A stretch of DNA of 64,000 nt from Scenedesmus sp. PABB004. Lineage: Eukaryota. Positions within the stretch are counted from its first letter, which is position 1, and the number at the start of each line of letters is the position of its first letter. The stretch spans positions 1,364,001-1,428,000 of the forward strand of contig CM026548.1 in NCBI GenBank assembly GCA_014905635.1, in the 5' to 3' direction. The notes beneath the pieces were generated by a model that made no database searches, was not told where the DNA came from, and saw only the letters and a list, made by a program, of their open reading frames with translations. The position numbers were made by a program, and so were the translations under genes. This document shows positions 1-64,000 of this stretch, piece after piece.

Positions 1-653
1 GTCGTGCGCCGTGCGCCGGCGCGGCGTGTGACCGCGCGCTCCGCTGCCGCCCGCGCCGGGTGTTATGGCCTGCCCCGCGGCCCGTGGGCCGTTTCGTGCC
101 GCGCGGGCCGCCCCCTGCGAGCTGGGCAGGGCCGTCAGATCCTGCGTACCTCCGTGTGCACGCGGTGCCGCGCCGCGCCAGCGCCAGGACGTAGGCGACG
201 TTCCCGCAGCATGGCGCCTCGCGCCGCTGCCGGGCGTAGCGCGGCCCAGCGGCGAACTGCGCAGCACATCTCTCGCTGGTCGCGTGACTGAACGCCGCGT
301 ACAGGCCTCGCCAAGCAGCCCGCCGCTCAATTTATTCATTCTTATGCTTGCTCAAGCTCGATCAGCCATGACGAACGCAGCCCAGAGCGCTGTGCGGGCG
401 TGCGTAGCGGTCGCCGGACAGGGTCGCCATTGTTACATGCGAGAGTTGGCCCCTGCAGCTCACAGCGCCGCGCCGCGCCCTCGCGCGCCACATTCCGCGA
501 CTCCCCTAGGACAGCACCAGGCTTGGGACCACACGCACACTCAGGGCGCCGCTCCGCGCCCCCGCGCCAGCCGCCTTCCATCGTGCAGCCAGCGCCTCCT
601 TCAGGCGCACGCCCCGGACCTAGCACAGCTTCGGAGACCCCACACTGTCCCTC

Positions 654-2544
654 ATGGTGCTCCCCAGCACGCGCGCGTGCGCGCTGCTGCTCCTGGCGCT
701 GGCAGGTAGGGGTCGCCCTGGGGCGGACCTGCGGCCGGCCCCCCGCAGGCAGCGCGCGGGCGCAGCGCGCCGCAGCGGCGCGCCGGCTGCGACCTGACGC
801 CGCTCGTGTGGCCCCGCAGGCGCCTGCACAGCAGCGGCGCAGCCGGACTGCGCCGCGGGATGCGCCGGCGACTTTGCGCCCGCCACGGGCGCGGACGGCC
901 TCACATACATCAACGCCTGCGTGGCCCGCTGCCAGGGCGTGGCCGTGGCGTCCGGTGAGCACCGCGCGCGGCGCCGCAGCGGCGGGGGCACTCGGCAGCT
1001 AATCTCGGGCCAGCTGGTGCCCTCGGGCGGGTTGACCCCCGGTCCGCGGCCGCCGCCTGACCCCCCGCCCGCCGCCCACGCGCAGAGAACGCCGGCCAGG
1101 CGCCCGTTCCGGGCGCGCGGCCGGTCACGGCGGCCGACATGGCCGCGCACGAGGGCTTCAACTTCATTGACTTTGCCCGCGTGCGCCGCGTCCAGCCCAC
1201 CCTGCGCGGCGCCACCGCCAGCTCCGTGGGGTGAGGCGCGCGCGCGCCGCGCCGCGGGGCAGCGGCGCCGCCCGCCGGCCGCCCGCCGGCCGCCCGCCGG
1301 CCGCCGGTCGTCGCCGCCTGCTGACGCCCCGCGCCCGCCCCGCCGCGCCCCGCAGCGCGCCCAGCCTCGCGGGCCTGCCCACGGGCCGCGTGATCATGTA
1401 TGACGTCCCCCGGGGCGCCATCTACGTCACGCCCGCGCCCGCGGCCATGCCCGCCGACGCGGCCGAGGTCAGCGTCGCGGCGGTGCCCGGCAGCGGCGTC
1501 GGCCCCGTCTACGCCCCGCAGGCGACGCAGCCCGCGCCGCAGCCGGCGGCCGGCGGCGACGCGGAGATGTGGACGCCCACGCTGGACGTGGACCTGGGCA
1601 ACATCCTGCCCAAGGCCAGCCCCAGCCCCGCGCCGGCCGGCGAGGAGCAGCAGCAGCAGCAGCAGCAGGGCGGCGGCCGCCGCCTCGCGGCGGTGCAGAC
1701 GCCCGACGAGCGCGTCGCGGTCGCGTCGCCGCCGAGCGGCCTGCCGCTCGCGGCGGTCGGGCAGCTGCTCGGCCACGGCCAGGAGTGGCACTGCAGCGCG
1801 AGCCTCATTGGCGAGCGCACGCTGCTCACCGCGGCGCACTGCCTCTACGACCGCAACACCGGCTCCTTTGCGCGCGGCCTCTACTTTGTGCCTGGCCGCG
1901 TGCGCGGCGCCGACGGCGCGATCGTCGCGCCGTGGGGCGCGTTTGACGTGTCGGCCGTGTACATCATGAGCCAGTTCGTGTCGGGCGAGCCCCAGAGCAT
2001 CTGGGGCGCCGACATGGCGGTCGTGACGCTGCGCCCGGACGTGCGCCTCGGCGCCGTCGTCGGCCGGCTCGGCATCTCGGTGCCCGCCGCGCCCGCCGCG
2101 GCCGCGGCGGCGCCGCCGGCCGCCGACGTGCGCGGCGCGGCGCGCGACGTCGTGCCGACGAGCGCCGCCGCGCCCGCGGCGCCGCGCGGCGCCGGCCGCA
2201 AGGCCGGCCCCGGCGGCCGCCGCGCCCGCACGCCGGCCGCGCCCGCGGCGGAGCAGCTGTGGGAGGGCTCCCTGCGCACCGCGGGCTACCCGTCGGACCG
2301 GCCCGAGGGCACGCTCATCACGACGACCTGCGCGGCGAGCCAGGCGCTCGCCGGCGGGCCCGCGGGCACGATCCGCATCGGCTGCTCCACGCACCTCGGG
2401 CAGAGCGGGTCGCCGGTCTTCACCGACGGCCTGCAGGTCCGCGGCGTGGTGAGCTTTGAGATCGCCGGCGCGGACGGCTACAACGGCGCGAGCGCGATCA
2501 CGCACTACCTCTGGGCAAACCTCATTCAGCCGCGCCTGCAGTGA
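654..2544 (+). CDS. Secreted chymotrypsin-fold (S1, glutamyl-endopeptidase-like) serine protease with N-terminal atypical Kazal domain; exons ~654-705, 820-954, 1086-1230, 1356-2544
   Basis: Signal peptide MVLPSTRACALLLLALAG. Kazal-like exon DCAAGCAGDFAPATGADGLTYINACVARC. Catalytic motifs LTAAHC (His), ADMAVVTL (Asp), GQSGSP (Ser). GT-AG introns keep the frame. Confidence 0.85.
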
Positions 2545-4299
2545 AAAGGCTACAAACAGCCTCACTGCGGCGCCCCGACTCACCGACGTCACGGCGCCGG
2601 CGCCCGCCGCGCCCGAGACGCACTACGCACGCCCCCTTCTTCTTCGGACCGCCTCGGCCGAGGCGGCCGCGCCACCGGCGCGCCGCGCTCGCGCCCCCCA
2701 CGGTGCCGCCGCCCCGCCAGCACTCGCTGCGGCCGGGCGCGCCACCTCCCCATCATAAAACCTGCCGGCCGGCAGCAGCGCCGCGGCCTCACCCAGGCCC
2801 GGGCCTGCGCTGCCGCGCCGGCGCGCGCTGGCTCCGCCCAGCGCGCCCGGTTGGCCGGGAACGGCCCCTTTTCTGCAGCCGCGCCGCCGCCGCGGGCCCA
2901 ACCTGCAACCCGCGGCAGGCAGGCGCGGCCGGCCGGCTTATTGCTTTGGCAACGCGTTTCCTTCCGCACATGCGCGCCCATGTCAACTGTGTTGCTGCGC
3001 GCGCGATTGCCGGCTGCGCCCGGCACGCGGTGCTGCGGCCCAAACAAAGCAAGCAAATAAAACGCGCGCGCGCGGGCGGCATTGCCGCGCCGCCGCGCGC
3101 GGTCTCTCTCTGCCTGCCCCGCGCCGCTGCCGGCGGCCGCGGCGGCTCCTTTTTCGACCGGCTGTCCCCCGGCTGTCCCCCTATGCAGCACCGCTGAGCG
3201 GCCGCGCGCGCGGGCCTAACATCTGGCCCGCGCGCGCGGCGCCAGACGACGCCCACACTCCCGTCGGTCTCTCTCGGCCTCCCTTGCCTGCCCACACGCG
3301 TTTTGGGCTGGCTCGCTACACGCTATGCACGCTATGAGGCTTTGAGCAGCAGCAGGCCCCACGCCAGGGCCACCGTCGCAGCCCCCAAGCAGAGCAGAAG
3401 CAGAGCCCCCACCCCACCCCGCGCATGCGTGCGCGCGGGCGGAGGGCGTGCACACACACCTGGTGGAACCTCACACACTTGTGGCTCCTCGCGCGCCGCG
3501 GCGGCTGGCCAGGGCCAGCGCCGCGCGCGCGCGCACGCCTCCTCCTCCCCTGCACGCCCACGGGCTGGAGGGCGCGCTGCGCCCCCGGCCCTGTGCAGGC
3601 AATAAAAGCAACGAGGAAATAAGAAGGCCCTCTGTGGACCTCCGACTCTACATTATGCTGTGCTGTGCTCGACTCTGTCTGTCCCCCTGCCTAGGCTGCC
3701 TCCCCGGCACCCGTCCCCGCCTGCCGGGGCGTTGCCCGCGGTGCTGGTGGCGGGGGCCACGGGCTGGGGTCGCATGGGGTCGCATGACTAACTGGTTGTC
3801 ACACCCTAAATCAAAAGGGCTAAGCCCCTGCTACATAATCAATCAACAAGGCCAGCCCCTACTTAGCCTGCACGACTGCTGCGCCGCCGCCGCGCGCACC
3901 GCGGTGGCGCGCGCCGTGCGACAAGGGCCCGCCCGCCCGCCGGGCGGGCGGGCCTCGCTCGCGAGCAGCACCAGCTGCGCAGACGGCCGCCCCGCGCTGC
4001 TGCGCGCGGCGGCGCCAATAACGCCTCCGGGCGAGCATACGTATGGTCCGTATGGGTCGGTTTGCCTGCTGCTGCTGCGCACAGCGTGGTGGCTCTCCGA
4101 GGGAACGGGACGGACGGAACACACTTTTACCTGCCTCTTCACATCGAAAGTGGGACCGAGGGAAGCTGTTTTTTTGTCGCGCGCGTTGTACATGTAAACG
4201 TCTGGTCTCGCACTGCCACCAGACGCGCGTGACCCAGACAGACCACCGCGACTTAAGACAGACACACACAGGCAGCCCGCGCCTCACGCGGCGGGCGGG

Positions 4300-5256
4300 C
4301 TAGCAGCCCGCCTCGCCAAGCGCGCCCGCGATCGCCCGCCTGAGCGCGCCCCACTGCTGTTCCGCTGGCGCGCCCGCCGCCGCGGCGACCCGCAGCGCGG
4401 CCACGTCGGCCAGGCAGGCGCGCCGCGTCGTGTGGTCGGCCGGCAGGAGCGCCAGCTGGCGCAGCGCGCGGTGGAGCCGGCCCACGTGCAGTGCCGGGTC
4501 TCCACACACTGCTGCAAGGGGGCCGGCCAGCAGGCCGGCCAGCCAGCACGCGGTCGCAAGCACCTCGCCGCCGGCCGGCCCGGGCGGAGCCGCGCTCTGC
4601 CCCGGCAGGCCTGCTCCGTCTGCGGCGGCGCCGGCAGCGGGGACGGGGGGAGCCGCGGCCCGCGCCGCCTGCTGCTGCGCCCCAGTCGCCTGCCGGCCGG
4701 CCTGCTGCGCCTCCAGCCACGCTCCGAGCGGCATGGCCGCGCCGCCGCGGGTCGTCGTCACCGAGAGCCGCCAGGTCTTGCGCTTGCTGCCCGCCCTGAG
4801 CGCGAAGGCTGTCAGCGAGACCGGCTGGCTGGGCGCGCCCTGCACGGCGGCGGCGCACGCGGCGGTCGGGAGCGGCGGCGGGGCAGGTCGGCGGGCGGCT
4901 CGGCGCGGCGCAAGCAGCAGCACAACGGGCGCGCTGCGGGCCGCCGCTGCGCCTAGCGTGCGGCGGCGCGCGCCTGGCCCTGCTCCGGCGTCACCAGCAC
5001 GTGCATGCTTTGCAGGTCCAGGACGCCGGTCAGGCCTTGGCACGCGACGGGCAGGTGGCCGACGCCGCGCGCCGCGGCGACCGACGCGCGCCCGGTCGCG
5101 CTCGGGGCAGCCGAGCCAGCCTTGGCGCCGCCACCGCGGCCGCCGCTGCTGCCGGGCTGAGGCTGCGCGGCGCCGTTGACCGGCAGCTGCCCGGGCGGCT
5201 GCTGCTGAGCGGCTGGCTGCTGCCGCGGCTGCGCGCGTGCCAGCAGGCCCCACACA

Positions 5257-5294
<38 letters not shown>

Positions 5295-6194
5295 GCCGCT
5301 GGGGGCGACCGCGGCCCCCGCCCCGCCGCTGCGCGCTGCCGCAAAGGCCGCCGCCAAGTGCTGCCCCAGCTCCTGCTCAAAGCGCGCAGCGACGCCCACG
5401 CCCGTGGCGCTCGCACGGCGCGGCTCGCCAGCCCCGGACGGCGGCGGCGGCCGGCTGGCGCGCCGCGCCGCGCAGGCGCGCGCGCGGCCGCGCGCGCCGC
5501 CGCGCGCGCCGCGCTCCGGCGCTGCCGCCGCCGCGGCCTTGAACGCCAGCCGTGCGTCCTGCAGCTCGCCGCGCAGCCGCGCCGCCGCGCCGCCGCGCGC
5601 GAGGGCCTCCACCTCTGGCAGCGCGACCACCGACTCCACGAACGACACGTAGACCGCGGCGGTCCCCGGGAGCTTGCTGCACGCGAGCGCGCGCACGAGC
5701 GCGCGCGGGCGCGCGAGCAGCGCCGCGACGTCCGCCTCGCCGCCGAGCGCGCGCGACCAGAGGCGGAAGGGCGTGATGTAGTTGCCCGGCGCGAGCATGC
5801 TCGGCCGCATGCGGTCCACCCACAGCGCGGTGAGCTGGTCCAGCGTCATCGCGCCGGCGCGCCACGCCGGCCGCGGCGGCGGCGGCGGCGGCGACGGTGC
5901 GGCGCGCGCAGCGCCGCCGCCGGCGTCGGCGCTCGCCGCGTGCGCCGCCGCGGCGGCGAGGCGCGCCATGCCGCTGTGGGCGCCCGCCGGCGGCGAGGCG
6001 GCCGCCGACGCGCCACCCGACGCCGCGTCGTCGGCGTCGCACTGGCTGCCCAGGCTCACCGAGCCCTCGGCGCTGCTGCGCGGCCCGCACGGCGGCCCGC
6101 GCGCGTGCATCAGCTCCAGCTGCGCGGCCAGGACCGGCGGCGGCGGCGCCAGCGGCCCAGGGGGCGCGCACGGCGGCGAGATCCAGCTGGCCAT
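4300..6194 (-). CDS. SAND-domain (VARL/RegA-like) putative transcription regulator; GC-AG intron ~4973-4840 splits the domain
   Basis: Spliced LPVACQGLTGVLDLQSMHVLV...VSLTAFALRAGSKRKTWRLSVTT...MPLGAWLE resembles the SAND/VARL core (V.C....G.LD ... F...AG...K.W..SI ... PLG.WL). ATG at 6194, TAG at 4300. Confidence 0.65.
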
Positions 6195-6261
6195 GTGCGT
6201 AACGGCGCTGCGGTGGCTCGTGGGCCGCGGGGTCGGTCGCAAGAGCCTGTGGCGCCAAAAC

Positions 6262-6663
6262 TGCTGTTCGCTGCCGTCGGGCGCTGGGCCCGCGCGGCGG
6301 CTGCCTGGGCGGGTCTGCGGTGTCGCAGGGCCCACACGGGGGCCACGGGGCGATGCGTTCGATCGCGGTGGGCCAGCAGCGCAGCGGCGGCGGGCTCAGC
6401 GGCGCGCTCGCGCGGCTGCGTGCTGCGGCTGCCCTGGCCTGGCCTCCACGCGATGCGTGTGTGAGGGAGGCCCACGGGCGGCCGGGTGGTGGCTGTGCGC
6501 GCCGCCGGCCGCCGCGCGAACCGCGCGGGCCCCGCGCCCGCCCGACCGCCGCGCGCCGGTGCGGCAGCAAGCCGAGCGCGGCGGCGCCTGCACGGCGGCG
6601 GCGGTCAGCGCAGCAGCAGAGGGTCGTTGCAGCAGGGGCACGCGCGCCGCCGGCGCCCGCCGC
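6262..6663 (-). repeat. Element R, copy 1 (downstream of LRR copy 1, directly upstream of the SAND gene ATG)
   Basis: Aligns by eye to 8872-9281 (same orientation) and 21827-22256 (inverted), e.g. cctgctgcaac..ccctctgctgctgcgc and gacccgcccaggcagccgccgcgc. Confidence 0.9.
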
Positions 6664-6907
6664 AGCCCGCGACCAGCCGGCCAGCGCGCGCGCCTGCCCA
6701 CTCCGCAGCACGAGCCGCCGCGCCCATCCCAACTCAACTCGCCGCCGCAGCCACGCACATGCCCCGTGCGGCCAGCCACCCAACCACGCGCTGAGCTGCC
6801 CTGGCCGCCTCGCGGCGACAGTGCCGCCGCCAGGCGCGCCAAAGCCACCACCGTGCCCGCAGCTGCGGCGCCGGCCCGGCGGCACACTCTCCGTCCGGTG
6901 GGAAGGG

Positions 6908-8855
6908 TCAATACGTCACCACCACACTGCACTCGCTGCGCACCGCCTGGCGCGCCGCCTGGCGCACCGCCTCTTCCAGGTTGTACACCTGCAGCTCCCT
7001 GAGCCGCACCAGGGCGCTCAGGCAGTGCGCGTTGGCCACCGTGACTGCCGGCGCCGGGAGTCTCAGGTGCGTGAGCTGCGTCAGGCGCTTGCACAGCACC
7101 GGCAGGGCGGCGCCGGTCAGCGTGCTGTCCGAAACCTCCAGAGCCATCAGGCCGGGCAGGCGGCGCGCCACAGCACACAGCGCGCCGTCGTCGATGCGCC
7201 AAACGCAAAGGTCGGCGAGCGCCGGCGGCGCAAGCGCCTCGGCGGCCGCCGCGTCAAACACGCCAGAGGAGCGAAACCGGAAATTGTTCAGGCTGGGCAG
7301 CCGCGACAGCGCCGCCGTCACCGGCGCCAGCGACGCGGCCGGCTGAGGCGCGCCGTCCGCAGCCAGGGGCGGCGGCGCGAGGTGGATGCCGAGCAATTCA
7401 AACTGACGCAGCGCCGTCAGCTGGCCGAGCTCCGCGCCCAGCTCGGCCGCGCTCGGCAGCCCTCCCTCCTCTGCAGTGCCCTGAAGCTGGAGCATGGTGA
7501 GGCCGCGCAGCTGTGACAGGTGCGGCAGCAGGGCGCGCACCAGCGCGATGCTAAGGCCCACCAGCGGCAGCCGCGGCCACACCGGCGCCGCCGCATGCAG
7601 TACCTCGTCGATATCCTCATCATCGCCTGAATCGTCCTCCCACGAGTGCGAGTGGGAGTAATCCAGCTCCACGCTGCTGAGGCGCGCCAGGGCCGTGAGC
7701 CGGCCCAGCTCGTGCGCAGGCACCTGGCGGGCGTCCCCCAGGCGCAGCGCGCGCAGCCGGCTGAGCGCCAGCAGGGGCTCCATGCTGTCAATACAGTCCA
7801 CGGTCAGCTTCTCCAGGCTGGGCGGCAGCGCGTCACCCACGCCAGCGATATACGTGAGTGCAGTCAGCGCGGAGAGGTGGCGCAGGTCCCGGCCGGTGTA
7901 GGGTGGCGGCCCCACCCGGAAAGCGGTCGCTGCCAACTCGACCACGCCCGCCGGCAGGGCGCTCAGGCTGCCCTGAGTGCTAACGACCAGCCGCGTGAGC
8001 TGGTGGTGGCCTGCCAGCGCCGGCAGCAGGCGATGCACCTGGCCGGCCTCGTTGCCCAGCTCCAGCGAGCGCAGGGCCGTCAGGCGTGACAGCGTCGCCG
8101 CCAGGCGCGGCAGGTGCGGGGCGTCGCCACCCTCAAACAGCCAAGCCCTCAGGGACGTGAGGTGGCTGGCGGGCAGCTCCCGCAGCAGCGCCGCTGCAGG
8201 TGCTGCACCGACACATGAGCTGAACTCCAGCAGCCGCAGGGGCCGCGCCGCCGCCGCCGAGCGCAGCGCGGCTGCCACAGGAGCCGTGTCTGGGCTGTCC
8301 CAGACGTCCAGCGCGGCGAGGATGTGCGCGTGGCGCGGCAGCCAGCAGTCGGCGAACGACGCGGCCCTGGCGTGTCGCGGCCCAACACGCAGGCCCCAGC
8401 ACAGCGTGTCGACTGCGCGCGGGCGGCGGCAGGGACGTCAGGGGCAGCGACTGAGCGCGCTGGCCGCGCCAAGCACTGCGATTCAGCGCCCCGAGCCGGC
8501 AGCTGCCGCGCGCCGCCGCCGCCGCCGCGCCCGCTGGCGCCGCCGCCCGCACCCGCGGCGCGCGTGGCGCGGCTGGTCGCGAGCAGCTTGGCCACCACGC
8601 CCAGGTCTTCGTACACCGCCGAGTGCGCCAGCAGCAGCGACCAGGCGTCGTGCAGGGGAGCGGCCACAGCCTCCGCCGCGCCTGGCGGGGTGGCAGCAGC
8701 CGGCGGCGTGGGCGAGCGCGCCGGGCGTGGGCCTGCGGGGGCTGCCTGCCTGCCGCGGGCCACCGCCCCGGGCGTCCTGACGCTGCCACCACGCACGCCC
8801 CTCCCAGCCACGCACCCTGGGCGGCCTCGCGCTGCGCGGCGCGACGGGTGCGCAT
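6908..8855 (-). CDS. Leucine-rich-repeat (RNI-like) protein, copy 1, intact; two short 5' exons then one long LRR exon
   Basis: MRTRRAAQREAAQG|..LHDAWSLLLAH..|VDTLCWGLRV..WLPRHAHIL.., then repeated LxxLxxLxxLxL units (LSRLTALRSLEL, LSQLRGLTMLQL). TGA at 6908. Confidence 0.85.
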
Positions 8856-8871
8856 GGCGGCGCACGGGCGC

Positions 8872-9281
8872 TGCTGTCGGCGCTGCCGCGGCGCCTGGGG
8901 GCGCTGGGCCGGCGCGGCGGCTGCCTGGGCGGGTCGGCAGTGCCGCAGGGCACACACGGGCACCACGGGGCAGTGCGTTCGACCGCGGTGAGCGGCGCAG
9001 CAGCGGCGGCGGGCTCGGGCGCGCTCGTGCGGCTGCTTGCTGCGGCTGCCCTCCGGGGTCTGGAGGCGGCGTGTGTGTGTGCGGGAGGGAGGCCCACGGG
9101 CGGCCGGGTGTGCGGCTGTTCGCGCCGCCGCCGCGTGAACCGCGGGCCCCGCGCCTGTCCGCCTGCCGCGCGCCGGAGCAGCAACACGCCGGGCGCGCGG
9201 CGGCGGCTGTGCCGCGGCGGCGGCCAGCGCAGCAGCAGAGGGGCGTTGCAGCAGGGGCACGCGCGCCGCCGCACACTCCGC
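8872..9281 (-). repeat. Element R, copy 2 (between the HAD stop codon and the LRR copy 1 ATG)
   Basis: Direct repeat of 6262-6663; begins ~8-10 bp after the HAD TGA (9289-9291). Confidence 0.9.
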
Positions 9282-9288
9282 AGGGCGG

Positions 9289-11022
9289 TCAGGCGTCGGC
9301 GCCGGCCATGAGCGCGGCAAAGGCCGCGGCGTCGAGCAGGCGTATGCGCGGGTGCGCCGCCGCGGCGTCGCGCTCGGCGGGCGTGTTGTAGCCCCAGTCG
9401 ACCAGGAAGAGCGACCAGCCCTCCGCGCCGGGCGTCGCCGCGACCTGCGCCGCCCGCACGGCGAGGCGCGCCTCGGCGCGGCGCCCGGCGGCCCTTTGCT
9501 CGCCGCCGCCGCCCCGCCCCGCCGCGTGCCGCCCGGGCGCAGCGCACCTTTTCGAGCGTGGAGGCCTTGTCCTCGACAAACAGGCGCTGCACGGCGCCCG
9601 GGTGCGCGGCCGCGAGGCGCGCGAGCACGGCGGCCTTGGGCTCGCCGCTGAGCGTGGTCGAGTGGATGCGCTCCGCCGGCAGCGGCACGCCCGCCATGTC
9701 CCGGAGCAGCGTCTCGGTGTAGTGCGCCTGGCGAGTGTGTGTGTGTGTGGGGGGGGGGGGTGGGAGAGCCCCAGGGCGCGCGGCGGCCGGACCGTCGGCA
9801 GCGCCGCGGCGCGCCGTGCAGCCGGGGCGCGCCGGCGAGGCTGAGCCCGCCCCCGGCTCGAGCGGCGCTGCAGCCCCGAGCGGCGGCCGCGCCCGCCCGC
9901 GCACGCGCGCCCGCCACCGGCGCAGCAGCGGCCGCACCTGCTTGGTGGTGACCACGTAGACCTCGTCCGCCGCCGCCGCGGCCCGCACCGCGTCGGCGAC
10001 GCCGTCGTAGATGCGGTTGGGCGCGAGCCAGCCGGCCAGGTCCTCCGCGATCCACGCGTCCCGCACCGACCCAAACAGCGACACCAGCTGCGCCCGCGGC
10101 GGCGGCGCGCGACGGCGTGGGCGCGCGGTGGGCGCGCGGCGGCGGCGCGCGGCACGCAAAGACAGCGACCCCGGCCCCGGCGCCGTGCCCCGCCGCGCCG
10201 CGCCGCTCGCCTCGCCGCGGTCGAGGCCCCACTGCTGCATCTTGGCCGGCAGCATCGCGCCCCAGCAGCTCAGCATCTCCTCCACGCCCACGCCCTCGTA
10301 GAGGCACCGAATCTGGACGATGTTCTCATACCTGGGGCGCGGCGGGCCCAGCGCGGCTCACACACAGGGGAGGGAAGGCTGCTGCGCGCCGCCGCGGCGC
10401 GGCGCAGCGCAGCGCAGCGCGGCGCGGCGGTGCGGCGCGGAGCGCACCCCGTCTCGACGACCGGCCGCACCGCGCGCATCTGCTCGACCAGCCGCGGCTT
10501 GGCCGCCTCCGCGGCGGGCGTCTGGAAGATCTCCGGCCACTTGATCGCGGCGGCCTGCAAGCGGCGGCCGGCGCAGGTCGGCCGCCGCGGCGCGGGTCGG
10601 CGGGCCCGGGCGCATGCTGCGCGCCGTGCGCCGCGCGCCTTGAACGCAGACAGGCTGCTCTCGCCCACGGAGTCGCAGATCACGCTGCGGTGCGGGGGCG
10701 CGGCGGGGGCGGCAGGAGGTTGAGCACGACCGCCGAGCTGCTGCGGTGCCCGCGGAGTGCGGCAGCAGCGCCGCCGCTCACCCGTCAAAGTCCAGCGCTA
10801 TCAGGCGCTTGCCGGCCGCGGCTGTCGGCACGAGAGGGAGGAGGTGGCTGTGAGCGCGCGAACGCGGCCGGTGGGGCGACCCGGCGCGCACGCAAGCGCA
10901 CCTGCGACGGCCATTTTGGCGCTGCTGCTCCTCCTGCTGCTCCTGCTGCTCCTGCCCAGCGCCCCGCGCGGCGACGGCCCGCCCAGCCGCCAGCTGTGCC
11001 GCAGTGATGACGACAGTGCCAT
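9289..11022 (-). CDS. Plastid-targeted HAD-superfamily hydrolase (multi-exon)
   Basis: Ser/Arg-rich transit-like N-terminus MALSSSLRHSW. Motif I LIALDFDG|VICDS, then VYVVTTKQ, LFVEDK and LFLVDWGYNT, typical of the cyanobacterial/plant HAD family. Confidence 0.85.
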
Positions 11023-11512
11023 ACGGGGCAGCGCTGTCGAGGCGGCTGCGCGTCGGCGGCGGGCGGCGTGGGCGGCGCTGCCCGCGCAGAGCGCGGCGCG
11101 GTGGCGGCGCTGATCGGCCCGGCCTGCGCGAGAGCCGGCACGCAGGTGTGGGGAGCGGGGGCGAGCGCGCTGCCGAGCTCGGGCGCCCAGCGCCGCGCGG
11201 CGGGGTTCAGGGCTGGCGCCGAGCCGGAGCGGGAGAAGTCTCGCGTATTTACACCTCCCTGCCCTGTTATTGGTGAGGTCATGTTGGCCAACGTTGCTGG
11301 TCAACTGATTATTGCCACTCCAGCCCCCGGCGCGGCGTTGCAGCGGCAGCTTGTCCAGCTGCGCGACGGGCGCGTTGGTTGCTTGCGCAGCAACCGGCGC
11401 CCGCCCGTGCCATCCATCCAACACACTGTGCATCGCGTACGCCCACCTGAGGCCTGCGCCCGCCGTCACCCAATCACCGTGGCGGACGCCGCTCCCCGGC
11501 GCCGCGCCGCGC

Positions 11513-14500
11513 TCAGAAGGTGGTGGAGCTGCGCGCCGCCGCGCCGCCGCCGCGGCTGCTGCGCTCCGCCTCGAGGCTGGTCAGGCGCTCCACGAGCGCG
11601 CGGTTCTCAGCCATGAGGCACGACATGGCCTGGCAGGCGAGGCGGGGCAGGCGGGCGACCCGGCGGGGCGGTGGTGAGAGTGGTGAGAGTGTGTGGTCAG
11701 GCGGGCGGGGCCGGGCCAGCCTCCGCGCCCCGCGCGCCGCGCACGGCGCCGCCGCTGCCGCCGCTGCCGCGGCGTCCGCGCACCTGCTGCGCCGCGTCGA
11801 GCGCGCCCTTGGCGCTGCTGTACTCGTCGTACTCGAGGTGCGACGCCGCGCCGAGCTCGTCCTGCAAGGCCGCGCAGCACGCGCAGCACACGCAGCACGC
11901 GCAGCACGCGGCGCGCGGCGGGCGGGGTCAGGCCGCGCGCGCGCGCGCGCGGGCGCGGGCGCGGCGCGGCGTTGCGCGGCGGTGCGCTGCCGCCCCTTGG
12001 CGCAGCGCCGCGCGGGCCCCGGGCGCCGGCGCGCGCGCGCGACGCGCCTGCACGACCATGGGCAGCTGCTGCCCCGCCTCCTCGAACTGCGCGCAGAAGG
12101 CCACGTAGCGCGCGTACGAGGCGTCGAGCATCGCGTACAGCGAGTCGACCTGGTTGGGGTTTTGGGGATTGAGGAGGGTACAGGGTTCGGGGTTCAGGGT
12201 TTGGGGGCGAGCGGGGCGCGTGCAGCGGGAGAGGTGGCGGCGGCACGGCGCGGTCCCGCGCAGCCCTCTCTCCTCGCTGCCCTCCTGAACCCCGGGCGCG
12301 AGCCGCGCGGCGCGCACCCTGTCGCCGAGCAGGAGGCGCTTGAGCACGATGAGGTCGCTGTGCTCACGGTTGAGCGCGTACGCAGCGCCCCACCTGCACA
12401 CGCGGCGCGGCGCGGCGCGTGCTCGGCGGCAGCGCAGCGTGCGGCGCGCGGCAAGCGGCATGCGCGGCGCGGGCGAAAAGGGGGGAGGGAGGGCGGCGTG
12501 GGGCGTGGCGCGCACTTGTAGTCGCGCACGGGCTGCTCCGGCGCCTTGCCGCCCGCGAGGCCGAGGCCGCTGAGCACCGCCTCGTCCTTCACCTGAGAAG
12601 GGGGGGGCACGGAGGTTAGGGGTCAGGGCTGGCTGCGGGTCTGCCGCGGCCGCCGCGCGGCCGCCGCACGGCGCGGCGCGGCGCGGGGTTTAGGGCCCCT
12701 GCGGCGCGGCGCGGCTGGCACTGTGGCGCACCGCCTCGCTCTTGTTGGAGGTGATGACCGCGAGGGGCAGCGCCTCGGCGCTCAGGCCCAGCGCGGACAG
12801 CACGTCGTCGCCGAACGAAAAGGCCGCGTACTCGAGCGGCGGCAGCGGCGCCGCCTTGGCGTCCTTGGGCGCCGCCGCCGCGTAGGTCCCCGGCGACGCG
12901 AGGCGCGTGCGGACCTGCGCGCGCGGCGCGGCGGCGGCGTGCTGCGTGCCAGCCGCGGCCCGCGGGCCACCGCGCAACAACCACATCACCGCGGCGGCGA
13001 CGGCGGCGGCGGCGGCGGCGGTCGCGGCGGTCGCGGCGGGCCGCGACCGGGCGCGGCGGGGGTCGCGTCACCTCCTTGCGGAACGCGCGCAGCTCGTCGT
13101 CGGTCATGGTGTCGGCCTTGGCGATCACGGGGATGACGGTGACCTGGGGGTGGTTTAGGGTACAGGGTTTAGGGGGGCGGTGCACAGGGGGAGGGCGATG
13201 TTTAGGGTTCAAGGGTCGAACGGCGAGGGCGCGGGCCGCAGGGGACGGGCCCGGGGGGGAGGGCGTGCGGCGGGCGCTGCGCTGCGCTGCGCTGCGCCGC
13301 GCTGCGCTGCGCGGCCGCTGGCCGCACCAGCTGGCTGAGCGCGGAGAGCAGCACGAGGTCGACCTTCTTGAGCCTGTGGGGCGTGATGAAGTAGAGGCAG
13401 GCGGTCACGCTGTGCGACAGCTGCCCGCACATCGCGCTCTGCGTCAGGCTGCGCCCGCCCGCGAGCAGCGCGTAGTCCTGCGTGTGTGTTTTTTTTTGGG
13501 GGGGGGGGGGGGGGGCGGCGGGACCGGTCAGCAGGGACCGGCGGCGGCGCGCTCGCGCGCTCGCGCGCGCCCGCCGCGCGCATGCCCCCCCCCCTCGGGC
13601 GCCCCCGCGCGCGCGCGCGTGTGCCAGCCAACACACGCACCTTGGCGCGCTGTGTGAGGACGTAGTTGACCAGGACGCGGAGGTAGCGCACGAGGTTGAT
13701 GTCGTCGCTCCACCCGGGCATGTCCTGCGGCGCAGACCGGCGGCGGGGGGCTCAAAACCCCGGCTTGAAGCACCAGCTTGAAACATGGGCTGGCTGTGGG
13801 CGCTGGCGTTTGGGCGCGCGCACGCGCAAGTTGTGGCGGCGCGCGGGAGGGGCTGAGCGAGAGCCCCTCCCCCCCTCCCCGCCCTCCCGAACTGGCGCGC
13901 ACCTGCACGGACACGTGCAGGCGGCGGCCGGCCTCCTTGACGTCCATCGGCTCCAGCACCGTCCTCAGCGAGTCGGGGTCGGCCTGGGCGCGGCGCGCGG
14001 GGTTTGGCGGCCGGTGGCGCTCAGCGGGCTCAGTGGGAGGGGCGTCGGCCCGCGCGCTGGCCGGCGGTGGCGCCCCGCGCGCCTCGCGCCCGCCGGCGAT
14101 GGCGCCGTTGTCGTGCTGCCGTTCCAGTCACCTGGAAGTCGGCGAGGCTGGTGGAGCTGCCGTCGTGGGGCTTGTTGGCCGTGGTGTAGCTGGACACCAG
14201 GTTGCGGATGAACGTGGTCTTGCCCAGCCCGCTCTCGCCTGCGCGCGGGGCGTGTGCAGGGCGCGCGGGCGGGGCGCGCGGGGCGGGTGAGCGGCCGCCG
14301 GCCCCACGCGGGGAGCGCTGCCAGCAGCAGCGCTGCCGGCCGGGGCCGCAGCCAGCAGGGGGCATTTGAGCTTTAAGGGCTGCACCCGCCATGAAGTTCA
14401 CGGCGCCGCCGCTGGCTGCTGCTCACCGACGACCATGAAGTTCACGTAGGAGTCCAGCAGCCGCACGGGCACGCGGGGGCGGCTCTGCCACGCGGCGCGC

Positions 14501-15840
14501 GCGTCGGCGGCGCTGATGCCGTGCGCGGGCGCGGGCGCCGCGGGCGCGGGCGTGGGCGCCGCGGGGCGCGGCGCGGCGGGCGCGGCGCCGGCGGCCCGGG
14601 CCGGCGGCGCGAACGCCGACGACGGGGCCTGGGGGCGCAGCTCGGGGGCTGCGCGCGGAGGTGGGGGGGGGGGGCTCAGAGGGGAGGGGGCGCGCTGCGG
14701 CGTGCAGCCGCGCGTCGCGTGCAGCTGCGCAGCCCCGCCGCACGCACCCACGGCGCCGCTGACCACGGCGGGCTTGGCCGCCAGCTGCGTCGCCTTGGCG
14801 GCGGCCTCGGCCGCCAGCGACAGCGCCACCGGCGCGGGCGCCTGCGCCTTGGGCGCGACGGGGGCCGGCGCGGCGGCCTCCTTGGGCGCCGCCGGCGCCG
14901 GGGCGGGCTCCTGCGCCTTGGGCGCGGCGGGCGCGGGCGGCGCCGGCGGGGCCGGCGGGGCCGGCGCCGGCGCGGGCGGGGCCGGGGCCGGCGCGGCCGG
15001 GGCCGGCGCGGGCGCGGCCGGCGCGGGCGGGGCCGGCGCGGGCGCCGGCTTCTCCACGGGCTTGGGCGCGGGCGCCGCGGGCGCGGGCGCCACGGGCGCC
15101 GCGGGCGCCTTCTGCTCCGCCGCCGCCGGCTTGGGCGCGGGCTGCACCGGCACCTTGATCGGCGCGGGCGCGGGCGGCGCGGGGCGCACCGCCGCGGGCG
15201 TGGCGGTCGCGGGCGCGCCGCCGGTGGACGCGCTCGCCGTCTTGGGCGCGGGCGCGGCCTTGGCGGGCACGGGCGCGGGCGCGGCCTTGGCCGGCGCGGC
15301 CGCGGGCGCCGGCGCCGCCTTCGCGGGCGCGGGCGCGGCAGCCTTGGCCGGCTTGGCGGGCGCGGCCTTGGCCGCCTCCTTGGCGGGCTTGGCCTTGGCG
15401 GGCTTGGCCTCGCCGGCGCCGACGAGGCGCGCGAAGAGGCCGGGCTTGCGCGGCGCGGGCGCGGCCGCGGCGCCCTTGGCGGCGGCCGCGGCGGGCGTGG
15501 CAGCCGGGGCGGCGGGCGCCGCGCCCTTGACCACCATGCCGCCGTCCACGGCCGTCTTGCCTGCGCGCGGCGCGGTGCGGCGCGGCGCGGCGGCGCGGGG
15601 CGGGCGGCGGCGCTGAGCGGGGCGGGCTTGGGAGCAACGCGTCTCCCTGCCGGCTGGACGTAGCTCCACAGCGCTGCTGGCGAGCCGGCGGGCCGGCGCG
15701 GCGCCTGGGCGCGCGGGGCCAGCGCCGATGTCCCGGACGCCCCGCCTGCTGCGCCGCGCAGCTGCCGCGCCCAGCTCACTGGTCGGGGCCTCCTTCTTGC
15801 TCATCCCGAACAGGCCGGAGCCCTGCTTGGTGGGCGCCAT
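11513..15840 (-). CDS. Septin GTPase with long Pro/Ala/Lys-rich N-terminal extension and short C-terminal coiled coil (multi-exon)
   Basis: NFMVVG|ESGLGKTT (G1), DMPGW (G3), CLYFITPHRL, VIPVIAKADTMT (G4), RDYK|WG..HSDLIVLKRLL (septin unique element). Confidence 0.9.
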
Positions 15841-16160
15841 GCGCTGCGCTCGCGGCTGCGCGCCCTCAGCTCTGCAACTGCGGCCTGCGCAGCGGTCGCG
15901 CGCTGCGGGGCGCCTGGCCTGCCCTCGAGCTGCGTGTGGATGCTAGAGTGCGATGTGGCCGCGTGCGAGCGAGCTGGGGGCGGCGGTCGAGCGGGGCCGG
16001 GCGCGGTTCGCGCGCGCCGGGACCTCGCGAGCCGAAGCGCGGCCTCCCGATCACGCCCCAGACCCACGCGCGTTCACCGTGCAAGTCACAGACTGCTGGC
16101 GGTGATTGACAGGCTCGCAGCCCGCCGGCCGGGCAGCCAGCTCTCGCCACCGACCTCGCC

Positions 16161-18099
16161 TCACGCGCCGCAGGCCTGCAGCTGCCCCTCCAGCAGCTGC
16201 AGCGTCTCCTGCATGCCCAGCACCGCAGCCACCAGGCGAGCCTCCTCCTCCGCCGCGCCCGCGTCGCCGGCGCGCGTCGCGTGCTGCGCTGCGGCGGCGG
16301 CCGCGGGCGCCGGCTGGGCCGCGTCCGAGGCGCCGCCGCAGCCCCCCGGCGGCCGGTGCGCCTTGAGCTGCGGCGGCGGCGGCAACCCCGGCGCGCGCTT
16401 CTGCTGCTTGAGCTGCAGCAGCTCCCGCAGCCGCGCGTGACGCCGCTGCGCTGCGAGCTGCTGCCGCGCGGCCTGCCGAGCAGTCGCGCCCAGCGCGCCC
16501 GCCCCCGGCGGTGAGCGCCCGGACGGCCCCTGCCCAGGCGGGCTGCCCCCGCCCGGCGCGTCGGCCGGCCGCCCCTGCTGCTGCGCGGGCGGGAGGGGCT
16601 GCGCCTGGTCGCGCGGCCGCGGCGCGCCGGCCGCCGGCGCCGGTGGCGGCCCGCCAGCGCTGCGCGCCCGCCGTGCGGGGCCGCCGCCGCTGCTGTCGCG
16701 CCCCTGCAGCGCCTGCAGCTGGGCGTGCTGCTCCAGCAGGCGCTGCTCCAGCTTCAACACGTAGCTCTCACGCTGCGCGCAGCGGGCGGCGGCAACGGGG
16801 GCACCAACCTGACTGAGCGCCCCCACGCAGCGCACCCGGCGTCCGGTGCGCGCGTGCAGCGCAGCCCCCGGGCCGCCAGCGCCCGCGCCGCACCTCCTGC
16901 GCCGCCGCCGCCGCCTGCCGCTCCCGGGCCGCCAGTGCGTCGAGCCGTTGCTCCGCTGCCGCCAGGCGCTGCTGCGCCTGCGCTGCCGCACGCCCGAGGC
17001 GCGCGCGCTCGGCCGCCGCCGCCGCGGCCGCCGCCTGGGCCTCGCGCTCCGCCGCGGACAGCTGCTGCCGCAGCGCATCGGCCTGGCGCTCAAGCGCATC
17101 CCGCGCGCGCCGCAGCGCCGCGGCCTCCTGCGGCGAGGCGCAGAGTCGGCGCGCGGGCCGACGGCGGCGCGCCGCGCGGGCGCTGGCGGCTGGCGGCGCC
17201 TGCCGCCTCACCCTGTGCAGGCCGCCGTCGCCCTGCGCCGCCGCCGACGGCGCTTGCGGCGACGGCAGCCACGCAGGCGCGGCGGCACCGACCGCCGCGC
17301 CGGCGCCGGCCGTGGTGGCCGCCACGCTGAGCAGGCCCGCCTCCAGCTCTCGCACGCGTGTCTGCGCCCGCGCCCGGGGCGGGCGGGGCGCGCAGTGCGC
17401 GCGCTCGCTTGCCGCCTCCCCGCACCGAGCGCGCAGCAGGCCGCGCCGCCCCCCATAACCGCCGGCCCCACCTGCAGCTGCTGCGCGCGCCCGGCCTGCG
17501 CGACCAGCGTCCGGTTCTCGGTTGCCACGCGCGTCGCCAGGCCCGCCACGTGCGCAAGGGCGCCCTGCAGCTGCTGCAGCATGCCCTCCAGCGCCGCGAG
17601 GCGGCGGCCGCCGCCGCGCGGGGCTCCCTCGACGCCCGCCCGCAGCGCGCTGACCTGCGCCTGCAGCGCCGTGACCTGCGCGCGCGGGGCAGAGCGGGCG
17701 GTTCGCGCGCGGCGGCTCGCGCGCGGGCGGCGGCCAGCCGCCGCAGCGTGCCGCGCGCGTCGGCCGCCGCCGGGCGCGCGCCTTGGCGGCCAGCTGCTCG
17801 TTGTGCGGCGGCGACGGCGCCCAGCCGTCGCCCGCCACCGCCGCAGCAGCGGCCGCGGACGCCGCCGCGAGCGGCGAGCGGGGCGAGCGGGGCGGCTGCT
17901 CCCACGCAGGCGACGCACTGCCGCTGCGCGTCTGCTGCTGCTGCTGCGCCTGTTGCGCGGGGGAGCCGGGTCCGCACAGCAGCTCCACGCGCTCGTCGTC
18001 GGAAAGCGACTGCAAAAACGAAGGCGCCGCGAGCAGCGCCGCGACGCTCGGCGGCGGCGTGCTGCGCGGCGAGCGCCCGCCGCCGCTGCGCGGCCGCAT
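16161..18099 (-). CDS. Hypothetical coiled-coil protein (multi-exon)
   Basis: Spliceable exons with heptad-like text (VTALQAQVSALRAG, LERQADALRQQL, RESYVLKLEQRLLEQ); no family recognised. Confidence 0.55.
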
Positions 18100-18631
18100 G
18101 CTGGCTGTTGGGCCGGGGGCCTGTGGGCGCTCACGGCAGGGGAGCGGGTCGATGCGGGGCGCCGCTCGCCGCACGGCGGCGGCGCGCAGCGGCGGAGTTT
18201 TGGTTGCCCCGCGCGCGATGCGCGAGACCGTGGGCTGGCGGCGTCGGCAGAGGTCTGAGTAGTGGCGCGGTCGGGGACTGGGCGGGCGGTGCGGAGTGGC
18301 GGCGGCGGCGGCGACAGCCCCGTTCGCGCGTCGCGGCGGTGCAGGGCGCGGCGCGCTGCCTGTCCAGCCGGCGAGCTGCCAGTCCAGCCCAGCCAGCGCC
18401 CGACGGTGTGCCCGCTCCCGTCGACGCCGGGGGCCGCCCTCGCCAGGCCGCGCACTCGGGCTGAGCGCTCGCAGCGCCAGGCTGCCCGCCCCGCCAATCT
18501 GCGCGCCCAGCAGCCTCGCGCCCGCCGCCGGTCGCGCGACGCGCTCGATCCTGGCTGGCCCCGCGCGCCGCGCGGTCCAGGAGCTGCTGCCCCGCCTCGG
18601 GGCCGCGCGCGGCGGCCCGCAGGCGCCCGCC

Positions 18632-18780
18632 ATGACCGGCCTGGCGTCGCTCCTTGGTCGCGGGGGCCGGCCGGGCGGCTCCGGGCGGCCGGCAGCAGCG
18701 CCGCAGCACGGCGGCGGCGGGCCGGCAGCAGCGGCGGCGGCGGCGCCGCCGCGCCCCCGCTGCGCCGCCTGGCTGGCGCC

Positions 18781-18837
<57 letters not shown>

Positions 18838-21819
18838 CTGGGGCGCTCCTGTGCCGCCCGCCGCAGCCGGCGGCCTGGCCCGCCACGCGGTGGCCGCGGG
18901 GGTGCAGTGGCAGGCGCCGGCCGTGCCGCGCTGCGCGCGGGCGGTCAGCTGCAGCAGCAGCACCGGCTGGGCCAGCAGCGGCCTGCCCCCCGCCGGCGGC
19001 GCCCGTGCGCGGGCGCGGCGCTGCGCCGCGTCGGCGGGCGACGCCGCGCCGCCCGAGGCGCAGCACGCCGGCGTCGGCACGGTCGCGCTGCCGCCCGAGC
19101 AGCAGTCGCAGCAGTCGTCGCAGCAGCAGTCGTCGCAGCAGCAGTCGTCGCAGCAGTCGCAGGGCTCGCCCGGTAGCTCGGGCGAGGAGGACGAGGCGGG
19201 CGGCGGCGGCGGCGAGCAGGGGGCGGGGGGCGTCGTGCAGCCCGCCACGCAGCCGATGTACAGCCCGCTGCACTATGATGTGCTGGAGTTTGTCCGCCAG
19301 GTGCAGCGCGGCGCGGCGCGGCGTGATGCGGCGCGGCGCGGCGGGCCCGCGCCAGCGGCACAGCCAGCGGGCCGGCGGCGCGGGGCCGCGCGGCGCGGGG
19401 CCGCGCGGCGCGCGGGTGCCACGCCGAGGCCACGCCGACCGCCGCGCCGCGCCGCGCCGCGCCGCGCCCGCCAGGTCGTGCCCACCGCGGCGGAGCGCGC
19501 CGAGAAGCAGCGTGTCATCCAGTGGTGCGCCGCCCGCCGCGGGCGGCGCCGCGCCCGCGGCTCCCCCCCGCCGCCGCCGCGCGCGCCGCCCGCCGCCCAC
19601 GCTGCCCGCGCCGCCCCGGCTCACCCGCCGCCGCGCACACGCGCGCCGCCGCTGCGCGCCCCAGCGTCGCCGCCGCGACCAAGCGCAGCTTCGAGGGCGT
19701 CCCCGGCGTGCGCGTGCAGCCGTTTGGGTCGTTTGTGAACGGCCTGTCGGCCTGGAACAGCGACGTCGACCTCGTGGTCACCGGCCTCGCCACGCCCTCG
19801 CGCGCCACGGGCGGCTTCAGCGCGCCAGACAAGCGCGTCGTGTACCGCGCCCTCGAGCGCATCGCGGCGGCGCTGCGCAAGTGAGGGCCCAGGCGGCGCG
19901 CCGCCGGGGCGCCGGGGCGCCGGGGCGGAGGGGCGGGCGCCGCCGCGCTGCCGCTCCGCCCCTCCCACCACCGCCAACACGCGCCCACCCGCGCCCGCAC
20001 ACGCACCCACGCCCGCGCCCGCCCGCCCCCCCCCCGCGCCCGCCCGCGCCCGCCCGCCCCGCGCTCTCTCCCTCCGCCGCCAGGCACCGCAAGGTGTCCA
20101 TCCGCAAGCTCGTCATCATCCGCACCGCCCGCATCCCCATCATCAAGCTCGAGACCTCCTCCCGCGTCGTCGCCGACATCAGCCTCGGCGACGCGAGCGG
20201 CCCCAAGGCCGCGCACTACGTCGGCCAGCAGGCGCGCCGCGCCGCCGCGCGCCGCCCGCCGCCCCGCCCACCGCCCACCGCCCCGTGCCCGCCCGCAACA
20301 CCCACACCCGCCCACCGCTCGCCCACCCGCTCGCCCACACCCACCCACCCGCCCACACCCGCCCGCGCACACCGACGCGCAGGCGGCCGCGTACCCGCCG
20401 CTGTCGTCGCTGGTGCTGGTGCTCAAGGTCTTCCTCCGCACCCACGGGCTCAACGAGGTCGCCAACGGCGGGCTCAGCAGCTTCGCGCTCACCAACATGG
20501 TCCTCGCGCACCTCCAGCAGGAGCTCAAGGCGCGCGCGCGCGCGCGCCGCCGCACGCCGCCGCGCCGCCGCGCCGCCGCGCCGCGCCCGCGCGCGCCGCG
20601 CCGCCCGCCCGCCCGCGCTGCCCGCCGCGCCGCGCCGCCCTCATAACCTCCGCCGCCCGCCCGCCCCCGCCGCGCCCTTGTTTCGCCCCTGCCTGGCCCT
20701 CGTTTCGCCCCGTCCCCGCCTTGCAGGAGGGCCACGACGTGTACGACCTGGGCGAGAGCCTCTACGCCTTCCTGCTGCGCTTCGGGGACGAGTTCGACAC
20801 GCGACGCGTGCGCGCGCGCGCGGGGCGCGGGGAGCGCGGGCGGCGCGGGCGCGGGCGCGGGCGGCGCGCAGGGGTGGCGCGCGGGCCTGTGGCGCGCCAG
20901 GGCGGCGGAAGGAGGAGCGGCGGCGGGGGCGGCTGCGGCGGCGGTCGGCGGGCTCGGGCGGGCCGCGGCCGACGTGCCCCCGCCGCTGTGCCGCCGCCGC
21001 AGGACGCGGTGAGCGTGGCGCTCGGCGGCTGCGTGCCGCGCGGCGAGCTGGGGCACCTCGAGGGCGCCGACGGCAGCGGCGAGCGGCTGCTGCTGGAGGA
21101 CCCGCTCACGGGTGCGCTGGCGCGGGGGCGCGCGGGAGCGGGTGGGGTCTCGCGGCCGTCGGCCGCCGCCGCCGCCGTCGCACCCCCCCCCCGCGCCCCA
21201 CGCGCCCCGCCGCCGCGCCCCGCCCGCGCCGCCGCTCTTCCCGCGCCGCCGCCGCGCCGCCGCCAGGCCGCGACGTCGCGTCGGGCAGCTACCGCATCGC
21301 GTCGGTGCAGCTCGCGTTCAGCCGCGCCGCGCGGTGCCTCGAGGCGCTCGCGCAGTCCCGCGGCGCGCCCGGCTGCGGCGGGCGGGGGCGGCTGAACTAC
21401 TTGGAGGCCCTCTTTGACGTGTCGCGCGCGCTCGACCGCTCCGCGGCGCCGCGCCGCGGCGGCGGCTGGGGCGGCCCCGGCGGCGTGCCGCCCGGCCTCA
21501 AGGCGGGGCTGGGCGCCGAGTTCTTCGTGGTGGGCCAGGGCACGCGCTACGTGGTGAGGAGGGGGAGGCGCGAGGGGGAGCGCGCCGCGGGTCGGCGCGC
21601 CGTCCTGCAAGCGGCTGGCCGGTGCGCTTGCCTGGCCGGCTGCTGACGCGCGCGCGCGCGCGCGCGGCGCCGCTGCAGGACCCGCTGGATCAGGCGGAGC
21701 TGTCGCCCGGCGACGACGTGGAGGTGCCGCTGGAGGGCGACGACTGGGACGACGAGCTCGAGGCGCTGCTGTACGGCGAGCGCGGCGGCCGGGGGCGCCG
21801 GCGGCGCGGGCCGCGATGA
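18632..21819 (+). CDS. Non-canonical poly(A) polymerase / terminal nucleotidyltransferase, TRF4/PAPD5-like (multi-exon)
   Basis: SPLHYDVLEF, PFGSFVNGLSAWNSDVDLVV (Pol-beta GS..DxD), ARIPIIKL..DISL, LKVFLRTHGLNEVANGGLSSF, LLLEDP. Confidence 0.9.
18782..18835 (+). repeat. (CAG)18 microsatellite, polyQ in the N-terminus of the TRF4-like protein
   Basis: Perfect CAG run read directly. Confidence 0.95.
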
Positions 21820-21826
21820 CCCGCGC

Positions 21827-22256
21827 GCGGCGGGTGCCGGCGCGCGCCTGTGCAACATCCCTCTGCTGCTGCGCCGGCCGCCGCCGCCGCCCAGCTGCCG
21901 CCGCCGCCGTGCAGCTGCCGCCGCCGCGCACTCGGCTCGCTGCCGCACCGGCGCGCGGCAGGCGGGCGGGCGCGGGGCCCGCGGTTCACGCGGCGGCCGG
22001 CGGCGCGCACAGCCGCACCCGGCCGCCCGTGGGCCACCCTCCCGCACACGCGCACCGCCTCCAGGCCCGGACGGCAGCCGCAGCACGCAGCCGCGCGAGC
22101 GCGCAGCCGAGCCCGCCGCCGTGCTGCTGCACCGCTCACCGCGGTCGAACGCACTGCCCCGCGGCGCCCGTGTGGGCCCTGCGACACCGCCGACCCGCCC
22201 AGGCAGCCGCCGCGCCGGCCCAGCGCCCTCAGGCGCCGCGGCAGCGCCGACAGCAG
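21827..22256 (+). repeat. Element R, copy 3 (between the TRF4-like stop codon and the LRR copy 2 ATG)
   Basis: Reverse complement of 8872-9281 and 6262-6663; starts ~8 bp after TGA 21817-21819. Confidence 0.9.
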
Positions 22257-22271
22257 CGCCCGCGCGCCGCC

Positions 22272-24262
22272 ATGCGCACCCGGCGCGCCGCGCGGCGCGA
22301 GGCCGCCCAGGGTGCGTGGCTGGGAGGGGCGTGCGTGGCAGCGTCAGGCCCGCCAGGGGCGGTGGCCCGCGGCAGGCAGGCCGCCCCCGCAGGCCCACGC
22401 CCGGCGCGCGCCCACGCCGCCCGCCGCTGCTGCCACCCGCCGCCCGCCAGGCGCGGCGGTGGCTGCGGCGGGGACCCTGCACGACGCCTGGTCGCTGCTG
22501 CTGGCGCACCCGGCTGTGTGCGAGGACGTGGGCGTGGTGGCCAAGCTGCTCGCGACCAGCCGCGCCACGCGCGCCGCGGGTGCGGGCTGCGGCGCCGCGG
22601 CAGCGGGCGCGGCGGCGTCGCGCCACGCGTCAGCTGCCGGCTCGGGGCGCTGAATCGCGGTGCTTGACGCGGCCAGCGCGCTCGGCGGCTGCCCCTGACG
22701 TGCCCGCCGCCGCCTTTGCCGCCGCCGCCGTTGCTGCTGCTGCGTCGCGCGCAGTGGACACGCAGTGCTGGGGCCTGCGCGTTGATGGCAAGTGCATCGA
22801 GCTCCAGGCAGAGCCGTTCACCAACTGCTGGCTTCCGCGCCACGCGCACATCCTCGCCGCGCTGAACGTCAGGCAGCACCCAGACGCGGCAGCTGTGGCA
22901 GCCGCGCTGCGCACGGCGGCGGCGGCGCGGCCCCTGCGGCTGCTGGAGTTTGCCGTTTGCGCCCAGCTGGGCCCTGCGGCGGCGCTGCTGCAGGAGCTGC
23001 CCGCCAGCCGCCTCACGTCCCTGGGGCTTGAGGTGCGCGAGGGCAGCGCCGTCTCGCACCTGCCGCGCCTGGCGGCGGCACTATCACGCCTCACGGCCCT
23101 GCGGTCGCTGGAGCTCGACGACGACACCAACGGCAAGGAAGTGCACCGGCTGCTGCCGGCGCTGGCGGGCCACAGGCAGCTCACGCGGCTGGGCGTCAAC
23201 GCCCAGGACGGCCTGGGCGCCCTGCCGGCGAGCCTGGTGCAGCTGAGTTTGTACAACGGCGATGATGACGAGCCCTCAGACACCGCGGTCGACCTGCGCC
23301 ACCTCACCGCGCTGACCGGACTCACCTACACCGCTGGCGCGGGCGACGCGCTGCCGCCCAGCCTGGAGGCGCTGGACGTGGAGTGTGTTTACAACACATA
23401 GCCCCTGCTGGCGCTCACCCGGCTGCGCGAGCTGTCCCTGCGGCACGCCAGCGGGATACCTCCGCACGAGCTGGGCCGGCTCACCGCCCTGGCGCGCCTC
23501 AGCAGCATGGATCTGGGCTACACGTGGGAGACGGACGCCGTGAGCATGGAGGCGCTGCTGGCGGCGGCGCCGGTGTGGCCGCGGCTGCCGCTGGTGGGCC
23601 TGCGCGGCGTCCGGCTGGCGCGTCCCATGCTGCCGCACCTGTCACAGCTGCGCGGCCTCACCATGCTCCAGCTTCAGGGCGCTGCAGAGGAGGGGGGGCT
23701 GCCGAGCGCGGCCGAGCTGGGCGCGGCGCTCGGCCAGCTGACGGCGCTGCGCGACCTTGGTTTGATCGGCGTCCACCTCGCGCCGCCGCCCCTGGCTGCG
23801 GACGGCGCGCCCCAGCCGGCGGCGTCGCTGGCGCCGGTGACGGCGGCGCTGTCGCGGCTGCCCAGCCTGGGCAGATTTGAGCTCTCCTGCAGCCCTGGCG
23901 TGTTTGACGTGGCGGCCGCCGAGGCGCTTGCGCCGCCGGCGCTCACTCGTCTGTGGTTGGGGTACCGCAGCATCGAAGACGCCGCGCTGTGTGCTGTGGC
24001 GCGCCGCCTGCCCGGCCTGATGTCCCTGAGAGTTTCGGACCATGACAGCACGCTGACCGGCGCCGCCCTGCCGGTGCTATGTGAGCGCCTGACGCAGCTC
24101 ACGCACCTGAGAGTCCCGGCGCCGGCAGTCACACTGGCCAACGCGCACTGCCTGAGCGCCCTGGTGCGGCTCAGGGAGCTGTGGGTGTATCCGCTGGCAG
24201 AGGCGGAGCGCCAGGCGGCGCGCCAGGCAGTGTGCAGCGAGTGCCGCGTGGTGGCGTTTTGA
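22272..24262 (+). pseudogene. LRR protein copy 2, inverted paralog of 6908-8855, with in-frame TAG at 23399-23401
   Basis: Same exon/intron layout as copy 1. ECVYNT*PLLAL aligns to DCIDSMEPLLAL (GAG in copy 1, TAG here). The frame continues intact to TGA 24260-24262. Confidence 0.8.
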
Positions 24263-24520
24263 CCCCTGCCACCGGCCGGAGAGTGTGCCGCCGGGCCGGC
24301 GCCGCCCCCCGGCTGCGCCGACGCAGCTGCGGGGCGGCGGCTTTGGCTGGCGGCACTGTCGCCGCCAGGCGGCCGGGGCAGCTCAGCGCGTGGTTGGGTG
24401 GCTGCACGAGGCGCATGTGAGGCTGCGGCGGCGAGTTGAGTTGGACGCGCCCGCGTGCGTGCTGCGCGCGCGTGCGGGGCGGCGGGCGGCGGGCGCGCGC
24501 TGGCCGGCTGGTCGCGGGCT

Positions 24521-24593
24521 GCGGCAGGTGCCGGCCGGCGGCGCGCGCGCCTGCTGCAACTCCCCTCTGCCGCTGCGCTGGCCGCCGCCGCCG
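24521..24593 (+). repeat. Element R, partial copy 4 (first ~70 bp) downstream of LRR copy 2
   Basis: gcggcaggtgccggccggcggcgcgcgcgcctgctgcaactcccctctgccgctgcgctggccgccgccgccg matches the R start. It is followed by a 23-bp tandem duplication (ctcaggagggtcgcgtgcggcgg x2, 24614-24659). Confidence 0.8.
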
Positions 24594-25338
24594 GGGGGTG
24601 CTGGCTGGCTGCGCTCAGGAGGGTCGCGTGCGGCGGCTCAGGAGGGTCGCGTGCGGCGGTTGCACACACCGCCGCGACAACCCAACGCCCCCTCCCCCCG
24701 CAGCGCCTGCGGGCTGCGTGCGTTGGCGTCGGCCCAGGTCGCGGCCGCGCGCTGGTCGGTCGGTCAGTCAGCGAGCGCCGAGCTCCCCGCCCCGCCCCGC
24801 AAGAGAAAGAGAGGCCGCCGCAGCGGCCGCCCCGCGCGCCGCAGCGCGGTCGGGGGCTGGCACCACGCCCCCACCACCAGCAGCTCTGCGAAGAGAGACC
24901 CGTCCGTGCGCAGAGGCTCCGTGTCAATTCAAAGCGCGCCGCACGCCGCCCGCCGCCAAGCCGTCCGCTGCCGAGTGCACGCGTCCTACCTATCGCAGTG
25001 CCCGCCCAGGCGCTTCTACTGTACACGCACGCAGGCCCCCCGTCTACACGCAGGCCCGCCCGCGCAGCAGGCAGTGCGCGCGCCGGCAGCGCACGCGGCA
25101 GGCGACCGCGCCACGCGCCGCGCAGCGGCCGCGCAGCGAGGCGCAGCGGGGCGCCGCCGCCGCCGGCGCGGCCCGAGGCGATGCAGTCATGCCCCGCCCG
25201 CACTGGCGCGGGCGGGCAATCACGGCGGCGCGCGCGCGCGCCTGCACAGGTGGTGCAAGCAGTGCTGCCGGCCGCCAGAGCGCGGCGGCGGCGCGGGCGC
25301 CGCGCCGGCCCGGCCGGGCCGGCGCGGCGCGGGGGGCC

Positions 25339-27019
25339 TCAGCAGCAGGGCACCTGGATGGCGTGCGGCGTCTCCTTGACCTCCGTCTTCTTCAGGTGCA
25401 GCGCGACCTCGCGGCAGCAGCTGCGCAGCTGCGCGAGCACCGGCTCGGGCAGGCTCGTGAACATCGCGCTCACCACCGCCGCGTCCTTGCTCGACGACAG
25501 CGGCGGCAGGCTGGCCATGCTGCCCACGCCCGCCAGCACCGCGCGCACCGCGAGGCTGAGCTGCTCGTTCAGCTCGCCCTCGCCGCCCGCTGCGGCGCCG
25601 GCGGCGGCGGTGGCGGCGCTGCTGCTGCTGCTGCCCGCCGCGCGGCCGCGCCGGCCGCGCCACCCGCCGCGAGGCGGCCGCGCAGCTCCGCGATGGTCCC
25701 CTCCTGCTGCTCGATGCGCAGTCCCTGGCTCTGCAGCTGCGCGGCCTGGCGCGACAGCTGCGCCGCCTGGCTCTCCAGCTGCGCCGCCTGCTGGCCGATC
25801 GTCTGCTGCTGCGCCGCGAGCCGCGCCTGCTGCTCCGCGACCACGCCCTGCAGCTGCCCGTTGCGCTGCGCGAGCTCGCCGTTGGCCGCCTCCAGCGTGT
25901 TGAGCTGCCCGAGGCGCGTGCTCAGCTCCTCCACCGTGCCCTGCAGGCTGCTGTACTTCTGCTTCTTGCGCTCCCTGCGGGGCGCAGCAGCCCGGCGCGC
26001 GCGGCGCGGCGGCGGGCGGCGCGTCGGCGGCCGGCCGGGCGCCGCGCCGCGCCCCGCGCATGCATGCGGCGCGGCCGCAGGGGCGCTGCGCGCGCGCGTG
26101 CGCGGGCGTGCGCGCTGGGGGCGCTGCAGTGCAGCGCGCTGCGGGCGCGCGCGCCGCCGGCCGGCGCACCTGTAGCGCTGCTGCGCGAGGCGGTTGAGCT
26201 CCTGCTGCTTCGCGTTGCGGATGCGGCGGCGGCGCTTCGGCGCGCCCTTGCCGCCGGCGCCGCTGCCGCCGCCGCCGCTGACGGCGCCCATGTCGTCGGT
26301 GTCGGTGTCGTACGCCGGCTCGGCCTTGACGGGCGCCGGCGGCGGCGCCGCCGCCGCCTTCTTTGCCGCGGTCTTCCTGGCCGCCACGCGCGCGGGCGCC
26401 GTGGTCGCCGCCGGCGGCGCGGGCGCCGCGGGGGGTGCGGCCAGCGGCACGCCCATCACGCCCAGCCTGCGATCGGGCCGGCGGCGCGCGTGCCGGCCGG
26501 TCGTGAGCGCGGCGTGCGCTGCTGCGCCGCCGCGCCGCTGCCGCTGGCGCTGCGGGGGGCGCCGCCAGGCCGCGGCTCACCGCTGGACCGCCTCGGCGAC
26601 GGGACCTGCCGCCTCCAGCGCCGACGCCTCGGCCGCGTGGGCGCCGCGCAGCGCGTGCGCCACCAGGGAGACGCCACCTGCGCGCGCGGGCGGGCGCGTG
26701 AGCCGGGACGCCCACGAGGCGCGGCGTTCAGCGACGCGCGTCGCCCCGAGCGGCCCGGGCGGCGGTGCAGGGCGCGGCGGGGGCGAGGAAGCCTCCAAGG
26801 AGTTCGGTTGAGCTGCATGCCGCGCCCGCGCCTCGTCCGCGCACCTGGCCCTCCGCGCACGCCACAGGGCGGCTGGATCGCCAGGGGCGCCTCCTCCAGG
26901 GGCGCCAGGAGGTCCAGCTCCATGCTGCCGCGCGGGGAGGCCGTCTCCTGCGACGGCTCCCACAGCTGCGCCAGGAAGGCGTCGGTGGGGTCGCCCGGCG
27001 CCAGGACCGGCGAGTCCAT
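25339..27019 (-). CDS. bZIP transcription factor (multi-exon)
   Basis: KRRRRIRNAKQQELNRLAQQRYR|ERKKQK basic region (N-x7-R) followed by leucine heptads LQGTVEELSTRLGQLNTLEAANGEL; ends QVPCC*. Confidence 0.85.
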
Positions 27020-27469
27020 GGTGCCCCGGTCTGAACGCTCGAGCGCGTGCGCCGGGCGCGGACCGTGGGCGAGAAAAAAGCGCGCCGAAGGAGGCGCGTG
27101 GCCTCGCGTAAGGCGGGGCGGTGCCTGGGAGCAAGTCCAGGGCGAGCGCGGTCACGCCGGGAGTGGGGCGCACAGAGCGGGGCGGCGGGGCGCGACCTGT
27201 GGCCGCGCCGGCAGCAGCGGTTCGGGGCTCGGCAGCGCGCCGCCGCTGCGCGCCGCACCGCGTCCTGGCGGCCACCGGCCCCGGCAGGACGGCACGGCTT
27301 GCTGAGTTACTCCCGGTCGCCGCCGTGCATGCTGGCCACCCGTGCGCGCGCGGCCGCGGCGCGCCGCTCTCGCCCCGCTCGCCCTCGCACACGCGCACCG
27401 CGCACTCCTGCTGCTCCTACCAAGACAACACGCGGCGCCGGCCCGCCTCTCGCCGCCGGCACGCGGCCG

Positions 27470-28039
27470 TCACTGGTCGGCGAGCTTGTACAGCCCGAGC
27501 GCAGGGAGAACGAAGCGGAAGACCACCCACGCGCCGCCGACGACCCACGCCGCGCCCCAGGCGAGCTGGTTGGCCCAGAACAGCAGGCCCCGCTTGCCGA
27601 GGTAGAGCTCGGCGGCGCGGTCGGCGAGGTCCATGGACTCCCAGCCCTCGGGCAGCAGCTGCCCCTCGCGCCACTCCGCGCGCGCGCTGCCGGCGTCCGC
27701 CTGGTCCGCCTTGGGCGTGACGTTGCGGATGGGGATCGCGCGCCGTGCGCCCTTGGCCTTGCGCGACGCCGCCTCGAGCGCCTCGATGCGCGCCTCTGCG
27801 TCCGCGTCGCCCCCGTCGCCGCCGGGCGGCGGCGGCGCCGGCGACGGCCCCGCGGCGGCGCGGACGGGCCAGGCGGCGCGCGGCCGCCGCCGCGCCGCGG
27901 CGCTAGCGGCGCGCGGCGCTGCTGCCGCTGCCGCTGCCGCTGCCGCTGCCGCTGCCGCTGCCGCTGCCGCCGGCCGCCGGTGCGCCGCCGCGGGCGCCAC
28001 GCCGGCGCCCGTGCGGGCGCCCAGGCGGGCCAGCGCCAT
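27470..28039 (-). CDS. Conserved green-lineage plastid/thylakoid membrane protein (At3g51510-like)
   Basis: [50 protein letters not shown] matches my recollection of the family consensus; transit-like N-terminus. Confidence 0.7.
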
Positions 28040-28352
28040 GCCCGCGCCCTCGCGCCGCCCTGCGCGCCCTGGGCGCCGCGATTGCGGATCTGCTGCGAGG
28101 GCCCGCGCTGCTGCCTGGCCGAGCTGCCTGGCCTCGGGCGCGGCGAGCGGGAGATGCGACGGGGCTGAGTTGTGGCGCGGCTCCGGCGGTGGGAGGGCGT
28201 GCGGCGGGGCGTCGGCGCGTCGCGCGTCGGGGCGCAGCAGAATGACACGATGCCCCCGCTCACCCCGGCCAAACGCGGGCGCGACCCTGCGCGCCGCACC
28301 TTTCCCGGCGCCCCCCGCCCCTCCCGCGCCCCTCCACGCGCCCCCTCCACCC

Positions 28353-30955
28353 ATGGCGCTCGCCATGGCCTCCTCCAGGCTGCCGGTGCGCGCGCCGCGC
28401 CCGCTGCGCGCGCCGGGGTCGCGCGCCGCCGCGCGCCCGCTCACGCCTGCCCCGACGCAACCCGCGCGCAGGTGCGGGGCGCCAGCGTGCGCTCCCCGGC
28501 CCCTGGTGAGCGCACAACGCCCACACGGCGCCGCGATGGCGCGGCGCGCCCGCCCGCGGCGCCGTCTGACCCTGATCGCCGCCGCTTTCCGCAGGCTCCA
28601 TCAAGCGCTCCAGCCTGCTGCCCGGCCGGCGCGTCGCGGTGCGGGCCGCGAGGGCGTCCCGGCCTCTCGCCCGCGCCAGCGCCGTCTGCTCACCCGGGCG
28701 CTGCCTCGCCGCGCGCCGCGCAGGCGCCCAGGATCGTGGGCCAGGCCGCCGCGGTCGAGGTGCCCGTCGGGCAGCTGCCCGCGGCCGAGCGCGCGCAGCT
28801 GGCCGAGCAGTGGGGCTACCGGACCATCGGCCAGGAGCTGCCCGACGGCGTCTCCCTCACCGACATCGTCAAGTCCATGCCCGAGGACGTGCGTGGCGCC
28901 CGCCCGCGGCCGGCGGCGGCGGCGGCAGCGGCGCGCGCCGCTGGCGCAGCGGCGCGCGCGCGCGCCCGCTCACCGCGCCGCGCCGCCGGCGCGCGCGCAG
29001 GTGTTTGACCTCAACATGGGCAAGGCCTGGGGCGCGGTGGTGACCACGCTGGTCAGCGTGTCGGCGAGCCTCTACCTCATCAGCGTCAGCCCCTGGTACC
29101 TGCTGCCCTTTGCCTGGTTCATCGCGGGCACCGCGTTCACCGGGGTGCGCCCGCCCGCGCCCCCGCGCCCGCCCGCGGCCCAGCGGCCGCCCGCGCCCCA
29201 GCGGCCGCCGCCGCCCCCGGCGCGCCCCGCGGCCGGCCGCGCCCCCGGCGCGCGCCGCACGACGCTCGCGCCCCCGCACGGCGCGCGCGCGCGGCAGCGG
29301 CCGCCGCCGCCCGCGGCCGTCGCGCCCGCTCAGCCGCCGCGCCGCCTGCGCCGCCGCGCCCGCTCACCCGCCGGCCCCTGCTCACCCGCTGCGCGCCGTG
29401 CCGCTGCCGCTGCCGCCCGCCGTCAGTTTTTCGTGATCGGGCACGACTGCGGGCACCGGAGCTTCAGCGAGAACAAGCTGCTGGAGGACATCGTCGGCAC
29501 GCTCGCGTTCATGCCCCTCATCTACCCCTTTGAGCCCTGGAGGATCAAGCACAACCAGCACCACGCGCAGACCAACAAGTGCGCCGCGCAGCGCCGCGCA
29601 GCGCCGCGCAGCGCCCGCCGCCGCCGCAGCGCCGCGCCGCGCAGCGGTGCAACGCCGGCGCGGGCTCGGGCCTGTGGCCGCCGCCGCCGCTCACGCGGCG
29701 CCCCGCGCCCCGCGCGCTTCGCGCCGCGCCGCCCCTAGGCTGGTGGAGGACACGGCGTGGCACCCGGTGATGCCGGCGGAGATTGAGAAGTGGAGCCCCA
29801 CGCAGAAGGCGATCTACCAGACCTTCCTGGGCAGCCCGCTCAAGCTCTGGGCGAGCGTGGGCCACTGGTGGATCTGGCACTTTGACCTCGCCAAGTACAC
29901 GGAGAAGCAGAAGCCGCGGGTGCGCGCAGCGCAGCGCGCGCAGCGCGGCAGCAGCGCGGGCGCCAGCAGCAGCGCGGCGGCGGCGCGGGCGCCAGCAGCA
30001 GCGCGGGGGCGCGCAGCGCAGCGCGCGCAGCAGCGGGAGGGGCGCGGGGCAGCAGGGCGGGCGCGCGCAGCAGCGCGGGCGCGCGCAGCAGTGCGGGGGC
30101 GCAGCAGCAGCAGCACGCCCCGGCGCCCGCGCGCGCCCTACCCACGCCCCTGCCGCCGCCCCCGTCCCCACGCCCGCCCGCGCGCCGCGGCGCGCAGGTG
30201 CTCGTCTCGCTCGCCGCGGTCGCGGCGTTTGCGCTGATCGCGCTGCCCGCGCTCGGCGCGGCGACGGGCGTGGGCGGCGTGGTCAAGTACTGGCTGATGC
30301 CGTGGCTGGGGTACCACTTCTGGATGTCCACCTTCACCGTGGTGCACCACACCGCGCCGCACATCCCGTTCAAGCCCGCGGAGGAGTGGAACGCGGCCAA
30401 GGCGCAGCTGAGCGGCACGGTCGACTGCGAGTACCCGCGGTGGGTCGAGTTCCTCTGCCACGACATCAGCGTCCACGTCCCGCACCACGTGAGCAGCAAG
30501 ATCCCCTGGTACAACCTGCGCAAGGCCAACGAGAGCCTCAAGGCCAACTGGGGCCAGTACATGACGAGCTGCACCTTCAACTGGCGCATGATGAAGACCA
30601 TCTTCACCGGTGAGGCGCCCGCCGGCGGGGGGCCGGCAGGGTTTAGTGGGGCGAGGCGGGCGGGCAGGGTTTAGAGGGAGGGGCCGGCGGGAGGGAGGGA
30701 GGGACGGAGGCGCCCGCGCGCGCCCGCCGCGCGCGCGCAGCGCGCTCGACGCGCTCGACGCGCCCCGCCGCCTCGCGCGCCGCGGTCCACGCGCCGCGGC
30801 CCGCTCACGCACGCGCCCGCCGCCGCGGCCCGCTCACGCGCGCGCGCGCAGAGCTGCACGTGTACGACAAGACCAAGAATTACGTGCCCTTTGACGCCGC
30901 CCAGCCGGAGCCCTTCTTCGAGGTGCAGCGCAAGGTCATCCCCGGCTCGCCCTGA
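28353..30955 (+). CDS. FAD6: Plastid omega-6 fatty acid desaturase (multi-exon)
   Basis: His boxes [63 protein letters not shown]. Confidence 0.95.
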
Positions 30956-31661
30956 GCCCCGCCGCGTGCGCAGGCGGCGGGCGCGGCGGCCCGGCGCGCG
31001 CCGGCAGCAGGCGCTGCCGGCCGGCACGCGGCCGCCGCGCCCGGGCGCCGCCCGGCGCGGCGCGCGCGGTGCGCGCGCGCCCGCGTCGGAAAAACGCGCA
31101 GCGGCGCGCGCGTGTGGTTGTTTTCTGCATCTAGAGCGCCGGGCGGCCCGCGGGGCGCGCGGCGCGGGGGGCGCGAGGGTGCGGCGCGCCGCCGCCGCGC
31201 GGCGGCGCCGCGCAGCGGGACGCGGCAGCTGATGACAGCCCAGCACAGCCGGCGGCCCGGCGCGCGCGAGCGGCATCGACCGCGCCCGGCGCGGCCGCCC
31301 GGAGGGCGCATCACTGCCAGGCTGCGCGGCGCTCGCATACGGCGCGGCGGCGGCGCGCGCGCGCACCGCGCCCCCGCGCGCGCCCCGCGGGCTGGGCGTC
31401 CGGGCGCGCAGGGACCAATTGTGTGCGCGCGGGCCGCGCGGCAGCAGCGGCTGTGCTTGAGGGCGGTCGAGCGGGACCCGCGGCGCGACGACGGGGGGCC
31501 GGGCGCGGCGCGGCTCGCGGCTCGCGCGCCGCGTGACCACCCCCGCGCGCGCGCGCACGCGGCGCGGATCCAGAGGAGGGGCGAGGCCGGCGGGGCGGCG
31601 GCGAGGGCGGTGCGTGGTTTTCTCTTTGCTTGCGCGGCAGCGCGCACACGTGTTTGAGGGT

Positions 31662-31858
31662 CGTGTCGTCTGTTGCCGGCGGCCCCCCAGGGACCGGCGC
31701 GGGCGGCGCGGCGCGGCGCCGTGCATTCGCGGCGCGCGCGCCGCCCGCGCTCAGCCGGCGGCCAGGGCGCGCGCGCCGGCGCGCCAGCGGCGTGCGCGCG
31801 CCCCTGGGCCCAGTTGTGGCAGCGTAACTGAGCGAGTGACCGCAGAGCGCTGCTGCCG
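31662..31858 (+). repeat. ~197-bp direct repeat, left copy
   Basis: Near-identical (about 4 mismatches seen) to 43872-44068 at a constant offset of 12210. Confidence 0.95.
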
Positions 31859-32885
31859 GGAGCCAGCCAGCCAGCCAGGCAGGACGAGATCGATGACCGC
31901 CGCCCGCCTGCGCGCCGGACCCGCCGCGCGCAGCAGCCCCGTCGCCGCGGCCACGAACGAGCGTGAGGGGCTTCAGCTGTACAGGCTGATCTCGTCCAGG
32001 GGACTTCCAGGGCGACAAGAACGACGCGGTCGCGGCGGCGACGGACCCCGAGCGTCTAAGCGGTCACTACCCGGCGTCGGGGTCGATCGTGAACGCGCTG
32101 CTCAACAACCAGTGAGCCGGGGCGGCGCCGGCTCGCGCGGGCGCGCGCACAGCGCGCACGCGCCTGCGCGTGCCCGCGTGCGCGCAGCGCGGCCGGGCGG
32201 CTAAACACGGGCGCCCGCGCGCCGCGGCGGCCCGCGCGGCGGAGAACAACGCCCCAGGCGGCCGTCCCAGCCGGCGGCCGGCGCGTTGAGCAGCGGCAGC
32301 GCGTACTGCAGGAAGGGGTAGACCGCCGCCGCCGCCGACACGGCCTTCTCCCAGCTGTGCAGCTCCGTGAACTTCTTGTGCAGCAGCCTGCGGCGGCGGC
32401 GGCGGCGGGGCCGGCGGCGGGGTCGGCACTCTGTGAGCGTGCACGCGGGCTGTGCGGGCCCGGCGGGCGGGGGCACTCGATTGTGCTGCACGAGGTCGCC
32501 TCCACAACAACAGTTCGCCCGGGTGAGACCGCCCCCCGGCTCCCATCGGACGCCGGAGCCCGCCGGAGCCCGCGCGTCGGACGCTCACGCACTCCCTCGC
32601 CCCAGCCAGGCCCCTCCCACACAGCCACGGACCCGGGCCGGCTCTTGTTCCCCCGCGCCCGCCCCGGGTTGCGCGCTCCGGGAAGGTCGAAGGGCCCCCA
32701 TCAGGGCCGCCTTCACCACCCCTCAGCGCTCGACGAGGCGCGGGCGCCATGGCCCCACGCGGGTGCGTGGAGGACGGGCTGGACCGGGCTGCCGGCATCT
32801 CGGGCCTTTGCGAGCGCGGTCGAGCGCCGGCAGCCCCTGCACGCCAGCCCGAGCCGGCATGCCTCGTGCCCTCTTTATCAGAGGC

Positions 32886-35457
32886 ATGGCGACTTCTGCA
32901 TCGGAGGCCCGCACGCGGCAGGGGCCGCTGCCGCATGTCGGCCGCCCTCCGCAGCGCGCACGGCCTCTCGCACCGCGCCCATCGGACCGGATCTGAGCCC
33001 ACCGCCGCCCACCGGCGGCGCGCACCCGACCCGCGCCGCTCGCAGGGCGGTGGCACTGGCGCTGGGCGCGGCGCTGCTCGCGGCTGCCGCGGTGGCGCCG
33101 GCGCGCGCGCAAGGCTACGCAAACCTAATCGGCCTCCTTCCCAAAGACCTCAAGTGGGGCGCCACCGGCGACTTCGCCGGCTTCAACGTGAGCAGCGCCG
33201 GGCGACGCCCCGCAGCGTGGACAACACGCCCTTGGGCGGCACGCTAAGTGCGTACGCGCCGCCCGTCGCCGCCTGCAGGGCCTCACACTAGCGCAGAAGA
33301 CGTGCGCGGACCTGCTCAGCCCCAGTCACCCGCTGTATGCGAGCGTGGACGAGTACAACGCGGTCATGGCCTCGATCTTTGTGCGTGGGCGTGCGATGGG
33401 CGCGGCGCGGGCGAGGGCCGCGCGGCCTGCGCCACGGCCGGCCGGCAGGGGCGGCGAGGGGGCCCCACCGACGCATGCACCGCGCCGCGTGCAGGGCCAG
33501 GCCGCCAAGGACCTGAGCGCTACGTTTGACGACCTCAGCGCGGGGCACGCCGACGTGCGGGGCAAGGGGGCCGCGCGCGCCGCGCGCCGCGCGCAGCGCA
33601 AGCGCGCGGGCGGGACTGCTGCCGCAGCTGCGTGCAGCCTGAGCGTGCCTCGCGTGGTGCAGGTGGCGAAGGTGTGGAGCAGAACTGGCCTAAGCGCCCT
33701 AGTTCTGACGGTGAGCGCGCATGCGGGGGCCACTACATTGCGTGGCACGCAGTCTGCGGCACACGCTCAACCCTCAGTCGCATCTTACTGTCTGCGGTGG
33801 CGCAGACGGTGGTCAAATATGCTAAGTGGAAGGCCTGCTTCAAACCATTCCTGCCTTCTTTGAGGAATGCCGGACAGCAGGCCACAGTCGCCCAGGCGGC
33901 AACGGACCCCATGCCTGACTGGGACGACGACGACAGCGTGTGGGACGAGCTGGGGTTTGAGCTGCGTTCTGCTTGGAAGAAGGTCAAGCGCGCCGGTGGA
34001 TCCGTGTTGAAGGTGGTCAAGGACCCAGCAATCGCGATCGGCAGGACCCTCCTCCAGCAGCTCCTCCTCCCGCTGCGCCAGGCAGGCGCCGCCATCAAGC
34101 TGACGGGCGACTTGACGGGCCAGACAGCGCTCAAGAGCACGGGCAAGTTCTTGCGAGACAGATTGGACGCGCCCACCGACAAGGCGCAGGAAATGGTGAA
34201 GGATATGGAAAAGAATTGCCCCAAGGTAGTCTAGGGGCGGCGGGCAGCGTGCAGGCGGCTGCAAGGATCGCTGCAGTCAGCCGCCCGGTCGCACCGTGCG
34301 CGGCCGGCTGTCCCGCGGGCGCCAACCTGCCTTGCCCGTTGTTGCAGTTCGCCAAGTTTGCCAACGGCACCGACAAGGTCCTCTTCGTCTCAGACAAGGG
34401 CCAGCTGCTGGTGAGCGCATGGGCACCGCCGACGGCGCCAGCCGGCCTGCCGCTTGGCCTGCACCTGCTGCCCGCTGCTGCTGACCCGCGGCCGCTGCTC
34501 GCAGTGGGGCTTTTTTGGCACCTTCTTGCTTCTTCCGTCGTCCTACGCTAACTGCGGACTGATGGAGATGCTGGTGCGCCGGGCGCGGGTGGCGGGGCGC
34601 GCTGGGCGCAGCTGGCGCGCCGCGCGCGCGGCTGCCACCCCGCTGACGCTGCGTGCACGGCCACCGCCGCAGCTGAGCCAAGGCGTCGCCGTAGTTAGGG
34701 CGCGTGCTCTTGTAGGCTCTGGCCGCCGGCGTCTTGCCCAAGCGACCTGCACCCAGCCCGAGCCCGGCGTCGAGACCATGGACACGCTGAAGGCGCGCAC
34801 GGCAGGAATGGCCAGCAAGGCCGCGGGGTTCAGGGCGGCCGCCAAGCCCGTTGCCGACAAGACCGACCAGGTGATGGCGGCCCTGCTCACACCAACAGTA
34901 GACGCGTGGCTGGCGCTCGCCGAGGCGGTCGACGCGGTGCAGGACAAGCTGCAGGAGGCTTTGGACTTTTTCAAGTGAGCTCCGCGTGTCTGCCCGCGCG
35001 GCGGGGCAGCGGCGGCGATGTGGTCGCGGGCAAGCCCGCGCGCGCCACGCACCACGCGCCACGCGCGGCGGGCATGGCCTCGCGTCCACGCGCACGCTCC
35101 CCCCCCCCCCCCCCCACGCCCTGCAGGGTCATCCCGACGCCCATATTTGACGTCATTTACGGGTGCGCGCGCTGCACCGCCGCGTGCTGCCTCCCCCGGT
35201 GCGCGGCCCAGAAGCCGCCACCCACGCCCCTGACACCCCCCCCCCGCCCCCGCAGCATTTCGGACTTTTTCAACTCCCTGCCGCCCTGCCCCGACTGGTT
35301 CTGCGGCATCATCGGCGTCATCGGCGGCGTCGTCGACACGCTGGTCGACGCGGCCATTGAATTGTTGGGCATCCCCGGCGTGAGCAGCCTGGTCGACCTC
35401 ATCCGCCACGCTATGGAGGCCATCGCGCCGGTGCGGCCGCGCGGCCGCGGTGCAGCC

Positions 35458-35489
<32 letters not shown>

Positions 35490-38400
35490 CTCGTCGCGGG
35501 CGCCGCCGCAGGCGCGGCGCGCGCCGCCAGCCTCCCGCGCACGGCCGACGCGGCCGCGCCCCCCCCCCCCCCCCCCCCCCCCCCGCGCGCAGCTGCCGCC
35601 TTGGTTCACCATGGCCAACCCCTTTCAGCTCAACCTGGACGTGCCGGAGCTGTGGAACTTCCTGGACCCCCTCGAGGTGGGTCGACCCCACCACCTCGCC
35701 CCCTGCGGGGCATGGGGCCGCACGCCGGGGCCGTGGGCCACACGCAGCCGCCTGCAGCGCCCCGCCGTGATTGCGTGGCGGTGCTGAGCGTGGCTGCCCC
35801 CGCGCCGCCGCGCCGCCACGAGCAGGCGCAGGTCGTTGGGGCGGCCAGCACCCTGATCGACAACCTCACAGGCATGGTCGACGTGCTGGCCATCGGCAAC
35901 CGCACGCGCGTGGTTGAGCTGAGCTGCAGCAGCCCCCAGATACGGCGCCGCATGAGCGAGACCAACGGCGACACCATCGAGTTCAAGTGCCCCGCCGGTG
36001 CGCCCCCGGCGCGGCAACCCCGCGGGGCAGCAGAGCGCGCCTGCGCGCGCGTCGCGGCGAGCTCGCAAAAGCTAACCCTGCGCCTGCGGTTGGGTCCTAA
36101 CCCTAAACCCCGCGCACACACGCTCCTAAACCCCGCGCTCCCAGGCTGGTACATATACGTTGACAGCTTCACCGTCAGCCAGGCGCCCGACTGCAGCGCC
36201 GACTACTCGGCCTGGCTGCGCACGCCCTGCCCCGCGCCCACGCCGACCTCCACGGGCTGCACCGTCGACTGGACGACGTGCGGCGGCGGCGGCGGCGGCG
36301 CCGCGCGCTGCAGCCGCGGCGGTGCCGCCCACCCAGCGCGCCGCGCCCGCCGCCCTGACGCCGCGCCCACCGCACCGCGCCCTCGCAGCTACAACTGGAA
36401 GTGCCGCGCGGTGGTGCCCGAGCTGCCGCTGGGCATGCAGGCCCGGACGGCGAGCGCGACGTACGACTGCGTGTCGCCCGACGGCCTGGCGAGCTTCAAA
36501 CTTCTGCCCGAGCTGCTGTCGGTGACGACCACGGGCGGCACGGCGCTGCCCAACGTCACGTACAGCGCCGGCAGCCACAGCCTGACTGTGCAGAACCTAG
36601 GCCACTTCCGCTCGGTGAGGGCAGCAGGGGCGCGCGGCGCCGGCCCCGCGGGCCTGCTAGGCTGAGCGAGCGCCGACGGCGTGCCGCCGCCCTCCCATGC
36701 CACGCGCCCCGCGCACCGCCCGCCAAGGTGCTCAACACCAACAAGCCCGGCGCCGGCGCGAGCCTGGACAGCACCGCGCCCACCGGCGAGGCGCGCGCGG
36801 CGCCACCGTACGACGGCTACAGCCGCGGCCGGCTCGCGTTCCCGCTGCTGTTAAACACGCTGCGCACAATGAGTGTCTCGGCGAGCTGCTCAAATGCAGG
36901 TGGGGGCGGGCGGCGCGCGCTGCCGGCGCGCCGCCGCCCGCGGCGCTGTGCCCGGCCGCCTGACGCCCTGCTGCCCCCCGCTGCCTGCCTGCCCAACCTG
37001 CCCGGCCACCAGCCGCCTTTGGCCTGCCCCTGCTGCACATCGAGGGGACGGAGACGGACGCATGCTACGACGCTGGTGGGCCTCTGCAGCTGGCCGGGCG
37101 GCCTGGCGGGATTGCGCGCGCCCGCGCCGCCAGCACCACTGGTGCTCCCTGACGCCCCTCGCCCCCGCTCCCCCCCCCCCTGGGTGCCCGTTCCTCAGCT
37201 GTGTGGATCAACTCACAGGCTCAATGGCCAGCTGCCCCAGTTTTCAACATAGATCAGGCCTGGGGCCGGTATGTCGGTGTCGCGCAGGGAACGGAGATCA
37301 GGGAGGACATGTGCGGCTGGCGCATCCTGGCCAAGCGCGCCTTTGGCGCCGCCGCCGCCGCCGACATGCGGGCGCTCATGCTGGTGCGTGCGCCCCCTGC
37401 ACGCGGCCCGCCCAGCACGCCCGCCACACCCCCCGCTGCACGCCGGCCCACCTCGGCCGCCGCACGGCGCCGAGCAGGGGATGACGCCCAAGCGCCTGGT
37501 GCCCTGGTCCTCGCCGCCCAGCGAGCAGGCGTTCAGGGACTTTTGGCTGACGCGCGGCGTGTGCGAGCACTTCACAGACGGCGCCACGCGCAGCCACTTT
37601 GCGTTTCCCGGGGCGCGGGTCAGCGTGCCCGCCGGTGGGGCCGCCGCGTGCAGGGATGCGGTGATGGGGCCCAGCTGCACCCGCTGGTGGCCGACAAACA
37701 GCCAGCTGGTTGACGACTACTACGTGGTGGAGTGCACCAACGGCAATGCCGACACGCAGCGCGGCGCAACGTGGCCGCTCGTCGGGCCGAGCCAGGTGGG
37801 GTGGCGGGGGCGGCCGGGGGAGGGGGGGGGGCGAGGGCGCTGCACACGCGCGACCGCGCCGCCGCAAGCGCTGTGTTGCTTATGTGCGCTGTGGTCGCAC
37901 GCGCGCACGGCAGGACCCGATGCTCAGCTCCAACGACGCGGCGCTCAAGGTTTGCGGCTCATCGTACCCCAGGGGGCCCTACAGGTGCGAGGCGTCCAGC
38001 TGGCGCGGGAGCAGCGCGGCTGCGGCGCAGCCCCCTCGGCGCCCGTGAGGCACAGCATGAGCGGCCCGTCGGCTGAGCGCCGAGCGCGCCCAGCTGCCAC
38101 CCAGCTGCCAACCCTGGCTGCCCAGTTCAGACCGCACGCGCGCTGGCAGCAGCGCTCGCGCGCACCTGCCACGCTGCAGCGGGTGACTGACTGTGCGCTG
38201 ACCGCTACTTCCGCGCGCCGCGCAGCCCCTACCCGTGCAGGAACGGGGAGCAGCCGGTCAACGCCATCTGGTGCGGGCGGCGCCAGCAGTACGGCGAGGC
38301 GACCTACGGCAGCCACCTGCTCTACAGCTACCCCAGCACCAGCAGCACCACGCTCTTCAACCTGGTGCGACGCCGGCTGCAGACGCGCACCCGCCGCGCG

Positions 38401-41400
38401 GCGCGGTCGCGCGGCCAGGTGCACGGCTCACCGCGCGCCGGCCCCGCCGCGGCGCCGCCGCGCAGCCGTTCCTTGCCGTGAACGAGCAGTGGGCTGCGGA
38501 GTGCAGCCTGGAGTACTGGCGCCAGGCTGAGTACCTCGCGAAGCTGAGGATCGCCAACGCGCACACAAACAGAGGGTCGACGGTGCGCCGCGCCGCTCGC
38601 GCGCGGGGCCGGCCGGGCGCCGCCCGCGCGGGGCCGCCGAGCCCGGCAGCGCGCGAACGTGGGGGCTTTACCCGACCCGGCGCCGGTGCCGCCGCCGCCG
38701 CCGCCGCGTCTGCCCCGCCCGCAGCTCGCCACCGAGTGTGCCGCCAAGATTGCGGCGTGCCACCGCAGCCGCGGCAGCTGCAACCTGTCTGACATCTTCA
38801 ACTGCGCCACAAACCTCGGCGTCGTGCAGTATGCTTGCGTGCCCGAGTCGGCGGCTGACGGCAGCAAGACCGTGAGCCTGGTCTTCCGTGACAGCCTGAG
38901 CTCCGCCACGCGGGAGGTCACCTGCGGCGCCAGCCAGGTGCTGTCCATCGCGTCGGCGGAGCTGGGCGCGCGCCGCAGCATCAGGGACGTGCTGACGGTG
39001 GTCGTGGAGAAGATGTGCCAGCCGGACGGGCGCAAGTGCACCCTCGACGTCACGCACCCAGCCCTCAACGCGAGCGCCGGCGACGCGCTGCAGGTCGTCA
39101 GCGCCTGCGTCTGGTGAGCGCCGCCGCGTGCAGCCGCGCCGTGCCCTGCCCGCCCCGCAGGCCGGCGGCCCCCGCACCGCGCGCTCCCTGCTGCGCCGCC
39201 CTCACTCGCGCCGCTGCCGCGCCGTGCTGCCCGCGCCCGTGCAGCGTGGCGGGCTACGAGCCGGTCCCTGTGGCTGGTGCGTGCAAGCCCTGTGCTGCAG
39301 GCACGTACCGCTCAAACACAGGCGCCGAGTGCACGCTCGCGCCCAAGGGCACCTTTGTCGCAGACGCCGGCGCCGACGCGGCCACGCCCTGCCCGGCGGG
39401 CAGCTTCAAGTGAGCGCGCGTGGCAGGGGCCGGGCGGGCGCGCCCGGCTGCGCGCCTGGGAATGCGCTCCCACCTCAAACCTGCCCGCGCGCCTGCTGCA
39501 GCGACGACGAGGGCCGGTTCGCCTGCAAGCTCTGCCCCGCGGGTGCGGCGCGCTGCCGTGCGTGAGAGCTCGCGCACGCTGCCCACTGTCTGCTGCACTC
39601 GCTCAGCCCCCTCCCCCCCCCCCACACACACACACTGTGCCCGCCGCAGGCACCTTCTCCGCCGCCGTCGGCGCGACCAGCTCCGACACCTGCCAGTCCT
39701 GCACAGCAACGGCGGGCCCGCAGACCTACAGCGACGAGGGCGCGGCGTCGTGCAGCGCCTGCCCGCCGGGAACTGCGCTGCAGGTGCTCGCGACATCGAC
39801 GGAGGGCGACAACTTCACGACCGTCAGCACCGTTTCCTGCCAGCCCTGCAGCCCGGGCTCCTTCAGGCCCGCCGGCGGCGAGCGCTGCACCCTCTGCGAC
39901 GCCGGTGCGTGCCGCCGCGGGCTGGTGCTCGCGCCGCCGTGGTCGCCGGGCCGCCACCAGACCGCGCCCGCGCCGCCCGCGCCCCGCGCCGCCCCCGCCG
40001 CGCGCAGGCACGTTTGCCGCGCTCCGCGGCGCTGCCGCGTGCACGCCGGCGCCCGCCGGCTTCTCGGCGCCCGCGCCCGGCACGATCACTCCGAGCATCT
40101 GCATCAAGGGCACCTGGGCGGCCGCCGGCAAGGTGGCGTGCATGCCGTGCCCCGACGGCAAGACCACCGCCGGCCCGGGCGCGAGCAGCGACGCGACGTG
40201 CTCCCTCGACGTCATCTCCCTCTCCAGCGTCGAGCTGGCAGAGCTCGACCGCCTCGCGAGCGTGAGCGCCGACAGTGGCGGCGCGCGCCGCCGCCTGCAG
40301 GCGGCGGCGTGGGCGGCCGCGCCGCCGGCCGCCCGCCGGCTGCTCGCGGCGCCTGCGTCGTGCGTGGCGCTGGCGGCCAAGCTGGAGCGGCTCGGCCTCG
40401 GCAACGCGACCGACATCCTGGCCGAGGTGCAGCGCCCGTCTGATCTTGCGCTGCGAGCCGGGCGGTGGTTGTGCACGTGCGCGCGCGCAGCGTGCGCAGC
40501 AGCCGCCCCCACGCGCGCGCCGCCCCCGCCCCCGCCAACGCGCGCGCAGGTCGGGAACAGCGTCTGCTCCAACAGCTGGCTCAACTCCCCGGCCTGCGCG
40601 TACGACGGCGGCGACTGCTGCCCGTCCACGTGCCAGCCGGTGTGTGCGCAGGTCAACGGCGCCAGTGCGACCGACCCGCCCGCATACGTCACGCTCTCGC
40701 GCTCGTGCACGAGCTTTGCCTGCAAGGACCCCGCCGCGCGGGGCAGCACCGCGCGGCTCACGCTCCAGTGCGAGGGCGCGCGCCTCGGCGCCAACACGCC
40801 GATGCAGCAGCTCAGCCAGCCGCTGGTCGTGGGGCAGACGGTCAGCGCGGAGGCGGTCGCCCTCAACGTGGCGCAGCCCGAGAGCGTCGGCGACAACGGT
40901 GAGTGGGTGGGTGTGGGGGTTGGTGGGGGGCTGGTCCTTGGTCTGCGATCCCGTCGGCGCGGCCGCTGAGCGCCGTCCGTCCCCGGCCGCGCCGCGCCGC
41001 GCGCAGGCACGCCGGGCGTGTGCGACCCCGCGCGCAACACCGCGGCGCTTGGGTACGACGGCGGCGACTGCTGCGTGCAGAGCTGCGTGCCCAACCCTGC
41101 GGTCGCGACGAGCTGCTCCTCGTTCGGCTGCCTGGACCCTCGCTACAAGGACGCCGCGCCCGGCGCCGAGCCCCCGCCCGACACCGCCGACACGCGCCCG
41201 CCCGTCATCAGCGTGCCCACCGACCTGGTGCTCGCGTGCGGCTCCACGCTGCCGAGCTCCGAGGTGCGCGCCACGTCCCACGGCACCGCGACGCCGCGCC
41301 GCCGCTCGCGCGCCCGCCGCGCGCTGGCCCGCCGTCACGCCGTCTGCGCCGCCCCCGCCCGCCGCAGGGCGCTGCGTACGCGTTCGACGACGTCGACGGC

Positions 41401-42794
41401 GTCATCGCGCTGGGCGCGCCGGCCGTGGCGCCGAGCGACGTTGCGCCCGGCGCCGCCCTGACGTGCAGGCCTGACGTGTACCGCGTGACGCTGACGTGGA
41501 GCGCCCGCGACAAGGCCGGCAACGCCGCGAGCGCGAGCCAGGTCATCGTGGTCAGCGCGCGCCAGGACTGCGCTGGCGTGCCCGCCGCGCCTGCCAACGC
41601 CAGGGCCTACACCTGTGCCACCAACCTCCCCGGCACCGTCTGCAACACGACCTGCGCGGCCGGCTACGCGCTCAAAAACGGTAGCCTCAGCAGCACGTGC
41701 CGGTCGGGCACCTGGAGCGCCGTGGACGGCGTCTGCGCCGTCATGGGTGCGTGCGCGCGCGTGCCCAGCCAGCCCCAGCAGACCCACGCCAGCTACGCGG
41801 GCGCGTCACGCAACCGCCGCACTCTCCCTGCCCCCCCCCCTTCTGCGCCGCCCACGAGCAGACTGTGCTGGCGTCGATCTGCCGGCTGTGCCGGCCAATG
41901 CCAAGCCGCTCGTGTGCAGCAGCTCTTCTGCCGGCACAACGTGCACGGCAGAGTGCTTGGACGGCTACGAAGCATCCGGGAACGACCTGGCCACCGTCTG
42001 CTGGAAGGGTGCCTGGACCTCGATCGTGGGCAAATGCTTGGAGCAGGGTGCGCGCGGCGCCACACGCGCTGGGGCAGGCAACGGCGCCGGCGCGCGCTCG
42101 CCGCCCGCCGCCCACGCTGCGTGCCCCGCCCCGGCCCGCGCCCCAGACTGCCAAAACGCGGTCGTGCCTGTCGTGCAAAACACGACCGGCTTTGACTGCA
42201 CAAAGAGGGCGGTCAACAGCACCTGCGCGTCCACCTGCTCACCGGGCTACGAGCTGGCGTGGGGCAACCTCACCAGCACGTGCGCGCGCGGCGCCTGGTC
42301 TGCCGTGAGCGGCGAGTGCAGGGAGAAGGGTGAGCGCACCGACCTGCGGGCGGCAGCGCCCGCCGGCCCGCGCTCCGCCGGGCGCCCGCCGCTGACTGCA
42401 CTGCTGCCCGCGCATGCGTGCTGTCGCGCGCGCGACGCAGGCTGCGTTGGCCTGCCCAAGCCGTCTGTGACGGACGCCAGCGCGTTCACTTGCAGCGGCG
42501 CCGGCGTCGGCGCCACCTGCAGCGCGACGTGCGACGCGGGCTTTGCGCTCACGTCTGGCACGCTCTCCTCGGTCTGCCGCGAGGGCGCGTGGGGCACGCC
42601 GACGGGCGCGTGCTCGGAGCGCAATTGCAGCACGCAGCCCGACACGCCCGCAAACGCTGCGCCCTTTTCCTGCAGCACGGCGGCACGTAGCACCTGCACG
42701 TCTCGGTGCAGCGACGGAGTGAGTGGGCAGCGGCTTGGCGCGCTGCGCGCGGGCGCACCGCCCGGCCCCGCACGCGCGCCTCCGCCCGCCGCCC

Positions 42795-42827
<33 letters not shown>

Positions 42828-43508
42828 AGTACGTGCTCACCACGGGCGAGCTCACAACGACCTGCTCGCGCGGCAACTGGTCGTATGTCACGGGCGTCTG
42901 CTCCGAGAAGCCCTGCAACGGCAGCTTCGACGCGCCGGCCAACACCGTCGGTTTTGACAAGTGTGGGCTCACCGCGTCCGGCGACACCTGCCGCGGCGCC
43001 TGCGCCGACGGCTTCGGCCTGACCAAGGGCTCGCTGGCGGCGACGTGCGACAAGGGCGTGTGGGGCCGGGTGACCGCCGTGTGCGGGCCCCTGCCCTGCA
43101 CCGTCAACCCCACGGCGCCCGTGGGCGCGCGGGCGTTTGCGTGCAGCCCGCCCGTTGCATCGGGTGCCCCCGCGTGCACCACGACCTGCAGGCCCGGCTG
43201 GGTGCTGGCCTGGGGCGCCCTCGAGTCGTCGTGCGTCCGCGGCGAGTGGTCCGAGGTGACGGGCGTGTGCGGTGAGTGCGGCAGCCCGACACGGCGCGCT
43301 CGTGCGCGCGCGCTGGCGTCGCGCGCCCCGCCGTCAGAGCTGACCTGCCGCTGTCCGCGCCCGCGCCCGCCTTGCAGCCGCCCTGCCGACGGCGCCCGGC
43401 TGCGCCCGCTACTGCAACTGCCCGACGCGCGCGGCCTGCACGTCTGGCACGTCCAAGGGCAAGTGCGGCTGGTCGGTGGCTGCCGGCAAGTGCTTTGAGA
43501 TGCCGTAA
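32886..43508 (+). CDS. Very large secreted Cys-rich mosaic protein: signal peptide, helical region, two SUEL/Gal-lectin-like modules, GCC2/GCC3 (ephrin-receptor-like) repeats, two LNR-like modules, HYR/Ig-like module, seven Sushi/CCP-like modules (many exons; start uncertain)
   Basis: AVALALGAALLAAAAVAPARAQ; EVTCGASQVLSIASAELG..MCQPDGRKCTLDV..LQVVSAC; CKPCAAGTY/CPAGTF repeats; GNSVC..NSPACAYDGGDCC; DTRPPVISVP..WSARDKAGNAASASQVIVV; 7x C..P..C..C...C..GY/F.L..G.L...C..G.W...G.C; TAA at 43506-43508. Confidence 0.75.
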
Positions 43509-43871
43509 CTAGCGCCTCTGGGGGAGGGGCGGGGGTCAAGACCCTGGTGTCAAGTCCTGGGACGGCGCAAACCCTCGCATGGGGCTGGCATCGGCGATCG
43601 TGCCCAACTCGGGGCTGGTCGGCGGCCGCGCTGCACCTTGGCGAGCACGCGCAGCGTGCTACAGCCAGCGCGTGCTACAGCCAACACGTGCCGTTAAAAC
43701 TGTGCAGCTCTTGTTGTTGCAAATCTGCTGGCACAAGTTCAAGTCTGGATCCGCTCTGCACTACGGCTACGGCGGCGCTTCCCTGCCCTCACCTCCATCC
43801 ATCACCTGCTGTGCTCGATCCGTACGGGCCAGCTGCGCCCTAGCCCTGCCAGTCGCGGAGCGTCATCAGAC

Positions 43872-44068
43872 CGTGTCGCGTGTTTCCGGCGGCCCCCCAG
43901 GGGCCGGCGCGGGCGGCGCGGCGCGGCGCCGTGCATTCGCGGCGCGCGCGCCGCCCGCGCTCAGCCGGCGGCCAGGGCGCGCGCGCCGGCGCGCCAGCGG
44001 CGTGCGCGCGCCCCTGGGCCCAGTTGTGGCAGCGTAACTGAGCGAGTGACCGCAGAGCGCTGCTGCCG
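43872..44068 (+). repeat. ~197-bp direct repeat, right copy
   Basis: Matches 31662-31858. Confidence 0.95.
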
Positions 44069-44322
44069 CGAGGTGGCCAGGGGAGGAAGGGCAGCGGCCA
44101 GCGATCGCCGCCCGCCTGCCGCGCGCAGCAGCCGCGCCGCAGCCTGGCGCGCGGGCAGGAGCTTCTCCTGTGCTCGTTGAGCGTTTAGGCGGTGGGCGTG
44201 GGCCGCGGCGGGCAACGTCGCACGCCTTCCCGCGCGCGCGGACGCGGCTCGCCCGTGGTGCCGCGCGGTCGCGTCTCCCCTGGCCAACGCGCCCGACCTC
44301 GCATTGTGCGCCTTCGGCTACG

Positions 44323-48556
<4,234 letters not shown>

Positions 48557-48678
48557 CGAGGGGCTTGCGAGGGGGGTCTGAACTTAAGTTCAGACACGCG
48601 CACGTCGTCGGCAGGCGCCGCCGAGCCAGCCCAGCGCTCCCAGTCCCCGCGCTTCCGTTCTTTTGGCCGCCGCTCAGC

Positions 48679-48931
48679 TCAGCGCAGCTTGCGCGCCTCC
48701 TCCACCGCGTCGGCCAGGCTCGCGCCGCCCGCGACCGCGGTCGCGACCGCGAGCGCGCGCTGCGACAGCTTGGCCGGCGTGCCCGCGCCCGGCAGGCCCA
48801 GGCCGACGAGCGCGCGGCGAATGGACTTGGCGTCCATGGCGTCAACCTGCGACCGCACGCAGCGGCGGCGGCGGCGGCGGCTGCGCCCGCGCGCGGCCAC
48901 GGCGCGCAGGGCGCTGCCCCCGCCAGCGCCA

Positions 48932-49008
<77 letters not shown>

Positions 49009-50673
49009 CCGTCTCACGCGCCTGCGCGGGGCTGTACCACTCTGCGTCGCCCTCGCCCACGACGCCCGCGTCGTCCGGGTCGCGGATGCCCTGCGCAGCA
49101 GGCGCGGCGCGGCGCGCGTCGGCGCGTGGGCTCCGCGCCCGCCCCCCCGCCCGTCTCCGCTGCGCGGCCGTCCCCGCCGCGCACCGCCTCGCGGTCGAGG
49201 CTGGAGGCCTTGCGCGCGAGCGCAAAAATCTCGAGCCGCGCCGCCCGCGCCGCGTCGACGAGCGCCTCGAGCTCCTTGTAGCTCGGCCGGGAGTCAAAGC
49301 CCCCGATGGCCTGCGCGCGCGCGCGAGCGCCAGGGCGGCGGGGGCCGGCGGGGGTCAGCGGGGCAGGGGCAGGGCCGGGCGCCGCGCCGCGGCGCGCGCG
49401 TCGCGGCGGCGCGGCGCGTCGCGTGCCTGGCTGGTGCCGTCGCCGGCGACGACGTGCGCGACCCACTGCCCGCCGTGCACGCGCAGCACGCGCAGCACGG
49501 CGCCGTTGGCGTAGCGCGTGCCGGTCGCGAGGTCGACCGAGCTCGGCGCGCCGATGCGCAGCTCGTACAGCTGGGGAGGGGGCGAGGGGGCGGGGGAGGG
49601 TGCGTGGGGGCGGCGCGGCCGCGCGTTGGGCCAGCGGCGCGCGGGCGGGCTGCCGCGCAGCCCGGGGGGGGGGGGGGGCGAGCGGGGCGACCGCTGACGC
49701 CGCCTGCTGTTGCGTGCGCGGCGAGGGTGGGCCCGCACGCCGCACCTCGTAGGGCTTTTCAAACGTGGCCAGGAACTCCTCGTTTGCCTTGCGCCACGGC
49801 CCGATGCCCAGCTCGCTCACCAGGTTGCCCTCCGTCTTCCACAGCGGGTTGACCACCAGCAGCAGCCCCACCGACGCGTCCTGCGCGCCCCGCCACGCAC
49901 GCGCGCCCGCGGCCGCGCCGGCGCAAGCTGAGCGGCGGCCGGCGCGGCGCGCGGCGGCGGCGCGCCGGCCGGCCGGCGCGGGGCGCGCCCCGTGGCCGCG
50001 CGCGCCGCGCCGCGCCTGCGCGAACGCCTTGATCTGCTTCAGCTTCTCTGCCGTCGGCCAGATGACCGCGAGTGCGTCGGTGCCGTTGGCGCCGGCTGAG
50101 AGCGTGGCGCAGAGGTCGCCGTCGATGCCGCCCTCGTCGATGCGGCGCAGCGACAGCGGCACGTCGCGCCCCAGCACGCCCTTGAGCAGCGCGCGGGTCA
50201 CGCCGACAAGCGTCTCAAACTCCTTCATGTTGCTGCGCGGCGCCCGGGCGCGCGACGCGCGTGGGCCGGCGTGCGGCAGGATTGCCTGCGCACGCGCGCG
50301 GCCGGCCCCCAGCCGCCGTGCGCGCACGACCGACCCCCCGGCCGTCACACCTGCAGGGGTAGTCGGTCGCCTCGGTCGCCACAAAGCTCGCCTCCTTCTC
50401 GTTGACCGGGTTGATCAGCGTCACCAGCGCGCGCCGCGCGCCGCCCGCGCGCGCCGCCGCGACCGCGGCGGCCGCCTGGTCCACCATCTCCTGCAGGCTG
50501 CGCGGCAGCAGCGCCGCGTCGGCGCCCGCCGCCGACCCGGCGCCCGCCGCCGGCGCGGCCGCGCGGCCTGGCCCGCCACCGCCGGCACGCCGCGCCCGCA
50601 GGCGGGGGCACGCGGCGCCGCGGGCGCGAGCGCCCGCCGGCGCTCCGGGGGAGGTGGCGCCCCTGGCCTGCAT
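48679..50673 (-). CDS. Plastid DUF1995-like protein with C-terminal SAP-like motif (multi-exon)
   Basis: LPRSLQEMVDQAAAAV..RRALVTL, LLLVVNPLW, ELGIGPWRK..EFLATFE..YEL, VLRVLR..W, RPSYKELE; VDAMDAKSIRRALVGLGLPGAGTPAKL. Confidence 0.75.
48937..49006 (+). repeat. (GGC)n trinucleotide run in an intron of the DUF1995-like gene
   Basis: Over 20 GGC units read directly. Confidence 0.9.
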
Positions 50674-51059
50674 GTTCGCGGCTCAGGCGGCCGCCGGCGT
50701 GGCACGCCTGCTCCGCGGCGGCGGCGGCGCTGCGAGCGCGCGGCGGAGATGTGCGACACGCGCCCGGCGTCCCGGCGCCGAGCGTGAGACCCGATTAGCC
50801 CACGTGTGAGCGGGTGCGAGCTGCGGATTTGAGCTGTGGGCGCTGCGCGCAAAATGACATACGTGCTGCTGCCGAGGGCTCAAGCGCGTCTTTCTCGAGC
50901 CCCCGCGCCGTCCCCGGCGGGCGCCCCTGACCTTGCCGGCACGCACGCGCTCGCACCGGGCTCCAATTGGCGCGCGCCCGCCACCACTGCACCTCGCGAG
51001 CGCCAGGCGGCCGCAGCAGGCGCGGGCGGAGCCGGCGAGGCGGCGGGACGTGTGCAGCC

Positions 51060-52256
51060 ATGGCCACGTCCGTGAGCAGCTTCTGCGGCAGCCGGTCGGT
51101 GGCCTTCAAGGTGTGGCCGCGCGCATCGCGGCGCCCTGCCGGCGGCCAGGGGCCCCCGCGCGCCCCCCGCGGGGCGCGGGCGTGACTGCAGGCCGCGACG
51201 CAGCCGGGGCGCCGCCGCGCGGCATCGGCGGCGCGGCGCCGGCTGCGGCGGCAGCAGCGGCGGCGGCGTGCGGCGGCGGGCGCCGGCGGCGGCTGCGCGC
51301 CGCGCTGGCGCTGGCGCCCCTGGCGCCGCTGGCAGCGAGAAGGGCAGGAAGCCGAGCGCCCCGGCGCGCCCCCTGGCAGCAGCCGCTGACGCCGCTCTCC
51401 GCGCCGCCGCCGCTGCGCTCCGCAGGCCGGCGCGGGCCTGGCGGGGCGGACCCCCGTCACGCGCGGCGCGACCGCGACGCAGATGCGCAAGCGCGACATC
51501 CACCCAGGCGCGGCGCGGCGCGGCCGGCTGGCGCACGGGCGGCAGCAGGGCTGGCGGCTCGGGGCGGCCGGCGGCCCTGCGCGCGGCAGCGGCCGCGCCT
51601 CACGCTCTGCCCGCCACGCCGCCGCCGGCAGAGTGGTATGGCGAGGCCAAGGTGTTCTGCAACGGCGTCGAGGTGCGCCCGCCCGCCCGCCCGACGGGCG
51701 CCGCCTGCGGCGCAGCGCTGCGCCAGCACCTGCGGCGGCGGGGCAGCTGCGCGCTCGCTCGCTCGGGGCACTCTCCAAGGCCCACGCCGCGCCTGCGCCA
51801 CGCCCGCCCGCAGGTGATGACCGTGGGTGGCACCAAGTCGCAGTACAACGTCGACATCTACAGCGGTGAGCGCCGCCCCGCCGCGCGGCCGCCGCAGCCG
51901 CCACGCCCGTGCGCACAGCCGCTGCCGCGACCCCCGCGGCGGCGCAGCAGCCGCCCCGCGCGCCGCGCCGCCCACTCCTGCGCGCCCCGCGCCCTGCTGC
52001 CCCGCCCCGCCCCCTGCTGCCCCGCCCCGCCCTGCCCGCGCCGCCAGGCAACCACCCGTTCTATCAGGGCAACAGCACCATGATCGTGATGGACGAGGGG
52101 CAGCTCAACAAGTTCAGCAAGCGCTTCTCGGGGCTGGGCGAGTTTGGCGAGGTCGGCGCCGCGGCGAGCGCGTCGGGCCCCGCGACGGACGACGAGACGA
52201 CCAAGAAGATGGCCAAGGCCAAGGCCGCGGGCAAGGCGACCAAGAAGCGGCGCTGA
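51060..52256 (+). CDS. PRPL31: Nucleus-encoded plastid 50S ribosomal protein L31 (multi-exon)
   Basis: Transit peptide [76 protein letters not shown]. Confidence 0.95.
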
Positions 52257-52543
52257 GCGGCGCGCGGGCGGGCGGGCGGGGCTGGGGACGCGCGTGAGCG
52301 AGGGGCGGGGCCGGGTGGGACGCGCGGGCGTCGTAACAGCCTCGCTCGCTCGCTCGCTCGCACGCGTCCGCGTTTGCCCAGAGCGTTGCCCAGCGCAGCG
52401 CCGCGCCCAGCGCTCTGCCGCGCAAAGGGCCCGCGCAGCCGCCGCGCAGCCCTTTGCATCAGAGGGTCGCGCGCGCGCGCCGCCGCCGCGCAGCGCGGGG
52501 CGTCACGCGCGTGTACGCAGCCGCCGAGCAGCAGCGCGGGGGG

Positions 52544-54976
52544 TCAGGCGCGGGTGTAGGACGACTCGTCGACCTTTTTGAGGGTGCGGCCCTCGGGCTC
52601 CTTGGCGTGGCCGCGGGCCGACACATAGACCGCCAGCCGCGTCCCCACGGCGCGCAGGTCGGCGTCCTTGGCGGCCTTGGCCTCCAGCGCCGGCAGCCAG
52701 TGCCCGGCGAGCTGCGCCATGGCCTTGCCAAACTGGCGGCCGTACACGGCGGCCATGCGGAACCCCGCGTGCGACAGGAACGACATCAGCGCCGCGGCCG
52801 AGGGGCTGCGCGCGCGCGCGCGGGCGGCGGCGGCGGGCGGCGGTCGGGCGGGGGTCGGGCGCGCGGTGGCGTGCTGCGCGGCGCGCGCACCGCGTGGGCG
52901 GCAGCGCGTTGAGGCAGCGCGCGAGCCAGGCCCAGCCGTGCGCGAGGCCCGCGGGGTTGCCGGGCGCCTCGGTCTGCACGATCGCGCCAAAGAGCAGCAC
53001 CATCGCGCTCAAGCGCGACACCAGCTCGTCCTGCGCACACGCGCGCGCGCGCGCGCGCCGCGGCGCGCGTGTCGGCGGCGGCCACGCGCCCAGCCGCGCG
53101 CCGCGCCCGCAGCTAGCGCGGCGCCGCGCGCCTGCGTCTCGCGGCGGCGCTCGCCGGTCTTGGGGTCGTCGATGTCGCGGTAGCCCAGCGCCGCGTACCA
53201 GTCCTCCACGGGGCTGCCGGGGGTGTACATGGCATAGCGGGGGACCAGCAGCGGGCACGCCTGCGCACGCATATGGGGCGTGGGCGCGCGCCCGCGCGCG
53301 CGTGCGCGTGCGGGCGTGCGGCACCTAACCAAACCCAGGCGGCGGCCCGCTGCGGCGCGCCTGCTGCAGCTTGGCGAGCAGGAGGTCCATGAACTCTGGC
53401 AGCGCCGCGCCGACGCCGACGCAGACGTAAGCGAGGGGAAAGGCGAAGCTGCCGATCTTGGCCACCTGGCCCTCGCACTGGCTCACCACGCGCGCCGCGA
53501 GCGTGAGCTGCGCCAGCGCCGCCTGCTGCGGCGAGCTGACGCCGCGCAGCACGCCGATGAGTTGCGCCGCCTTGGCCTGCACCTGCTGCTGCGTGCCGCT
53601 GATCTGGCTAACCGCCATCGTGATCTGCTTCTCCAGCGCACGCCGCGCCGCCTTGAGCTCGGGCCGGCTCGTGATCTCGGCGGCCGCCGCCTCGGCGGCG
53701 GCCAGCTTGGCCGCGAGCCGCTCCGCCTCGGCCAGCGCGCCGGGCGTGGCCTTGACGTGAGGGTCGCCGCCGCCCGGCGGCGGCCTAGCAGGGCTGCCGG
53801 ACGGCGGCGCCGATGCTTGCTGCGCGGCCGCCGCACGCTGCTGCTGCTGGTGCGCCGCCGCCGCCGCCGCCGCGGCTGCGGCCTCGTCCCGCGCCTTGGC
53901 CTGCGGCGCGGCGGCGGGCAGGTGGGCAGCCGGCGGCGTATTAGTGGTGGGAGCCGCCGGCGGCCTGCGCGCTGCCCCGCGTGCGCGCGCGCGCACCGCT
54001 TCGGCGGCGGCCTTTGCCGCCGCCGCTGCCGCCTCGGCCTCCTTCCGCCGCCGCTCCTCCTCCTGCTGCTGCCGCAGCCGCGCCGCCTCTGCTTCGCGCC
54101 GCCGCCGCTCCTCCTCCTGCTGCCGCTGCACCTCCTGCAGCGCGCTCGCCTGCGCCTGCTCCAGCACCGCCTGCGCGCGCTGCGCCTCCGCCAGCCGGCG
54201 GCTGCGCTCCGCGCTGCGCTGCTTGCGTGACTCCTCGTCCGCGGCCGCCGCGCGCGCCTGCGGGCGGGCGGCCCCGGCTCGCTGCGTAAGGCGGCGCCGC
54301 CGCCGCGCAGCGCGTGCCCCCGTGCGCGCTCACCCGCTTGTGCGCGAGCTGCTGCTGCACCTCCGCCAGCTGCCCCGCCAGCTGCTCCTCCACCGCCGCA
54401 ATCTGGCGATGCAGCCGCTGCTGCTGCGCCTCCGCCATCAGCAGCGCGCCGGCCTGCAGCTGCTTCGTGCGCGCCGCCAGCACCGCCTGCACCGGGTGCC
54501 GCGCGTGCACGGCCGCCGACGGCGCGCCGCCCGACCACCTGCCGCCGCCGGGCTGCCCCCCGGTGAGCAGCGAGCCGCCACCCCAGCCGGCCGCGGGATC
54601 GTCATCGTCGCCCTCGTCGTCCGACGGCACGCGGAACGTCGCCGCGCGCTTATGCCCGCTGCCTGCGCGGGAGCAGCGCGCCGGGCGGTTGGCGTTGTTG
54701 GCCGGCGTGCGGCGCCCGTGGTGCCGCCTGGCCTGATCACGATGGAACGCGGGGGCAGCAGGGCGCGCCCCCAGGCTGCTGCGTCGCACCTGGCGACGCG
54801 GCGCCAAACAACGGCGCTGCAGCTGCTGCTGTCGCAGCGCCGCCGGCGCCGCTTCCGCCGAGCCCAAAGTCCAGCGCTGCCGCTGGAAAGGAGGAGGCGC
54901 CCAGGGCGGCGAGTGGCGGGCCGTGGTCGTGGTGCGGCGGCGGGCTCGCAAACAGCTGCTTCGCCACCTCCCCCAT
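52544..54976 (-). CDS. GLE1: mRNA export factor GLE1 (multi-exon)
   Basis: Coiled-coil middle region; SFAFPLAYV..LLLAKLQQ|ACPLLVP..LGYR, LFGAIVQ..GLAHGWAWLARCLN, FLSHAGFRMAAVYGRQFGK. Confidence 0.88.
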
Positions 54977-55201
54977 CGCTCTCCCTCTCCTCGCTGCGGT
55001 CAGCAGTCCTGTGTGCGCGAGTGGTTGCGCTCACGTGCGGGCCCCGGGAGCATGGGATCGAGCGGCACGGGGCTCTGCGCGCTGACGCGCCGCCGCCGCC
55101 GCCGCCACCCTTGCCCCTGCGCCGCCACTCCACACCGAATCAGTGTCCCGGAGCTGCGGAAGAGCTGCCGGCGGCCCGCCAGCACGCGACGCGGTGATAG
55201 C

Positions 55202-58200
55202 ATGCTGCGAGCGGCAGCAGCGGCGGCGCGGGCGGCCGCGGCCGCCGCGAGGCCTGACGGCTGCCCCGCCCACCTCCTGCTGCTGGCGCGGTCCTGCGCA
55301 ACAGCGACGGCAGGTGAGCGGCGGCGCCCGCCACACAGCGCTCGGCGCGCCTCGCGCGGCGCTGGCCACACGCCGCGCGGCCACTGCCCACGCCGCGCGC
55401 AGGCGCGGAGCCCGCGCCGCCTCGCGGCTCAGCAGCAGGAGCAGCAGCAGCAGCAGCAGCTGCTGCTGTGGCGGCGCCGCAGCCCTCCAGCAGCGCCGCG
55501 GCGGACGCGTTCCGCGCGCGCTACGCTGGCATGCTCGCGGCCGGCGCCCTTGTTCCCGACACGCGCCAGGCGGCGCTGGTCGAGCAGCTCGCGGGGCTGC
55601 TGGGGAGGCTGGCGACCTACAGCGACGAGGTCGCGGCGTTCCGCCAGGCCAGGGCGGAGTACGACGTGCGCGTGCTTGGCGAGGGGAGGGGCTCGGGGCT
55701 CGCCGCGGGCCGGCCGCCGCCCCACGCCCTGCAGCTAGCAGCCGCGCGCCCGACACGAGCGCCCGCCGCCGCGCGCGCAGGCGGCGTTTGAGCGGCGCCT
55801 CGCGGAGCTGCAGGCACAGGATGACGCGCAGGAGCAGCAGCTGCAGCAGTCGCAGGAGCAGGAGCCGCCACCGGGCGGCTGGCTGTCGCGCGCGCTCGCC
55901 GCGACCGGGCTGCAGCGCAGCACGCCCAAGGCGCCGCCCAACCCCGCGCAGCGCGCGCGCGCCGCCGCTGCGGCGCGGCGGCAGGCCGCGGCAGGGGAGC
56001 TCGGGCCGGGCCCGTCGCCGCCGGCTGGTGCGGCGGCGCGCGGCGCGGTCGGCGGCTGGGCTCGGCGCCCGCGCGCTCACTCGCCGCCGCCGCCGCCGCC
56101 GCCGCCGCTGCCGCCGCCGCCGCCCAGCCCCCAGGGCCTCTACATTTACGGCACCGTCGGCAGCGGCAAGGTGGGGCGCGTCGCGAGCCGCGCCACACGC
56201 CCGCGCGCGCTCTCGCCCGCTCACTCGCCGCGCCGCGCTCGCTCACCCGCCGCGCCGCGCCGCGCCCGTGTCCTGGCCGGTCGTCCAGTCGCTGATCATG
56301 GACATGTTTTTCCACGCTGCTCGCACACACCTGCCCCTGGACCACGCACGCCGGTGCGCACACGGCCCGGCGCGGCGCGCGCCGCGCCGCTGCTGCCGCT
56401 GCCGCCGTCGCCGCGCGGCCGCGCGAGCAGCGCGGCGCGGCTGCTGAGCGCCGCGCGGCGCAGGCTGCACTTCAACGCCGCCATGCTGGAGCTCCACGGC
56501 CGGCTGCACCACCTCGACCGCCAGCGCCGCGAGCGCGCGGCGCGGCGGCGCGAGCACGAGGTCGGCGCGGTGCCCGCTGCGGCGGGCGCGGGCGAGCACC
56601 ACGGCGGCGACGAGCACCACGGCGGCGGCGAGCACCACGGCGGCGCGGGCCCTACGGCGCTGGCGCAGCCGGGCGGCGCGGAGCAGGCGGACGGCGACGC
56701 CGCGTCGGACGGGCAGGTCTCCGCGTGGTTTGACGAGGGCGTGGCGCGGCAGAAGGAGGCCAAGGCCGCGGTGCTCGCGATCAGGCGGCACCTGCGCGAG
56801 TCGCGCGCGGGGCGCGTCCCCGCGGCGCGCCTGGCCGCCGCCAACGCCGGCGTCATGTCTGCCGCCGCGCGCGCGCTCATGCGCGCGGGCGGGCCCGACC
56901 CCGCCACCGGCTGGGCGCCCGGCGACGGCGGCGGCGAGCGCCTCGCGGCGCTGCTGTGCTTCGACGAGATGCAGGTGTGCGACGTCTTCAGCGCCGCGGG
57001 GCTCAAGGCGCTGCTGGAGGGCCTCACCGCGCAGGGCGCGGTCGTGGTGACCACGAGCAACCGGCACCCCGGCGAGCTGCCGCGCCACGGCCTGCACGAG
57101 GCGCTGTGGGGGCACTTCCTGCACACGTGCGCCCGCGCGCGGCGAGAGCGGGCGGGCCCCCCGGCGTGCCCTCGCCTCACGCGCTGCGGCCGCCGCCGCC
57201 CGCGCGCAGGCTGCTGAGCTCCTGCGAGCTGTTCGAGTTGTCGGCGGGCACCGACTATCGCCGCCGCAGCCTCAGCGGCCCCACCAGCCTCGCGCTGCAG
57301 CAGCCGCTGCTGCCGAGCGCCACCGACGCCGGCGCCGGCGCCGACGCCGACGCGCGTCGCAGCTGGTTCTGGCCGCTCAGCCCCGTCGCCGAGGCCGCGC
57401 TGCAGCAGCGCTGGGCGGCGGCGCTGGGCGGCGCGCCCGAGCGCGAGCGGCGCGGCGGCACGGTGCTGCCCGTGCTCTTCGGGCGGCGGCTCGCGGTGCC
57501 GCGCGCGGCGGGCGGTGCGGCGTGGTTTGACTTTGCTGACCTCTGCGGCGCACCGCTGGGCGCGGCCGACTACCTCGCCCTGGCGCAGGCCTTCCACACT
57601 GTCTTCATCTCAGGTGATTCAGCCGCTGGCCAGCCGCACCATCGGCAGCGCGCGCCGCGCCACCCTCGCCCGCCGGCGCCCGCCGCCGCGCCCGCTCAGC
57701 CCTCTCTCCCGCCCCTCAAACGCGGCCGGCCGCCGTCCAGGCATCCCCGCGATGTCCATGGACAACCGCGACCAGGCGCGGCGCTTCATCACGCTGCTGG
57801 ACGGTGAGCCTGGGGCGCGTCGGCGCCGCTGGCAGGCGCTGCGCGCAGGCTCGTCGGCCGGCTCCCGTGCCGCCTCCCGCGCCGCCCCCATGCCGCCGCC
57901 CACGCCTGCGCTCACGCCCCGCGCTCACGCCCCGCGCTCACGCCCCGCGCGCGCGCAGAGCTCTACAACGCGCGCACGGCGCTCGTCTGCAGCGCCGCCG
58001 CGCCGCCGGACCAGCTCTTTGTCGGCGCGGAGGGCCAGGCGCCGCTGCTGGACCTGGAGGGCCTGCAGTTTGAGGGCGCCGTCGAGGGTGGGCACGCGCC
58101 GCCCTGCTCACTGCGCGGTCGCCCGCGGCGCCGCCCCCTGCTCACCGCGCCGCCGCCGCCGCCGCCGCAGGCGCGCGGCTGCGCAGGGACCTGGCGGCTG

Positions 58201-58358
58201 ACGGCGGCGTCGCGCCGGTCGCGTCGGGCGCCGCCGCCGCGCTGGAGGCGACCGCGCTGCTGGGGGGCATGGAGGAGCGATTTGCCTTCAGCCGAGCGGT
58301 CTCGCGCCTGTACGAGATGCAGAGCCCCCTCTGGGCGGCCGCGCGCGAGCGCGCCTGA
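55202..58358 (+). CDS. AFG1: AFG1/LACE1/ZapE-family ATPase, probably mitochondrial (multi-exon)
   Basis: RGLYIYGTVGSGK|SLIMDMF (Walker A), RRLHFN, LLCFDEMQVCD (Walker B), VTTSNRHP, DLCGAPLGAADYL, ARRFITLLD|ELY, FAFSRAVSRLYEMQS. Confidence 0.92.
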
Positions 58359-58594
58359 GCCGCAGAGCCCTGCAGAGCCCCCTCTGGACGGCCGCGCGCG
58401 AGCGCGCCTGAGCGGCGCAGAGCCGCAGAGCCCTTGCCGGTGCGGTTGCGCCGCCGCTGCGTGGAGCGCTGCTGAGAGCTTCACCAGCGCCGTTCGCGAG
58501 GCCGCACGCTCAGCGCCGCCGCGCGCAGCCATCCGCCCGCGCCGCTGCTGCCAGCGGCAGAACGATCACGCGCTAAACGCCCATTCGGCGCGAG

Positions 58595-59386
58595 ATGCAG
58601 TCCGCGCTCCGGACCGCCGTCACGGCCAGGCCGCGGCTGAGCGCCAGGGCCGCGCCCGCGGGCCAGGCGCGCCCGCTGCTACTGCCGGCGCGCTCGCCGC
58701 GGCGGACGTGCGTCGCGGCGCTGCCCTCGCCGGAGTACGGCTACGTGCTGGCGTCCGTGGCCTTCAGCGCCGGGCTGGTTCAGTGGCAGGCGCTGCGCGT
58801 CGGCCTGGCGAGGTGCGCGGCGCAGCGCCAGCAGCGCCAGCAGCGGCCGGCCGATCGCACGCGCGCGTGGCAGCGCTGGTCGCGAGCAGCTGGGCCGCCA
58901 CGCCCACGTCGGCGTGACCTGCCGCGCACGGCGGCGGCGCGCGCGCAGGCGCGAGTACGGCGTGGCCTACCCCGCCGTCTACGCCGAGGGCGACGACGAG
59001 CGCGCGCGGACGTTCAACTGCATGCAGCGGGCGCACCTGAACACGCTCGAAACGCTGCCGGCACTGCTCGCGATGGAGGCGCTGCTGGGCCTGCAGCACC
59101 CGCTCGCCGCGGCGGGGCTGGGGATGGTCTGGAACGTCGGCCGGGTGATCTACACCCTCGGCTACAGCACAGGCGCGCGGCGCGCCAGCCGCTGCGCGCG
59201 CGGGCGCGGCGCTGGCCCGCCCACGCGCCGCCGCCGCCCCGCGCGCGCACCCGGGCGCCCACGCACGCAGGTGACCCGGGCAAGCGGATCCCGGGGATCG
59301 CGATAGCCGGGCTGACGTACGTCGCGGCCATCGCCGCGACCGCGGCGGCGGGGCTGTCCGCGGCGGGCCTCAAGCTGCCCTGGTGA
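58595..59386 (+). CDS. MAPEG-family protein (microsomal glutathione S-transferase 3-like), 3 exons
   Basis: EYGYVL, VGLAR|REYGVAYP..Y, FNCMQRAHLNTLE, GRVIYTLGYST|GDPGKR. Confidence 0.92.
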   Translation: MQSALRTAVTARPRLSARAAPAGQARPLLLPARSPRRTCVAALPSPEYGYVLASVAFSAGLVQWQALRVGLARCAAQRQQRQQRPADRTRAWQRWSRAAGPPRPRRRDLPRTAAARAQARVRRGLPRRLRRGRRRARADVQLHAAGAPEHARNAAGTARDGGAAGPAAPARRGGAGDGLERRPGDLHPRLQHRRAARQPLRARARRWPAHAPPPPRARTRAPTHAGDPGKRIPGIAIAGLTYVAAIAATAAAGLSAAGLKLPW

Positions 59387-59971
59387 CGCCGCTGTGCCTT
59401 TGAGTGCGGTCCCGACCAGCGTACTGTTACAGCTGTGGTGTTACGCTCGCGCGCGTGCGTGAAATCGTCGGGGGCAGCACACGCTTTGCCCCCCGCCCGC
59501 CGCGGGCTGGCCCGGACCGCTCTCGCCGCGCTCCCTCGTCCCCGGCAGCGCGCCGCGCCGGCGACGCGGGCGCCGCCCCCGCCGCCGCTCACTCGTCGTC
59601 CGCGAGCGCGCTCCTCACGGTGCTCGCCGCTTTCGACGCCGCCGCGGTCACGCTGGAGCGCACCGCCGCGGGCGACGGCGCCGCCTCGCCCTCACCTTCG
59701 CGTGGGCCGCGGCGCCGGGCGGGCGCGCGCGCGGTCAGGCGCGCGCACGCGGGCGTGCAGGAACAAGGGCGCCCCCGACACGTGCAACCACACCCGCACT
59801 GCTCCCGGTGCACACACACGCCGCCGAGGCGGGGGAGCCCCCGCCCTTATTCCGCGTCCGGGCGCCCCCGCCCGGCGCGGCCGGCCGCGGCCCCGCGCCG
59901 CGGGCACGCCACGCGTGCGCGGCGGGCGCCCCGCCGCTGCGGTGCCCCGGTGGCTGCTCACGTCAGCTCGC

Positions 59972-61044
59972 TCACATCTCACCGGTGATCTTCTTCTTGA
60001 GCTCATCCACATCCCTGCCGCGGCGCGGCGGCGACGCGGGCGGCGGCGGCGGCGGCGCGGGTCAGCAACGCCAGCGGCGTGGGTCAGCTGCGCCGGCGCG
60101 GCGCGCTGCCGGCGCGGGCGCGCATCCGCCCGGCGCGGGCGCACGCACTTGACCAGCTCCTCGCGGCTGCTCTGTGGCCGCCAAGCGCGGCCGGGCGGGG
60201 CGAATGGCAGCGGGACGGCAGCAGCCGCGCGTGAGAGCGAGGCGACGCCGGGCGCCCGCCGGCGCTGCCGCGCGGCCGCGCTGCTCCGGGCCACGCTCTC
60301 CCTGCGCAGCCCGCGCCGCGCGCTCCGCCGTGCTGGCCCTGCTGCGCCCCGCCCCGCTGCGCCGCGCCGCGCCGCGCCGCGCCGCGCCTTGAACAGCAGG
60401 TAGCGGTAGATGAACCAGCTGGTGTAGCCCAGGCCCACCAGCTCCATGAACTTGGGCAGCTGCACGGCGCGGCGGCGGGCGCGGCGGCGGGCGCTCAGGC
60501 GGCCGCGCGCGCGCGCCGGCGGGCGCGGCGCGCGCGCGCGGGGGCCGCCGCGCTGCGCGGCGCACCAGCGGGATGCTGTTGAGCCCGGAGACCAGGGTGT
60601 TGCTGAACCAGAGCGCCACGAGCGCGCCCACGCCGTAGAGCACGACGGTGGTCTTGTTCTCCACCTTGTCCCACTGCGGGCGGCGCGGCGCGGCATGCTG
60701 CTGTCAGGGCCCCTGATCGCCCCCTGGCGCCGCCCGATCGAGCCGCGCCGCCGCGCCGGACCTTGTCCTGCAGGTCCTTGACCAGCTTGTCCACGTCCGC
60801 CGAGCCGTCGGTGTCCTGCGCGCGCACAACGACCGCCTGCGAACGGCGAACCTGCGAGGCCGGCGCGCCGCGCCGCGCGTGGGCGTGGCGCCTCGCCGCC
60901 GCGCACACGGTCCTGCGACCCCGCTCCCCGCGCCGACGCGCGCACCACGGGCGCCACGGGGCGCGGCAGCGCCGCGCCCAGGCGCGGCCGGGCGCAGGCG
61001 CTGCGCACAGCGCAGGCGCGGGTGCTGGCGGCGAGGGCGGCCAT
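59972..61044 (-). CDS. CURT1: CURVATURE THYLAKOID 1 (CAAD-domain) protein (multi-exon; possible alternative last exon 59695-59589)
   Basis: LQDK|WDKVENKTTVVLYG..LNSIPL|LPKFMELVGLGYTSWFIYRYLLFK|SSREELVK|DVDELKKKITG. Confidence 0.95.
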
Positions 61045-61442
61045 GGCGAGCTGCGTGGTGAGGTGGATCACGATGGAGAAGCGAGACTGGGGCGCCGGCG
61101 CGACGCGCATGCGGGGGGCGCGCGGGCCGAGCCTCGGGCTTGAAAGCGCAGATCACGGGCTGTGCGCCAGGCGTGTTCAGCAGGGCGCAGCGCGTCCGCC
61201 TGGCCCAGACGCGCGCACGCACACTTGGCGCCGCGCGCGCCTCGGCGACGCCCCCACGCGACGCGCAGCCGGTGCCATCCTCGGCGCAGCCCACTGCGCA
61301 AGTTCGCGTCGTACGACCCCCCCGGCCGCGCCGTCGGCCTCACCCTCGCGTCACAGCTCGCTGCCAGCGGCCCGCGAGCTGCCCAGCCTCGGCGCGCGCA
61401 GCGCCGACGCGGTGCGCGCGGCCCGCCGCCGCCGCAGGCCCC

Positions 61443-61860
61443 TCACTGCCGGACGCCCGCCCCGACCGTCCGGATGGGTGGCAGCGACACTGCCGCCGGC
61501 GGCGGGGGCGCAGGTGCGCTGCCGCCGCCGCTCGAAGCGCTGCCGTGGCGCCCGCTGCCACGGCCGCGGCCGCCGCCGCTGCGGGTGCGGGAGCGGCGCT
61601 CGCGCTGCCACCACTTGGCGGGCTGCGCCGCGCCCGCGGCGGCGTCGCCGCCGCCGTGGGCCAGGAAGAAGGCGTCCGGCGCGTGCGGCTGGCGCCCAGC
61701 GGCGGCACCGCTGGCGGCGCCGCCCGCGACCGCGGCCGGGACCGCAGCGGCGGGGCCCCGTGCCTGTGACGCCAGCTGGGGCAGGCGCAGCTGCTGCGGC
61801 GACCAGCCCGGCGGCTGCTGCCACGCCTGCGAACGGCCGCGGTGCAGCGACCCCTGGGCT

Positions 61861-61898
<38 letters not shown>

Positions 61899-63365
61899 AG
61901 CCAAGGGGTCGCGCCAGCCGCCCTGCTGCTGCCGCTGCTGCTGCTGCCGCTGCTGCCGCTGCTGCTGCTGCTTCTGCTGCCCGCCGCCGCCGCTGCTGCG
62001 CCCTGCCCTCGCGCCGCGCTGGCCGCAGGCGCTGTCGGGGCCGGAGCGCGACCTCGGCAGAGCGCCACGGCTCATTGCCGCCAGGCGGGAAGGCTGGTGG
62101 CCTGGCCGCGCGCCGCGCGCCGCGGGGCCGCCCGGCGGCCCGCCGCCGTCCGCCGGCGTGCTGAAGGCACGCTGCAGCGGCACGCACGGGGCGCCGGGGT
62201 GCGCGCCTGTCGCATGCTGCTGCTGCTGGCCGGGCCAAGGCTGGCCGGGCCAGGGCTGACCGGGCCAGGGCTGACCGAGCCAGGGCTGACCGGGCCAGGG
62301 CTGCCAGGGCTGCCAGGGCCGCCAGGTCCAGCCCGTTGGCAGCGCCGGCATGCTGCCCGTGCGGTGCAGCGGGGCTGCCGGCCAGGCGGGCTGCGCCACC
62401 ACCAGCCAGGGGGCCACGTGCACGCCAGGCCACGGCTGGCCGGCCTGGGGCCAGAGCGCGGCGCCGCCATGGCTGACCGGCACGGCGAGCCGCGGAGCTG
62501 CCGCTGCCCAGCGTGGCTGCTGGTGTTGCCACTCCTGCCACTGCTGCTGCGGCTGAGGCACGCAGCTGCCGCAGCTGCTCGGTGAGCCAGCTGGGCGGCC
62601 GGGCGCGTACGCGCACGGTGGCGTCGCGGGCGCGTGGTGCGCGGTGCCGCCGCCACCGCTGCCGCCGCCGCTGTGCCGAGGGGGCGCCGGCGGCGGGTGG
62701 GCGTGCGCCTGCCCGCTGGCGGCGGCGCCCTGGCGCGCACCGTCCCAGTAACTGGCAAACTCGCGCTGGCGCGCGTACGACGAGCTGGCCGCCGCGGCCG
62801 CCGCCGCGGGGCTGCCGCCGCCGCTGCTGCCACCGCGGCGCGGCCACCCGGGCGGGCGCTGGGGGTCTCGGCGCGCGCCGCTGGCGGCCAGCGACTGCGG
62901 CGTGTCGGGCGCGGGCCCTGGCGACCGCGCGTGCGCGAAGCGCGGCTGCGGCAGCAGCCGCGCCAGCTCGCTCACGCGCCCGCTGGTCGGCGCGCCGCAG
63001 GAGGCCTGCCGCGCAAGCGCGCCCCAGTCCACCAGCGCCTCGCCGCCGCCGCTGCTGGCGCGCGCCGCGGCCAGCTGGCCCGCCCAGAAGGGAGCGCCCG
63101 CCGCGCCCGCCGCGCCGCCGGGCGAGCTGCCGGCGGCCGCCATCGCCGCAACGTAAGCGGCGAGCAGCTGGTCGGGCGCGCCGCGCGGGAGCTCGCCCCA
63201 GCCGAAGCAGGCCGGCGCCGGGGCCGCGCCGAGCGCGTGGGGCGAGCCGCGCGCGTGGAGCGGCGCCCGGGCGCCCTGCACCGCCAGCGCGGCGCCCGGC
63301 TGCGCGCCGGCGGGGCCGCCGGCGCTGTCGCCGACGCGGCGCCTTGGCCGCCGCGCGCGCGCCAT
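61443..63365 (-). CDS. Hypothetical low-complexity (Pro/Trp/Gln/Gly-rich) protein
   Basis: Long open frame with coding-like patches (FGWGELPRGAPDQLLAAYV, RQREFASYWDG) and PWPGQ repeats; no family recognised. Confidence 0.45.
62229..62320 (-). repeat. 15-bp/9-bp tandem repeat encoding (PWQ)2(PWPGQ)5-like units
   Basis: ctgaccgggccaggg-type units read directly. Confidence 0.85.
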
Positions 63366-63425
63366 GCTGAGAGCGCGTGCTTGACACCGGGAGAACATGG
63401 GCGGCTTCTGGGCGACCCGGTCGGC

Positions 63426-64000
63426 TCAGGGGCGCTCGAGTGGGGTGTCGCGGTGGCTACAGCCGCTGTTGTCGTCAGCGCGGCTCTGCGCGGCGGCGCG
63501 CTCGACGACGAGTCCACCCACTGCGTGCGCGAGCTCGCTAAGTCCGCCCGGCACGACGCGCGCCGCTGCCTGTGGGGGGGGGCACTCGCGCGTTGACCGG
63601 CGCTGCTGCTCCGCCGCGATGGCCGGGCTCGGCGCGCCGCCGTTCAAGCCGGCGTTCGCGGGCAAGGTGCTGGTGATTGGTACGTCGGTGCTGGCGATCG
63701 CTGCGGGGCGTGCGGGGGCTGCGCGGTGCCTTGACGCGGCGCGTGCGGCGCCGCTGCGTCGCCGCAGGCGCCTCCGACCTGGCGCCGCGCGACAGCCTGC
63801 GCGCCGAGGGCAAGGGCCGGGTGAGCAGCAGGACTGGCGCGGCCAGGCAGCCGCTGCCGCCGCCGGGCACGGCACACGCGCGCCGCCCGCGCACGCAGAG
63901 GCCGACCACCGCCGCGCGCGCGAGCGCGGCGCTCGAGGAGTATTGGGCCGCGCGCGCGGCGGGCACAGTGGGCACCGCGGGCGCGGCCGGCGGCGACCGC
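63426..64000 (-). CDS. Possible 3' end of a gene entering from beyond the window
   Basis: Coding-like frame STDVPITSTLPANAGLNG..GLSELAHAVGGLVVE..PLERP*; incomplete. Confidence 0.3.
   Translation of the reverse strand, partial: GRRRPRPRCPLCPPRARPNTPRAPRSRARRWSASACAGGARVPCPAAAAAAWPRQSCCSPGPCPRRAGCRAAPGRRRLRRRSGAARAASRHRAAPARPAAIASTDVPITSTLPANAGLNGGAPSPAIAAEQQRRSTRECPPPQAAARVVPGGLSELAHAVGGLVVERAAAQSRADDNSGCSHRDTPLERP

What the first reader, a model, noticed from the sequence alone, without database searches (positions are those of the whole stretch)
6262..24593. Repeat-bracketed LRR cassette (R-LRR-R) that starts immediately after host stop codons
Seen: a ~400-bp non-coding element R at 6262-6663 and 8872-9281 (minus) and 21827-22256 (plus), plus its first ~70 bp at 24521-24593. 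Both LRR genes run R, LRR, shared 3' flank, R. All four copies begin at about the same sequence (gcggcgggYgccggcggcgcgcg..cctgctgcaac). Both upstream copies start ~8-10 bp after the TGA of unrelated genes (HAD 9289-9291; TRF4-like 21817-21819). R carries TGCAA near its 5' end, one base from the chlorophyte TGTAA poly(A) signal, and ends just upstream of an ATG (both LRR genes; the SAND gene ~70 bp on). Inference: R is a portable terminator-plus-promoter module that supplies the host gene with a 3' end and drives a cargo gene, so cargo can insert into a compact genome without breaking neighbours. No transposase, reverse transcriptase or terminal inverted repeat is visible, so movement would need a trans-acting factor or a circular intermediate with recombination.
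Basis: partly seen in the sequence, partly recalled or inferred. Interest (0 to 1): 0.8.

Follow-up and report, generated by a model that had tools for sequence, protein, structure and literature searches.

The report
Duplicated LRR gene with repeated spacer
A fast-evolving leucine-rich-repeat gene of a very GC-rich, intron-rich green-lineage alga was copied together with the whole spacer in front of it, once next to itself and once in reverse 12.5 kb away; this looks like ordinary local gene duplication, not a new mobile cassette.

Summary
A ~2.7-kb unit (spacer R, a three-exon LRR gene, 3' flank F, then R again) lies at 9283-6261 (minus). A second copy lies at 21821-24593 (plus) and ends in a 75-bp R stub. 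The two copies are 83.5% identical over 2761 bp. R is found 4 times and nowhere else in the window. R is the whole spacer between the upstream gene's stop codon and the LRR ATG. It starts 1-6 nt after two unrelated stop codons. One of these is the native end of a HAD hydrolase.

The claim that R is portable is not supported. All copies belong to one duplicated LRR unit. The R stub in copy B faces a convergent gene and drives nothing. R is no better conserved than the neighbouring introns, and the identity pattern is mosaic, which fits gene conversion. I found no inverted termini, target duplications, mobile-element proteins, RNA family or excess RNA fold.

The LRR pair has dN/dS about 1 with only in-frame indels, so it is a diversifying paralog pair.

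The genome-wide test and the RNA test could not be run: no genome is held and no RNA run was listed.

The neighbouring orphan gene is not SAND. Its conserved module folds like a tyrosine-recombinase core-binding domain, with no catalytic domain found.

The parts
9289..9450 (-). Last exon and native TGA stop (9291-9289) of a HAD-superfamily hydrolase gene, directly upstream of RA1
   Evidence: 75% identity over 51 aa to P0010, which one source (jgi) names a phosphoglycolate phosphatase-like HAD hydrolase. The alignment ends one residue before the end of both proteins. Strong codon periodicity runs up to the stop.
8871..9283 (-). RA1: R copy filling the spacer between the HAD stop and the LRR_A ATG
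   Evidence: Starts 5 nt after the TGA and ends 15 nt before the ATG at 8855.
6908..8855 (-). LRR_A gene. Predicted exons 8855-8816, 8681-8553 and 8412-6908 (stop included), 557 aa, intact.
   Evidence: GC3 periodicity. GTGCG donors and CAG acceptors; the frame closes in both copies only with this model. Pfam LRR_14 E 3.7e-9, 36.2 bits, below the cutoff of 40. The exon borders are inferred.
6666..6907 (-). F_A: 3' flank shared with copy B (80.7% identity)
6261..6665 (-). RA2: second direct R copy, after LRR_A and 66 nt before the ATG of the next gene
   Evidence: (D14, D17). Core identity is 87.7% to RA1 and 89.4% to RB1.
4953..6194 (-). One module folds like a tyrosine-recombinase core-binding domain.
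21679..21819 (+). Predicted last exon and TGA (21817-21819) of the upstream gene at copy B (the 'TRF4-like' gene)
   Evidence: Periodicity up to the stop. Acceptor read from the sequence. An MTPAP-like palm domain lies upstream at 19327-19881, 26.5 bits vs cutoff 27. That this exon belongs to that gene is inferred.
21821..22256 (+). RB1: R copy filling the spacer between that stop and the LRR_B ATG. It carries a ~23-nt internal insertion relative to RA1 and RA2.
22272..24262 (+). LRR_B gene. Predicted exons 22272-22311, 22451-22579 and 22755-24262, 558 codons with one in-frame TAG at 23399-23401.
   Evidence: 70% aa identity to LRR_A over 510 aa.
24263..24518 (+). F_B: 3' flank shared with copy A
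24519..24593 (+). RB2: stub holding the first ~75 nt of R. Homology stops inside a (GCC)n tract.
   Evidence: There is no residual R homology in 24594-25340 beyond shuffle levels.
24594..25341 (.). Spacer without coding signal, then the stop (25341-25339) of a convergent minus-strand gene
   Evidence: No Pfam hit on the plus-strand ORFs here.

Best explanation
R-LRR-F-R is a remnant of ordinary local segmental duplication in a young, fast-evolving LRR gene pair. It is not a dedicated mobile module. The repeat unit is the LRR gene with its entire upstream spacer R and its 3' flank F, with a period of 2618-2620 bp.

Inferred history:
1. Locus A became repeated in tandem, either as an array later trimmed to 1.15 units or by copying R in front of the next gene.
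2. A piece spanning one unit plus the first 75 nt of the next R was then copied in inverted orientation 12.5 kb away, behind the stop codon of an unrelated gene.
3. Later gene conversion homogenised the 5' part of the two copies and the R copies.

R is the native intergenic spacer. By position it must carry the upstream gene's 3'UTR and poly(A) region and the LRR promoter and 5'UTR. That is why a copy including all of R can survive in a compact genome. The breakpoints lie in ubiquitous GC-rich simple motifs (CGGCGGCGCG and (GCC)n), which suits microhomology-mediated or unequal recombination.

Shown: the anatomy, the divergence pattern and the absence of mobile-element features. Inferred: the order of events, the regulatory content of R and the breakpoint mechanism.
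For: 1. All 4 R copies in 64 kb belong to the one duplicated unit. Homology between A and B is collinear through R, both predicted introns, all exons, F and the R stub.
2. B ends 75 nt into the second R. B therefore descends from a template that already had R-LRR-F-R, and its right breakpoint sits inside R, as expected for a non-specific segmental copy.
3. RB2 faces a convergent gene, so it has no 'driving' role.
4. Identity is mosaic. R rest 93.5%, exon 1 94.5%, intron 1 89.2%, exon 2 91.5% and intron 2 91.4%, against exon 3 82.6% and F 80.7%. R does not differ from the introns (p 0.17) but does differ from F (p 8e-6). The 5' ~770 bp as a block is younger, which is the signature of gene conversion and not of R-specific constraint.
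5. RA2 is 10.6-12.3% diverged from the R1 copies. That is less than the 17-19% of the unconverted zone although RA2 must be older, so the R copies evolve in concert.
6. The LRR pair has dS 0.198, dN 0.212, ratio 1.07. Every gap run in the 500-codon protein alignment (about 10) is in frame. Both gene models close in frame. This is a coding, diversifying pair of the kind LRR clusters produce.
7. No TIRs, no TG..CA termini, no target-site duplication. No transposase, RT or integrase domain in 129 ORFs scanned. No Rfam family or tRNA.
8. The boundary motifs are common in the window. CGGCGGCGCG occurs 86 times outside R, and CCGCCGCCGC occurs well over 100 times.
9. Near-identical short contigs of both LRR copies occur in two public runs of one study, so both copies are real and distinct (table 8).
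Against: R begins 5 nt after the HAD stop and 1-6 nt after the other gene's stop. The F|R junction begins at the same R position. Three junctions therefore share one R start. Under uniform random breakpoints this is unlikely, roughly 1% each by my estimate, which is an inference made after the fact.

A test for hidden homology upstream of RB1 was inconclusive: 0 of 200 dinucleotide shuffles reached the RB1/RB2 score, but 3.3% of random genomic segments did, and RB1/RA2 showed no signal.

Getting R-LRR-F-R from a plain tandem duplication needs an extra deletion or a separate copy of R.

Whether R occurs elsewhere in the genome is unknown.
Confidence: 0.66

Rival explanations
1. R is a portable terminator-plus-promoter module that moves a cargo gene, for example as an R-LRR-F circle that integrates by homologous recombination into another R or behind a stop codon. 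It gives the host gene a 3' end and the cargo a promoter.
For: R equals the whole spacer at three places. Three junctions share one R start, which abuts two unrelated stop codons, one of them shown to be native. Single-crossover integration of a circle would give exactly R-LRR-F-R without an extra deletion (inference). TGCAAC is kept in 4 of 4 copies including the stub. UGCAA is reported as a UGUAA-like pentamer near some Chlamydomonas poly(A) sites (PMC4025486, one passage seen).
Against: There is only one cargo and one locus family in the 64 kb. The RB2 stub shows a non-specific breakpoint inside R. R is no more conserved than the introns. No recombination-site-like structure was found. No catalytic recombinase was found. 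TGYAA follows only 5 of 25 other candidate terminal stops. No other R was found in any collection that could be scanned, although these do not hold this genome.
Confidence: 0.1
2. R is an inter-ORF spacer of polycistronic transcripts (HAD-LRR, TRF4-like-LRR, LRR-orphan gene), as described for other green algae. On this view the LRR gene rides on the upstream gene's transcript and needs neither terminator nor promoter.
For: The ORFs are collinear with 433, 452 and 713 nt between them. Published medians are 212-260 nt for polycistronic pairs against about 3.3-3.4 kb for other collinear pairs in C. reinhardtii and C. zofingiensis (PMC7896298, passages seen).
Against: This genome is compact overall. 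For example, convergent stops lie about 290 nt apart at 52254 and 52546, so short spacers do not discriminate. The LRR ORFs are long, whereas that paper describes polycistronic ORFs as small. No transcript data were available.
Confidence: 0.05
3. R-LRR-R is an LTR-type or other transposon-derived element that captured an LRR gene.
For: Direct ~400-bp repeats flank a coding interior. LTRs combine promoter and poly(A) functions (established knowledge).
Against: No TG..CA termini and no target-site duplication. No gag, RT or integrase domain. The interior keeps two predicted introns. The ATG lies 15 nt after R, leaving no room for a primer-binding site.
Confidence: 0.02
4. Assembly artefact: joins at the R copies were mis-made, so the adjacency of R to the HAD gene, the TRF4-like gene or the orphan gene is not real.
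For: The source looks metagenome-derived and extremely GC-rich. None of the contig pieces listed for the public runs spans an R boundary; only 16 of 1785 pieces are listed.
Against: The R copies differ by 8-12% along their whole length with no chimeric switch. Both LRR copies are independently seen as near-identical pieces.
Confidence: 0.03

Closest known systems
Birth-and-death evolution of clustered LRR genes (tandem or inverted paralogs, unequal crossing-over, gene conversion), as known from plant NLR and RLP clusters (recalled general knowledge; no paper read here)
   Same: Two linked LRR paralogs. Homology covers coding and flanking DNA. Identity tracts are mosaic. dN/dS is about 1 with in-frame indels. 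One copy carries a premature stop.
   Different: Only two copies are seen. The repeat unit starts within a few nt of a neighbour's stop codon and includes the complete spacer. The host is a very GC-rich alga, and the LRR family has only two weak relatives (28-31% identity) in 5.8e9 proteins.
Repeat-flanked genes of Leishmania that form circular amplicons at direct repeats and linear amplicons at inverted repeats (PMC4028189, PMC4256157; search listing and start of abstracts only)
   Same: A gene bracketed by direct repeats, plus an inverted copy nearby. In principle this geometry allows excision as a circle or inverted-repeat rearrangement.
   Different: No amplicon, circle or copy-number evidence here. 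The Leishmania repeats are genome-wide families, whereas R is known only at this locus.
LTR retrotransposons and solo LTRs
   Same: Direct repeats that would combine 3'-end and promoter functions flank a coding interior.
   Different: No LTR termini, target duplication, primer-binding site or gag/pol. Introns are retained.
Polycistronic loci of green algae (PMC7896298)
   Same: Collinear ORFs separated by a few hundred nt.
   Different: The spacers are longer than the published medians. The ORFs are large. No transcript evidence.
Integron cassettes
   Different: No catalytic recombinase domain and no attC-like structure. The cassette carries its own spacer and introns. This is an intron-rich eukaryotic genome.

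Membership tests
Local segmental duplication in an LRR gene cluster with gene conversion | Paralogous copies linked on one chromosome segment, with homology collinear through coding and non-coding DNA | tested here: met
   83.5% over 2761 bp, collinear from R through the R stub. tblastn finds exactly two LRR loci in the window.
Local segmental duplication in an LRR gene cluster with gene conversion | Mosaic identity tracts not explained by coding constraint | tested here: met
   The 5' block including the introns is 89-95% identical, against 81-83% for exon 3 and F. R vs introns p 0.17; R vs F p 8e-6.
Local segmental duplication in an LRR gene cluster with gene conversion | Repeat confined to the locus (no dispersed copies) | not testable with these tools
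   No genome is held. There are only 4 copies in the window. The public collections scanned do not hold this organism.
LTR retrotransposon or LTR-bounded element | TG..CA termini and a 4-6 bp target-site duplication | tested here: not met
   R starts CTGCGG or GCGCGG and ends ACAGCAG. The flanks ACCGCC and TTTTGG differ.
LTR retrotransposon or LTR-bounded element | gag, RT or integrase coding capacity, or an intron-less interior | tested here: not met
   Only LRR_14 matches the interior. No such domain in the 129 ORFs scanned. Two predicted introns are conserved in both copies.
MITE, SINE or other dispersed non-autonomous element | Terminal inverted repeats or a pol III/tRNA-derived head | tested here: not met
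   Only GC-rich low-complexity inverted matches, and these differ between copies. No tRNA and no Rfam family.
MITE, SINE or other dispersed non-autonomous element | Many copies in unrelated contexts | not testable with these tools
   No genome.
Integron-like site-specific cassette system | Adjacent tyrosine recombinase with a catalytic domain | tested here: not met
   The orphan gene has only a core-binding-like fold. No Phage_integrase or any other Pfam hit at E<=5 on 12 ORFs between 2592 and 6194. Of its 6 relatives, 5 gave no Pfam hit and one a weak SAP match; none has a recombinase domain.
Integron-like site-specific cassette system | Structured recombination site at the cassette boundary | tested here: not met
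   The R 5' ends fold no better than shuffles, z -1.06 to +1.35. No conserved inverted repeat.
Green-algal polycistronic locus | One transcript spanning both ORFs | not testable with these tools
   No RNA run was listed.
Chlorophyte TGTAA-type poly(A) signal in R | Motif recurrently placed downstream of stop codons in this genome | tested here: inconclusive
   TGTAA occurs 7 times on both strands in 64 kb. TGCAA occurs 39 times against about 25 expected. TGYAA lies within 400 nt of 5 of 25 non-R candidate terminal stops; the candidates include internal exons.
LRR protein (Pfam LRR_14) | Score above the Pfam gathering threshold | tested here: inconclusive
   36.2 bits, E 3.7e-9, cutoff 40. An LxxLxL pattern is visible in the translation. 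The best PDB sequence hit is an LRR receptor kinase at E 0.099.
Tyrosine-recombinase core-binding (SAM-like) domain, for the orphan gene | Fold match clearly above unrelated helical bundles | tested here: inconclusive
   [not shown]

The most novel reading that the evidence does not exclude
R is a self-contained intergenic module that combines the 3'-end signal for whatever ORF precedes it with a promoter and 5'UTR for whatever follows. It lets a rapidly diversifying LRR gene be re-inserted by recombination, possibly through R-LRR-F circles, directly behind stop codons in a compact algal genome. The neighbouring gene family, whose modules fold like tyrosine-recombinase DNA-binding domains, might be a trans-acting partner. 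This would be a eukaryotic counterpart of a gene-cassette system.
Probability: 0.07. Interest if true: 0.75.

Novelty: new member of a known kind. Interest (0 to 1): 0.3.

Why it matters
As read here, it is a clean small example of how a gene duplicate survives in a compact genome. The copied piece includes the whole upstream spacer, so the new copy brings its own promoter and gives the gene it lands behind a ready-made 3' region. After that, the paralogs diversify (dN/dS about 1) while their non-coding 5' parts are kept alike by gene conversion. That is useful for annotation but not surprising.

It would matter much more if the same R turned up at other loci with other cargo, since no eukaryotic 'terminator-promoter cassette' system is known to me (from recall; I ran no literature search on this point). 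The unexplained point worth remembering is that three junctions share one R start, and that start abuts two unrelated stop codons.

Tried and rejected
- Whole-genome search for R: impossible, because no genome is held.
- R 5' motif scanned in metagenome contigs (1 hit, GC 57%, 29-nt match), genome contigs (2 bacterial MAG hits, 28-29 nt) and viral contigs (0 hits). All hits are chance matches, and the source organism is not in these collections.
- Sequencing runs: two freshwater-metagenome DNA runs of one study with small shares (0.08 and 0.06). No RNA holder was listed.
- Reads laid at 80% likeness gave only short contig pieces. The joints had sides of 20-25 nt in GC-rich repeats and are not trustworthy. 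No listed piece bridges an R boundary, and no empty-site joint of about 2619 nt is among the 15 joints listed (32 more were not shown).
- The R bins had the lowest summed depth. The tool states that this depth is no copy number, so I draw nothing from it.
- Earlier scan notes: none were relevant.
- Rfam and tRNA scans: nothing.
- RNA folding of the four R 5' ends: no excess structure.
- R-specific conserved blocks of 12-24 nt occur nowhere else in the window.
- Residual R homology after the RB2 stub: at shuffle level.
- Homology of the outer flanks of A and B: only short low-complexity tblastx matches.
- F-box reading of LRR exon 2: this was my impression only, and Pfam gave nothing relevant at E<=10.
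- NCBIfam on the HAD and TRF4-like exons: nothing.
- A weak nhmmer match of the R 5' part after the GLE1 stop (E 7.4) is not significant.

Full report
CONTEXT.
The window is 72-83% G+C in every 2-kb bin. Coding frames change every few hundred bases. Pfam domains are split over neighbouring ORFs: fatty-acid desaturase, prolyl oligopeptidase, GLE1, AFG1 ATPase, septin, MAPEG, and the green-lineage or plastid-linked CAAD and DUF1995. It is therefore an intron-rich, compact eukaryote, most likely a green alga. No whole genome is held for it.

OBSERVATION.
The repeat structure is real.
- BLASTN of 6000-9600 against the window gives 6593-9228 vs 24593-21894 (83.5% over 2761), 8899-9283 vs 6279-6665 (83.3% over 396), 6279-6609 vs 22228-21894 (87.4% over 342) and 9214-9283 vs 24591-24519 (87.8% over 74). 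Everything else is low-complexity.
- A profile of the three full copies finds four copies (E 2e-114 to 4e-8) and nothing else credible.
- The 5' motif matches 4 of 4 copies exactly and nothing else at up to 3 mismatches. Expected by chance: 0.01.
- My coordinates are RA1 9283-8871 (-), RA2 6665-6261 (-), RB1 21821-22256 (+) and the RB2 stub 24519-24593 (+).
- Non-triplet indels among the copies show that R is non-coding.

ANATOMY.
Reading copy A on the minus strand:
- The upstream gene ends with TGA at 9291-9289.
- R starts 5 nt later and runs to 15 nt before an ATG at 8855.
- A model with exons 8855-8816, 8681-8553 and 8412-6908 closes the frame at 557 aa. It uses GTGCG donors and CAG acceptors.
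- The same model fits copy B (22272-22311, 22451-22579, 22755-24262; 558 codons), apart from one in-frame TAG at 23399-23401. The exon borders are inferred.
- The large exon hits Pfam LRR_14 below threshold (36.2 bits against 40). It has only two weak relatives, 28-31% identical, among 8000 scored candidates.
- After the stop come 242 nt of flank F, then RA2, then 66 nt, then the ATG (6194) of an orphan gene.

In copy B:
- R starts 1-6 nt after a TGA at 21817-21819 that closes a strongly periodic exon.
- After LRR_B and F only the first ~75 nt of R remain. Homology stops inside a (GCC)n tract.
- The next 745 nt show no coding signal, and then a convergent gene ends at 25341. RB2 therefore precedes nothing.

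THE NEIGHBOURS.
- The upstream gene of copy A is a HAD-superfamily hydrolase. Its last exon is 75% identical to P0010 (name given by a source). The alignment ends one residue from the end of both proteins, so this stop codon is native.
- The upstream gene of copy B has a below-threshold MTPAP-like palm domain.
- The outer flanks of A and B are unrelated.

DIVERGENCE.
Identity between A and B, by region:
- R 5' part 81.3%
- R rest 93.5%
- 5'UTR tail plus exon 1 94.5%
- intron 1 89.2%
- exon 2 91.5%
- intron 2 91.4%
- exon 3 82.6%
- F 80.7%
- R stub 86.3%

R is not better kept than the introns beside it (Fisher p 0.17). The whole 5' block is better kept than exon 3 and F (R vs F p 8e-6, R vs exon 3 p 3e-7). 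This is what a gene-conversion tract gives, and it is not R-specific constraint.

Core identities among the R copies are RA1-RB1 91.6%, RA2-RB1 89.4% and RA1-RA2 87.7%. B carries an R2 stub, so the R1/R2 duplication predates the A/B split. Even so, RA2 is closer to the R1 copies than exon 3 or F are between A and B. The R copies therefore evolve in concert.

Exon 3 has dS 0.198, dN 0.212 and a ratio of 1.07. All gaps in the 500-codon alignment are whole codons. The genes are or recently were coding, and they are diversifying.

IS R MOBILE OR SPECIAL?
I found nothing that points to a dedicated mechanism.
- No consistent inverted termini.
- No TG..CA ends or target duplication.
- No Rfam family or tRNA.
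- No excess RNA structure at the R 5' ends, z -1.06 to +1.35.
- No transposase, reverse transcriptase or integrase domain in 129 ORFs scanned in three Pfam calls: 76, 12 and 41.
- The conserved R blocks occur nowhere else in the window. The boundary motifs, in contrast, are ubiquitous: CGGCGGCGCG occurs 86 times outside R. This would suit microhomology-mediated or unequal recombination (inference).

THE POLY(A) IDEA.
TGCAAC is kept in all four copies. UGCAA is reported as a UGUAA-like pentamer near some Chlamydomonas poly(A) sites (PMC4025486, one passage seen). PMC1868727 does not mention it in its main text. In this window TGTAA occurs only 7 times on both strands, and TGCAA 39 times against about 25 expected. 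Of 29 candidate terminal stops, 9 have TGYAA within 400 nt. Four of those 9 are the R-linked ones, which leaves 5 of 25 others. The signal is plausible for R but is not shown to be general. No RNA run was available.

WHAT STAYS ODD.
Three junctions (HAD|RA1, upstream gene|RB1, and F|RA2 with its descendant F|RB2) share one R start, and two of them abut stop codons.

I tested whether the homology of RB1 really extends further upstream into the coding tail.
- Against RB2 it beats 200 of 200 dinucleotide shuffles.
- However, 3.3% of random genomic segments score as high, and RA2 gives no signal.
The result is inconclusive.

Survivorship can explain part of the coincidence (inference). A copy that starts at the very beginning of the spacer brings a complete 3' region for whatever ORF it lands behind. 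The post-hoc probability under uniform breakpoints is still low.

BEST READING.
This is ordinary local segmental duplication of an LRR gene unit: a tandem step, then an inverted copy 12.5 kb away, followed by gene conversion. R is the native spacer, and it necessarily holds the neighbour's 3' region and the LRR promoter and 5'UTR. My confidence is about 0.66.

A polycistronic reading is possible but untested; the spacers are 433-713 nt against published medians of 212-260 nt for polycistronic pairs (PMC7896298, passages seen). An LTR-type origin is essentially excluded.

SIDE FINDING.
The orphan gene after RA2 has no Pfam match and no word-index relatives. It does have 6 HMMER relatives among 1.84e9 representatives (E 1e-31 to 8e-4). 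These are Q-rich proteins, most with several copies of a ~100-aa helical module.

An AlphaFold model of the module (pLDDT 84.4, pTM 0.74) finds no Foldseek hit at E<=0.001. In a Foldseek-independent search of 48,161 chains, the top hits are:
- then XerA, lambda Int, XerD and Cre

Z stays under 8, a level the tool warns helical models can reach by chance. The fold assignment is therefore likely but not proven. No catalytic domain was found. I see no evidence that this gene acts on R.

Noticed in passing
[not shown]
   Followed up: partly
window 23399-23401 (+): LRR_B has a single in-frame TAG where LRR_A has GAG. Contigs of two public freshwater runs laid here read G at 23399 (all laid depth in X1, 8.8 of 13.3 in X2). 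At 80% likeness these may include the A copy or other paralogs, so I could not tell whether this is a strain polymorphism or a pseudogene allele.
   Followed up: partly
window 21879-21938 (+) and 24613-24660 (+): RB1 carries a ~23-nt insertion relative to RA1 and RA2, in a repeated GCTGCCGCCGCCGCCGTGCA-like tract. Just after the RB2 stub there is a 23-nt tandem repeat (GCTCAGGAGGGTCGCGTGCGGCG, two copies). Both are signs of slippage in the GC-rich simple tracts where the repeat boundaries lie.
   Followed up: no
whole window: TGTAA, the usual chlorophyte poly(A) signal, occurs only 7 times on both strands in 64 kb that hold 20 or more genes. This very GC-rich alga may use another 3'-end signal.
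   Followed up: partly
window 14400-15900: An 83% G+C stretch is full of degenerate GCGGGC and GGCCGG direct repeats (families D1-D5) and lies inside long ORFs on both strands. It is probably an Ala/Pro/Gly-rich low-complexity coding region. I did not examine it.
   Followed up: no
window 52254 (+) and 52546 (-): The candidate stop codons of two convergent genes (ribosomal protein L31-like and GLE1-like) lie only about 290 nt apart. This shows how compact the spacers are and implies very short or overlapping 3'UTRs.
   Followed up: no

Follow-up and report, generated by a model that had tools for sequence, protein, structure and literature searches.

To our knowledge, very little has been learned about recognition and immune-type systems in unicellular green algae; viruses and parasites shape algal populations and cultures. 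A 64-kb stretch of the Scenedesmus sp. PABB004 genome (the window, analyzed at its full length) carries two paralogous leucine-rich-repeat (LRR) genes, copies A and B. Their products combine a nearly identical scaffold with replaced strand residues: The three invariant strings and six variant pairs listed in an initial annotation can each be found in the pairwise alignment. We ask what process keeps the scaffold alike while the strand residues change, and what kind of protein family results.

Locus and Gene Models

The two copies form an inverted duplication (6593–9281 versus 24593–21827; 82.1% identity over 2826 columns), the only one returned by self-blastn. The span first annotated, 6908–24262, correctly holds both copies and is too wide in that it also takes in ~13 kb of unrelated genes between them. 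Block R, the upstream region duplicated with the gene, differs between A and B by p = 0.098 overall and by 0.062 in the proximal 245 nt (Table 1). A solo third block R (82.8% to 8899–9283 in the same orientation, 83.4% to 22228–21827; blastn), whose similarity stops short of the expected ATG position, is probably the remnant of a tandem-array unit of ~2620 bp. tblastn with all four known paralogs found no further fragments, partial cassettes, or extra copies in the 64-kb window.

Table 1. Coordinates of the two gene models and associated features, numbered within the window
Feature	Position	Strand	Remarks
Copy A gene, three-exon model	6908..8855	-	ATG at 8855; stop 6908-6910; 557 aa
Copy A exon 1	8816-8855	-	
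Copy A intron 1	8682-8815	-	GT..AG, 134 nt
Copy A exon 2	8553-8681	-	Conserved N-terminal helical motif
Copy A intron 2	8413-8552	-	GT..AG, 140 nt
Copy A exon 3	6911-8412	-	Cap and ~18 irregular LRRs with hypervariable patches
Copy B gene, three-exon model	22272..24262	+	Stop 24260-24262; ~557 aa
Copy B exon 1	22272-22311	+	
Copy B intron 1	22312-22450	+	GT..AG, 139 nt
Copy B exon 2	22451-22579	+	Homolog of copy A exon 2
Copy B intron 2	22580-22754	+	GT..AG, 175 nt
Copy B exon 3	22755-24259	+	Homolog of copy A exon 3
In-frame TAG, copy B	23399..23401	+	Homologous copy A codon is GAG (Glu)
Duplicated segment around copy B, full extent	21827..24593	+	Inverted partner of 6593-9281; self-blastn
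Block R upstream of copy A	8899..9283	-	Non-coding; intergenic region, promoter, 5'UTR; duplicated with gene
Block R homolog upstream of copy B	21827-22228	+	blastn
Block R, solo third copy	6279..6665	-	Directly downstream of copy A; blastn

The predicted spliced CDS of copy A (1674 nt) is in frame with a sole, terminal stop and includes most of an open frame at 6911–8437 on the minus strand (509 aa). That of copy B (1677 nt) is in frame apart from one internal TAG, which is also the only break in a single plus-strand frame from 21647 to 24259. Both three-exon models hold their frame with intron lengths that differ between copies by non-multiples of 3, and the gene model deposited for paralog D (P0068) has exon junction peptides identical to those of the copy A model. 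In an alignment of 567 columns, 402 of the 548 residue pairs of the spliced proteins are identical, and both have an architecture of a 45-aa conserved N-terminal helical motif followed by ~18 LRRs. Their nearest proteins are two further paralogs of the same alga, inside the fused gene models P0004 and P0068 (69–70% identity). A and B are members of a small, lineage-specific (Scenedesmaceae) family of four known paralogs, in a genome given as 78.5% GC (PMC12571836), a composition that the window shares.

Predicted Fold and the N-Terminal Motif

The AF2 model of copy A (m0059d0a82b88; pLDDT 90.8, pTM 0.88) is a solenoid of alternating E and H elements with 18 anchored repeats spaced 17–40 residues apart. 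Strands fall on repeat positions 3–7 (p3–p7); DSSP assigns strand state to p3, p5, and p7 in 17, 18, and 15 of the 18 repeats, respectively (p3–p6, 17–18 of 18). Among low-rmsd structural matches the best are FBXL2 (Z 19.9, rmsd 3.0 over 243 residues), RipG4 (Z 19.5, rmsd 3.1 over 332), and FBXL17 (Z 18.5); for the homolog P0009 they are FBXL17 (Z 20.5, rmsd 2.5 over 248) and FBXL2 (Z 20.4). The top Foldseek match is TIR1. Many solved LRR proteins reach Z 17–20, and the fold match is non-discriminating because its Z lies within 1–3 units of those to unrelated LRR proteins (RI, SHOC2, internalins). The modeled fold is an LRR solenoid of CC/FBXL-like subtype. By Pfam the LRR gathering score is not reached (best LRR_14, E = 3.7e-9, at 36.2 bits where the cut-off is 40; LRR_At5g56370, E = 0.56); the homologs P0007, P0008, P0009, and P0034 exceed the LRR_14 threshold. 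As the initial annotation had it, no NB-ARC, kinase, or TM domain is found: The 509-aa exon-3 product matches no Pfam families other than LRR ones, and NB-ARC/NACHT is likewise absent by Pfam, with only 56 residues N-terminal to that product in the gene model.

The exon-2 motif, LHDAWSLLLAH...VVAKLLATSRATRAA, is nearly invariant among paralogs A–D and recurs N-terminally in 14 family members. An HMM check for the F-box motif proposed for this exon came back negative for the pair itself, with neither copy's exon-2 peptide matching a Pfam F-box model (PF00646/PF12937, N-terminal motif of ~40–50 aa) at E up to 10. Among the 14 family N-terminal segments, one matched F-box (E = 0.0062) and one F-box-like (E = 0.027), both below threshold; P0007 gave a Pfam F-box E of 0.088, and the N-terminal profile matched no F-box chain among PDB sequences. 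The nearest ESM-Atlas clusters to residues 1–110 of P0009 are F-box/F-box-like (0.91 and 0.90); shuffled proteins attain scores in this range in 4–10% of cases. The P0009 AF2 model places helices at 3–11, 14–17, 19–26, and 30–39 ahead of the first strand; its structural alignments span residues 48–560 and leave the N terminus outside. Together these data suggest an F-box-like motif, as a candidate only.

Variable Positions and Codon Test

Differences between the A and B proteins are clustered (index of dispersion 1.59 versus 0.71 when shuffled; 0/5000 shuffles reach the observed value). At the DNA level, patches of 20–60 nt of unalignable sequence are each flanked by near-identical blocks of 50–100 nt.

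Averaged over the 18 repeats, the number of residue states among the four paralogs is 1.11 at p1, 1.22 at p2, 2.11 at p3, 1.22 at p4, 2.67 at p5, 1.56 at p6, 2.67 at p7, 1.7–2.2 at p8–13, and 1.2–1.5 from p14 onward. At least three states occur in 26/54 columns at p3/5/7 versus 13/237 from p14 onward (Fisher p = 4e-13), on a helical side that is equally exposed and almost invariant. Mapping onto the AF2 model bears out the proposal that variability sits on the predicted concave strands and in the loop following each, since the DSSP strands at p3–p7 coincide with variable residues. The accompanying claim of variability at ligand-facing strand positions holds for p3/5/7 and needs amending elsewhere: p2 is conserved, and variability is not confined to the strand, because the variable zone runs on into the loop at p8–13.

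Between A and B, the p3/5/7 codons have pN 0.375, pS 0.193, and omega 2.33 (bootstrap 95% interval 1.09–6.64), a value that comes from one sequence pair and a class chosen post hoc from the four-way profile, its register later confirmed by the AF2 strands, in a 78% GC genome where codon bias or GC-biased conversion may lower dS and raise omega. Bootstraps at or below 1 amount to 1.35%, and 5/5000 random codon sets reach the observed pN − pS. Omega is 1.68 in the loop (p8–13), 0.62 in the core, 0.64 on the helical side, and 0.68 at the N terminus. Codons with a single difference split into 8 synonymous and 46 nonsynonymous in the variable class versus 27 and 23 elsewhere (Fisher p = 3e-5). In this pairwise test, substitutions are thus not spread evenly with dN/dS at or below 1 at concave sites; dN/dS exceeds 1 at surface sites, as under diversifying selection, with purifying selection elsewhere. 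The whole-gene omega is 1.04, a value that relaxed constraint would also give, and the a priori xxLxLxx set gives 1.46 with a bootstrap interval (0.88–2.78) that includes 1.

Exchange Between Paralogs

Uncorrected A/B DNA divergence is 0.098 in the 5′ upstream region, 0.108 in intron 1, and 0.086 in intron 2, versus 0.174 in exon 3 and 0.180 in the 3′ flank. The expectation that introns and flanks align well is therefore borne out for the introns and 5′ flank (6–11%, versus 17% in exon 3); the 3′ flank aligns no better than exon 3. Intron divergence (0.086–0.108 versus 0.174) does not equal that of the exon carrying the variable codons, and dN at p3/5/7 (0.52) is 4–5× intron divergence (0.09–0.12).

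Silent changes lie beside replacements five times more often than elsewhere (27/128 versus 9/179, Fisher test), so part of the patchiness reflects segment age or conversion and not selection on residues. The 22 informative columns among the four paralogs partition as AD|BC (14), AB|CD (5), and AC|BD (3) and are spatially clustered (154/10000 shuffles reach the observed clustering). One metagenome contig resembles copy A along 725 nt, with 22/27 of its listed differences in three patches totaling 84 nt, and 7/15 of its changed codons carry the paralog D residue, in a de Bruijn assembly where chimerism across conserved blocks is possible. Because silent changes cluster with replacements and the paralogs are mosaic, interparalog exchange and uneven coalescence form part of the pattern.

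Concerted evolution without positive selection would extend this to the whole pattern: Old duplicates would be homogenized by conversion, and unconstrained strand and loop residues would retain old divergence where tracts fail or heterology interrupts them. The clustering of silent differences, the greater similarity of introns and 5′ region than of exon 3, the mosaic partitions, the whole-gene omega, and the canonical-set interval all fit. Tract boundaries cannot, however, produce the i, i+2 periodicity within a five-residue strand (p3/5/7 variable, p4/6 conserved), and a helical face that is equally solvent-exposed is nearly invariant. Neutral sites, moreover, cannot outpace the neutral rate, whereas dN at p3/5/7 exceeds the local dS of 0.22, and omega there, set against silent sites of the same codons, seldom falls to 1 in bootstraps. 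We hold this account possible but rather unlikely.

Stop Codon, Frameshift, and Frame Conservation

Two freshwater-metagenome runs (X1 and X2) served as the comparison sample for variants, in de Bruijn contigs that may be chimeric across conserved blocks. Position 23399 is G in every covering contig (three contigs in X1, depth 20.7/20.7; one in X2, 6.8/6.8), including B-specific pieces at 23391–23590 and 23352–23615 with two differences each, in which TAG becomes GAG; copy B is intact in related natural populations. Copy A carries a 1-nt deletion at 8055 in both runs. The TAG and this deletion suggest that the genes are individually dispensable.

These two lesions are also what one would expect if one or both copies were pseudogenes drifting neutrally, the pattern being the residue of former constraint. 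Yet all nine exon-3 indel events are net frame-preserving (seven are multiples of 3, and a 13+11 pair sums to 24), whereas only 2/20 non-coding events are multiples of 3. Scaffold omega of 0.58–0.64, the GAG in every covering contig, and the same open architecture in four paralogs also count against decay, which we consider highly improbable.

A programmed mechanism, in which cassette-templated conversion or local hypermutation targets the patches as in VLR assembly or diversity-generating systems, would account for the near-identical blocks around each patch, the patch states shared by otherwise different paralogs, and the silent changes within patches. Ordinary ectopic conversion accounts for these observations equally, however, and the window holds no partial cassettes or additional copies; only germline paralogs are seen, and the contigs, with one form per sample at 8195–8299, give no sign of variation within a clone. 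The likelihood we give such programming is slight in the extreme.

Interpretation

The reading we favor, with some confidence, is a lineage-specific LRR recognition family under birth-and-death evolution, its scaffold homogenized while its binding face diversifies. Gene conversion between paralogs would probably keep the scaffold DNA (helices, core leucines, introns, and 5′ region) alike; diversifying selection would drive apart strand residues p3, p5, and p7 and the ascending loop (p8–13); and variable patches may occasionally be swapped between paralogs. The likely function would be recognition, the variable concave and ascending surface binding different or fast-changing protein targets, and the invariant N-terminal motif may couple all paralogs to one common partner, with an SCF ubiquitin ligase adaptor of Skp1 type as the best candidate. 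A bolder extension, which we regard as doubtful, is that the near-identical scaffold DNA would have a function of its own, providing homology "handles" for ectopic conversion of short strand and loop cassettes between dispersed paralogs. A unicellular alga with a minimal 40-Mb genome would in this way hold a combinatorial, population-level, SCF-coupled LRR repertoire that would tag fast-evolving viral or parasite proteins for degradation, an anti-pathogen role in which algal innate immunity would be built on F-box-like LRRs and not on NLRs.

A compact LRR family whose docking motif is conserved and whose predicted binding face evolves faster than introns, with mosaic paralogs and polymorphic functional presence or absence, is a testable candidate recognition system. 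Four known members, a confident predicted structure, and delimited variable patches make selection tests, population surveys, and binding assays straightforward. If concerted evolution with relaxed loops were the whole explanation, the locus would still illustrate cleanly how gene conversion can act patch by patch in a genome extremely rich in GC.

Comparison with Known Systems

The family would be a new, lineage-specific addition to a class already known, the diversifying LRR recognition proteins. Plant NLR and receptor-like-protein LRRs have hypervariable solvent-exposed xxLxLxx residues and exchange sequence within clusters. The algal proteins resemble them in variation on exposed concave strand residues, LRR-loop indels, and mosaic clustered paralogs; unlike them, they have no NB-ARC, TIR, CC, kinase, or TM domain, conserve p2, and have a variable zone shifted to the strand C-terminal end and ascending loop. 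Lamprey and hagfish VLRs diversify somatically: Incomplete germline cassettes are assembled by conversion-like copying from one LRR segment to another. The two groups share an invariant LRR framework that carries its diversity on the concave strands, whereas the two algal copies are complete germline genes and the window contains no cassettes.

The Ralstonia GALA/RipG effectors are close in structure, the RipG4 LRR being among the best matches (Z 19.5–19.6, rmsd 3.1–3.2 over 332–346 residues). Identity is only 18–20%, however, and RipG proteins are injected by bacteria, unlike algal genes with spliceosomal introns and algal paralogs. FBXL-type SCF receptors (FBXL2, FBXL17) superpose best on the algal solenoid at low rmsd (Z 19.9–20.5, rmsd 2.5–3.1), and the Foldseek match to TIR1 extends to plant COI1 and MAX2/D3 (TMq 0.44–0.49). 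As in FBXL-type receptors, Skp2 included, a short helical N-terminal motif directly precedes ~18 LRRs; unlike theirs, the algal motif stays below every Pfam F-box threshold, and its profile finds no F-box chain.

Adaptive ubiquitin-ligase adaptors of nematodes and plants (F-box, MATH-BTB) pair a conserved docking domain with a positively selected substrate-recognition domain (Thomas 2006, as cited in PMC8120010). They arise by local duplication, in tandem or inverted, and are polymorphic both in copy number and for loss of function (PMC8120010). The algal contrast between N-terminal and concave-site omega (0.68 versus 2.33) is alike. Those families number hundreds of members, with FTH/FBA or MATH domains for recognition, whereas the algal family, from a unicellular species whose genome measures 39.8 Mb, has four known paralogs and LRRs in that role.

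Gene Models and Relatives of the Two Copies

Copies A and B, the two inverted leucine-rich repeat (LRR) paralogs, are each described by a three-exon model. Each long frame is preceded by two exons in other frames, the first of which carries the ATG; joined through GT..AG introns, they give in-frame predicted coding sequences of 1674 nt (copy A) and 1677 nt (copy B). Introns measure 134 and 140 nt in copy A and 139 and 175 nt in copy B, so that the length differences between copies are not multiples of 3, and the junction peptides ..REAAQG/A.. and ..ATRAA/VDT.. (slash, junction) recur in the model deposited for paralog D. All sequence strings quoted in the initial annotation were located in the A/B alignment. 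TAG is read as a residue in the Scenedesmus mitochondrial code; a sense reading of the TAG in copy B was dismissed on the GT..AG introns, the nuclear-type composition, and the GAG found in relatives. G+C content is 72–83% along the entire window.

Features of the window, with positions, strands, and supporting values
Feature	Position	Strand	Remarks
Copy A LRR-like long open frame	6911–8437	minus	509 aa
Copy B LRR-like long frame	21647–24259	plus	same frame throughout; sole break is TAG at 23399–23401
Inverted duplication	6593–9281 vs 24593–21827	opposite strands	self-comparison; 82.1% identity, 2826 columns
Solo third copy of block R (~385 bp)	6279–6665	minus, as at 8899–9283	82.8% identical to 8899–9283
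Ala/Pro/Lys-rich internal repeats between the LRR copies	14829–15525	minus	within a long frame; self-matches of 65–67% across 500–600 nt
Direct repeat pair	31662–31934 / 43872–44143		89.5% identity, 276 columns; no relation to the LRR genes
Long dinucleotide microsatellites	46600–47700		several frames read (TH)n/(SL)n and (VC)n/(ER)n

An exhaustive HMMER search returned 66 proteins at a threshold of E ≤ 1e-3; 7 of them had E ≤ 1e-10, and a single one had E ≤ 1e-30. The nearest relatives, P0004 (KAF8066403.1; 70% identity on matched stretches) and P0068 (69% across 97% of the query), are Scenedesmus sp. PABB004 gene models, both over-long and fused. Their LRR parts match the window at 61–69% identity (tblastn), are distinct from A and B, and are therefore two additional paralogs, C and D; homolog searches found no database protein corresponding to copies A and B themselves. 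Both merge neighboring genes: P0004 fuses a chlorophyll a/b-binding protein, paralog C, and a trypsin-like protease, and P0068 combines an upstream protein with paralog D, a coiled-coil/WD40 ATG16-like part, and further sequence. Distant members, at 25–40% identity, include two Tetradesmus obliquus proteins and many metagenome proteins. A word-index search gave two weak matches among near-length proteins, no shorter homologs, and, among longer proteins, one from Tetradesmus besides the two fused PABB004 models. In metagenome contigs, none of the 126 pattern matches from a protein-pattern scan with P0001 was confirmed, and a search for an exact conserved pattern of 23 nt gave no matches. The only Pfam family detected was LRR_14, below threshold (36.2 bits; cut-off 40); NB-ARC, kinase, and transmembrane families gave no match, in keeping with the initial annotation, which had seen no such domain.

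Variation Concentrates on the Concave Strand Face and Ascending Loop

The 18 repeats of copy A were anchored on LxxLxL motifs before modelling, and AlphaFold2, given a 50-sequence alignment, predicted a confident solenoid for exon 3 (pLDDT 90.8, pTM 0.88). From the strand state at p3–p7 of each repeat, the model assigns p4 and p6 as the buried leucines and places p3, p5, and p7 on the concave surface. The variability of each position is given by the mean number of residue states among paralogs A–D.

Residue states among paralogs A–D and predicted strand state by repeat position
Position	Mean residue states	Repeats in strand state, copy A model
p1	1.11	
p2	1.22	
p3	2.11	17/18
p4	1.22	17/18
p5	2.67	18/18
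p6	1.56	18/18
p7	2.67	15/18
p8	2.06	
p9–13	1.7–2.2	
p14 onward	1.2–1.5	

Columns with at least three states make up 26/54 at p3/5/7 and 31/108 at p8–13, compared with 4/72 at p1/2/4/6 and 13/237 from p14 onward on the helical side (Fisher vs. p14 onward, p = 4e-13 for p3/5/7 and p = 1e-8 for p8–13). This profile identifies the variable surface as the concave strand face from p3 together with the ascending loop. The hypervariability proposed earlier for ligand-facing positions stands at p3/5/7; p2, a textbook "x" position, is conserved. Residue differences between A and B are also clustered (dispersion 1.59 vs. 0.71 shuffled; 0/5000 shuffles as high).

Codon tests on the A–B pair, performed with our own Nei–Gojobori script, separated the same classes. 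The whole gene is near parity (pS 0.161, pN 0.167, ω 1.04), and the 54 codons at p3/5/7 reach ω 2.33 (pN 0.375, pS 0.193; bootstrap interval 1.09–6.64, with 1.35% of replicates ≤1), a pN−pS matched by 5/5000 random codon sets. Values are 1.68 at p8–13, 0.62 at core p1/4/6, 0.20 at p2, 0.64 from p14 onward (pN 0.080, pS 0.120), and 0.68 in the N-terminus. The a priori xxLxLxx set (p2, 3, 5, 7, 8) gives ω 1.46 (0.88–2.78; 7.6% of replicates ≤1), attained by 238/5000 random sets. In the variable class, single-difference codons comprise 8 synonymous and 46 nonsynonymous, alongside 39 multi-hit codons; elsewhere they comprise 27 and 23, alongside 19 multi-hit codons (Fisher p = 3e-5). Jukes–Cantor-corrected dN at p3/5/7 is 0.52, or 4–5 times the intron distance (0.09–0.12). 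With ω above 1 and dN well beyond intron divergence, neither of the two patterns named beforehand as contrary to diversification, a concave-face dN/dS of at most 1 and variable codons no more diverged than introns, is found.

Indels carry the same coding imprint: 7 of 9 events in exon 3 are multiples of 3, and the other two, of 13 and 11 nt, lie 36 nt apart in an acidic loop and sum to 24, compared with multiples of 3 in 2/20 intron and flank events (Fisher p = 7e-4). Copies A and B have both evolved as coding genes, and pseudogene decay, which the TAG in copy B might call to mind, is unlikely.

Signature of Exchange between Paralogs, and Evidence from Related Populations

Uncorrected divergence between A and B varies by compartment: 0.098 in the 5' block (0.062 proximally), 0.050 in exon 1, 0.108 in intron 1, 0.085 in exon 2, 0.086 in intron 2, 0.174 in exon 3, and 0.180 in the 3' flank. 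Among same-residue codons, synonymous differences occur at 27/128 beside a replaced codon and at 2/82 located 5–8 codons away (adjacent vs. 3–8 codons away, Fisher p = 2e-5). Silent changes therefore cluster beside replacements, and segments differ in age or mutational input. The 22 parsimony-informative columns among A–D support three incompatible groupings (AD|BC 14, AB|CD 5, AC|BD 3) arranged in spatial blocks, with 14/21 adjacent pairs in agreement (154/10000 shuffles as high). Such incompatible blockwise groupings are the signature of inter-paralog exchange, which would also account for the close similarity between introns, between 5' regions, and between scaffold codons; selection accounts for the pattern only in part. 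The main rival, concerted evolution with exposed sites merely relaxed, fits the clustering of silent sites but misfits the i, i+2 periodicity, the local ω above 1, and the invariance of an equally exposed helical face, and we hold it to be doubtful.

Population comparisons used assembled contigs from X1 and X2, two runs of one freshwater-metagenome study. Position 23399 reads G in every covering contig (three in X1, one in X2), including pieces that span the B-specific patch with only 2 differences each, which converts the TAG to GAG, encoding Glu as in copy A. Because all covering contigs read GAG, copy B is intact in that population, and the TAG of the window reflects either a difference between strains or an error of assembly. 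Within copy A exon 3, one nucleotide is missing in both runs at 8055, from a stretch of GGG within the codon string L-G-N, with no compensating change among the contig differences listed. If real, this deletion would frameshift copy A in that population; it could be a true loss-of-function allele, or an error in contigs of low depth (3.5–5.8).

One X1 contig covering 7690–8415 is A-like overall, with 38 differences and 3 gaps. Three patches totaling 84 nt hold 22 of the 27 differences listed (binomial p = 1e-16), the other 11 of the 38 standing outside that list. Per codon, 7 of its 15 replaced residues are those of paralog D and 2 are those of B only, leaving 6 new ones; in X2 this place carries the reference form. 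The contig resembles a conversion tract or another, fifth member of the family, although De Bruijn contigs can be chimeric across conserved blocks. Programmed diversification, including hypermutation of the diversity-generating retroelement type, is unlikely as a source of such patches.

The Duplicated Unit and Its Upstream Block

The solo copy of block R, the upstream non-coding block duplicated with the gene, sits immediately 3' of copy A and is oriented like the block upstream of that gene; 3' of copy B, block R is limited to about its first 70 nt. Because of the solo block and the ~70-nt piece, the arrangement suggests that the duplicated unit derived from a tandem array whose units recur every ~2620 bp. 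Direct copies of block R flanking copy A also raised a mobile element, which we set aside for the simpler reading of a tandem-array remnant with a ~2620-bp unit; Pfam matches of the LRR protein include no transposon family. Searching the 64-kb window by tblastn with all four known paralogs A–D found no further copy.

About 75 nt 5' of the start codon (window 8856–8930 and its homologs in B, C, and D) are nearly identical across the four paralogs and exceed much of the coding sequence in conservation. The P0004 and P0068 models translate even the 5'UTR of the LRR gene, and this identity appears in them as a common read-through peptide, ..APAQRPQAPRQRRQQRPRAAMRT... The stretch may be a regulatory element or may simply lie within conversion tracts.

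N-Terminal Motif and Structural Neighbors

Exon 2 encodes LHDAWSLLLAH..VVAKLLATSRATRAA, nearly invariant across A–D. The motif can be aligned in the N-termini of 14 family members (consensus L..LLQH........C.LL.TSK....AV...C.GQL) and is followed by a conserved cap, F..WL....LL..L; in the full-length homolog P0009 it is predicted to form short helices at 3–11, 14–17, 19–26, and 30–39. The motif looks like a degenerate F-box. Exon-2 peptides had no Pfam F-box match, and the 14 N-terminal segments yielded one weak F-box match (E = 0.006) and one weak F-box-like match (E = 0.027). Against PDB sequences, the N-terminal profile found no F-box chain and a single irrelevant match (E = 2.1). The nearest ESM-Atlas clusters of this part are F-box/F-box-like (0.91 and 0.90), which we treat as a lead only.

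Neighbors of the copy A model are LRR proteins generally. The best low-rmsd matches are FBXL2 (Z 19.9; rmsd 3.0, 243 residues), RipG4 (Z 19.5; rmsd 3.1, 332 residues), and FBXL17 (Z 18.5), and ribonuclease inhibitor, SHOC2, Skp2, and NLRP3 fall within 1–3 Z units. Foldseek ranked TIR1 at the top (E 5e-10, TMq 0.45); TMq was 0.44–0.49 for COI1 and MAX2/D3. The full-length P0009 model (pLDDT 90.7) agrees (FBXL17 Z 20.5, FBXL2 Z 20.4), in alignments that cover residues 48–560.

A Proposed Lineage-Specific Recognition Family

We favor, with moderate confidence, a lineage-specific recognition family that has a conserved scaffold, a concave/ascending surface under diversifying selection, occasional exchange of patches, and gain and loss of members. 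Purifying selection and conversion between paralogs would together hold the scaffold; diversifying selection would act on the concave and ascending surface, with patches occasionally exchanged, and single members would come and go. By analogy with FBXL proteins and F-box adaptor families, the invariant N-terminal motif may dock to a common partner, and the variable face would pick the target.

A narrow literature search (Scenedesmus sp. PABB004; green-algal LRR selection; Chlamydomonas F-box/LRR) found no prior description of this LRR family. The Scenedesmus sp. PABB004 genome (assembly GCA_014905635.1) is given in PMC12571836 as 39.8 Mb, with 78.5% GC, 7,092 genes, and 1.3% repeats. New here are the family itself, its presence in a unicellular chlorophyte with a minimal genome, and how very sharply scaffold and patches contrast. 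The type of system is already known: hypervariable binding faces occur in other recognition families built on LRR or F-box proteins; the adaptively evolving F-box adaptors of nematodes and plants, as described in PMC8120010 citing Thomas 2006, combine a conserved docking domain with a substrate domain under selection.
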